The notes below the pieces were generated by a model. It was not told the DNA's origin and searched no databases. It was given only the letters and a program-made list of their open reading frames with translations. Below, one piece after another: positions 1 through 64,000 of a DNA stretch of 64,000 nt. The position numbers and the translations under genes were made by a program. This DNA comes from Dimorphilus gyrociliatus (Eukaryota; Animalia; Annelida): assembly GCA_904063045.1 (NCBI GenBank), contig CAJFCJ010000017.1:806001-870000 (forward strand). The letters are read 5' to 3'. How positions within the stretch are numbered: position 1 is the first letter of the stretch; the number at the start of each line of letters is the position of its first letter.

Positions 1-2515
1 GTCAAACTTATAACTCTTTTCAGCCAAATCAGTTGCTCTTCTGCAAAATCTATAAGTTTTAATATATATAAATACGCCTGGTGGTATATATCGTATTCTA
101 TCACTTTTATCATCATCACAACTCCGCTGAGGAATCCTACATCGAATTCGATTTTCTACAAACACAACCAGAAAACTTCGACAGTCCGAGAATTTTGTAC
201 ACTCCTTTGCACATTCGTCAACAGACTGCACTGTCTTTCTTATTTGACTTAAATCTTCTAATAGACTGAAATGTTTACAAGTTCGGTCTGATAGTTTCAA
301 TTTACCAGGTTTGTAGATTTCGAAAGTATAATAATTGTATTCGCCGAATTGGCTTCTTTCCAAATGCTGATATAAGTTTCTAGGAATAATACGAGAATCT
401 TTGAACGAGCACCAAATTTGAATTCCCAAATTCTTAAAACAATTCGATCTTCTTTTTATTCCTTTATGTTGAAAGAAATGAGCAGCTGAAGCATAATCTT
501 TAGAAAAAATATCTAAATCTAAGTTTAACGTAAATTTACGAAACTTTCTCGGTATAACAACATTTAAAAAATGTTTGTAAGATAAACCAAAAGAATAACA
601 TATACTTTCAACAACTGATTTAGTTTTCAAATCAATATTTTCGGCTCCGGTAGGTAGAGTTAAACAAATAGGACTCCACATACCTTTCCACTTAACATTA
701 AGCATACCGCAAAATATATCTTCATTACCTCCCTCAAACTGTATCATACTACAATTAAATGAGCTGTATTGTTTTAAACTTAGAAGATGATCTATTGAGT
801 TAAGCTGTGTTATTCCTTCACTTGACGAAGATATTAAAGACTTTTTAACCTCATTAGTGTTTTTACTAGAAGGAATTTCGTTGTAAGGGGGATAGCATGA
901 ATTTTCAGAGCAACTCTTTCCCAAATCGGAGAATTGAAGCTAGAATATATTTTAGTTAATATATTTGTAAATATATATACTACAACAACACTTAAATACT
1001 TTACATAACTCTGTTTCTCTTTTATTTCTCTTGAAAATAGTTTAAATAGAGCGCTTTGTTCCCATCCAAAGCGAGGCCTATAACAAATTGCTGTAAGCCT
1101 AGTTTTACATGTTGTAATATTTGAAAAATTTGCAAATTTTGTTTTCTGATATCTATTTCTATGTCTCGTATCATTCTTATAAAGAAGGTGTGTTGAAAAA
1201 CAGTTTCCATTGTCTAAAGATTGAATGGGAAATGTGAGAGAGTCGATTTTATTACCTCGTCTTCCTTTCATCTTATCATAAGTATTCTCCCAATAATAGC
1301 CACTGCCAACTCTTGTTGCTCCCACCCAAATATATTCTCCTTCTGAGAAAAATGTTGAAATGTAGTTGAGTAGGTTTTTATTAAGCATAATAAGACTCAT
1401 GTTTAAATGATTGCATTCTTTTATACCATTTTGATAAGTTACACTTGGTAAGACAACTAGGCAACTTTCTGATATAGCATCATGATAATATCTTATATAT
1501 CTCGAAGAATAATCCCCACAAAATCTAGCAGTTTTTTTATATACATACTGTCCAGGTGCCAAATAGCTGTAAATAGGTAGAGGCTTCCTGAAGCCATCAG
1601 AGTCTAAATCTAAAATATCTGGACAGTGATGATTAGTTCTATAACACACTCCCCTACCCATCGGCAATATAGAACCAACGAAAAGAAAAGCTTTGCACAT
1701 ATCATCCGAAGCACAACTGGAGCTGCACTGTTTAATCGTCATTGAACTATCATAGGAATCTCGAGGATTTCTCCCAATAACATAATCATATATTAGTTGT
1801 GTAGGCCCGCAATATCTCCAGGAAAAATACTCTCCAGGTCGATAGAATTGCATACTGTAATCGAAAATATTAATATGCATATCTGGATATTCTTTATGAT
1901 CATCGCATGATACAAAAAGTGCTGATTTTCTATTGCAAGTTTTAGATCTTGGTATTCTCATCAATTCAAGGTAGTGCCGACTAGACATTCTAAAGTTGTA
2001 ACGAAAATGGTTGATTCCGATGGCACTTCGTAGGAAAGGTTTCTTTGTCCAAGAGCTCTTAGATGAATGAAGCGAGCGACATATTGCACCAGCAGTATCA
2101 TCATCATTTAATTTGCTGCCTGATGCACATATTCCCGCCAGGCTTCCCAACCATCGAAGATGAGCGTATCCACAAATAGCTTTTGATGTCAAATTTTTAG
2201 AGCAATCCTCACCAAACCTACGCAAAACTATAAATCCATCAGCTGATTCGTACTGTTCTAGCTCATTTTCTCCGCACGACTTATTTCGCCCTGCTAAGGA
2301 TCTAACTGAACTCTTGGAAGATATACACATTTTGTAAATTTGCGTTTCATAATTGGCGCTTGGTAGATCGTTAAAGGAAGGTTTGCATAGATTGTTAGAA
2401 TTTGTTATATCTGAGCCTTCTGGGTCGCAAAAATAGTAACGAATTCTGAAGTCATCTCCAAAATACTGATTAAACTCTAAAATAAAAATTTATTAGCTGA
2501 TTTGTAAACTCTTAC
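1..2515 (-). CDS. Multi-domain extracellular-type protein with repeated divergent SRCR - PAN/apple - C-type lectin modules; 3' end lies outside the window, 5' end unresolved (about 2.5-2.8 kb)
   Basis: Track ORF 834..2330 has an SRCR-like motif (GICASG...AGAICRSL), a PAN motif (CSSSCASDDMCKAF...CY) and a CTL motif (SCLVVL...ECNHLNMSL...YIWVGATR...NGNCF...AICY). A phase-0 intron at 1004..940 (GTAAAG...TTCTAG) joins it to a second frame that is stop-free from 939 to 1 (313 codons, translated by hand) and repeats the SRCR and PAN motifs. The frame also extends upstream of 2330 to about 2475. Confidence 0.75.
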
Positions 2516-3149
2516 TGGGTTTTTGGCTCGATTCCTTCTATTATTTTCTTCTTCAAGGAATTCAATATAATTTATAGATCTACTTATTCCTAGAAGGTCC
2601 AAGATTAAGAGTAAGATAAAGTTAATTAATTTTAAATTCATTTTATTAAAATATAAAGTGCAAAATTTAAATTTTAAATAAATATATTTAAAATCCAGAC
2701 TACGTCCCAGTGAAAAGTGTAAAAGTTCAATTAAGTAAAATTAATTATCATTACTTATATGTCATTTGGAAATGTTTTGTCGTTGCATTATTTTAAAGTA
2801 CTTAATTAAGGGTTTTTCATATCACCCTATCTCCTGAGCTTGAACCAGTCTAATTTTTCGGAACATTCCACATTCCCTTATTATCGCGAAGCACACAATC
2901 TTTGCCGACAATCACGTGACCTAACTTTTGGCTCCTATTTATTTCTTTGTTTAAATTTGATAGCGAAGCACTTGCTCCCACCTTAAAACACAAGCGGATG
3001 AAAAGTACGTTTTGCATGCATCCTTTTCTTGACAACAAAATTCCTTTACTTTCAAATTATTGATAAAGACACCTGATTTACAGCTTGAACAAGTTAGAAC
3101 GGGTTCACCCTAATAACGCTGCGTTATCGCCCATTTAAACTCAGTTGAG

Positions 3150-6100
3150 ATGAACAATTTCGAAAGACCCGAGGAAAATGAGAAGGAAGGGGTATCATAC
3201 ATGTCTTCTACTTTGCAAACAGTTCGTTGAATCTTCCTTTAGGTCTATGACATACTTTTCTTGTGTTATTTTAGGATACAAGCTTAGCAAGTTTATACTC
3301 TATTGACGCGCTGAATCTTAGCATCAGCAGCGGAACAATTAAAGCGGAGAATCGCTCTCTAAAATCTCATGTCAGGGATTTACAAGAGGAAATTGCTAAT
3401 TTACATCAAAAAGTTACGACATGGCGTAAGAAATGTAACGATCTGGAAAGAGAAAGAGTAGATACATTTTCTAAGAATAATGAAGAGGTAAATTTATTTT
3501 TAAGCATAATATTCATAATTTGTTGTAAAGTTATAAACTTTATAAAAATCAAATAAAAACTCTTTTCTAGTTGGGGGATGCTTTAAATGACGTTGCAAAG
3601 ATTCGGGCACAGCTTGAAAAAAGCGAAGCAACCAGACAGAGCTCTGAATATGAAATGACCAAGCTGATGAGAGATTTAAACAATGAAAAGAGAGCTAACG
3701 TTGATAAGGAAAAAGTTCTAACAGAACTTAATGAGAATATGCAAAGTAATACAATATCTTTCTTATATCTTAGAGTATGAATTTAATTGGTATTTATTAT
3801 GTAAAACAGAGAGAATGACAGATATGTCAACAGAGATAGAGAAACTATATGGGGATCTTAACAATAGTAAAGGAGAAGCGAGAAAAGAGGCAGAACGACA
3901 CATGAAAGCTCTAAAAGATCAAGTTTGTAGTTTTAAATTAATAGCTTGTTTATATTAATATTTATTAGTGAATTCCTCTGCTTAGGAAGCTAGATTGTCC
4001 GATTTGGTATCAACAAACTCAAAGCTTGAAAGGGAGAGAGATAAGTTAAAAGTCGAGTTCGAAGACAGAGATTCGTAAGTCAATTTATGCATTTAATCAT
4101 TAACAATTTATTTTTTATTTCTTCTTCAAGGCAAGTCAAAATTTTAAGTGAACGATTGAAAGGAATTCAAATAGAAAAGAAACAGCAAGCTGACGTTATT
4201 CGCGATAATTTTGAAGAATTGAATCACATTCGCGAAAAAGAACAAAATATGATTGTTCAATATGATGTAAACAGTTTTCTTTATTTCGCGTATACAAATT
4301 TAGTCATGATTCGAAAATTTCGATTAGATATCTCAGGAGAGAGTTAAACACCTGGAAGATCAGTTGGAATCTGAAAGAGCTGCCCACTTGGAAAGTAAAT
4401 TTAATGCAGAAGTTCTTCAAGTAAGTCATGAAATCCTGAAATAATCATCTTTAGGAAGTGTGATTTCAAATTTAGTTGAAGATTAAAGATCTAACCGGAA
4501 GTATGGAAGTTGAAAGAACATCGAAAATAGAATCCATAGAAACCACTGATAAACTGAATAAGCAATTACTGTAAGTATTTAAACATTCTTATAAAAAAAT
4601 TCAACTATTTAATGAATTAAAACGTATATATAGAAATATTCAAAGCCAATTCGAGGAGGAAAAACAAACGTCTCACGATATTCGCCACAAATATAATCAG
4701 TAACAGTTTTTTTTATAAATATATTATCCATTTTCTATTGATGAAAATATTTATACATAAAACGTTTATAGACTTCAAGCAGATTTTAAAACGCTGAAGA
4801 AACAACTAAAGGAGGAGCATGGAGAGAAAAAATCAGTTATGACCAAACTTTGTGGTCAATTAGAATTACATCAAACTCATATAGACCAATTAAAAAAAGA
4901 ATTAAATGAGGTTAATCAAAAAATATCTGGCCAAAAACTTATCTAACTGTCAATGTTTCAACAGGCCAAACAAACTCAAACTGATCTGAAGCGAAATTAT
5001 GAATCGAATATAGCAGAAATTGAAGGCTTACTGAATGGTTATCAGCTTCAAGATTCTCAAAGGAGAAAGGTTTTAAAAAGTATGTCATTTGCAATGCTGT
5101 CTTTCGTCTATTTATAGAAGAACTGTTTTTAATAACAGATAGCGTCACTTATTCTGGATCTAACTGCGTCAATGGCGTCCGTAAAGTGCTACAGGAGTAT
5201 AAAAAGAAAGTAAAAGAGCTAAGTGAAGAGGTATGTCTACATGATCTTCTGTAAAACATTATTAGTATAAGGATTAATATTACAACAGAGTTCAGCTGCT
5301 AAAGAGAATATTAGTAAAGAAAAGAGGGAAAAAGAACATTTTAAACAGCTTTACCATGCAAAAGAGAGATCCCTAGAGAATACAAAGCAGGCTCAAGTAG
5401 CTGCTAGTAAAGAGCTTAAAAAATGTAAAACGGATTACACAGACAAGGAAACCTTTTTGGCTAAATTAAGAACGGATTTAAAATCTGCCAAAAATGGACT
5501 GTCTAAAGAAAGAGAGCAGAGAGAAAGCTTACTAAGTGAATTCAAAAAACTTCAGGAAAAATTGAAAAATGACGAAGAATCAAGAACGAATTATATACAC
5601 TGCGTTTATCATCAATTAAAAAATGGTAAATTTGTCGGAAAACAACCAAATGGAAGTTTAACGTGGTCTCAAGTCGTCGTTCTTTTGAATGAACAAGTTG
5701 CCGTTGTAATTCAAACTCTTTCTGAGGCAGATGAAAAACTACGAGAATTACAAGAAATTGTCGAGAGACAGTCTCGAGCAATAAAAGAAATAGACGAAAA
5801 CAGAATTAAGGAAATAGAATCTCTTAAGAATGTTAATGACGAACGATCAAAACTCTGGGAAGAACAGAAAAATGCCCTAGAAACCCATTATAAACAAGTC
5901 CTTAAACAAGTCGAAACTCAGCAAAAGCAAACCAAAGCATTAGCCGATCAAGCTCTAAATAGAGTTAAATCAAGCGGTAATGTGCGCGCCTCACTTCAAG
6001 AGGAAAATGAACAATTACGAAGCTCTGTTCAAGCTTTTGCTCAGCAGCAAAACTCTTTACAATTAGCTGTAACAATGCTTTCAGGAGCATTGATGCCACT

Positions 6101-7936
6101 CCATAATCGAACTGTAAATTTAATTAATCAGCGTCGTTTGATCCTGAAAGAAAATAAGGCACTGACAAATTTTAAAACCGACGTACAAGCTTTGATATCA
6201 GCACTAAATTTCGAACAAGATCATCCAAAACTAAAATCTAAATGCACAACTTCTCCTTTATTAAAATTTAGATCGATTGTTATTTGTGTAATAGCATCAA
6301 ACCGATTGAATACTCTTCTAGCACAACGCTCTACCTTTATCGTGGTTGACGACGCAGTTTCCGGTTTAAAAAGAGTTTGCGTTCAACAAACTAACAATAA
6401 TGAACAATCCAATTTCAAAAATCAAGCTCTGATATCAGATGTTGCATCTAGTATGGTAGATTTACAAATCGTACTTTCTCAAAAACAACGTGAGTTTCCT
6501 ATTTCTACTATTTTTATGATGTAAAAATAAGTAAAAAAATTCTCTTTCTTTAAATTAGTAGAAGATAGAAAATTGATTGAAAACTCGTCCAGAAACAGTT
6601 TCATGAAAATGTTAACTTCGCTTTCAAATTATTATAATCATGTAGATAATGACTTTAGTAAAGATTCCCTTATTAGTCAACTGGGAAAAGGGTTAGCAAA
6701 TGCTCAAAGACGTACAACTTATAGAGATTCAACAATTCAAGCAGTCCAAGTTGGCCTTCAACAGCAATTGCTTAATTTTACAAAGAAACTACATGCTTCA
6801 GAGTTGCACAGGAGAGATTTACATTCTGAACTTTTACAACTGAAAGCCGACAGTGAGGACAATGAACGAAAAGATGCTGATCTATCGCAATTAAAATCTG
6901 AAGTAAATGATTTAATTCAACAAGCTGGAAATATGGTGTCAAAACAACAATTAGAATCAGTCTGTGATGAATTAGCTTCTGCTCTGAAGAGAGAAGAGAA
7001 GGCTCAGAAATTATTGAAAGAGCAAACAAGCCAATTGGAAGAATTGAGGAGACAAGCCATTAAAGACGCGAGTATCGCTCAAGAGAACAATTTCTTAAAG
7101 ACCAAACTTAAGAAGCAAACAGACAGAGGCGATAACTTGGAGCGTCAGACAAGGAAATTTGATAAGGATCATATTCGTCTTCAACAAAAAATTGACGATG
7201 CCGAGAAATCTTTAAGAACTGCTTCAAAGTAAATTTTTCTTATATGAAATCGATAAATGAAATTTACATGTTTTATTATTTCAATTCAGAGATAAACAAA
7301 TTTTAAAGGCGTATATGAAAAATGTTGAAATTGCATTAGATAAGGTTTGAAATAGTCGTACTACCCACTGAAATTTGTCATAAAAATATTTGTAAAATTT
7401 AGATTATGCAACAAGGAATGTATGATACTACAACTGTGGATTTAACACCTCTTCTATCTGCTGATCTTGTGCCATCCGTCCCAAAACCTGGTGCAGACTT
7501 AGCTCAATGCCAGCTACTTGTAGCGACATTTGTTGACGCTTACCAAAGAATTAATCAGCGTATATATCAATCTCATGAAGAATTATTAAATTGTCAGGAG
7601 GAAGTGACAAGACTTAAGAAAAATATATCTCAAATGAAAAGGCCTAGCTTGGATCAAATTAGAAAACCAGAATATCACTTCCAACCCTTGATTATGTAAG
7701 ATAATTCTTAAATGAAAGTTATCTTTGCATGAATGCTAATGTAATTTTTATACAGTGATGAGGGATCTCCCATTATAGCTGGGTCTCTTGGTCCTGACGG
7801 AGAGTAAGTTTATTCTCGTCTTATTTGATCAACAATATACTATTAATGTTGTCATTTTCCTCTCAGTGGATATCAAACACCAAAAGTTAGGGGTGAGCAA
7901 GTCCTGAAGAGTCAAGCTGAGAGCGATGCAGCGTAA
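3150..7936 (+). CDS. CCDC171: Coiled-coil domain-containing protein 171 (many exons)
   Basis: ATG at 3150 and a chain of coiled-coil exons with GT-AG introns. Motifs LESERAAHLESKFNAEVLQ and LLKFRSIVICVIASNRL resemble CCDC171 as I recall it. Last exon ends ...AESDAA-TAA at 7936. Confidence 0.8.
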
Positions 7937-8505
7937 CTTTTACTAAATTTTACACATGTTAATTTTAAGTCTGTGATATGAGAGCACTTTTTTTTTTAAT
8001 TAGTGAATTAGTTGATTTAAGATGAAAAATATAGTTGAATGTTTCAATCTAACTCTGTTTGATATTTATAACATTCTAGTTAAGATTTAAAGTTATACTC
8101 GATTTTTTTTATCTGAAATAGCTTTTACTTAAACCCACATTGAGAATTTTTTTTTGAAGTCTTGACTTGTATTAATCATTACATTAGAATGAATGATAAT
8201 GAAATCACCGTACTATCAATCAGTAAAATTTATGGAGCAGCATTACCAAAAAACTAAATAAATGAATGATTTTTATCTACTAGAGTAGAGCTCCTTTTAA
8301 TTAGATAAAATCCAGAATCAGCTCTTCAGATAAAACAACTCTAATAGGGTTAATATTCCTTTGGAAAAGGGTTGTCAAGAGATACATATTGAATAAAAAC
8401 AGATCCCAAATATCAGCTTTATTGCATGAAACTTTTTCTAAAATAAAATTTCTAAAATAAAAATTCAACAGCTAAAAATTTGCTTAGAGATTTAGAAATT
8501 CACTT

Positions 8506-9742
8506 TCAATCGTCTGCAGTTATTGATAAGGCCTTAATGTCACAAAGGTTTTTTTCAATGCCCTCAATGCAATCTTCATCCGAAGGAATAATTACACATA
8601 TGCTATTAGCAGCTTGTTCGTATCTTTTATGAGCTTCAGTTGCATAATTTAAGCGATTTTGAATAAACGAATGAAGACTTGGCCTAACATAATCCACTCT
8701 GGTCTCATAAAATTGCGGTAGCGATAATTTTAGTATTTTCTGTTGCGTTTCATATTCTTTTCTGCACTTATCCATCATTCGTTTGCTCTATTTAAGAAAT
8801 TCTTTTTTATTGTTTTTGTAATAGAAACAATAGAATACTTTACATTTTCAAGTTTAACAACATTACTTCCAGTCCTTTCTCTACCTTGGTATTTTTCAAC
8901 TTTACTAAAGCATTTGCTATATTCCTATGAATAGCAGCAAGCATAATTATATTTAAATGAGTTTATATTTTTGCATATTAAAGAAAGAATACTTACAAAA
9001 AGTGATTGATTTCTTTTACTGATTGCCTGAAGAGTACTTGGAAAATATTGTGTAAATCTGTGGAATATAAGAAATATATACGTATATCTATAGCATTAAG
9101 CATTTAAAACTATTTATTATATTTACTTTTTCATTGGTTCCGTAAATGTTTTCTGAATATTTGTAACTTGCTCTCCAGTTAGACTGGTTAGAATAGTTAC
9201 TTGAGCATACCATGCATCGAATAGTACCTTTAATTCATCATTATCTCTACCTGAACTTGACATTTCATTTGCCAATTTACTTTCTATTTTTGATTGATCT
9301 TGTGAAGTAAACATAGAATTTACTAATCTTTCTCTCTCTCTCTGTCTGTCTCTTTCACTCTATTTTACGTTATCAGTTTTACTTACCACTTAAAGCCTCT
9401 TGAACATTTTTCATATCTTTGTATAGTTTTCTCGAGTTTTCCTGAAGCCTATAGGAAATGTGTTGTATGAAGAATGTTTTACTAATTAACTGAGATTCTA
9501 TCTAAATATCTTACATTTCTATTCTTCGAACTTCTTTCTCAAATTCCTTTTCCTCCTAAAAAATACAAAAAGCAAATGTTTCGATTTTGTGTTGCAACGT
9601 ATAGAAAATTTAATACCATTTTGGAGATCGCATTTGTTCTAGGCATAATAACATGTTTTTGAAAAGGATTCCTGAAAATTATGACATTGTTAGATGTATA
9701 TTTTTAAATTTTATATGATTGTAATAATTCATACCAGCTCAT
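8506..9742 (-). CDS. BIN3: Bridging integrator 3 (N-BAR protein)
   Basis: Exons assemble to MSW|NPFQKH...EEKEFEKEVRRIE|MLQENSRKLYKDMK...; C-terminus DIKALSITADD matches the BIN3 C-terminus (LRALSIVADD). First coding exon is ATGAGCTG|gtatga. Confidence 0.9.
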
Positions 9743-9916
9743 CTTTAAGATGCTGTAAATAATCCAATTAAAAATAAAAAAGGAGGAGAATTGTGTAAAG
9801 TCGCTAGGCTGCCTAATCCTCTTAAGTTGCTAAACGTTAACAATTTCATATGGCTACAACCTGACTAGCGATTCTAGTATGGCCAGTACTCTTCAGCTAT
9901 CTATTACAGGAAAAAA

Positions 9917-12631
9917 ATGATGTTGACAATGTCCATGGCTCGACTTCCGGGTTTGACTTTTGCATGCAAGTTTTTTATCAAAGTCGTTAGATTCATGCTC
10001 AAGCATCCAGAAGTAATAGCTTTTATATCGGCCGTAGTATTCACATACGTTAATCAATATTCCTATGGGTAAGTTATTTTTTAATTTTCTACCAAGAAAA
10101 ATATATATTATAAAAAGTAAACAGCCTCATTGTATTTGAGTAGTTCTTTTTATTCGTAGTGTTCGAAGTTTAAAATTTATCTTTTTCATACAATTATAGA
10201 TCCGGAAATAATCAGCAATCTATTACGAGGGAACAACTTCCACCAACGCCCTTTTTTCCCCCTACTTCTTATGTCATTGATGCTCATAATGGAGACATGC
10301 AGAATGCAATTAAATTATTAAAAACCGGTTATTATATTCTCGTTTATTATTATGCCCCATGGTGTGCTAGGTAGGATATTACTTAAAAGCTGTTTTTCGT
10401 ACGATAATAATTGTTATTATAGATCAGTATCAGCTCGCAGTGAGTTTGAAAAAACATCAAGATACCTTCTTACAGAGCAAAATTCAACTTTACGCTTTGT
10501 TGCCATAAATTGCTGGTGGCCAGATGGTGCCTGCCGACAACAAAATCGTTTTCTATCTTTTCCTACTCTGTATTTATTTAAGCAAGGATGGAATGGTATT
10601 AAATATAATGGTTTATTAACTTCAGAGGAGATTATTTCATGGGTTTCTATCATGATGAAACCTTATACGTATCTCCCAACAATAGAGAGAGTAGAATCTT
10701 TTACAAAGTTAAACGAGGTAGATACTATATAATTAAATGCAAAAGAACAACGCTTACTTAACATATTGAATTATGCTTTTCTAGTTCTCTGTTATTGCTT
10801 TTATCGACCCTTTGGCAAACAATAGAACAAACTTGACTCAATTTCATTTCGCTTCGATTCGTTTTCACGAAGCAGATACTATTACTGATGTTAAATTTGG
10901 AGTGGTTACAAATATTTTTACCGCTAAAGTACTTCATCTTCATCAATCCGGTCAAATTGTTTTCTTAAGAACATTTAACTCTTCAATCTATTATACTGGT
11001 AAAGATTTTACAAGTAGTGCACTCAAAGAATGGGTAACACTATGCAAATCACAAGTAACGTTTCTCTCTATTTATTATCGTTTGAATATTAGTTTAAAAT
11101 TGTTCTTTTTCTCTCTTAGAGTCAGACGTTTGTCGGGAAGTGGCAACCGTCTTACACTAAAAGTTTAGGTCTTTCAAGTTTGTTAAAGAGTAAGAATTTG
11201 TTACTTATATTTTCACCTGAACATTCATTACTGCCTCCTAATGGCAATTTATCTTATATTGTTCGTTCCGCTGCATTACAATACTATTCCTGCTACAACG
11301 AAACTCCTGTAAGAATTGATACGATCCTTAAAGAAATGGAAGATGACTATAGGACCAAAGTGAAAACTTATTCTGAACTGGCTGATTTCTGCTCAAATAA
11401 TAGAAAAACGTTTCTTAGGACAAAGTGCTGTGCTTGCACATTAGTCGGAAGTGATATTTGTATTACTGGTCAATCTCCGTGCAGTTTTATTGACAATGCT
11501 GTTAATTCGATTATTCCTGCAACCTATGCTCATTCTATATCCAATAGAATAAAGCATGTGGAGCACACTAGATGTCAGTTACAAAATTTTAGGAAAGCTA
11601 ATCGTTGGACTTCAAGCAAAACAAATCTACCCAGCGCTATAAATTTAGAGGGGAATAAATTCCAATTTAATAATTGGGGTTGTTCTAATAAATCCTTAAA
11701 CATTCGAATACTCAATTCGAAAAAGTCATGGGTTTTGGCCAATAGATTGGGTTTAAAAGATGATGATTTTAATATAGGAAAAGCTGTAATAATAGATAAA
11801 AGTAGAGAATTAGTAAGCATAATGAAAGAAGAAATAACATTTGAAAATTTATCGAAATTCATATTCGACTATCACGAAAATAATCTCAAGGAAAACAAGG
11901 CCGAACCAGAATCAGATATTCCTCAGTGTAATCCTTCAGCACCAGCCTGTGTTGTCTCTTTAAATTCCAAAAATTTTAAGTCTTTCATTTCGCAAGACAA
12001 AGATGTTATTGTATATTTTACAAGCCCAAATTGTGCTTCTTGTTTGACTTATAATCATATCTACATCGAATTAGCCAGGTACTTTAATCATACAAAATTT
12101 TTATCATTTGGAAAGATAGATGTGAGAAATGTTCCCATAAGACTTAAACCTGTCAGAGTACCATCTTTAATATTGTTTCCAGCTTATGATAAAGATGACT
12201 CAACTGTTATAGAAGCCAAGAAATCAAAAGAAGAGCTAGTTGCATGGGTGGTGGAGAATATCCAAGCTCGCCTTGTCTTATCCGACGGATTCAACTGTAA
12301 TAAAGAATGTATTGAATACAATCTAAATAGGACAGACTATTGGATAAAATTCTTATACAATCAGATAGAAAAAATTGAGACTAGAGAAGTTCGTCTCAAT
12401 CAAAAGAAAAATCTTAAAGATATTGAAAGTTTTTACGTTAAATACTTAGAGCTTTCTAGAACTTATAAAAAAGAGCAATTAATTAACATATACAGAATCA
12501 ATACTTTACTATCTAACTCTGATATTCATAAAGATACTCTTAGTAATATTTTAGGAGAAAGCAAATTGAAAGAAATCTTTAATAGTTTGAAAAATCTGAA
12601 TATAAATGGTGAAACTCGAGGTGCTGGGTAG
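9917..12631 (+). CDS. TXNDC11: Thioredoxin domain-containing protein 11 (ER PDI-like)
   Basis: N-terminal hydrophobic segment; Trx1 LVYYYAPWCA|RS with INCWWPDGACR...FPTLY; Trx2 IVYFTSPNCASC...VPSLILFPA; C-terminal coiled coil. Three introns at the 5' end, then one long terminal exon. Confidence 0.85.
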
Positions 12632-12909
12632 TAGCTTTTTTCGTTAATTGAATATAATTCATTGTTCTTTAATTCTTAATGAATTTTTTTCTAATTGTGA
12701 ATACTTTGTTAATTTATTCATCATTTGAAGAATGTTATATTTTTTTCAATATACTACTTCGAAAATTCTATTATAACATTCAAGTTTCCCGCGGTTATGT
12801 CAGGAACCTACTTCTACGCTCTTTTCAGTTTGGTGTTTTATTTATAAAACTTATATAGAATAGAGCACCTCACTTCTATCCCATAATTCTATCGCCTGCA
12901 TCATCCAAA

Positions 12910-15454
12910 ATGGCGACAGTAGAGGATGATACTTTGGAAACTTTATTAAGTAATATCTCGTTTATTTAATATTGATAATGTTTTCAATTATGCTTGATAA
13001 AGAGTTTAAGAGAGATGCTATTTAAATCCTTTCAATTTTATTGTAAACAATACGCCAGTTTGCTTATTCTGTTCAAGGCCATCGTGAAACCGGTCAAAAA
13101 AATAAAAATTGTGAATATTTTTTTCCAATAGGTAAGATTACTAATCCATCAAACCAAGATGAAGATACGGACGTTATTATGGCATTTTGCGATCAAGTCA
13201 ACAAACATCTAGAAGGTCCCCAAATTGCCATTCGCCTACTCGCTTACAAAGTACAATCGCCTCAAGAAAGAGAATGTTTGCATGCATTATCTGTAAGCAT
13301 ATTATATTTATTATCAAATATATTCATCATAAAATATATTCCCTAGACTCTGGAAGCTTGCGTAAGGAATTGTGGTAAAAGATTTCATCAAGAAATTGGA
13401 AAATTTCGTTTTCTCAATGAAATGATTAAACTAGTATCTCCTAAAGTATGACATCTTTGAAATATGTTTAAGAGTTAATAATAATTATAAATTTTCAGTA
13501 CGCAGGACCGTATACTACAGATAAAGTTAAGAAAAAAGTTATAGAGTTATTATACAGTTGGGCAAAAGGTTTGAAACAAGAAACTAAAATTATGGAGGCC
13601 TATCAAATGTTGAAAAAGCAAAAAATTGTTAAAGACGATCCGACATATATTGATCAGGTTGTACTAAGATATATTCGTATAAAAAATGAATAATACCATT
13701 GTATATTTATTAATAAAATATAGCATATCGATATCTTGGTTCCTCCCACTCCTGAAAAAGAGCGCAATTCCATATTTAATGACGATACAAAGTCGAAGCA
13801 ATTGCAAAAATTACTCAGTAGTAAAAATCCAGAAGATTTACAGGCAGCTAATCGTTTAATTAAAAATATGGTTAAGCAAGATGCTGAAAGAATGGAAAAG
13901 ATATCTAAAAGAACATCAGAGTTGGAAACTGTGAATAACAATGTTAAGCTGTTGAACGAAATGCTCAATGTTTATCACAATGCAAACACAGCTCAGTCAG
14001 ATCGAGAGATTATGAAAGAATTATATGATAATTTAGAAAAGGCGAGACCAAATTTGTTCAGGTTAGCCAGCGATGCAGATGAACAAGATAATGATGGTAT
14101 TAATCAAATATTGGAAACAAACGATTCTGTCGCTAGAGTTATGACTTCGTTCAAAGAAAAAATATCAACCGATGCAAATTGCTCTACAGTTGCGGCAACA
14201 AACAATGATCCCTCTTCGTTACTTGACTTGGACTTCGGTGCTAAGAATTCAGTAGATATTTTGCGAACGCAGCTTGATGAGCTAGGATTAAATACAAAAC
14301 TGGAGACGACACCACAATTAGAACCTACCACTACATCTGAACAAAAAGATGATGACTTGGTCCAATTAGGCGATATTTTCTCCAATAGCCAAACTACATC
14401 AATATTTGGTTCAAACACTAGTAACCAAATGGCCAATCCTCCAATTTACAACCCACCAGTTTATCAACCACTATCAAATATTGGTAGTACAGCTACGGGC
14501 AGTATTCTGACTCCATCGACACAATCAGCTTTTAGCTCAACAAATAGTACGAAACCGAAAGCCACCATTGGAACAAACGCCTTTGATGATTTGGATATTC
14601 TTGGAAAATCCCTAACAACTGAGAATAGCAAGTAATTGAGCACTTGTAATTTATTTTTTATTTTTATTAATTTCGTTTTCATGAACTAGACCCGCAACGT
14701 TTGATCAGAAACCGGAGGCTAAAACTCTAGCTGAGCTGCAACAAATGAAAGTGTCATCCGAAAGTCCGAATAGTAAAAGCCTTATTGACGATCTGCCAAT
14801 GTTAATTCCCAATTCTAGTCCTCCAGAGCCAGTGACTTTAGACAACGTTTTCGTTGCATTAGATACTATTCAATTCGGTATACATATTATTAAGTGAAAA
14901 TTGTTGGTAATTATAAATAATTCATAAATATATATCCAACAGCCTCAACAACACCCTTAGTTGGCTACGATAAGAATAATGTTCGAGTTATGATAAATTT
15001 CACAAAAAATACAGTTGCCGACAGGCCTGATGTAGCTGTATTCGTTGTATCAACATTAAGTACAAGTTCTGCCCAATTAACGTCTTTTTCATTTCTCGCT
15101 GCTGTTCCTAAGGTTTGTTTTCATGAAATAAATAAATACATTTGTAAGATATTGAATTGATTACCACTGATATTGTAATAGGCAATGAAAATTAAATTAC
15201 AACCCGCATCCTCAACTTCATTAGCAGCATTTAATCCAATAGTACCCGCCTCCCCTATTACACAAGTCATGCTGATTTCCAATCCAAATAAGGTTTTATT
15301 TTATAAATAAGTATTTGGAATTTTGTTAATAATTTACAAATTATAATATCTACAGGATAAAATAAAGTTGAAATATAAAATTACTTATAAACTCGGAGAG
15401 GAACAATTTACTGATAATGGTGACGTAACAGAATTTCCAACATTCCAATTATAA
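12910..15454 (+). CDS. GGA: ARF-binding clathrin adaptor GGA (VHS-GAT-hinge-GAE)
   Basis: VHS (KITNPSNQ...EGPQIAIRLLAYKVQSPQERE...FHQEIGKFRFLNEMIKLVSPK), GAT (LLSSKNPEDLQAANRLIKNMVK...LFRLAS), GAE (AAVPK|AMKIKLQPASS...PITQVMLISNP). Stop at 15452-15454. Confidence 0.93.
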
Positions 15455-16020
15455 AAGAAAAACAACAACATACAAAAAAGATTAACGAGAATTATAATTT
15501 TTGTAATATTTAAACTATTTTCAATTTGAATTTATATATGTTTATGTATAACAATAACATCAATTAACTTTAATAATTTAATGATGTAACTGTTTTAAGC
15601 TGATCAATGTTTTCTGAAAATGATATTTTAAATGAGTTTTCGTTTGATAAAAGAACAAATTGTGCAAATGTACAATGAATTTATTATAATGCAAACTTTA
15701 TTTTCATATTTTCATTTGAACCTTTCCTCTCGTGCTTATCAACTAACATTCGAGAGTTATTAATTTCAATGTCACTGTCTTCTTCTATATGTATCTTTCA
15801 CTCAAAAACCTTTGAACGAAAAAAAAACACCTGAAGGACTTCGCAACTGACATTACCTTTCTTATTTTTAATGAAATACGATAAGAAGCTACTTATTTAT
15901 AAAATATTTTTAATTCAAATGACTGAATATATGTAATCGGTGAATTAAAAATTACATTTACACATTAAAACTTTTGAACTTTCGTAATAATCAACAGTTT
16001 GAAAATTTAGCAAGACCAAA

Positions 16021-16028
16021 CCGGAAGT
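16021..16028 (+). promoter_or_regulatory. ETS/GABP-type motif CCGGAAGT upstream of DDI
   Basis: Exact consensus 110 bp upstream of the ATG; related motifs recur at other gene starts. Confidence 0.5.
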
Positions 16029-16130
16029 GCAAAAATAAAAACTGGTTTTGAAAAATATACGAAATATATCCAAAAAAAAACACTATTGGCGTTATCTTTC
16101 ATTTTCTCGCAGAATTAAGGTCAAGTTATC

Positions 16131-18354
16131 ATGAGAATAACATTAACATCAGTCAACGATGAGATTTATTCGCTGGACGTCAGTGAAGACATGGAACTGG
16201 AAAATTTTATGGCCTTAGCTGCTTTTGAAACCACTGTACCGGGTGAACAACTTCAGTTGAAACATAATGGAAGGGTATTATCTGGAAGGGAAAAAAAATT
16301 GAAAGAATTTGGCTTGAAAGATGGTGATGTTGTACTTTTTGGTCAAAGAGGAGGCTCATCTAATGGTTTGTGTTTTACACTTGGTTCTTAAAATAGCGCG
16401 TGCAGCTAACATTAAGTACAACAATTTATAAACGATTTTTATCTAGTACTGGAGCATTTTATCTAAAGAAAGTTGAACAATCTTTCAAAATAGCCATTAA
16501 CTTTGAGGTAACTTTATAGAATTGTTTCAAAGCTCCCTCAAAACTATTAAAAGGTATAATGTTAGGTTACCAAGTGAACTGTAGGGAAAATATTCTTATT
16601 TAATTTAATGAAAAAGGACATTGACTAAAATTTCATAACAAATTATTATAAAGTTCTTACACAATATATAAACGTTTTTTTTTTAAGTTTTTATAATGAG
16701 CTGTTGAATAAAATAATGGGTTATCTATTTAACCATGTAGTTTTGGACTTTTCAAATATTCAAGTTCCGGTAAATAGGCCAACACAACCGCAAGCTAGTG
16801 GTGGACAAGAAAACCCAGCAGTTCTCATGGAAATGTTAAGAAACTCCCCACACGAATTGGCTCTCCTTAAAGAGAGAAATCCTCCCTTAGCTTCAGCACT
16901 TGAAAGTGGAGACGTTAATAAATTTACACAAGTTTTAATGCAACAAAAAGCTGATAAATTGAAAAGAGAACAAGAAAGATTGCAATTGCTCATGAGAGAT
17001 CCAATGGACCCTGAAGTTCAAAAACATATTGCTGAAGAAATCAGGTACAATTGATTTTATTTCCTATATTCAGGTTTTCATTTGGCTGAGAAATTATTTA
17101 TTTTTAGGTTAAAAAATGTCGAATCCAACATGGAAACTGCTATGGAGTATTCTCCTGAGAGTTTTGGTCAAGTGGTTATGCTCTATATAAATTGCAAAGT
17201 CAACGGTCATGTTGTCAAAGCATTTGTGGATTCAGGTATCAGTCATTATTCTAACATTATACATTCATTACATCTAAAGTTTAATCAAATATTCGTGTTA
17301 GGCGCTCAAATGACAATCATGTCCAAGGCCTGTGCTGAACGATGTAACATTATGCGTTTAGTCGATACTCGATGGTCTGGTATCGCAAAAGGGGTTGGAA
17401 CCCAACAGATTATCGGAAGAGTTCATTTGGGTAAATAGATTGAATAGGCAGCTGTTGTAAATTAGTATTTGAATTAATTATAAAAGGTCAAATCCAAATT
17501 GAAAAAGACTTCCTTCAATCGTCGTTTTCTATTCTTGAACAACCAATGGATATGCTACTTGGATTAGACATGCTAAAAAGACATCAAGTAAGCATTTTGT
17601 CGATATTCATTCGAAACTGTCTTTTTTCTACGTAGAATATACATATGATTAAATATTTCCGTAGTGTATAATTAATCTAGAAGAAGATTGTTTAATAATT
17701 GGTTCCACAAGAACTAAAGTTAAATTTTTACCTGAAAATCAAATTGCTAAAAAGTCGAAAAAAGTTCATGATAAACAGTTAATATCTAGTTAAATTCAAG
17801 TTTTAGTCTACTTTGTTTTGTTATACTAATGTTTCTTATTCTTTCATAGTTTTTAAGTTTAGAACAATAATAAACAATTTTTACAGTGTGTCATCGACTT
17901 AAAGCTCAATGAACTTGTAATAGGAACAACAGGAACGAAAACGAAATTTTTGGCAGAGGCTGAACTTCCAGACAATGCTAGATTAAGTATGCAAGCTCCA
18001 GACGATGGAACAGTAACAATGGAAGAAGATAGACAATTAGCTGAAGCTCTTGCAAAGAGTGCTGAGCAAGTTACAAGAACTCAAGGTTTTTTTTGTTAAA
18101 TTTAGTTAAATGTGAAAAGTTCATTAACCTTAGTCTGCAGATTGATATTTTAAATTGTTTAAATTTTCTCTTTTTCAGTTCCTTCCGCAACGGCAACAGG
18201 ACCTCAAAGAACGTTTCCCGAATCTGATATTAATAAAATAACGAACTATGGATTTTCTCGGGATCAGGTCATTGAAGAATTAACAAGAAACCATGGCAAT
18301 GTTGACCAAGCTATTGCCACTCTTTTTGCAAGATCTCTAGCTGGCCCAAAATAA
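16131..18354 (+). CDS. DDI1: DNA-damage-inducible protein 1/2 homolog (UBL - helical - retroviral-type aspartyl protease - UIM - UBA)
   Basis: UBL exon 16131-16363; NPPLASAL helical domain; RVP with [20 protein letters not shown]|AQMTIMS and [14 protein letters not shown]; [16 protein letters not shown]; [25 protein letters not shown]; TAA at 18352-18354. Confidence 0.95.
17665..17793 (+). CDS. Alternative duplicated DDI exon, paralogous to canonical exon 17887-18085
   Basis: AG acceptor at 17663-17664, phase 0 like the canonical exon. Encodes [42 protein letters not shown]-stop; 13 of the first 24 aa are identical, ungapped, to [24 protein letters not shown]. Confidence 0.8.
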   Translation, partial: CIINLEEDCLIIGSTRTKVKFLPENQIAKKSKKVHDKQLISS

Positions 18355-18553
18355 ATGCTATCAAGTCATAACCGCTTTACTTTCAGAATAAAAAATATTT
18401 CATCTATAAAAAGCTAATAGTATTTCAAATATTTTAAAGTGGCACACGGTATGAAAAAACGGCTAAATACCAAAGATTTATACTAAAATAATTTCGTAAT
18501 CTTTTGACATGTTAAACAAGTCTTAAATTTATTAATAGTAAACAAGAAAATTT

Positions 18554-20760
18554 TCAAAAGTGATCATCAAACTCGTAGTCTCCATCTTCGTCCATTCGAC
18601 TCATATTACCTAAGGCCGATTCAAGCTTAGAAGAAAGATTTTCAGCTACGTTATCTACAAAAAATTTTTTAGATGTTAAATTCGTACAAGAACAGACAGA
18701 TTTATCACTTACTTGCTTTCTTTCGTTGTCTGATCATTTTTTTATAATCTTTCTTTCTATCTTTATTTAATTGATTTCCTTCAAATCTATCTTCTTTCTT
18801 TTTCTTATTTTTAAGCATTCTTTCAACGTCAATTTTAACGCTCTCTCCGTCCTCTTCCATTTCGTTTTCGTCGTCATCACTTTCGTCCTTCACAAAACTT
18901 TCAACTTTTACATGGTTATCTCCAACACTTGCTTTTATTGTGTCAAGGGCAGTTTTTTCCTCTTCCAGTAGAGCATCAATATCAAATTCAGCAGACATTC
19001 CTTGCACTATTTCTGAGCTCAGGTGACTATTTTCAGTGGGAACTTCAGGAGGTTCTGTATAGTATCTAATTCTTCCCTGATTCCAATCATTTATCACTAC
19101 TTTTCCGGCTGCTAACAAATCAGCTTTACCCCCTCGCTTTAATTTACCTTGTTTTATTGCTAGTTGATTCAAAAACTCGTCAACATCATTGAAACTGGGA
19201 ATTCCATATAAAATTTGTAGATGTTGTTTTGGACATCGACGCATAACAGCGCTTACAGGGGGAACGGGATCACTAATCGATTCAACCTTAACACAGTTTT
19301 GAAGAACATCATTTTCAGATTTTTTTACAACAACTCCTGGAGAGTCAATTAATTTTATATGCTTATCTAAGACTATTTCTTGTAGTGATTTCGTTACGCC
19401 AGGCGTTGCTCCTGTTGCACAAGCTCTCTCTCTCTTCAAAGAATTAATTATAGAACTTTTACCAGTATTTGGGAAGCCAACAATTCCAACCGATATTGCA
19501 GTTTTTACGTCACTCTTTCTACAATAATTACCCAATAATTTCATTAAGATGTCTGCCCCAATGCATACCGATCTTTCAGTTGAGTGTCCTAATAAAAGCA
19601 AATAATAAGTAACTTATGAATTAACTTTAATTATATCAGTGAAAATTATATAAATATATATTCATATCAACTATGAGACTTTGATGATTACACTTTTCTT
19701 TAATAGAAAGTAACACGCACCCTTTCCATGACCCAGTTTGCTTTTCTGAGTTTGAGTTGAAGCTTTAAATGCTACTGTAGGTAATTGTTTTCGAAGATAA
19801 ACTAACCAATTATCCAAATTATTTTTCGGTATCAAATCAATTTTATTCAACAATAACACTAGTTTTTTCCTACCGGAACTTACAACTGCTTCTTCTAGAG
19901 CTTTACACCTAGTTGCAATTGGATCTCTGGCATCCAAAACTTGAATAACAACATCACTTGCTTCTATCACTTTAGATAACTCCTTTGAATATTGTTTGAA
20001 AGATTGTTCTGAAAGTGAACTTTTCATTTCAAAGTCGATATCGTCTTCCATCATTTGTTCTTTCATTTCAAATTGTTTTCGTTTTTTTTCAGCATCTTTC
20101 ATAATGTCATCTAATCCTGGTCTATTTTTATTACGAGCTTGTTCTCGTTGTTTTTGTCTCTGTTTTTTTTGTTTTGCCTTCTCTTCTTCAACCTAAAACA
20201 TGTAATTTAAGTATGTGATTATTGTGTCTACTTTATAAATTATTTTTACTCTTTTTCTATGCGCTTCCGCCTCTGCAAGAATCTCATCTTTAAATGGTAA
20301 ACTGTTTGGTATACCAGGATCTTTGGCTGTAAAAGAGAAACAAAAATGACCTATTGTTTAGAAAGAATTTTGTCGATAGATTAATCTTAGATACATAGGG
20401 AATAATACCACTATATAGTACAACTTTTAGAGGCTCAACATACAATATATCGATTTACAAACTAAATTGAGATATCATTCTCAGTTATTACTGCAATTAT
20501 AAGAGTTTATAATTTACCTTTCTTCTTGTTGCTCTTTTTTGCTTCTTTTTTAACCTTTCGATTGTGTTCTCGAACCTGACAGAGAAGCATATATATCAAT
20601 AGATCACATTATCGCTCAAATTATACGCACTTTTCGGGCTATTTTATATCTCTTACGGCACGAGATACGCTTGCTGAGCTTCTCTATTAGAAAGAATTTA
20701 GAAATTAATGTTACAATTGATTATTGTTTTTATTCAACTACTTTTAAGGCCTTTTGTCAT
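18554..20760 (-). CDS. GNL3: Nucleostemin-family nucleolar GTPase (GNL3/GNL3L)
   Basis: N-terminal KLSKRISCRKRYKIARK and KDPGIPNSLPFK; circularly permuted GTPase motifs VLDARDP, LNKIDL, GFPNTGKSS, DSPG; ends DGDYEFDDHF-stop. Confidence 0.93.
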
Positions 20761-21154
20761 CTTTTCAGAGATAGATTCTCACGTGGTTAGAGAATTATTA
20801 TTTAGTTTGCCTGCCCAATTGTATATCCGGTAGCTGTCAATAATGCCATCTGTCGTTACTATTTATTATTTTATCTAGTATATTCTCATTTCCTCCATTC
20901 ATAAATACCTAACAGCCAGTTTCATAAATAAAAAAGAGTTTTACTAATTTTTCAATTAATTCAAAGAAAATTTGAAACATTATTGCAATACAGGAGGTAT
21001 TAACCTCCATTCAAATAAATTCTCACAATCTTCAGAAAACGCCATCTGTATTATTTTGAGTTTTGAATTTTAAAGTGGTTGTCATTCCACGTGTCTTGAT
21101 ACTTTGCGGTAAAATCAACGGCAAGTGCCTGCCTGTTGTGAGAAAGAAGATAAG

Positions 21155-22495
21155 ATGCCTCCAGCACGTTCTACATTCGCTCCTTCCGGAACAGAATTTG
21201 TAGAATGGAATGATATCGAACAAATCGAGCGGAAAGTTATTATCGGGGATATGAGTGCTTGGGAAAGAACTGCCAAAACTGTTGGGAAAAGGAAACGGTT
21301 TCAGTTTAGTCTTCTAAAGGAAATTTTTCTTCCATTTGGCTACCCAGCAAGTGTTAGTACAGACTATATGTCCTATCAAATTTGGGACAGCTTTCAAGCT
21401 TTATTCAGCACCTTAATGATGGCCATATCAACTCAAAAAATTTTAGTAGGTATGGGTGTTGGAGATGCCGCAGCGTCTGCACTCTCCGGAGCAATAGCTT
21501 GGATATTAAGGGATGGTATAAGTATGATATCGAAAATCATGTTCACCTGGTATACTGGCACAAATCTAGACGACTATAACAAAACTTGGAGACTTGCTGC
21601 CGACATTTTCAATGACTTATCTTTTATTGTTGATTATTCCATCAGTTTCTTTCCGGATTTCAAAATTTACATTCTGTGTATTTCTGGTATTCTTAAGTCT
21701 ATTGTTGGAGTTTCAGGAGGAGCAACTAGAATGGCAATCACCCAGCATCAAGCAAGAGATAATAATATCTCAGATGTATCCGCGAAGGATGGGAGTCAGG
21801 AAACATTGGTAAACTTGTTAGGCCTTATACTTAGCCTAACCGTTCTACCATTGTTGGGTAATAATGAACAAGTTACAATGATCATATTCATTTCATTAAT
21901 GCTTGCTCACTTGTACAGTAATTGGAGAGCTGTAAAAGCATTGAATTATGAAACGTTCAATATGAATCGTTTACATATTGTTTGTCAACAACTTGTTCGA
22001 TCGAATCAAATACTAAGCATTAAACAAGTCAACAAAAAAGAACCTTTATTTGGATTTGCTCCTAATTATAGATATTCAATTAAGCTTGGTGTTCCCTTGA
22101 TAAAATCTTTTGCTGTCGGTTGTGAAAGTTATCTTCTTAAATATAGAATTAGTTTTAATAATGGGGACAAATCAATCTATGTTAGTCTTTCAAGTGACGC
22201 AAGCACTGAGGATATTCTTGAAGCTGCAATTTCAGCTAGTATTATCAATACTATTATAGACGCAGCTCTTCGATGTAACAGAACGCCCGTGGAAGAGATG
22301 GTAGAGGACATAAAACTAAGAAGAGCTATCGAAATTTTAAACAGTTCAAATAGATGTGAAACAGATATAATCTGTCTTGTCTTGGAATTTATGTCGAAAA
22401 AGAGAATAATGCTACTGGATAGATTAAAACACGCTGGATATGATTTGACCGCATTTCATTTTTCGATTGATTCATGGAGATACAGTAAGCGGTAA
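21155..22495 (+). CDS. RUSF1: RUS1 family protein (C16orf58 homolog, DUF647), intronless CDS
   Basis: FLPFGYPASVSTDYMSYQIWD, WRLAADIFND, HQARDNNISDVSAKDGSQET, HLYSNWRAV. First ATG at 21155 (the track ORF starts at an upstream GTG). Confidence 0.92.
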   Translation: MPPARSTFAPSGTEFVEWNDIEQIERKVIIGDMSAWERTAKTVGKRKRFQFSLLKEIFLPFGYPASVSTDYMSYQIWDSFQALFSTLMMAISTQKILVGMGVGDAAASALSGAIAWILRDGISMISKIMFTWYTGTNLDDYNKTWRLAADIFNDLSFIVDYSISFFPDFKIYILCISGILKSIVGVSGGATRMAITQHQARDNNISDVSAKDGSQETLVNLLGLILSLTVLPLLGNNEQVTMIIFISLMLAHLYSNWRAVKALNYETFNMNRLHIVCQQLVRSNQILSIKQVNKKEPLFGFAPNYRYSIKLGVPLIKSFAVGCESYLLKYRISFNNGDKSIYVSLSSDASTEDILEAAISASIINTIIDAALRCNRTPVEEMVEDIKLRRAIEILNSSNRCETDIICLVLEFMSKKRIMLLDRLKHAGYDLTAFHFSIDSWRYSKR

Positions 22496-22694
22496 GTAAA
22501 AATCTATGCAAGAAAGCATATATTCCGTGTTTTATAAATATTTTTTAATGCCTTATAAGAGAAATATTGTTTTGTTTTGATTTGCTACTGTTTTATTCTG
22601 TTAATGAGATCTGTTTTGTAAGGAAGAATTAGGTCACTCCTTTTCTATATACTTTAAATACAACTTGTCTTTGATAGTAACGAAAAAGAAAATT

Positions 22695-25600
22695 TTATTG
22701 TGTATATAAGCTTGCGGCAAAAACAATGTCACGTTTTATTTTTGTGGACGCTTCCTCCATCTTTTTGAACATTAGGGGATCGCCTATCATTCTAGCTGCA
22801 TTTCTTACATCTCGTATAACTTCGTCAAGTCTCTGAATACAACGAACGATAATCCCTTCTTGCACGTCGGTTAATTTAGTTATTTCTTTAAATGAAGTTC
22901 CTCTTGCCCATTCATACACGACTTCCATTAGTTGAAAGTTAAATTTGCTGAGGAACTCTTCGGGGCCTTCTCGTCTCAGGAATTGTTTTTGAACGTCATC
23001 AACTTTCGACGCAACTCTTTCAAATTCCCTCTTAGCCGCAAGTAGAGAATTATTTAATTTCGCTTCAGATGCTCTAGATTGTTCGAAGACTATAGAAGAG
23101 AGTATAGCAGCAATTTCCTCCGGTTCTAAGCTATTTAAGGCATTTTCAAAAACAAGTTCTGTAAGAATTAGTTCGGCCTGGCTCATTTCGCAGGCAACTC
23201 TTCCTTTTAATTGAACAATATCATCTTCATCGATATAGCCTAAATGACGAAGAACTTGTAGCTTTTGCCGATATTCAGGGAGTAGTTGGAGACTTTCATC
23301 GGACAATAAATGCCTAATAGATTCATATTCTTTTTCCATTATTTTTCTTTCACGTATAGCATCGAAATTCTCTTCAAAATTGGCACTATGAACACAACAA
23401 TATGTGGAAAGAATATCTTCCAAGTCTTTTGCCCTCTGACAAATGTCAACTTCTGTAACACCTTTTAGCTTAAAATCCTTATAATCAAGAGTAATCGGAT
23501 TTTCATAATTCTCCTCAAGATAACTAATTAATTCTTTCATAGCTGTGACTGTAGACTGCCCGGGAGGATCATTTTGAAAGCGGGGGATAGCTCTCTTTTT
23601 CTCATCTTCAATAATACGATCACCGTTTACCTTTATTACTTTATTTAACAAATAGCAGATATTTTCAAATTTTAATTTCGACGTAAAGCACTTTGGATTA
23701 ATTACTTTTTTCAGCTTTAGTGGCAAAATAGTAGGCTGAGGATATTTTATATTTTCTTTACTTTCGTTTCTCTCTACCAAAAGGAAAGCTTGAAATGATT
23801 TATCATTAAAATCCGTTTTAAGTACTGCAGCCAATCCACTATTTGTTATCACTAATCTACCGGGAATGAATAATTTCTGAGCGGTTAATGACCCAAGTGA
23901 CGCTTCTAAAGCCATTGTACGATTTTCCAAATATCGTTCATTGGTATCGTAATAAGCCTCTAAATCTCCACCAAAATCCAAAATTTCTGGTAAAGATTCC
24001 CTTTTCTTTTCAAGTTCTATCAATTTTTTCTCTAAATTATCGGTTTGGCGTCTAGAACCAAATTCCGAAAATGATCTTCTCATCATATCCGTAACTCGTA
24101 TGTCCTTTACGCGTAAAAGATTTAGAATCATTGAATAAGTAACCGTAAATTGACTTTGCAGTTGAGTAGGTGGACCAGTCATCATTCTATGCAAATCTGA
24201 TAATTCAGCTACTTCTGTTTTGCAGAGAACAATAACAGTTCCAGTTGTATCTTTTCCTCTTCTGCCAGCTCTCCCGGCCATTTGAATATACTCACTAGGA
24301 AGTAAGTCCCTAAATTTCTTTCCGTCGTGTTTCCTACACGAATCAAACACAACAGTTCTCGCAGGCATATTGACACCCATAGCGAAAGTTTCAGTAGCAA
24401 ATAGTACCTTTACTAGACCCATGGCGAAAAGCATCTCTACAACTTCTTTCAATATTGGTAGAATACCGCTATGATGTATACCAATACCTCTCATAAGAAT
24501 ATCGCGCATTAGCATCACTTGAGGTAAACCTTGATCCGATCTTTTCAATTTAGATGTTGATTGTTGAAAAAATGTATAAATTTCATTCTTCTCTGTAGCC
24601 GTATTTAGATCTACCGATTTTAAATGTTGAGCATTTTCATCTATCCTTCGTTTAGAGAAGGTGAAGCAAATTGCAGGTAACTTTTCTTTCTTTTTTAACA
24701 TTTCTATGACGGATAGCCATACTCCTCGTTCATTGACCGGCTTTTTAGTTTTTGAACTCTCTTTCTTTGCATCGCAAGCTTTAGTATAACCGCTTTTTTC
24801 AAATTTTGAACCTTTAAGTATTAAAAATAATTCATTAGTGTTTTTTACAGAGCTTCCGGTATATAAATAATGTTCTAAAGGTACTGGACGCTGCAGTGTA
24901 CAAACAACGTAGACTTTGCGTTTTTTATTCCTGGCTACCCATTCAGCAAATTCTTCGGCTTTTGGTATTGTTGCCGATAGGAGAACAACGTTTACATGAG
25001 CCGGGAGCATAATAATAACTTCCTCCCAAACAACACCTCTGTCAGCATCGTTTATATAGTGCACTTCGTCAAATATTACCCACTCCAGATCCCTAATCAC
25101 ATCCGAACCATTGTAGAGCATTGATCTTAAAATTTCGGTTGTCATGATTAAGCAAGATGCTTCTTGATTAATTTGAACATCTCCCGTTATAAGGCCAACA
25201 TCGACAAATGTTTCTTTGAAATCTCTAAACTTCTGATTAGATAGAGCTTTAATTGGAGATGTATAAATGGCCCTAAAAGAATAGATATATGATATAACAA
25301 CGAAACACTTTTCATTGAACATGACCTACTTTGTCATATGCTTTCTAGCTAGGGCAATGGCGTATTCGGCAACTGCAGTTTTTCCCGCAGAAGTATGGGC
25401 GCAAACAAATACGCTATCTCCCCTCTCAAGGCAAAGTATGGCTTGTTTCTGAAAGACATCCGGCTCAAAACTCCACTTGTAAGCGGCATCAGGTAACAGT
25501 TCTTCAAATGGTGGCATTTTCTCTTTAATACTTAAAACTTGGACATATTCATTACCAATTATCTGTTTTTTGAACTTAGCTTCTTCAACAGTTTCTAATT

Positions 25601-26560
25601 TGATAACATCTCCAAATTCAAATTCATCACTAGTTTCATCATCATCATCATCTTCTCCTCCTTCTCCATTATCGTTGCTGTCGTCTTCAGTATCGTCATC
25701 ATCAATCTCAACCTCTTTATTGTTACCACCACGACTATCATCACCATCACCCTTCTTTCTTCCTCTAATTTTATATTCTTTGCCAAGAATGTCAGCAATA
25801 TCAAACTTTAGTGGAGAGATGGTTTTCTTTTTAAATTCCATCCCATTTTCAAATCCAGGTGGTATAGTTTGCAAGTTTTCCTCAAAATTTACAGTATCAG
25901 TTGGTATGTATTTACTTTTATGCTCAGGTTCATCCAAACTTCCTACAATACGCTTGTTTATATTTTATACGAAGAAAATTATTATCACACATTTTAAGCA
26001 TAAAAATTACAAACCAGGCCAAAAAGGAAAATTTACAGAACTTCCTTTAATTCCAACAGAAGGATCACCAGGCTTTCTTGAAAGTGATAATGAATTTAGA
26101 GCGGTATGACCAGTGCTTTCTAAGAATTCTTCGCTTAATGCAATTGGTTTTCCGGTAGCTATATCCCTTTCAACAACAAAGTCTGTTTGAACTGGCATTT
26201 CTTCCATATAGTATAGACGCTCTTCCTGTGGTATTCTATGCTGAAATCTGCAACATTTTTGATAAAAAATGGTTAAAAGTTTTATTAAAGTGTACTTTTG
26301 AACATTGTCTAAATTTAATATATCTCCATCGTCTGATAATGTAAGGAATTCTTCCAGTTGTTCTCTTGGAGTCGGTAATATTGGGGGTATTCCGACTGGT
26401 AGCTAACAAAACAATTTCGTAAGAATTGATATGCATGTACAAACCACTCACTAACTGTATGTAGTGGGAAATGTGTGTCACATCTTTGAACTTGTACAAC
26501 TTCAACATCATTGGAACTTCCTTTTACAAGTAATTCAACGTTACCGGTAAGTTTATCCAT
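22695..26560 (-). CDS. SKIV2L: Superkiller complex helicase SKI2
   Basis: [49 protein letters not shown]-terminal [12 protein letters not shown]; N-terminal SLSLSRKPG...FPFWPG motif. Likely start [11 protein letters not shown] at 26560. Confidence 0.95.
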
Positions 26561-28378
26561 AATTCCAGAATTTGTTTTGCCACGACCAAACGGGCAAAAA
26601 GCGGATACGGAATTAAAGACCTCGATGAAAAGCAAAATTAGCAGAACGATACGACCGCTAGGTGGATTTCGCTAAATCAAGTTCATGTTATATGTGGCGG
26701 GAAAAAGAGTTACATATTAAGTGTTGTTCTTCTATAGTTTCTGTATTTAGCACAAAATTTTATAGAATGGCCAACGATTAGTAAAAACAATAAAAAACCT
26801 TCTAACCTAATACAGCTTTATTTCACTGCTTACCTTAAAGATAACATTATTTACTACAAACAACAATTAACACAAAGGAAATGATAAATATTCTATTAGA
26901 ATGAAGACCTTCGGGCAAAGTGCAATCATGCTCAATTAGCCTGAATTAACCCTTCCATTCTGTTTAATTAAACGATAGTGCTCTAGTTCAAAATCCGGAT
27001 GTTTTCCTAAAATCTCAAGCCATTCATGTTTAAATTTATTGCTGGGAACGACATGTCTCGTTATACTTAACTTATCTTAAAACTTCACGCGATTGCTCCA
27101 GATTACGGAAGGAATTAGAACAAAAACTGCATTCTTTTTAAAAATTAATATAATTACATATTTGATGTTGTTTCTTCTAATAATTGCTAAAAAATGCTTA
27201 ATTTCACTTGTTCCTCCCGATTTATAAAGCTATTATAATGAAAACTATATAGTTTAACTGTTCAATGTAGTAAATTCTATATATAGAACAATGTACAAAC
27301 AAATAAAATGTAAAAATACTGTTTGTCATAGAAAATTGTGAATTAATCTGATTTAGATTGTTTGGTTGTAGTTATCTATGAAAAGAAAAGTTATTTTGGT
27401 CTATTTTTAGCACCTACAGTATTTATATTTGGTTTTTCTTATATTAAATGCATGTTATGGAGATTGAACTGTTTGATTGTGTGATATATTAAAGCAACAC
27501 AATTAGATAGAAATCTCAGTTAGGTAACAGCTATAAAGTATATTACCTATTTGATTGCCTTAATTGATCGTATGGGGCAAACTGAATCTACTGTTTTCGT
27601 TCTACTTGAAATATTTAAGTTCAAAATGAAAAAAATTCTTTCGGGTTTCAAAGGTTCAAGTTCATTTAAAACCATTGCTTAATTGTCAAAGTGCTACTCT
27701 TGAAATGCTCTTGAAAAAAAGGAACTATGTTCCTCACCTGATGCATTTTAAACAGACTGTTTGACTTTCAAGGCGATTAATAATAAATAAAGATAAATCG
27801 ATAAACAAAAATAACATCAGATATACAATTTAGAAACAAATTAAAAATGAACGATAAGGATAATTTTATTATTGCAACTATTGTAAAACTATTTGTAAGA
27901 TGTTATAGGAGTTCATTATAAAAAGTATCTTATCCCGTACAAGTGATATACTAGTTTCCTTATAGATTAATTCAAATATATTGGTATAACTAATATAGAA
28001 TTCGTATCTTTTGAATATTCATGACAATATAATGTTTAATTCAGTATAATGTTTATAGAGAAAATTGAACAGTGAAACGATGAAATACTTTATATGAATA
28101 CTCAAATAAGTTAAAGGGAAAAATTAAGTAGGGAAGACAAAACATTGGCACTTCTCACATAAAATTGCTGAAGTTCTACGTGAACGCGTCCTTTGTAGAA
28201 ATATATAGAAGCTCAGAGAGAGAATCTTGTTAATATAAATTCCTTTTGCTAAGAGTTGATATAGTTCGTAAGGATAGACATGACTAGAGCCCTCATACGG
28301 CAAGATGAAATATTATACAGAAATGTTAAATCCAAAAACAAAATTTATCAATAATTTCAATATTTATAATCAGACACA

Positions 28379-29615
28379 TTACTCCATGTTGCATTGTTTA
28401 ACGAATTCACTTAAAATAGTTCTGTTGGAAAAAAAGTAGTAATAGTTAGCAAAAAATAATAAAAATAATCCAATTTTTCAACAAACCTATACTCTTTCGG
28501 ATGTTCTTTTAAGTGACCGGTGTGCATACCCTTTTCCCATTTATGATTTATAACTGGTACTCCTTTACGCTCTAAACCCTCTGCGACACGATCGACCGCA
28601 TTCAAGTCAATTTTATCATCATCTAATGCGTTTACAAACAAGCATGGAGCATATGAAGGCTCATCAGCAAAGGAATCAAGACATTCTTGCAACAAGTCAC
28701 AAGTATGAACACTCATTGAAGTGTACCACTGCTTAAGTAGATGAAATGTTACGTTTCGTAATATCGGTCTCTTATCCAAAGCAATTCTGGCTACTGTATT
28801 AGCAGTAGCATCACCACCAGCATAAATTCCGCTGTCAAAAATGTGTCCTGCCATTTTTGGGGCCATGTGACCGAACTTTTCCATATTTCTTCTCATTGCT
28901 CTCCACATACCAAAGTACAAATATATACCTCCACTAATAGCATGAACAAAAATTTGTTTGCGATCCTTAATTTCAGGATGACTAATCATCATATCCATAG
29001 CTTTGTGAGAATGTGCATCACCCAATGGAACCCAAATAACCATACCCGGATGACATTGAACAATAAGAACATCCCACCCACGGTCATGATATAATTCTCT
29101 GTATTTTCTGACAGCCTTGTTGCCGGCAAATACCCACGGCATTAACAAAACCAATTTATTATCATTTCTATTGTTTTGTAATTTATATAGAACGTAACGA
29201 TCCCCCAATCTTATTCTATCAATTCCCTCCTCCACTGAAACGTGGGATTTCGTCTGAGTGATAATTTCGGGTTTCGGAACGGCAATGGAACTTTCCTGTC
29301 TGTTGCTTTGGTAGGAACGAAGACCAAGGCCACTGGGCTATAGAGATAAGAAAGAACATATGTACCAAGTTATAAAACAACCGATAGAATCAATAGTATA
29401 ATTATTTAGACGTATACTGATAAGATGGTGCTACGCTGTGTCGGTACTCCTCGCTAAAAATAGAACAAGTGGAACTTGATACTCAAGATTTTCAAACTGT
29501 TTGAACTTTGAATAAACGTACGGCCTCTGAAAGATTTTCTTATCCTATTGTATACATATTTTTTAAATTTATATACAGGCCAATATCGTTTGTTATAGTC
29601 AAAGAGAGACGCCAT
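28379..29615 (-). CDS. TMEM53-like (DUF829) alpha/beta-hydrolase-fold protein; 5' exons uncertain
   Basis: LVLLMPW...VRKYRELYHDRGWDV, FVHAISGG, IFDSG, DDDKI, HTGHLKEHPKEY. Intron 28496..28422 leads to last exon RTILSEFVKQCNME-stop at 28379. Upstream exons (about 29339 and 29453, ATG 29615) are inferred from phase matching. Confidence 0.7.
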
Positions 29616-30416
29616 TAAATTATTTAGTTCAGGTAAGTAAATATTCACTAGACTGTTTAGTTGTTAACTTATTTTAGTTAATTACTAAAAGTGAATAACT
29701 TATTTATCCAATACGTCAATTTAATTTTTATATATATAAAGAGTAATTTTTATACTTTATTAATCTCTTCAATAATTTATAATAAGATATAATTATAACC
29801 AATACTCTGACATACTTTCAGTTTATATTCAATACTTTATGAGTCATTCGTATAGGCGTACATCATTCTCTGATGCACTGTAGAATGTTGCTCTTTACAT
29901 AAAGCGATAATAGAAACAGATAAAGATGAGCTATTACAGATGCTTTGCCACTATCTAAGCGTTATTAAAAGTATATTTTGTCTTTGTTTAAATTAAAATT
30001 TCTTTAACAAAGGAAAATTTTTGGCTCTTAAACATGAATGATAAAACCTCAGAAGATGTTCTAATTTTCAAATTTAAATTTTTCATAAATGAATTACACA
30101 CTCACCAAATAAAAATTAGTCTTTAGTAACTGTGGTTGAATTTTTCTTGCAATACTGAATGTTCTTCTTAATGAGATTGTTAGAAGCATGATGGATGTTT
30201 AGTCTTTGTCAATTTAGATAGTTCTTCTGACTTTTCTCTCCAGAAAATGAAATTTTTTTACTGATGGTGCTTGAACGGCCTTATTTCTATCAGCCTACTT
30301 CCTTAAGTTAAACCGATATCGGCTAATTCATAATATATCTCGATTATCTTATTTTTCCTTGTAAAAACCGGCAATTGGTTCGACGATTAGGACACGTGAC
30401 ATCAGCTGATCGATAG

Positions 30417-30428
30417 TAGCGCCCTCTG
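30417..30428 (-). promoter_or_regulatory. CTCF-like motif (CAGAGGGCGCTA) next to an E-box (CACGTG) in the TMEM53-like/DDX28 divergent interval
   Basis: GC-rich match to the CTCF core in otherwise AT-rich DNA. Confidence 0.45.
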
Positions 30429-30670
30429 TTACAAACTGGACATTGTATGGAAATCAGAATTTAGTTCATTGAACTATGTTTGTAATTTCTTTTGTTCTGA
30501 TTTAAGATTTAGTTTAGTAGTAAAATAACTCTATTGTAACTTTATTTTTATCGAAAAGATAAAAAATTTCAAATATTTTCTTCGCAAGATAATACTTTTT
30601 AGATATTCTTGATATTTATTTTCTTTTTTTGACTTTTCGTAAATTTCCCCAATTATCACTCAAGAACACG

Positions 30671-32834
30671 ATGTTTCGCATCTTCACTCATCGAACCTTG
30701 GTATTTATATGATCGCTAAAGTTAAAAATATTATGACATTTACCAATCAATAGGTTACCAATACCACATTACCTAGAATTACAGTTCCTGTGAAAATGCA
30801 GTATAAACTGCAGAAATCACAACAAAAACAAGATGTAAAACGATATAGAGAACATGTAAGATTTGTATTTTTAAATGAATGATAAAATACATATATTTAC
30901 GATTGCTTTTTTTTCCCTTTCTAGGAAACAAATCATCCAAAGGGTCAACCTATTATAACTTGTAAACGGAAACAATTCAACCATTACTATGGGACAAGAT
31001 ACCGACCTCTGAGCATTAAATGTCTAGCGTCTGCAGGTTGGAAACATAAGAAATCGTCCAGTGATCATTTTACTTTAAATCCTTTTAGTTCTGTACGTTT
31101 ACTAAAATATCATAAGAAGGGGCAATATACATCAATTGACTTTCGTATACTTAGAATCCTTCATTTAACAATGATAGAACATTTACCGATTTGGAAATAT
31201 TACCTGATTTAGTGGAAACGTTAAAAGATATGAATATAAAGGATCCAACAGCTGTACAAGCTAAGATTATACCCTATTTTCTGAACGGGAAAAACGTGTT
31301 GTGTTCAGCAGAGACAGGTTATTTGAACTTTATCTAATATTTACAGATATACATAACTGACTCTTGTCTACCACATTTTACAGGAAGTGGGAAAACTTTA
31401 GCCTATCTAATTCCAATAGTTCAAAACTTATTATACTCTCAATACCAAAAAAGTGGAGAGACAATACCTAATCAACCTTCAGCAGTTATCTTGGTTCCCA
31501 ATAGAGAATTAGCTGAACAAGTTTATGTACAGATTTATACTTTATTAACTAAATAACTTTTTTAAAGATTAAATATTTTTTGTAGAACGTTGCTTGTGAT
31601 CTGTGCAAACATTCTGATATAAGGCCTCATTACTTTGTTGGCGGTCGGAGTACAAAGGTTGTTCATTTTTAATAGGATAAATGAATAAATTTCATGCAAA
31701 GTTTATTTACACACAAATACAGAGATTTATAAACAATCCAGAATTAAAGAAAATGGACATATTAATTTCAACACCTGGATCGCTAAGTAAATTATTGACT
31801 AACAAAATATATAATACAGATATGGTAAAGTATGTAATAATCGATGAATGCGATACCATGATGGATGACAGCTTCATGCATTTAACATCCCGAGTATTAA
31901 GGAAGTTAAATGTAGAATCATCTCTTCATGATGGATTAGAATTAGGTACTCAAATAGGATTGTTTAGTGCAACAATACCTAAAGATGTAATTTCTACTCT
32001 ACGTGGGCTAGTTGATGTAAAGTATTTTAAAATTTTTTACTTGTTGAATTATATTCCATCACTTTAATAGTTAGAATCCCTTGAACGAATACAAACTCCT
32101 GCAGTTCATAAGTTGATGCCACATATATCACAGAAATTTGAGAGAGTAAAGTCATCAGAAAAAGATGGTGAAACAAAATTATATAGTAACTTTAAACAAG
32201 ATTTTACATACAACTTCAACAGGTCTCTTATTGAAAAGATTACATCATAACGTTTTAAAAAGTACAGCCACTATGGTATTTTGTAATACATCATCTACTT
32301 CTAGTTATTTGAGCTATCTATTGGCCGAAAACAACATTGCACACGAAATGGTCAACGGTAAAATGCCTCAACGTGTTCGAGAGGGACGTTATAATAGATT
32401 TCAAATGGGAGAAGTTGAGGTTTTAATAGGAACGGATATACTTTCTCGCGGATTGGATACTTGCAGAGTAAATTCATATAGAAATTTTACTTATTCTTTC
32501 ATTTATATTACTTTTTCATAATGATAATAATCAGACGCAACACGTAATTAACTACAACTTTCCAAGTTTTCTGTCTGACTACATTCATCGAGCTGGAAGA
32601 GTAGGACGAATTCAGAGCCAGGGAACAGGATTTGTTCTTAACTACATATCGAATATTTGGGAAGTAGATTTGGTGTGGAAGATTGAAGTATGAAAATATC
32701 AGCCTGTATAGTTCAAATTAATTTATATTTTTTTACAGTTGGCAGCCCGAAAGGTTGGAATATTGGACAATGTCGATGCAAATATTAGAAAGCAGCTAAA
32801 CAAAATTAATACTAAAGAATCCTCATTCATATGA
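30671..32834 (+). CDS. DDX28: Mitochondrial DEAD-box RNA helicase DDX28
   Basis: N-terminal LASAGWKHKKSSSDHFTLNP; SAETGSGKT, LVPNRELA, DECD, SAT, TDILSRGLD, HRAGRVGR; many short introns. Confidence 0.88.
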
Positions 32835-33054
32835 CCTTTGTAAATATTATAAAAACTTTGTTTATTATTAAAAATTTTAAAAAAGTAAAAAATATAATAA
32901 AACAATTTTACAAATCAAAATATTTAAACGGGGAGAATATGTTTAAAGTTTTCTCACTTGTTCACTTTCAGAGCACAAACAACGAAGAAGCAAAAAAAAA
33001 TAACTATCGACATCATTGATTTCTTTCATACAATTAGAAAAAAATTTCTTCCAA

Positions 33055-34000
<946 letters not shown>

Positions 34001-34069
34001 TTTTTTTTAATGTCAATAATCCTACAAGTGGGAACTTCGAGTTTGTTTGGCGTTTAACACTGTACCATA

Positions 34070-34077
34070 CCGGAAGT
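34070..34077 (+). promoter_or_regulatory. ETS/GABP-type motif CCGGAAGT upstream of NUDT21
   Basis: Exact consensus 70 bp upstream of the minus-strand ATG at 34000. Confidence 0.5.
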
Positions 34078-34377
34078 TAAGAATTAAGCTCTTTTTTTTG
34101 AATGTGTAATATTTTTTAATTATCAATTTGGTAAATAATTTATTGTTTATTTATTATTATTGTAAATTTACTATACATTAGGAAAAAACTCGTATACAAC
34201 TTTTACGACTTTTTAAGTATTAAAGGATTTTTGAAACTGTTTATTGTATATAAGACTTTGGAATCGTTTTCTTTAAGGAAACAGCTTAGTGGGTTAGCTG
34301 TGTGAATCAAAAGTACTAAGTGAAGCTCTTATAAAATCAAAGTTTAAGTGAATCAAGTGCAGAAATATGACATCTAT

Positions 34378-34998
34378 CTAAAAGAATGTCTTAGAATGTG
34401 ACATGACTCTACAAATCATTGACAGGCATGAACATAATCCAACAATGTAAGAAATACCTCTGGCTGGTTGGCGAATTGGTACCTGAAATAAGACCCTTTT
34501 TACATCTATTTATATATAACAATTAAATAACAAAGAAAATCTCTAACCTGCATTGATATCATGTGTCCAATTCTTGCTAAAGTAAAAATTCTAAAATGTA
34601 AGCTTGCTGCTTGTTGACTCGGATCGGTCATTACGTAGAGTATACCAATCAGAAAAAAGGCATACATATTTTCCATGTCATTTCTATGGTTGCTGAATAA
34701 CATTACGTATTTGAATACTCTCGATTAAAATAGCTTAGAAGGAAATTACTTTGTCACTCTCTCCAATCCTTTAATGTCGTAGTTTGTTTTAGATGTAGTT
34801 GCATCTGGTTTAGGGTTCTATCAAAGAAAATGTAAATCTAAAAAATTCACAATCTATTTATTATTAAAGTGAAACCTTTGTAAAATAGCGTCTATATAAT
34901 GCCAAAAGAATCAGGGAAAACATTTTTGCTATATTGAAAGCTCCGTGCATTGCAAATTGAGCAAATATAGGATTTTCAAAAGTTAATAGATTAGACAT
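34378..34998 (-). CDS. MAPEG family membrane protein (MGST1/PTGES-like)
   Basis: Four exons: MSNLLTFENPIFAQFAMHG..., ...LERVT, NHRNDMENMYAFFLIGILY...HFRIFTLARIGH, VPIRQPARGISY. Confidence 0.85.
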
Positions 34999-35854
34999 AT
35001 TTCCGCTCTTTCGGTTGAAACTTTTTAAAAACTATGCCTTTTCCAAAGAATTTTTGTTTAGGTACAGCTTCTAGAAGAAAAACGTGACTCATTAAAAATT
35101 ACAATCATTTGTTTCTTATCTCGTTTGAATCAAAGAATTTTTATTTGTGCTTCCTGTGAATTACATTTAAAGTTGATCAGACTGCTGACTAACCGTAGCA
35201 ATACACTGTCAAATGTATTATAACCTGATATGATTTTTAAAAATTATACATATAAGCTAATTATCGCAATGTTAAAATGCCAATTTTGTAGATATCGCAT
35301 GGGATAGAAACAGATAGAAACGCTTCCGGTCCATTAAATTTCCGGTACTCGATTTATTTTACAAAGTAAGTGATTTATGAATACACTTGTTTTAATGTCA
35401 TCTCTACCGTTATTTATACAAGTTTGTTTATAACATTTCATATTCCATTACATATTTCGCCAAAAAAATCAACTGTAAGAGGCGCCACTGTGAAAATTAA
35501 TTCAGAATTAATGTAATCCATAGTACCTTATACAGTTTCTTTCTTCAGGTCAAGGTCATCGTCATTCTTATGTGGTGAACAAGTGTATTTAATCAACTTG
35601 GAACGATTTTATTTTCTCTTGAATTGAACTATAAAGTATTCTGATTTCCGAATAGCTTTTTAAAACAAGCTTTGACACTTTAATTCTATTGGAGTGACGG
35701 TATATTTATTAAATTTTTGTTTCCTTAATAATCGATGATTACTATATAAACCTATTTACGAATAGAATTGGTTGAAGACAATAGCGTGATATTTTGCAAT
35801 TCTTCTTGCAAGAAAATTACACAGATCATTTCACATTCTGAGTGATCTGCCACA

Positions 35855-38160
<2,306 letters not shown>

Positions 38161-38798
38161 AATATTATATTTTAGCTTTCATATTTTCTTGATTACAGTG
38201 ACTGTTGCCTATGTGTTCTCTTTGAAAATCGCTGCTAAATACTAATTAAAATGACCAGTGTATAGCTCCGCTATCTCAAAGTGGTATATTCTTTTTGGAA
38301 TGAAGTATGTTTATTTAATGTTTATGAAATATTATTTTGCGAAAACTCTGCTGTATTTCAACTCTAGTCTGATTAGCTACACAGAACTTAAACTTTGTGA
38401 CTTAAATTTTTGTTGCTATATGTTCAAAATTTCAGACTTTTTATGTTGATATATGATATGTAAGACACTCTTTATTAAATTGGTCACTAATTTTAATTAG
38501 ATGCAAAGAGGCATAAAGAGAGTTGTTAAATGTTCCCAAGTCTTCCGGCAATGACATATCTAATGTTTTTAAACCATATAGGTTTACTTTAAGCGTATTG
38601 ATATTTATGAATAAAATTATCCGAATAGCTAAAATTGTTCTCTGTAAAAGATAACTTCCAATAACAAAATCGACCCACTTAAAATGTTTTCACAGTCGAA
38701 CATTGACAGTATCAAACCCAGACCGGAAATTGAACGCATGATCATTCGATTTCTTACTTAACGCGCGCAACTTCCACACATAGAACGTTTTCGAAAAT

Positions 38799-39723
38799 AT
38801 GGTAAAAGCGAATAAATTTTTATAAATGGGTGAAATAAAAGACACAAACTTTTATAAGACGTTTTCATTAATAATTTAATTTAAAGAGTTTTTTTTATTT
38901 CTACCTCAATTCTGAAAAACATTTTAATTTTGAAATTGTATCTTTTTATCGCTCAAAGTCGAAAAGAAAAGGATTAAGCGCGGATGAAAAACAAAACAGA
39001 ATGCTAGAATTTTTCCACGAAACAGTAAGCTTTACAAGGCTTGTTAATAAAAATAAAATCTTACTTCTATAGAAAGGATTCTTTCAACTGAAAGAACTTG
39101 AGAGACAGTGTGCGAAGGAAAAAGGTATTCCTAGTATGACTGTAAAAGCCGTTCTCCAAAATTTATGTGATGATGCGAAAGTGGATACGGAAAAGATTGG
39201 TACTAGCGTGTATTTTTGGTCGTATCCAAGTAAAGAATTCATGCAACTAAAGAAAACAATTGATAAATTGGATGTCGAAATGAGCGAAAGGGCACAAAGA
39301 ATTTCTGAGAAAGATAAAGAATTAGCACAAATTTCAGTTGGAAAAGATGATACAGTTACGTAGAATCTTCGAAAAGTATCTTCTATATAGTTTCTTGTTA
39401 ATTTTCAGGAAGAACGAGCTGAACTTTTAAAACAGATTGCAGTTTTGGAAAAAAACTTAGAAGAAGCAAGAAATTCTCTCAAAACTTTATCGGCTTGTGA
39501 TCCAATGGTAATGTTATTCAATTGTAAAAACTTTTTATTATCAATAGTTTTCTTAAAGTTCTTTGAAGAACTCAAACTCTCTAAGGAAACCGGTAAAGTG
39601 GCAGTTAACCGATGGACCGATAATATTTTCGCTTTAAGAGCATATATAAATAGTCGATTTCATATTCCTGAAGAAACTATAAACGGACAATTCGGCATTT
39701 CTAACGATATAGACTACGTTTAA
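38799..39723 (+). CDS. MND1: Meiotic nuclear division protein 1
   Basis: M|SKRKGLSADEK...FQLKELE...VDTEKIGTSVYFWSYPS...NRWTDNIF...FGISNDIDYV. The first coding exon is the ATG alone. Confidence 0.95.
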
Positions 39724-39906
39724 TGAAATTGTTGAATTGAAAATAATACATAAATAGATGATAAGTTGTTTCTATAATAAACTTTTAAACAAAATACTGC
39801 GAGTTTAATATTCTAAAAAAATTAGAACTTAAAAAATATATATTGGTTATGAATTAAAATAAACCGGTATAGCCGGCGAAAAATATCATTAAACTTTCGT
39901 ATAAGA

Positions 39907-42687
39907 ATGGATCAAGCGCCTGAGAAAACAGAAGCAGTGGTAAGTGTTTATACACCTTCCAGGAATCAGTTTTAAAAAATTTCTAATTTGTCGTATATGA
40001 ATAGTCTGCGTTTTTTAAACTATTGAATATGTCTAACTTGCAAAAAATTGTAAACTAAAGAGCGATAATCGAGTATTTCTTCTAGATTGCCGACCCCGTG
40101 TTGGCGCAATTTGGATCAGCAGCGTCTTGGTCCTATGGGAACGAATTAATCGTCTTTGGTTCTAAATCAAGAGACGACTTGATTGACGATGGTACTAATA
40201 GAAGTACGGTGTCTCCTAAGCTGCATGCAGTAAAGTGGAATACAGATATCTATGCTACAAACTTAAGAAAAATTCTAAATGAATCGCATGGTAATGGCGT
40301 TTCAGTATATTTATAAAATCTATTAATTGAAAATTTTATAGGTACCTTTCTTGAAGCCCAAGAGATGGCGAAAGACAAGCAAACAGACACGACAGCGTAA
40401 TTTTTCATGTAAACTTATAATGTTAAATTTAAATTGCATTCCCTAGCAGATATCTTAAGATAAGTCGGGGATATCGATCTATTTTAAAGGCAAACATTGA
40501 ATGCATTAGGGATGATTTAGAAAATAGTGAGTATTATAAACTTAACAACTCCCAGAGAGATCATGTATCTTTTTAAGCACCAGCTATGGAAAATGAATCA
40601 CAAGATTTACGAAAGACTCTTGAATCTGAGCTACAAATGATTGAAATAATAGAATTAATATGGCATTTAACAGAAATTTTGTATTTGCAATCATCAACCA
40701 GTGATTGTATAGTTCCTGTCTATCAAAATTGGATATGGTCGCATTTTCAAGAGCCTTTGACATGGACTCAACATATACTGCAACAACCTATCCCAGAAAA
40801 AGATGCCCGCTATTGGGATACTGTAAGATCAATCATAATTTTGAAACTAGTTTGATAGCATTTTTCTATGTCAACAAGGTTTATGGATTAGTTCTTCAGG
40901 GCCGTACACAGCTTGTTTTTCGATTATTGTCATCACATTCACATGCAAATAATTACGCTTTTAAAACCATACTTCATTTAATTTCAATTATGCCTGAGGT
41001 CTGTCGTTTTTTTATATTTAAATACTTAAATTTTATATATATTGTTCCCAAAAAAAAACAGTTCTCCAAAAGCCGCACTCCAGGAGAATTTGACAGTGAA
41101 TGGAGAATGTGGAAAACACAATTATCAAATCTAATTTCTCAAGGCCAATTATCATCTTGTAAAAATGTTGAGCTATTAGCGAAGGTCTTAATTACTATTC
41201 TGTCCTGATTATAAAATATATTACTAAGTAATTAATGTTCTAGTTATTGATCGGTGACGAAGAAACATTGAGGACTCACTCAGAGCTATGCGACACGTGG
41301 TACGGTTATTTATTAGCAGTATTGCTGTACAAGCGTCCTACTGCTAAATTAATTGAACTACAAAATTTTACTCAAGAGTGCATTGATACTTTTGGCGGAG
41401 AAACTCAGCTGGAAAATTGGGATTTTATACTATTGGCAGCTATAGACTTAGATCTATTAAAAACAATAAAACTATGTAGTTCTAGTTTTTCTAATTGGTG
41501 GTTCCCGGCTCATCTAACTGATTTGCTATTCCATACGGGCAGATTAGACAATGAAAAGATGAAGTACGGGGAACGCTTAAGAGAATTCTTACTTTTAGAT
41601 TATGCTTCAAGTCTTTTCAGCCATGAAAGGTGATAGTTAATAAATATTGGATACACAAATTGATAACATTTCTTTGCTTCTCAGTTTATGGCAAGTTGGT
41701 GTAGCATATTTGGATGAATGCAAAGTTTATGGAAAAAGATATTTACAGCGACTTCTTGAAAATATTCCCATTCAATCAGAGTATAAAGCGCGAAAAGTTC
41801 TCAGAGTTTGTCAAGATAAAGGAATAACAGACTCATGTAAGTTCTATATTTCTGAAAAAATTTTCTACAATTAACGTATTTTCAGACCAAGTTATTTGCC
41901 GTATAATGAGTACAAAGTCTCTGAAATCTCAAAGATATAGTAATGCTTTAAATTGGGCTTTGCTCTGTAATGACGGAAAATTGTCTGCTTTAATATCTGA
42001 CCAGTAAGTAGCTCTATTTGACAGTCTTTTTTCGGTAATGAGGAAATTATATTTAATGTAATAGAATAATGAGAGAATACGAGAAGACAGGAAAATTTAC
42101 AGCCAAAGATGTTTTGAGTAATTTGGGTAAAAGAATGCTATTATGTCCTGAATTAACATTTTTGGGAAAATACTACGAATTTCACGAACTGTACTCAAAT
42201 AAGCAATTTGGAGAGTGCATTTCACTTATTGTTCAATTACTATCGTCTAATATTGCACCCAGAAAGTAAGTTTCATTCAGTATTAATGAATAATCAAACA
42301 GCATGAAATATTAATAAATCTTATTTATCTAGATACTGGTTTACTTTGATGAAAGATATTGGGCCGGTATTGAAAGAAACTCATGTTCAGTCAACAATTT
42401 TTGAAGCTAAGCAACTAGTTCATTTTGCAGCAGAATTAAGAATTGACTTTCAATTACAAAAAGAAAGCTTTGACTACAAACGTTCTGGTTTAGCGGCAAG
42501 AGATATTCGGGTAAGTTAATTCAAAAAACTAAATAATTTATTAGATCAAACAACATGTGAATTATTCATACAGACATTAAAAGAAACACAGAAAACGGTT
42601 TTGGAAACTTTAAATACCTTAATTTCAGAATATAACGTTCGATGCGTCGAATCAGTAAAAGAAAATACTGATGATATGGACATGTAA
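39907..42687 (+). CDS. NUP85: Nuclear pore complex protein Nup85
   Basis: ELIWHLTEILY, YWD|VYGLVLQG, WWFPAHLTDLL, REFLLLDYASSLFSH, LWQVGVAYLD, LTFLGKYYEFH. Confidence 0.92.
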
Positions 42688-42924
42688 ATTATTCTTTTTA
42701 AAATTTTGATTCTCATTGTCTGTATATTATTCGTGAAACATTCTCTCGTTAAGGTTTTTACAAATAGACCAAAATAAATCAAAAGTATAAGTAAACATTT
42801 TATATTTCAAATTTTTAAAAATAGTTTAAAACTAAAAAATATGAATAGTTTAAAAATTGGAAATCATTTTTCAAATATTAATAAATTAAAGACCATCAAT
42901 TTTAAATAGATATAGATATTAGTT

Positions 42925-43428
42925 ATGAATCAAGCTTTCCAAATTATATTCATTATATTACCTTTATATTCAACACCAGCAAGTCCTGCCTCTACTATTG
43001 CAGTATATTATACTCTATTTATCCTACTGAAACGTTGTCTTTTACCGAAACATCAATCTATACGCGAAAAGTGCTTTAATAGTCTAGTTTATATAATAGT
43101 CGCAGGAGTTTTAATAAATATGTTATGGGTATATCCAACACTCTGGATCTATCATTTTTTATTAAAGTGGAAGTTTGGTCATTGGATAGCTGCATTAACA
43201 AATACTTTTTCTGCCATTTTGTTATTACTTCTATACTTACCAAAACAGAATATATGGAAAAGGAGAATGATGCAAAGTGCAAAATTAAATAATTATGACA
43301 AGCCGATAATTCGAAAAAAGCGAAGCCGAGTAAACCAATACGAAGTATTGGTCAGAGAAGCAGGACTTTTCATACAAAATTGCGATGGAAAAAGGAATAG
43401 TAAAACCGATTTAGAGTCAAGCAAATAA
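42925..43428 (+). CDS. Hypothetical intronless multi-pass membrane protein (167 aa), no recognised family
   Basis: ATG-initiated 167-codon ORF in AT-rich DNA, with 3-4 hydrophobic segments and a basic C-terminal tail; not overlapping another CDS. Confidence 0.55.
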   Translation: MNQAFQIIFIILPLYSTPASPASTIAVYYTLFILLKRCLLPKHQSIREKCFNSLVYIIVAGVLINMLWVYPTLWIYHFLLKWKFGHWIAALTNTFSAILLLLLYLPKQNIWKRRMMQSAKLNNYDKPIIRKKRSRVNQYEVLVREAGLFIQNCDGKRNSKTDLESSK

Positions 43429-43564
43429 ATAGAAATATTTTGCAGTAATGGCATAGAATACAAAACAATAAATATCGATATACAGTAGATTAGTTAATAA
43501 TTCAAGAGGCTAAATGAACATTTTTTATTAATGATTTCAAAGAAATTTATAGTTATATATGAAT

Positions 43565-45020
43565 TTATTTTATTTTATCTTTTATTTTCATTGCATACTC
43601 TAAGAGTTCTTCTTCTCCGTATAAATATCTGCTTTCTTTCCACTTCTCTTTCAATTGTATTAAAATTTTACCCAATGTTGGTCCACTCTTTACTCCTCTT
43701 TCCAATAATTTATGGCCTAGATTCGGGAATTTTGGTGGAGTCCAATCACTAAACGATTTTAGAGTTTCTGAATCTCCCATATATTTTAATAGTTCCTTTA
43801 CTCTTTCAACTGTGGGCTTTGTTTCTTTCTTTGGAACTTCCAAATATATAGAATCCTGGCACCAAGTCAGACGATTTTCATCAGGGAGAAGTGTTCGATA
43901 TTTTATAATGAACCTAATAAGACCTAGCTCCTCGTTTGACATTTTCAGACGATTTTTCGCTTCAGCAGCATCTTCTTCGTCGGATAATAAGGCGGAGTAA
44001 AGAGTGATGGGAGACGGCTTGAGATCTTTAGACCTTTCGTAGACGATGTCCAATTCCTTTAGATTTCCGTTTTGTGGAAATCCTAATTAGAAAGAGAGAG
44101 AATAAATTATGTCACAATATAAGAATTTGACAGCCTCAAAACTCATTGTAATAATGCTATTTATATAAATGTTGTTAATTAAAAACTCCCTTACCAGTGT
44201 GTGTTGAAACTCCCGTGTCGTATATGACTTTAACTAGACTTGTTGCGTATTTTCCATCGAGAATTTTTTTTAGTTCTACCCATATTCTTTCACCTGAAAT
44301 ATTAGACAGACCGCTTACATTCTCTTTAATTGCCATTAGAGTCTCTGCTTCATGATTATTCTCAACTTCAGAAATTCTTCCATAAAATCGGAAATATCTC
44401 AATATTCTTAAATAATCTTCTCTGATTCTTTCACCTGCATCTCCGACAAATCTTACTTTCTTTTCTCGAAGGTCGTTTATTCCATTATAATAGTCGTAAA
44501 CAGTCCCATCAAAGCCTAGAAATAGCTGGTTAATAGTCAAATCCCTCCTTAATGCATCTAATTGCCAATCTGTTGTAAATTGTACTTCAGCATGTCGTCC
44601 ATCAGTTTCAACGTCGATTCTTAGTGTTGTTACTTCGAAATTTTCTTCATCAATTCTACACGTAATTGTACCATGTTTTTCTCCCTTAAGATTGATCATT
44701 CGTATATCCTCAGCCTTGAGAAATTCCTTCATCTGATCAGGTGTTGCTGTTGTTGCAAAATCTATATCATGTGGACTCATATTCAGTAATAGGTCACGAA
44801 CAGCACCACCAGCAATTCGTAGTTCATAATTGTGTTTTTTGAATATATCAATGAGTCTACTAAGTTGTGGTGTAAAGATATCTTGGAATAGAGAGGTTTC
44901 CAATTTTTGTGTTACCAGATTTGCTTTATAATTCATTGCCCACTTATATATTTTACCTGCTTGACTGTTGTTAGAGCTAAAGAATACTCTACTTAAGTAG
45001 CGAAGGTGATTCAATTTCAT
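43565..45020 (-). CDS. TRNT1: CCA-adding tRNA nucleotidyltransferase
   Basis: [45 protein letters not shown]. One intron at 44194..44083. Confidence 0.97.
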
Positions 45021-45417
45021 ATCATTGCATTATATTGGCAAAGAGAAATTCTGACGATAATTGAGCAATCTACTCTATCGTATATAACACGATATTCGAT
45101 TATTTATTTCGATATCGATTAAATCTTTAAAATAGAATATTAACCAATTGTTGCGAACTTTTTAAGTAATCAAGTAACTAATACTTAAACTATCAAGCCG
45201 TAATGGATGGAAAAAACTAAATAGTATATTGGAGGACTCTTAAGTAGTACGTCTCTGTTATCGCTTCTGACGATGTATCGATATTGAAGTGGAAGCGGAA
45301 ACTCTTTTCTTACCTACCGCCTATATCGACCATTACCCACGTGCAAAAACTTTAAATCATCCCAAATATAGTTTATTTTCTTACTTTCAACTCTCTTAGA
45401 TTGAAGATTGTAGAGTA
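45021..45417. promoter_or_regulatory. Putative bidirectional promoter shared by TRNT1 and TRMT1
   Basis: 397 bp between divergent ATGs; contains TATCGATA (45276-45283), further ATCGAT cores, GCGGAA and CACGTG. Confidence 0.6.
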
Positions 45418-46875
45418 ATGGCTAGTAGTGAAACTGAACAAGAACGAATAAAAGAAGGTCTTGCCGAAGTTTTCACGACATCATCTACTTTTTATAATCC
45501 AGTTCAACAATTCAATCGTGATACAACTGTAACTGTGATAAATGGATATATAAAAAATCAGAAAGGTTCTAAAATACGTGTATTGGAAGCTTTGGCAGCA
45601 TCCGGATTAAGATCAATACGGTTTGCTAAAGAGATTCCAGGAATTTCAGAGATTGTGTGTAATGACTTCAGTACAGAAGCGGTTGAGTGTATTAAAAAAA
45701 ATATAGAATTAAATGGTGTTCAAGATATTGTAAAACCCAATTGTGAAGATGCTATGCTACTCATGCAAAAATGCAAAAAAAGAGAATTGCAATTTGATAT
45801 AGTGGATTTAGATCCATACGGATGCGCTGGTCCTTTTCTCGATGGAGCAGTTCAATGTATTAAAAACGGAGGCCTATTAGCAGTTACATGTACGGATTTG
45901 GCTATTTTATGTGGTAATGCTTTCGAGAGTTGTCATGCAAAGTACGGATCAGTTTCACTGAAATCGAAAGCTTGTCATGAACTAGCTCTTAGAATTGTAT
46001 TAAGATCTATTGAATCGGCTGCGAATCGTTATGGGCGTTACATTGAACCTTTAATCAGTATATCAGTGGATTTTTATGTTAGAATATTTGTTAAAGTTCA
46101 CTACGGAATGCAACAAGCTAAAAAAAGCGTTTGTAAACTATCTATGATATATCAGTGTTCTGGTTGTTCGTCTTTACATTTTCAACCTATGGCCACTCCG
46201 AAAACTGAGCATACATTTGCTTTTGCTAGAGGTCCACCTGTTGGGGAAACTTGTACCTTCTGTCTACATAAATTTCATTTAGGCGGTCCTATATGGTCTG
46301 ATAGAATTCATAATTTAGACTTCATAAATCAACTTCTAGTTGACTTGGCAGATCTTAAGAATCTTGGAACGAAAGAACGTATTCAAGGCATCTTCACTGT
46401 AATTAAAGAGGAGCTGCAAGATGTTCCTTTATATTATGTGTTAGATTCACTAGCTTCGACTATAAGATGTTCAGCTCCATCACAAAATGCTTTCCGATCG
46501 GCCATTTTAAATGCTGGTTATAAAGTTTCTTATTCTCACGCTGAAAAAAACTCTGTTAAGACAAATGCACCTATGTCCTTGTTGTGGGACATTTTTCGTT
46601 CATGGGTGAAAAAAAATCCAATTAGCGATAGACATTTGACAGATGGAAGTGTTGTGAAAGAGATCCTATCTAAGGAACCTCAAACTACTATAGAATTTGA
46701 TTTTCACGATCAAGCCATCCCCGATTCAAAAAAGAAAGGGCTCCTCAGGTGGCAAAAAAACCCCCAACCCGAATGGGGACCCAAAACACGAGCAAAAAAA
46801 ACGAATGAAACCCAAGCAGAGAAACGGGAGAGGAATCAAGGAAAACGAAAAAAAAGAAAATTGGAACAGTCGTGA
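45418..46875 (+). CDS. TRMT1: tRNA (guanine26-N2)-dimethyltransferase, intronless CDS
   Basis: FYNPVQQFNRD, LEALAASGLRSIRF, VDLDPYG, CQSC-type Cys pairs (CSGC...CTFC), GGPIW, HAEKNSVKTNAP, WGPK. Confidence 0.96.
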   Translation: MASSETEQERIKEGLAEVFTTSSTFYNPVQQFNRDTTVTVINGYIKNQKGSKIRVLEALAASGLRSIRFAKEIPGISEIVCNDFSTEAVECIKKNIELNGVQDIVKPNCEDAMLLMQKCKKRELQFDIVDLDPYGCAGPFLDGAVQCIKNGGLLAVTCTDLAILCGNAFESCHAKYGSVSLKSKACHELALRIVLRSIESAANRYGRYIEPLISISVDFYVRIFVKVHYGMQQAKKSVCKLSMIYQCSGCSSLHFQPMATPKTEHTFAFARGPPVGETCTFCLHKFHLGGPIWSDRIHNLDFINQLLVDLADLKNLGTKERIQGIFTVIKEELQDVPLYYVLDSLASTIRCSAPSQNAFRSAILNAGYKVSYSHAEKNSVKTNAPMSLLWDIFRSWVKKNPISDRHLTDGSVVKEILSKEPQTTIEFDFHDQAIPDSKKKGLLRWQKNPQPEWGPKTRAKKTNETQAEKRERNQGKRKKRKLEQS

Positions 46876-47150
46876 AAATTCAACCGATAAGAAATTCAAA
46901 TTGACCAAAATATTAGTATTTAATTAGTTATATTGAAAGAAAATTTTGCTATTAATTATTTATAAGATCAAGATTTAATTAAACGTATATATACACAACT
47001 AGCAACTGACTGTACAATATTTTAAGATTAAACCCTAATTTTAAATTTGATATATTAGTATACTATGTTGTATACTATAAATCGCGTATATAATCTATAC
47101 GGTTACGTAGGAAGAGAGCAAAAAATTAGTAAATATTTAATAAAGTCAAG

Positions 47151-49687
47151 TTAAATGGATTCGCCATGATCAGGTGCTAAGTGATTATTGCTGGGACTAG
47201 GCTTGGAGCTCTTTGGTGACCTAGGAAACGTTGGTGATGGCTGAACAGAAGGAGCTTTTCCGGATCGTTGAACCTGAATGCCGAAAATAGAAGCGACATT
47301 TTCCGGTAAAGCCTCATATGAACAGAGTTGTAGATAAATCGCTTCAGCTTCTTTTAACATAGGTTCGAGCTCAATCTTATATGACATATCGTTAATATGC
47401 CGTAAGATTTCCGTAAATCCAAATCTGGAATTAATTATTGTCTGCTTCGCATCTAACAGGACGGCTACGCACAGGAGCAATTGGAAATTAGGACATGGAT
47501 TCATTGTCCAATATACTTCCCACAATCGCATGATTTCAGGAAATTTGAATTCTCTTTTAAATATGATTAAAAGCCATCGAAAACAGAAATACATATTACA
47601 GGAGTCATGTTGCACTGTAAAAATCCATAAACTTTGTATAAGAACTGGATACAAGAGTTACTTTATACTTACTTAAATATCTGTAAAATTCTGGATCGTA
47701 AAATTTGATCAATGTTTGTAACTGCAATAACTGGTTTCTCATTCCTGCTTGGTCTTTGTCAAAGTTATGTTGCTGCGTAATTGAACATTTTTATCAACAT
47801 TATTATTCTCATGAGCTTTTGATTCTATGTAAAGATACTTACAACAATTTCCATAAAACCGGCAAAGCTCCAAAACGCATCTACTTCATTTTCCATCAGA
47901 GCTAATATTGGTGCGAGTAAGTCACTCATTCCCTGAACGTAACTTAGGTCGAAGTTATACATGACATACGTCATAAGTACGTCATAAAGCACGTCAACAT
48001 TTTTCTTCTCTACATAATATTCATGAGTTCTATCCGTTCTGTTTACGTCTTTATCTATATTTTGTACATGGATTACATAAAAATAATTGTAATATTCCTA
48101 AAATATCAGGTTCTTTACCGATTAAGTTCTTCATATCCCTGATCTGGGAAAATCTTGTCTCTTGCTCTTTGCTTATTGATTTCCATTGTAGTTTCATACG
48201 GAAATAGTCGTCACTTTGTTATTTTAGATAAAACTTTAAAACGTAAATAATTAATGTATTACGATTACTCTTACACTTTAGCTTTTCTTTGATCAGATCT
48301 TGATTTGTAGTTTGAATCCCAACTATAATAGCCCAACAAAAATTTCCATACCTCTTTCCTAATCGAATGATCTACGCCCTTAAAAAATTTACATACATTT
48401 AACTATATATTGACTTTTTGCTTAGAGTATTTACCCCTCTGAAAATTATATCTTTCAGATTTTCAGGGTCTTTAACACGTCCTTCAGTATCCATAAGCTT
48501 CGACCACTGTTCTGGATTTAATGGACTTTTTCTTTGAATAGGAAGTTTATCCGCTAAATCAGGAGGCTATAAGTAAACATGAACTTTAGCTAACTCTAAT
48601 AAAAGTCCCAATTCAATAAAACAAATTACTTTGTATACTCCGGTTGATACGACAGCAAATCCATTTTGATCAAAATCATCCTCAATAGAGACATACATTT
48701 CTTCATTCTGGTTAACTATATCTTCCATATTTCCTACACTATTCGAATTAGGAGAAAGAAATTTTTCGATAGTGTCCTTCACTCTACTAATTTTAGCAAA
48801 GCCTTGTGTGATTCCCTACAAGCCGTACATTGTAGTTATTTAATGTGGGAAAAGTAATGATTAATGAAAAATCATACCTGAATTGAGGAACGCTGATCAG
48901 ACATAACGTCCAATTCTTCGAGAGACTTATATAGCGCTTTACTGTTATCTTTAACAATAAATAAGGTTTGATCTTTTTGTTCGTAGCTGATGTGCTGTTT
49001 CATAGCCGATAAAAAATCACTTGTTCCTCCTCGATGAAAATGTAATGCAGGGTAAGTCGTTCCACAATTAAGAATAAATATTAAGAAAGGTATCCCACTA
49101 GTCGGTTTTGACTTTTTAAATGATCGTAAATCTTGAATATTAAAATTAATAATATGGCTATGTGGAATAGGTAAATGCCCTTTGTTTGTAGCAGACGTTC
49201 CATTAGATTGTTGACTTTGCCCTGAAGTTTAGTTACAGAAGATCAATTATATTTTTAAATACTAAAACAAGAAATTTCAACCTTGATTATTTCTTTGGAC
49301 GCCAACTACCTCCCATTCGTCATGCTTCTCTTTAGGTTGATAGGGTTGCCACTCGATAAACACACCATGTGACTAATAATTTTTTGGTATATTTGTTTAA
49401 TTTACGTTTAGGTTTGTCTAACAAATTGTAACTTACATTTTTGAAAATTACTAATTTTCCGTCGCTTACTGACTCTGAATCATTATTTTGCCTGACATGT
49501 GTCCTAATGAAGACGCTTGGAGTTTGGTGTAGAATCTGAATTTGTAAGTTTAAAAATAATTTTTTTCATGATTAATAATCGTAACATCTTTAAATTTTTA
49601 TTCGATACTAGTTGGTTTGGGAAATTAGCGAATTTAACAAAAATTAAACGTAATAATAGGTAAGAAACTACAAACCTTCTTTTCCAT
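47151..49687 (-). CDS. TBC1D15: TBC1 domain Rab7 GAP (TBC1D15/17)
   Basis: FIEWQP, YPALHFHRGG, IFRG|GVDHSIRKEVWKFLLGYY, KDVNRTDR, LGYVQGMSDLLAP, FCFRWLLIIFKREF. Confidence 0.92.
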
Positions 49688-50158
49688 TATTGTTTTTCTA
49701 CGTCATTTGCAGAGAAACCTCAGCCCGGTGGGATTCCGGAAACGAGCCTCGTTTTGGTTTCAGTCGCACACAAAATATTCATTGAAAAAATTCTCGTTTT
49801 TGTCGAAATTTTATGTTTATTCAAATATAAAATTTAATTTGAAACTTGTGGCCAGAACGATTAGATTTTACTTTTAATGCGAAGTAGGTATATATTTAAG
49901 AAATGTTTGTTAAACTGTTGATTTTCCCATTATTTTGAACAAAACATCACTAGTCAGGCAAGAAAAATATCACTGACCATGTTTTATTTGACTTCTAAGA
50001 AAAAATATCACAAAATACCAAAGAGCTGGTATTTAATTGTTCATTTGACTATTAACAAATACTTTTCTAAAATTGATAACAGAAATTCAACCAATAAAAA
50101 GGATTGTATGAGAACAGAAAAAGTTTAACTACAGACGAATGGTTTTATCGAACTAGAT

Positions 50159-52854
50159 ATGTTGAAGCATTCCTTGATTTTACTGAAAACACCGAAACGA
50201 CCAATTTCAAACGTTTTATTACGAAATCTAGAAGTAAATATAAGAAAAAACGTTTCTGCAAATGATCCTTACTTGCATTGGAAAAATAAAACAAGATTCT
50301 TTAGTACGAGTAGCGCAAATGGTGAAGATGACAGTGAAGCAGGTAAAGTTGTCCGTAAAGTTCTCGAAGAACAAAGAACAAACGAGAATATTGCAAAAAA
50401 CTCTGGGAACATTATAGACAAAACAAAGACTTTACTTCAAGGTTAAACTAAATAATACTTATTTTTTAAAAGACGAGAGTAATCATAGAATTCTATCTAA
50501 TAGGAGATCAAACAAAAAGTGAAAATCCAGATCTTATCCAAAATAGCAGAACATTACTAAAAGGTTTGTTTAATCCAAGAATGAACGTCTAGCTATATTT
50601 TATCATGGGTGTTCATTTATTACCATCAGTGGTTCCAAGAAAACGAGAAAAGACAGATTTTTCTAAACCTCACACTGATAATATCTTTATAACACCAAGT
50701 AGAGCCTTGAATGAATATTCACTCGATTTCCGGTTTGTTTTTGTATAGTTGTTTGCCTTGAAATTTTCGTTTAAAGGTATTTCCAAGAAGCATTAATCAT
50801 AATATAATTTGCAAAATTGTTGCAGAGAATTAACCTCTCTTACAAAGTATACAAGAAGAAGCCCTTATCCGGAAAGAGATGATATTACTGTCTATCTTAG
50901 AGGAGAGGTAGAAAAGAAGTAAATGAGAATTTTTTATGATCTTCCAAGATGTTTATAAGTGTACTTATATGTATATTTTTTCTTTTTTGATCTTTTTGAT
51001 TAGAGCTATTGAGAAATTTGGTTCCTTTGAAGCTTTGCAGCAGCATAGAAATCGAAGAAAAGTTATGGAGAATATTGAACGAAATACTTTTCTATGTAAG
51101 TTTTTAATTGATGAAATTGAGTCAAAACCTTATATTTATAACGAACGCATCTCTTAAAAAGCTGAGGCTGATATTCGTCAGGCTATTGAAGATTATAATA
51201 AGCAACATGAAGATAGAACAATTGACTCTGACAATTCAAAGATCAGCGAGGAAAAGCCATATATTTTCAAGCCGCAAATAGTATATTATCAAATGAGATT
51301 TATCGTAAAAAATTTAACCCTAAATCCTTTCAGAAAGATCCTAATTTGCGTGCCAGCATTTTCAAAATAGGTCCAGGTAAAGTCATTCTATATGCTGTAG
51401 CCATGTAAGCAATTAAAATATTTTACCGTTTTCTCCATTAAACTAATATATATATATATATATAAATGTATTTAGAAACGGAGCCAACTGTCTCATGAAA
51501 TTGATAGCGTGGTTGTATACAGGATCTCACAGTATGTTTTCAGAATTTATTCATTCATTGGCCGATTGTCTTAATCAGGTTAATTCATTTTATTTAAATA
51601 AAAGCTATTCATTGTTTTTCTGTCCAAAAGAAAGGAACCTATATACTTAAATACTTTTTAGATAATCTTGGCCGTGGGACTTCATCAGTCACTCAAACAA
51701 CCAGATACACATCACCCGTAGTTTATCTTATTTTTTCGCAACATTGGCTTCTTTTATATATAAAATTTACTTTTTTAAGATACGGCTGGAGTAATTTCCG
51801 AAATGTTTCATCACTAATAAGTGGAGTGGGTATATTTTGTTTAGGAGCTGGCTTATCATGGTATCACGGAATCTTAGGTTTGCTTAATACCCAGCCGATA
51901 GATTCTTTGTTCTGGGTATTTATTCAATATTTTCCACTTTCAAATGTTTAATCTTGCTTCACTTCCTAGGCAATCGCTATTTTAGGAGGTTCGTTTGTTT
52001 CTGAAGGTGCAACACTTTTAATTGCTATAAATCAAATTAGGCAAAGTGCCAAAGCTCAAGGAATTGATTTTTCAACTTACGGTATTAGAGATTTTTTAAC
52101 AAGTTAGAATATTCTCTTAAAATAAATCAATGATTTCTTTTTTAGTTTGGCAAGGGTATGATCCAAGCACTAATGTGGTTTTGCTGGAAGACGCTGCCGC
52201 TGTTCTTGGAGTATCATTGGCAGCTTCTTGCATGGCTATTACCCACATGACAGGTAAATAACCTAAGTCAAGGCTGATTCTTAATTAAAAAACTAATTAC
52301 TACTTCATTCTTTTTTGAAGGCAGTCATATAGCAGATGCTGCTGGTTCGCTTTTAATAGGAACTTTACTGTCAGGTGTTGCGTCTTTTATAATTTACACT
52401 AATTCGGTAGCTCTGGTAGGCCGTTCTATACCAACTGAGAAGAAATTACAAATTACCGAAGAATTAGAAAAAGATCGCATGATACGCTGCTTACATGATG
52501 TGAAGGCAACAAGTATGGGAAGCAGCTTTGTGAGATTTAAGGCGGAAGTTGACTTTGATGGGCGAGAATTAACAAGGTTCTTGATATGTTCTATATATAG
52601 TTTATTGATAATGAAAAGATGTTCAAGATTTGACATTCCATTTTTTACTTCATAGAAAATATTTGGAAAGTATCGACGTTGAAAAACTAACCGAAGAAGT
52701 AAACGAATTAAAAAGCGTTGAAGATGTTGAACAGTTCTTACTCAAGCATGGAGAGAATATTATAGATACAATGGGAAGCGAAGTTGACAGAATAGAAAAG
52801 AAATTAAAGAAAAAACACCCCGAAGTCAGACATGTCGATTTAGAAACTTTATAA
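50159..52854 (+). CDS. SLC30A9: Mitochondrial zinc transporter ZnT9
   Basis: Presequence-like N-terminus; ALNEYSLD...RRSPY...VYLRGEVE domain; TGSHSMFSEFIHSLAD, LLEDAAAVLG, FKAEVDFDGRELT, EVRHVDLE. Confidence 0.95.
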
Positions 52855-53232
52855 GAAAATGACTTAAACAACCTGTTTAATTATATATAGAAATTTTAAA
52901 GTATAAAAGAGTATAATAAAAGTATTAAAACACAGTTAAAGAGTTAAACATAGTTTTAAGTTAAATTATATTCATATTTTTCCTTGTTATTTTCAAAGAT
53001 TTACAAATAATATAAAATGAAATGAAATTAACGTATTTCATTAACCATGGTGTATAAAATGGCAAAAATACGGCAACATTTCACACGAAACCGAATCATT
53101 TAGATATTACGTAGATATTTTTATTTTTAAGTCTGAAATTTTAGGTTAATGTAAAACATTTAAAAAAATTCTACAAAAAATAGTAAACGGCGTTTTTGAT
53201 GAAGATAGAAAATGATAGGAACTATTTGGAAA

Positions 53233-55219
53233 TCACATACCAGGAGTTTTTCCGCCAAGTACATCTATAAGATGTTCGTTATAGTTTCTGAGCATGCCAT
53301 CAACTCTTTTTGAGACTGGCCTTATATCAGTTTCATGGCTTTTGGACGCTATAAACTCTTTAACGACAAAGTTGTTTTGCTCTAAATGTTGCCACTTTCT
53401 TTCCAAGTTAAGGAGCTGAATATGGGTTTCATTATCATTCAACTGAGTCCTCAAACCATCATAATCGCTTGACACATACACTAAAGCTCGTCGGAGGCTT
53501 TCACGACGTTTATATAAATTAATTTTGTCTTCTCCCAGTTGAAGTTTTCGCTCTTCTGCTTCGCGTTTTAGGCGATCTAAGTCCTGATAGATTGTCAAAT
53601 CATCATCCATACGAGATATTTGTTCTTTTAAATTTGCCAATTCAGAAGTAATTTTGTGCTCTAATGTCTCAACCTTTTCCAAATCTTCTTGTAATTTCTG
53701 GCTCTCCATGGCTAGGCTTGAAGCGGTTGTTTTTGACTTTTTCATTTCGTCTTCCTTCAGACCTAAGTCTTCTCTCATAGCAGTCAATTCTTGAGTACTT
53801 GGTACGTGACCTACCGCTTGCATATCTCCAGACATAGAATTTAGTATAGTTACAACATTCTGTTCAAGCATGCCAATCCTATCGAATTCTTGTTGTTTGG
53901 TGTCTTCAAAAGAAGATAAGAATTCATTCATTGTTTCTTCTCTTTTCTTTAACTCCCTGTATTTTTGGCTTTTTGCTCCCTGATTCTCTTCCAAATCTTG
54001 ATCAAGTTGCTGTATTTCGCTCTGAATGTTGCTTATGCGATCTCTTAAATCGAGTGTTTGTCTTTCCATAGCAGCAATTTCCTGGTTATCTTCTTTAACT
54101 TGTTTTAACAATTTTTCTCTTTCCTCTTGGGGTGACAAACGACTTGAGGTCTCAGTTATCAACTGATCTCTCTTTTCCTCTAGATCGTGAAGTTGCTCAT
54201 ATAATCTTACAGCTTCTTGTTTGACAGGAGAACTTGTCAATTCCTCATCTAATTCCTTACGTTTTAGAGACAATTGATCCAAGTCTCTTTGGCTTAACTC
54301 AAGCTGTCTTATGAGATGCTCATTAATTTCTTTGGATCTTATATATTTTTGTTTCATATTTGGTGGCATATCGGCTACCATGTTGTCAGCCATACTTTTT
54401 TCTTGTCGTAGTTCCAGTTCAAGAGCGGAAATTTGTTCTTGCTTCTTTTGTTTTTGTTCGAACAATGCATCTAGCACTTTACCCTCTCGTTCGTTTCCCG
54501 CCTTGATATCTTCGTAATCAATCTGAATATCATTTATTGATTCTTCTGTATTTAATTTATCTACTAATGTATTATAGTCTCCTAATTCTCGTTGACATTC
54601 TTTAATCTCTGCGGCTAAATTTTCAGCCCTTTTCTCATAGGTTACATAAGTTGACTGGTCCTCAACTGTCTTATCAGCCTCCCTTTGTAAATTTGATATT
54701 TCGCTGGATAGTTCCTGATTTTTTGTTCTCAGTAGGCCAAGAAAATACGTTCTATCTTTAACCAGGCGTTGATTTCTTCGAGGTCCTACAGCGGTCTTCA
54801 TTCCACCAAGACCTTGCTTTGTCATTGGTCTATCTGCAACTCTCACCTGAGAACTTAATGCAACACCTCCCCCAGATTCCTGTCCTCCTCCTCCTCTAGC
54901 AGTTCCAGGAGCCTTTAAGAAACAATATGAAGAACAATTATATATGCTTATATTTAAAGAGAAGACTATAGAAAAATGAAGATAGATAGTATACCATTCC
55001 AGTTGTCAGCCTTGTGGCAGTTCCGGGAGCACGACCTGCTCCTCTACTAGCTGGTCTGCCTGATGATGATGGAGGAATATTCCTATGTATAAATAAATCA
55101 TTAATTTTTAAAAGCCAAGTCTATAGATGATTTCAAACTGATTAAAAATAAGGTAATCGAATAAGAATATTAAATTTAATCGTTTTCTTTTAATAGAAGT
55201 GCTATATATCAACTTACAT
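53233..55219 (-). CDS. IFT74: Intraflagellar transport protein 74
   Basis: GRPASRG, VADRPMTKQGLGGMKT, DRTYFLGLLRTK, LERKWQHLEQNNFVVKEFI. The start codon is assembled across intron 55217..55083. Confidence 0.95.
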
Positions 55220-56532
55220 TATTTTTTTGAAAGAACGAAATTCGAACCGGAAATTCCAATGTTGCCAGAAAACAGTTTAACTTGTATCTAGGTTTAACTA
55301 AAACTCGGCCGTAATAAGACAAATGTTATAGCGTAAAATTTTAGTGCTACCCTCTAAAGAGGGTCAAGGTCAACCACAGCTAACTTCCGTTCATTATGCA
55401 ACCTAAGCATAAAAGTTCACTCTAGAATTTAAAAGGAAATGTAGAAAGTCAACAAAAACAAAGCAAATATCTATTTTTACAACCAATTGTCAATTAATTA
55501 ACAAAATATTTACTTCAATATAATAATAGAAAAAAGGGAAATCTCATAAACAAGTTATTTATTACGTAGAAAACATCTATGAAAGGAAAGATGGCTTTAA
55601 TGAGATTGTAAAAATAGTACTCATATAGATTAATATAGTTAATCTGAAGTATTTAAAATATGTCATAAAATTAAAAAGTCATTGAAATATTAAAATCACA
55701 CAAATCAGAAAGTGAATAGTTTCGAATAAATTAACTCAATTAACGAAATAAACTAAATAATATTATTCATAAAAAATTGTTTACAACTTTGTTTGATAAC
55801 AAAATATATAGTTATAAAAGAAGTGTAGCATTAATTCATGAATGTCACGTATCGTATCCGCTTTATTTTAGTTATTAAAAGAAAATGTTTCTTTCATACA
55901 AAATGAAAAAAAAAACAGCTCATTTATTCCCAAGTTAAATATAAACTTAGTATTTTCAAAGCGATTATATTGGAAAAATTAGATGCAAATATGATACTTT
56001 TACAAAATGTCATAGAAAATATTCTTTATGGAAAAATTCGAGAAAAGAATTACTGTTTCCTTTTAAGGATCATCTTGCATATCAGATAAAACTGACTTTT
56101 TTAAAATAAGGTCTTTTTTTATTTTAGAAGACGATTTACTTTTCTGTTGAGATAATATCGATCTTTATATATATATATATATGAGTTTTGCATTTCTTCA
56201 AATATTTAAATTGATTGACAAGGACCATTGAAGGGTATAACCTGGACTTTTTGCATAGAACTCAATGAGTCTGACTTTCTTTTATGAAATCATTGGCTCA
56301 CTGACACTTTGACAAAATCTATTAATGCAAGCAAGCAAGTCTCAATACTTAAAGCTTGCATTTCCGGTTAATATCTAATTCCAAAGCCGAGTATGGCCTT
56401 TTATTCAACACCAGATGTCAGCGCTATATCCTTTTATTCAATTCAACTGTTTAATATAGTATAAATCTTAATAAATTCTATGATACGGGACTCGCCTTAA
56501 AGAGTAAAATTTGTAATTGTTTAAAATAAAAA

Positions 56533-57933
56533 ATGGAATTAAACGGTAAAAACAGGCTCTCGTCTAATATGACTGACATAAGGACGGATGCTCTTGCCAA
56601 GTCAACGGCTGGTCTTGGTGTTAGTGAGGCACAATTAGAGAGGGAAAGGATGGCTATGAATGAAAAAAACACTGCATACAGGCCAAACTTTTTTAATGAT
56701 GAAGAGAGTAGAAATGTCCTTAAATCTATTAGCAGAACATTCAAGAAGTTTGAATTAGCTAAAAGATTAATAATGGTAAATATAGACAGTGTTAATAACT
56801 AATAATATTTATATTTAATTAAAAATAACTTCGTACAGAGTGAAGGAGAAAGAATGAAAAGATATGCAAATGATCGGTTACTTTTATCCTCAGATATTTG
56901 CACATATTCCAAGATTTTAGATGGACTGATAATGAAGGAAGAAAATTTACTAGACAAGCAGGGCTTGTCCTTCGATTACATAGAATTTTTAGATGAAATG
57001 GGAAAGGATCAAATACATAATCCAATGATGCAAGGCAGAATGTTTATAACAAACTTCCGTTTTATACTAATTACTTGCGAGCAATTAAAAGGTGCTTGAT
57101 TTGTTTTAATACCATATGAAGTAAATCTGTCTTAAGGTAATTTGTATTTATGTTAGTTTGTTTACCTGCTTTTTTTTTGCTTAGGAACGATTCTATCAAG
57201 GTCTAACACTTCAAAAGCTAGAAGAGAAATTTACGAAATATCGTCTTATTTAAACGACGAAGTTCACTATAAAAGTATAACTTTAGATGAAATTGCTGAC
57301 ATAGAAATTCATTCGAGAACGGGAGGTAGAGCCGAAACTGAATTAAGGTCGAAAAAGAGACACTTCCGACCGTGGAAGAGTAAAGAGAAATGGGGATATT
57401 GGAAAACTGCTAGAGAGGGTGTTGAATATTCTGAGAAAGTTTTAGTAATATCCTCTAATTTAAGGCCGTTTGATGAAAGATGTCTTATAAATATTCATGT
57501 TGATGAGAATATGGATATAGGGAAATTAGCATCCTATGCAGCTTTCCTGCAAAGAAACTGTCTAAGATTAAGCGAAATGATACCGAGAATGATGAGCAAC
57601 GAAGAGGTAGATGATTTCAAAAAAATGTATGATACTTTACCCCTTATTAAAAAAGAGGAAAAGAAAGAAAACACGGAGGAAGAAAAGCGTAATAGTAGTG
57701 AAAGTTTAAACTCTATGGAACCGGAACAATCAAACGAAAGAGAAGATGAAGAAACTGATAGAGAAAATAATAATGTCGAATACGTTGCACGCGAACCAAA
57801 GAAAGTGGAATCATCAAAAATAACCGATTCAATTACAAAAGAAGGCAATGAAGCAAATAACGAACATTTTTCCAATATAGCAAATGTAGCACAAGATAAC
57901 TTAAGATTTATTATTCGTAACAAAGGAAAGTAG
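56533..57933 (+). CDS. Uncharacterised protein with a PH/GRAM-like segment and an acidic low-complexity tail (3 exons)
   Basis: Exons 56533-56775, 56839-about 57091 and about 57186-57933 join in frame. MQGRMFITNFRFILI resembles the GRAM/PH core G-x-L/M-Y/F-I-T-N-x-R. Confidence 0.7.
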
Positions 57934-58291
57934 GTTGTTAATAAAAAATTTATGATCTTTCGTTATGAGTATTTGTAGAGATAGAATTTCTTGTGATGAA
58001 TAAAGTGGTTTGTTGCTAGTTATTTATATATAAAAAAGTATAAAACATGGTTTTTTTTAATTATTGTATAATTTAAACATTAAAGGAAATATATGATGGA
58101 TTATTAACGTTCGTTAGAAGAAATATCTAGATTACTTTCCGTTAATCGATTCAAACGAATCGACGAATACCGACAGAAAGATTCCATTGTTGAATTTATC
58201 GATCGATTCGTGATGAGTCACAAACTGAAAAGGCTGTATCAACTACACACGAAAAAATATGGACGGATTTTGATCGTGCTAAAAAGCAGGA

Positions 58292-58849
58292 ATGAATTTC
58301 TTTAAAAAGCCAAAATCGATCAATAAGGATAATGATGAAGAGATCAAGCTGCCGAGCACTTTTATAGTCTCCTACCTCGGCTATAAAGAAGTTTATGGAC
58401 ATCAACGTATGAAACAGTGCGTGTCAGAGTTGTTCAATGCCTACGACAGACGGAAATCAGTGACTATAGTTCTTAATTTAACATTAGAGGATATGACAGT
58501 CAGTCTTCATCATTCTAGTCCCATAAAAGAAATTGATGACACCCTAAAGGAACCTATACCTATTCAATTCATATCTTACGTTTCACAAGATTATGATCAT
58601 CAAAATGTATTCTCTTGTCTTGTGGTAAGGGAGTTGAGCTATACAAAAAAGAAAGTAGAATGCCACTCGTTCTTATGCGATAGCGAAGTAGAAGCCATCC
58701 GCTTAGGAAAGACATTTAGAAAAGTTTTCGAATTATTTGTTTCTTCGGTAAAGGGTGAATTTCAATTTAAAGTTGATCTACAAGAGGAAGTAAATAAGCA
58801 AAACGGAAAGAGTGATACGAAAAGTAAACATGAAGAAGCCGATGCATAA
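58292..58849 (+). CDS. Single PTB/PID-domain protein, intronless CDS
   Basis: F.V.YLG at the start (FIVSYLG), IQFISYVSQD...NVFSCLV, ECHSFLC...AIRLGKTFRKVF: the canonical PTB pattern. Confidence 0.85.
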   Translation: MNFFKKPKSINKDNDEEIKLPSTFIVSYLGYKEVYGHQRMKQCVSELFNAYDRRKSVTIVLNLTLEDMTVSLHHSSPIKEIDDTLKEPIPIQFISYVSQDYDHQNVFSCLVVRELSYTKKKVECHSFLCDSEVEAIRLGKTFRKVFELFVSSVKGEFQFKVDLQEEVNKQNGKSDTKSKHEEADA

Positions 58850-59355
58850 ATTAAATTATCCTACCTTTTTTTTTCTATTTCATAGAAATATAAAAATCAA
58901 TATACGTAAACAACTGAAGTTGTATTTTTCATTTTTCGATTGAACAGTACATCTTTTTTCTTTATTATCTTTTGCCTTTTATCCTTTTGTTACTTTTTCT
59001 TAGTCAAATAAAAATAAAAATCATGAAAAAATTCAACTTTAAAAGAAAGAAAGAAATAAAAAAAAAATCAATTTTTTCAATTATCAATTAGTGTAAAAAA
59101 AAAGCGAAATAACTACTAGTTAATTGACCTACATTTTTTTTAAATTAATGATTAAATGATTATTTTTTTTTTTAAGAAAAAAATTTCCACAATAACTAAT
59201 TTTGTTTTTATAATTCACGATTTTATGAATAGAAGATATTGAAGTATAAAGTGATGATAAAATCTGTACAGTTGGTGTTTTATTAATAAGAATATAATAC
59301 CTTTATTATTAATTAATTTGCTATTAATATATTACGTAGTATGCGCATAAAAATA

Positions 59356-59374
59356 ATATATATATATATATATA
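59356..59374. repeat. (TA)n microsatellite
   Basis: Perfect dinucleotide run; similar runs at 51446-51464 and about 56166-56181. Confidence 0.9.
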
Positions 59375-60307
59375 CTCGAGAGAAAAGTCTTTGAAGATCA
59401 GCTCATAGAGTGAAAAGACAGAAAGAAAGAGTGAGAAAAATTGAATATGATTATTTATGTTTCGTCCAAAAAAAGAGAATGTTAAATATAGAAAATCCAT
59501 TGAAATTCTTGAATAGTTTCTTAAAGCGGTATTACGTAGGTCCTCTATTCATATTAAATTTATAATTCCAGGTAATTTTAGTGCAATTTCATTTTTCTTC
59601 ACACTTGTTTAACGTATTTCTTTCTAACTAACTAAAAATGTCCAAAGTCAAAAACGCATTTCCCGTAACAAATTCAAGATTTACATTTCACAAAAACCTC
59701 CTAGGATACTTCCGGGAATGGTCGATAATGTTTCTCTTAATTACTCTTACAACTGAATTATTAATCAAGTATCCTTCTTCAAATGTAATATTGGAGAGTT
59801 GTCTTTCCTCTAATTCTAGTTTGTTCTATTGTTGGTTTCTTTAAACTTTAAAAATGCGATAGGATCATATAGGCCTTTCTCCCTAGTGACCTTCCGGCAA
59901 TTAATATTTTGAAAATTCAAATAAAGTGAACCTATTTTGCACTTATTGACTTATCTTAGGTTTCTTGAGATTGTCCAAATAATTTCCCGAATAATTTACC
60001 TAAATAAATTTTATATTATAGTACGAATGTATTGTCTATTAATCTCTTCCATATCTAGGGTACCTTTAATAAATAAAATGAGCAAATGTACTTAAAACGT
60101 ATTCAAACACAAAGAGGTTCTACAGTCCCCTGATTAAGATACTGTGGGGGAAGAGGGAGGAGCTTGTAATTATGTCTACAAACATACTACAATTTACGCA
60201 AACTAACGTAAATATGAATATTTATGATCTATATTTGTAGAATATACATCTCCATAATCGTCTTGTGCGAATAAAAATAGAAACATCTCACGCATTTCCT
60301 CAGGCAT

Positions 60308-60351
60308 TGACGTCATTGACAGGGAAATCTCAACTGGCGGAGTACCGGAAG
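60308..60351. promoter_or_regulatory. CRE (TGACGTCA) plus ETS-type motif upstream of BRE1
   Basis: TGACGTCA at 60308-60315 and ACCGGAAG at 60344-60351. Confidence 0.5.
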
Positions 60352-60606
60352 CTCAGTGGTCTCGTTTTGATATCAAAATTTGCTATACCGATTTTCAGAT
60401 GAAGTGTGAGTAGAAATAAAAGCATTGTTCAACAGAAAAAAGATTCCCTTGAATCACTCCAGATGAGCAGTAAAGCCAATCTTCGGTATTTGCTATTTGA
60501 TCGCTGCAAAATTCTAAATTTCGAGCGGTTCCATTCGTTCGCTCGACGCTATTTTTAATCCTTAGAGAATATTCACTAAAATTTGCTTTTTATAACCTTT
60601 TCCAGG

Positions 60607-63598
60607 ATGGCCAAGAGACCAGCTGGTGGGTCTTCGATGGCTGTGCCATCACCACCATCTAAGCGTCCTCTACATGTTCAAATAGACCCTATGAAATTAT
60701 CCGTAGCATCCATTGTTCGTAAATCAATTAAATATTATATTGCAATTGTTAATTAATAAATAACCCAACAGGAAGAACTAGACATCAATGTTCTACAGTT
60801 TCAAAATAGGAAACTAGCTGATAAGCTTCAATTTCATAGAAAGCAACAGGATGAATCCTGTAAACGGATTGATCAGCTTGAACAACGGCAATCGCGAGAC
60901 GATGCTGTTCTATGTATCATTAATCGTTACTGGAATATGCTTGATGATAACGTTGGTATTCTCTTAAAAAGATTCGATGCTCAGACGGCCGATGAAGCAG
61001 AACAAGAAAAGCAAATGAAGTCAGTTACCTCTTTTATCGCTCAATTAGGTGAATGGGATCAACAAGAAATGGAAGATAAACTCTATCAGCGAGTCGAATT
61101 GTCAAAAAGATATATAGGAAAACTACTGCAAGCATATGATCGGTTGGTACAGCATCACACTAAAGTTTGGGATGTGCTTAAGGATGAAAAGTGTCCGGAG
61201 TCTTTAGTAAAGAAATATATAGAAAGTGAAAAAGAAAAAGAGGACGACGAAAAGAAAGAGAACGAAAAAGAGGAAGAAAGTGAAAAAGAAAAGGAAAAGG
61301 ACGAAGAGGATGACAAAACCAAAGAAAAGAAAACGGATGATGAAGATAAGGTAAAAGTCATAAAAGAGTACATTGCAGAAGAAATGATCAGATTACGGAA
61401 AGAGAATGTGAGATTACATGAGTTAACAACAGGTTTGTGATCTTTAAAGAGAAAAAGTCTTATATATATAAAAATATTTTATATTTTATAAAGAGTTACA
61501 CCAACGTCATCATGAAACTGAGTCTCGTCAGAGTGCCCTTATTGATAAAATGTCGGCTGCAGAAGCGGAAGCAGCCGAATTGAAGCAAAAAAATGATGAG
61601 TTGGAATACGATTTAAATGCAGCTAGCGAGCAAATATTTAAATTGGAACGCTGCTTAGAAGACAGTGCTAGGAAAATACAAGCTCTCCAGGAAGGGTTTA
61701 CAAAAGTAGAGCCTACAGTTGTTGTAGACAATGTAAACCAAAATGTTGCTAAACAAAAAGAAGAAGATCAGAAAGAACTAGAGGAAGCTAGAGAATTATC
61801 AAACACTCGTCTGCTTGAACTAGAATCTTTACAGTTGAGTTATGAAAACGTTGTGAAGGAAAGGGAAAACTTGAAAGCTCAATTAGCAGATATTCCCGAA
61901 GAAATAATAAAAGAAACCACAGAATATAAAACTCTCCACTCTCAATATTCCGTTCTTTACAATGAATCATTACAAATAATGACGAAATTAGAGGACTCCG
62001 TGAGGAGAACTCACATGCAATACAATCAACATCAACGTCAAATCGAACAAATGGAAAGTGAAGAACTGCAATACCAAAAGAAAATGAGAACTGAAATGAT
62101 GAATTTAGAGGAGCAAGTTTGCATTGTTAGAAAAGATAACGAACTCTTAAAACAACAAAACGAACAGATATCCGCAAGCACAGAGCAATTGGGGCCCATC
62201 AATCGTGAAATGAGACAATTAATATCTCAGTTAAGGACTCATAGTGATCAACAAAAAACTGAGATTGCGCGTTATAAGAAAAAAGTTCGTGAGTTACAAT
62301 ATCGAATTGAAGAGATACAACAAAATGCCCAAGAAGCCTCAAATATTATCAGCGAAGAAATTATGCCAATGAAAACCGAACCCGAGATAATAGAACAACA
62401 GAGCTCACCGCCAGAGCCAGGCGAAACAAGAGACGACGGAGAAGTTGAAGAACCAGATGACGATGAAAAGGATTCCAAGTCTTCTATAACCCCCGAAAGA
62501 GTATCTTTGTCGAATGATAGTGAATCTGATTTAAAATCTCAATTGAAAGCTGCTCTCGATTCAAATAAAGAGTTGAAGTTATTGCTAGATACATTCAAGG
62601 CTGCTTCTAAGGAAAATAGAGATAAAGCAACACTAATGGCTGGAGAAAAGAGAGCAAAACAAGAAGTTGAAGAGCTGAAAATGATTATTAAAAAATTAGA
62701 GAAAGAAAATCATTCGAGTAGATCGAACCATTCAGACTCAAATATTGATCATGAACAATTAGCAAACAAAAATAGAAAGATTGCACACATGGAAAAGCAA
62801 ATAGCCAATTTAAAAAGTGATTTGCAAGCTAAAGAAGAGCAAGAAAATGCTCTATTGAGTGAAATGGATGTTACTGGGGAAGCTCTAGATGAGACCCGAG
62901 ACCAAAATTATCGTCTTTTAACAGAATTGAAAGAAAAAGATGATGCCAATATAAATTTAATGTCTGAAAGGCTAAAAGCTCAACAAACCGTTCGATTGTT
63001 GAAAGAGGAGAAAAAACAATTAGCTGAAGAGATACAAATTCTTGCTCAGCAATTAGATGCTCAAAATGAAGTTGTTAGAAGTTTGGAAGAGAAAGAAAGA
63101 GGACTCATAGCAACTTTAACATGCTACGAGAAAGAAAGTAATACGAAACAAATGGCACTTGAAAATCAAAAACGCAAGGCAGTTGAATGTTCTCAAGCAG
63201 CTGCCGATTTAAAACTACAAGTAGAAAAATATCAGACTCAACTAAAAGAAGCTCAAGTTGCTGTTGCGGAGAAAACAACTGTCCTCGAACGGGAAATGTT
63301 TAAGCATAAACGACTAAAAGAAGAAGTTGCTAGTTCAAGAAAGAAATTAGAAAGAGCCAAAAAGATAGAGCAAGCTAGTTCAGCCGACGAAGTACTTATG
63401 GAAGAAATAAAGGAATATAAAGAGCAATTAACTTGTCCTTCTTGTAAAGTGAAAAAGAAAGATGCTGTCCTAACAAAGTGTTTTCACGTTTTCTGTTTGG
63501 ATTGCTTAAAAGTTCGATATGAAACAAGGCAACGTAAATGTCCAAAATGTAACGCAGGCTTTGGAGCCCATGATTATCATCGTCTATATTTGACTTGA
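60607..63598 (+). CDS. BRE1: E3 ubiquitin ligase BRE1 (RNF20/40)
   Basis: LQFQNRKLA, IINRYWNMLD, long coiled coils, DDANINLMSERLK, C-terminal RING CPSCKVKKKDAVLTKCFHVFCLDC...CPKC. Confidence 0.97.
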
Positions 63599-64000
63599 AA
63601 AAAATGTATTTTGTGAATATGATTTTAGTTGTGTAGACAAGATTTTAGACTTAAACAGTATCCTTCATACAAGTTGTATACCGTTTCTGTCTATGTTAAC
63701 AATTTCTTTCATGTATATATTGTAAACAATATCATTCGCATAGATTTAAATAAATTAACAAATTAAATATATAGGATTGTAAGTATGTATACATTCTATA
63801 CGTATTCAATTAAATCATCGCTCCCAGCAGTACATGCCCCTTTGCTTATGGAGAACGGTAATTAATATAAACAAAGGAAGAATAATCTACAATGATAATG
63901 GTTCCTTTTGTTTTTTTGATTAGTTTCATACTAATTGAGTTAAAGTAAATTAAGCAACTGAGTTCAAAGAGACTTCAGAGTAATCATATCGGGATAATCT

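Follow-up and report, generated by a model that had tools for sequence, protein, structure and literature searches.

Introduction

Does the protease gene DDI1 of Dimorphilus gyrociliatus, a miniature annelid (Dinophilidae), encode a second version of its own C-terminus? DDI1 and DDI2 cleave ubiquitylated substrates, and it is still debated what their dimer contact and the ubiquitin-binding parts at their C-terminus contribute to this activity. A DDI1-type gene, delimited by sequence reading and by a domain scan of each exon, occupies positions 16131-18354 on the + strand of the window, by which we mean the whole 64-kb stretch of DNA analysed here (G+C content 32%). Downstream of its fifth exon lie two adjacent candidate exons, called A and B in the following, and the public annotation carries solely the form with exon B (423 aa) and no exon-A product. 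We asked what exon A is, how it could be read and whether it has been kept by selection.

Gene structure and domain organization

The gene model was obtained by scanning and searching each exon separately. Exon 1 (16131-16365), which opens with the ATG at 16131 and ends in phase 1, encodes the ubiquitin-like domain (UBL; Pfam ubiquitin, E = 5e-8), and exon 2 (16741-17044, ending in phase 2) encodes the helical domain HDD (Pfam Ddi2_HDD, E = 1e-26). The retropepsin-like domain (RVP) follows on exons 3, 4 and 5, which together cover positions 1-105 of the 109 positions of the Pfam Asp_protease profile. Exon 3 (17108-17235) holds the start of the domain (profile positions 1-27) and ends on D-S-G in phase 1, so that the catalytic motif D-S-G-A is split over the exon 3/4 junction and completed by exon 4 (17302-17430), which carries the core of the domain (Asp_protease, E = 2e-18). 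Exon 5 (17487-17587; profile positions 72-105 of 109) ends in phase 0 with the helix G-L-D-M-L-K-R-H-Q.

Exon B (17887-18085; acceptor AG at 17885-86, donor GT at 18086, ending in phase 1) contains the canonical C-terminal strands of the RVP domain, which match the last 28-29 residues of the structures 3s8i and 4rgh with E = 3e-5, followed by a linker and a UIM-like motif. In this motif (18022-18066) an acidic run precedes L-A-E-A-L-A-K-S, which fits the pattern L-x-x-A-x-x-x-S and is near-identical to L-A-E-A-L-Q-K-S of human DDI2, a UIM motif that has been tested experimentally (PMC4962041). The motif is short and gave no Pfam match. The last exon (18179-18354, with the stop TAA at 18352-54) encodes a UBA that matches the yeast Ddi1 UBA (2mr9, E = 3.9e-5) and gives weak Pfam matches of UBA type. 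A UIM in exon B and a UBA in the last exon had both been part of the original prediction for this locus, and both were recovered here; each of its coordinates was likewise confirmed by reading of the sequence. The exon-B model gives a product of 423 aa, the same length as the public annotated product, with the domain order UBL-HDD-RVP-UIM-UBA.

The DDI gene segment has an exact match in contig CAJFCJ010000017.1 of the assembly GCA_904063045.1. Elsewhere in the window, an 875-aa ORF on the minus strand (22695-25322) corresponds to DgyrCDS10928 of D. gyrociliatus with 100% identity. Four 167-aa ORFs with the look of a repeat family were found to be unrelated to one another, and an Rfam scan of the window gave no match.

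Homology between exons A and B

Exon A is separated from exon 5 by an intron of 77 nt (intron 5a, 17588-17664; donor GTAAGC, acceptor ...ccgtag). It starts in phase 0 behind the AG at 17663-64 and extends over 42 codons to a TAA at 17791-93 (17665-17793). Its translation resembles the 5' part of exon B, of which it is a diverged duplicate. The first 24 residues of the two exons align without gaps and 13 of them are identical, and BLASTP finds 13/32 identical and 23/32 positive residues with E = 9e-9. When exon A was shuffled 20,000 times, none of the shuffles reached the real score of 69, the top shuffle scoring 41. Moreover, the RVP structures of human DDI1 (3s8i) and DDI2 (4rgh) can be aligned over their last 27-29 residues with either exon, exon A matching the same residues as exon B, albeit weakly (E = 0.1-0.2). 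The BLASTP score, the shuffles and the shared alignment to solved RVP ends together show that the likeness of A and B reflects true homology and not chance, in line with the tandem duplication at the protease C-terminus that had been proposed. The homology is confined to 25-33 codons at the start of exon B and does not extend over the whole exon, and a search of all six frames of the window found no B-like stretch besides exon A.

Between the two exons, pS is 0.92 and pN 0.29 over 24 codons, and the corresponding values over 33 codons are 0.78 and 0.37. Since the synonymous sites are saturated while the replacement sites are not, the duplication is old and both copies have remained under constraint. 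Exon A retains the core pattern of the Ddi family at this position (C1, I3, L5, L10, I12, G13, T15, F21, L22 and E24), and it keeps the FLPE of human DDI1/2, which has been lost from exon B. It departs from exon B at turns and exposed positions, for example in having the acidic E-E-D-C where exon B has K-L-N-E.

Position of the duplicated segment in the protease dimer

The dimer interface of Ddi proteases is a six-stranded sheet to which only the strands C-terminal to the G-L-D-M-L-K/R helix contribute (PMC7072860; see also PMC4962041). Both exon A and exon B start directly after this helix. As exon 5 ends with the helix that precedes the platform, A and B each code for the whole platform that a single monomer contributes, consisting of three strands. 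Exon A encodes a putative alternative dimer platform, and the earlier suggestion that the duplicated segment is the dimer-contact part of the protease domain agrees with the published structures, the exons starting where the interface strands begin.

An orthologous locus in a related species

A large protein search with exon 2 identified one close relative, P0001. The protein and its locus, L001, come from Logan contigs of the runs SRR23372216/28/29/31, and a further locus, L002, is identical to L001 except for one intronic base. L001 is syntenic with the window: GGA-like, DDI and GNL3-like genes occur in the same order, with a RUS-like gene and SKI2 close by, and the SKI2 of L001 is 89% identical in amino acids to that of the window. 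The two loci are nevertheless far apart at sites that are free to change, dS exceeding 1 across the exons of the DDI gene and the introns reaching identities of only 50-63% under forced alignment. The boundaries of exon 1, as read from the sequence, are common to both. Exon 2 shows 66% identity with its counterpart in P0001/L001, and the parts of the protease domain encoded by exons 3 and 4 are identical at 40/42 and 41/42 residues, respectively.

An ortholog of exon A is present in L001 (6873-7040). It occupies the same position in the gene, is in phase 0 and has an AG right before the same Cys codon. The intron in front of it is 50 nt long (donor GTAAGT, acceptor ...gtttag), and the introns of 77 nt and 50 nt that precede exon A in the window and in L001 are both near the species median, the median intron of the compact D. 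gyrociliatus genome being 66 bp (PMC7854359). The intron between exon 5 and exon B measures 299 nt in the window and 292 nt in L001; on size, the introns before exon A are the ones that suit the species. The conserved coding block of exon A comprises its first 33 codons (17665-17763 in the window, 6873-6971 in L001), which encode identical amino acids at 29 of 33 positions. A Lys-rich stretch after the strands, K-K-S-K-K, is conserved as well; beyond it, the two species differ both in sequence and in length.

Predicted ends of an exon-A message

In both species an in-frame stop lies inside exon A, and in every reading of exon A that is conserved between them the frame ends soon after the Lys-rich stretch, with neither UIM nor UBA. 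Two ways in which such a message might end were considered. The first is cleavage at a poly(A) site upstream of exon B, for which the hexamer AATAAA at 17869-17874, 12 nt 5' of the exon B acceptor and listed in the original prediction, is a possible signal. The hexamer is present in the window only; the corresponding interval of L001 contains neither AATAAA nor ATTAAA. The second is splicing from a donor inside exon A. The sole GT 3' of the conserved block that is common to both species belongs to a plausible donor in phase 2, a/GTTAAT (17778-17783; counterpart at 6983 of L001), and the L001 gene uses a GTTAAC donor for its intron 2. Through GTTAAT exon A would be 113 nt long in the window and 110 nt long in L001, neither of which is a multiple of three, and joining to exon B would shift the frame, with a stop after five codons in both species. 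That stop lies 5' of the last exon junction, and an mRNA in which exon A has been joined to exon B might be degraded.

The exon-A product would be 341 aa long in the window; in L001 it would have 341 aa by way of the shared donor and 355 aa if read to its own stop. Because the own-stop and shared-donor routes give the same kind of product, a truncated isoform is favoured, and a form in which exon A continues into the UBA exon seems unlikely. We also looked at selector-type RNA pairing between the interior of exon A and the tract before exon B. Short complementarity can be seen in both species, but at different positions and within AT-rich sequence, and we therefore treat it as chance.

A different outcome is expected if A and B form a strict mutually exclusive pair, as in the route of the original prediction by which exon A joins the UBA exon and drops only the UIM. 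Exon A (17665-17788) would then use the donor a/GTTAAA at 17789-17794, in phase 1, and continue in frame to the UBA. In the window, this donor is indeed in the same phase as the donor of exon B, GTT-type donors are common in the DDI gene, and the inclusion of A and B together would shift the frame, which is a known way to enforce exclusivity. In L001, however, the stretch from the conserved block to the stop contains no GT in phase 1, and thus the route is not conserved: a downstream phase shared by A and B, with which either exon would keep the frame into the UBA exon, is found in the window only. The residues from the conserved block to 17788 also vary in sequence and length between the species, and the restriction of the A/B homology to the first codons of exon B speaks against such a pair as well. 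Strict mutual exclusivity and an isoform that loses only its UIM receive no support from L001, and we consider such a pair unlikely. Of the two to three isoforms that had been foreseen for this locus, the truncated one with exon A is in keeping with the conserved coding frame of that exon, whereas the third, with exon A joined to the UBA exon, lacks conservation.

Selection on exon A

Selection on exon A was assessed by comparing two species, the window and L001. Over the first 33 codons, nucleotide identity at codon positions 1, 2 and 3 amounts to 30, 31 and 17 of 33, respectively, and pS is 0.84 as compared to a pN of 0.05 (pN/pS ~0.06; Fisher p of about 1e-12). Over the 33 codons homologous to these, exon B is likewise identical at 29/33 amino acids, with a pN of 0.08, and exon A is thus as constrained as exon B. 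Coding on the opposite strand was rejected as a source of this conservation, as no minus-strand ORF of at least 25 aa overlaps exon A.

The pattern of change bears on a second alternative, in which exon A serves regulation alone, as a poison exon: including it would only reduce the output of DDI1, by way of a premature stop and mRNA decay, and the encoded peptide would have no function. The exon lengths obtained with GTTAAT, the stop five codons into exon B and the position of this stop relative to the last exon junction would all suit such a role. The selection seen in exon A, however, acts on amino acids and not on RNA, with about half of the third positions changed and 30/33 first and 31/33 second positions identical. 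A purely regulatory exon needs no Ddi strand pattern, yet exon A keeps one. We regard a poison exon as quite improbable.

That exon A is dead, a decaying remnant of the duplication that is never spliced in, is hardly credible, for although it is missing from the public gene model, from two outgroups (Mya arenaria and a Tara eukaryote) and from the results of an exon-A word search among proteins of 23-73 aa, two species with saturated neutral sites both have its frame and acceptor intact, its pN/pS is on par with that of the constitutive exon B, and the introns that flank it do not align between the window and L001. At the distance of L001 a dead exon could no longer be recognised, and exon A has therefore been kept as coding sequence. 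Where the original prediction had allowed for a dead duplicated exon, we find the frame of exon A conserved in L001 under strong purifying selection.

Origin and spread of the duplication

The phase-0 intron after K-R-H-Q, in which exon A resides, is also found in the bivalve Mya arenaria (L008, the locus of isoform X1), where it is 1.4 kb long, and in a eukaryote represented by a Tara metagenome scaffold (L009), where it is 3.4 kb long. The intron itself is old. In both of these outgroups it is devoid of an A-like copy, which makes the duplication younger than the annelid-mollusc split; its occurrence in the window and in L001 dates it to before the two dinophilid-type species separated.

Compared with the bivalve exon, exon A is identical at 13/27 residues and exon B at ~20/27, as counted by hand from the alignment. 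All of the 150 representative Ddi proteins taken from the large protein search (150/150) give a better score with B than with A, a B-like end being present in all of them and an A-like end in none. Exon A is far from the outgroups, yet conserved in L001; the new copy thus changed rapidly at first and became frozen thereafter.

So far, the exon duplication is restricted to one small annelid lineage, and no further close relative was found in the sequence collections searched. A word search with exon 2 matched only the exon ORF of the relative and a Saccoglossus fragment. The word search with the exon-A peptide was blank; it covers only proteins of 23-73 aa and so carries little weight. A metagenome scan with the two-species alignment of exon A returned 160 pattern matches, of which 0 were confirmed.

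A proposed model for the two isoforms

We propose that D. gyrociliatus DDI1 has in exon A a functional alternative exon that codes for protein and originated by tandem duplication, and we put the probability of this reading at about 0.7. It draws direct support from the duplication and homology described above, from purifying selection on a conserved frame and from where the exon lies relative to the dimer platform. The inclusion of exon A by splicing, the ending of its mRNA and the pairing of its product are inferred, as follows.

Exon A would have been born when the 5' portion of the exon for the three C-terminal retropepsin-like beta-strands was duplicated in tandem. From the phase-0 donor at 17588, splicing would then have the choice between the near acceptor at 17665, across the 77-nt intron, and the far acceptor at 17887, across 299 nt. 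Use of the far acceptor would give the annotated 423-aa protein (UBL-HDD-RVP-UIM-UBA). Use of the near acceptor would give a protein of ~341 aa (UBL-HDD-RVP) that has the exon-A platform sheet and a short Lys-rich tail. The mRNA with exon A could end by cleavage before or at exon B, or could use GTTAAT (phase 2) to join exon B out of frame, and both endings would cut the protein at about the same place. Hence, exon A most likely yields a shorter protease without the C-terminal ubiquitin-binding parts, the UIM and the UBA being present in the exon-B form only.

With a swapped dimer contact and without its ubiquitin readers, the exon-A form may constitute a second protease pool that prefers to pair with itself and recognises substrates via the UBL and HDD only. 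In its strongest version, splicing would exchange the whole dimer sheet together with the ubiquitin readers and so maintain non-mixing pools of A/A dimers, devoid of UIM and UBA, and B/B dimers, the specificity of dimerisation being encoded by splicing. This version is speculative, and we hold it to be doubtful. Two unmixed DDI pools might possibly be specific to a stage or a sex; D. gyrociliatus has dwarf males.

The locus has the appearance of a natural experiment, in which a version of the enzyme with another dimer sheet and without UIM and UBA has been kept for a long time. If exon A is expressed, it would show which parts of DDI are dispensable or exchangeable. It would also provide a clear case, in an animal with a very compact genome, of a new alternative exon that arose by partial exon duplication, changed rapidly and then became fixed by selection. 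The gap in the public gene model, which contains the exon-B form only, is flagged here, and the interest of the locus would rise if exon-A transcripts and isoform-specific dimerisation prove to be true.

Comparison with known systems

The gene in the window shows the marks of the Ddi family, namely a UBL, an HDD, a retropepsin-like domain with D-[ST]-G-A, the strands of the dimer platform and a UBA/UIM. Its exon-B protein is an ordinary Ddi1-like member, in which the UBL, the HDD and the RVP with D-S-G-A are followed by C-terminal ubiquitin readers. It has both a UIM-like motif and a UBA, whereas the vertebrate proteins have no UBA. Yeast Ddi1 and the Ddi1-like sequences of non-vertebrates have been reported to lack the conserved UIM region (PMC4962041). 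Our search of the literature found no description, for any Ddi gene, of a second, alternative copy of the dimer-platform strands or of an isoform of this kind.

The predicted isoforms X2-X5 of a DDI2-like protein of Mya arenaria (XP_052759654.1 and others) are also without UBA and end in short basic tails, comparable to the Lys-rich tail of the exon-A form. They differ in that all of them have the common RVP end and the UIM, the switch occurring after the UIM exon.

Exons A and B are like other tandem-duplicated alternative exons in being adjacent and homologous, in having a common 5' phase and in being under purifying selection in both copies, and the new copy, exon A, is the one that diverged faster (13/27 as compared to ~20/27 identical residues with the bivalve). 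They differ from mutually exclusive pairs, since exon A is a partial copy (25-33 codons) with its own stop and a matching 3' phase that is not conserved. On account of these features exon A resembles an alternative C-terminal exon rather than a like-for-like swap. The case appears to be one of a known process, tandem exon duplication giving rise to an alternative exon, at work in a well-known protease family.

UIM-like motif and UBA in DDI proteins

A UIM-like motif and a UBA occur together in all three DDI proteins compared, namely those of the annelid and of a Tara metagenome eukaryote, and isoform X1 from the bivalve Mya arenaria. In the window, the motif lies at 18022-18066 and the UBA at 18179-18354; the corresponding observation was made at 12493-12660 in the Mya arenaria locus (L008) and at 7476-7658 and 8499-8657 in the Tara locus (L009). 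Non-vertebrate Ddi1-like sequences have been described as being without a conserved UIM region (PMC4962041). Since the motif is found in annelid, bivalve and Tara eukaryote sequences, the UIM in Ddi looks older than stated in that study.

Gene order and exon structure

D. gyrociliatus (13736-25322) and its dinophilid-type relative (loci L001, L006 and L007) share one gene order: GGA-like, DDI1, GNL3-like GTPase (placed tail to tail with DDI1), RUS/UVB-sensitive-like and SKI2 helicase. This order has been kept although synonymous divergence between the two is saturated. Three other long ORFs in the window, at 834-2330 (reverse strand, 498 aa), 5457-6524 (forward strand, 355 aa) and 53233-54846 (reverse strand, 537 aa), gave no Pfam match at E <= 0.001.

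In the DDI gene of the marine Tara eukaryote (scaffold locus L009, 3319-4080; L010), exons 2-5 form a single fused ORF, with three introns lost, and the phase-0 intron after K-R-H-Q is retained with a length of 3.4 kb.

Some introns are in frame and free of stops, and ORF callers run through them. Exons 3 and 4 of the window were called as a single 118-aa ORF through intron 17236-17301, and exon B and the UBA exon of the relative as a single 153-aa product through the intron at L001 7320-7403. Exon-level protein entries from such contigs contain translated intron.

Complementarity between exon A and the exon B acceptor tract

Inside exon A, a short stretch is complementary to the tract immediately 5' of the exon B acceptor, both in the window (17684-17697 with 17868-17881; 14 nt, 86%) and in the relative (L001 6950-6959 with 7096-7105; 10 nt, 100%). 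Because this stretch is AT-rich and differs in its position within exon A between the two loci, the pairing is probably due to chance.

Comparison with Mya arenaria isoforms

The predicted Mya DDI2-like isoforms (L008, CP111020.1; proteins P0010 and P0272-P0275) include four, X2-X5, in which the long linker and the UBA are missing and short basic tails follow the UIM. These tails resemble the lysine-rich end of Dimorphilus exon A but are located at another position in the gene.
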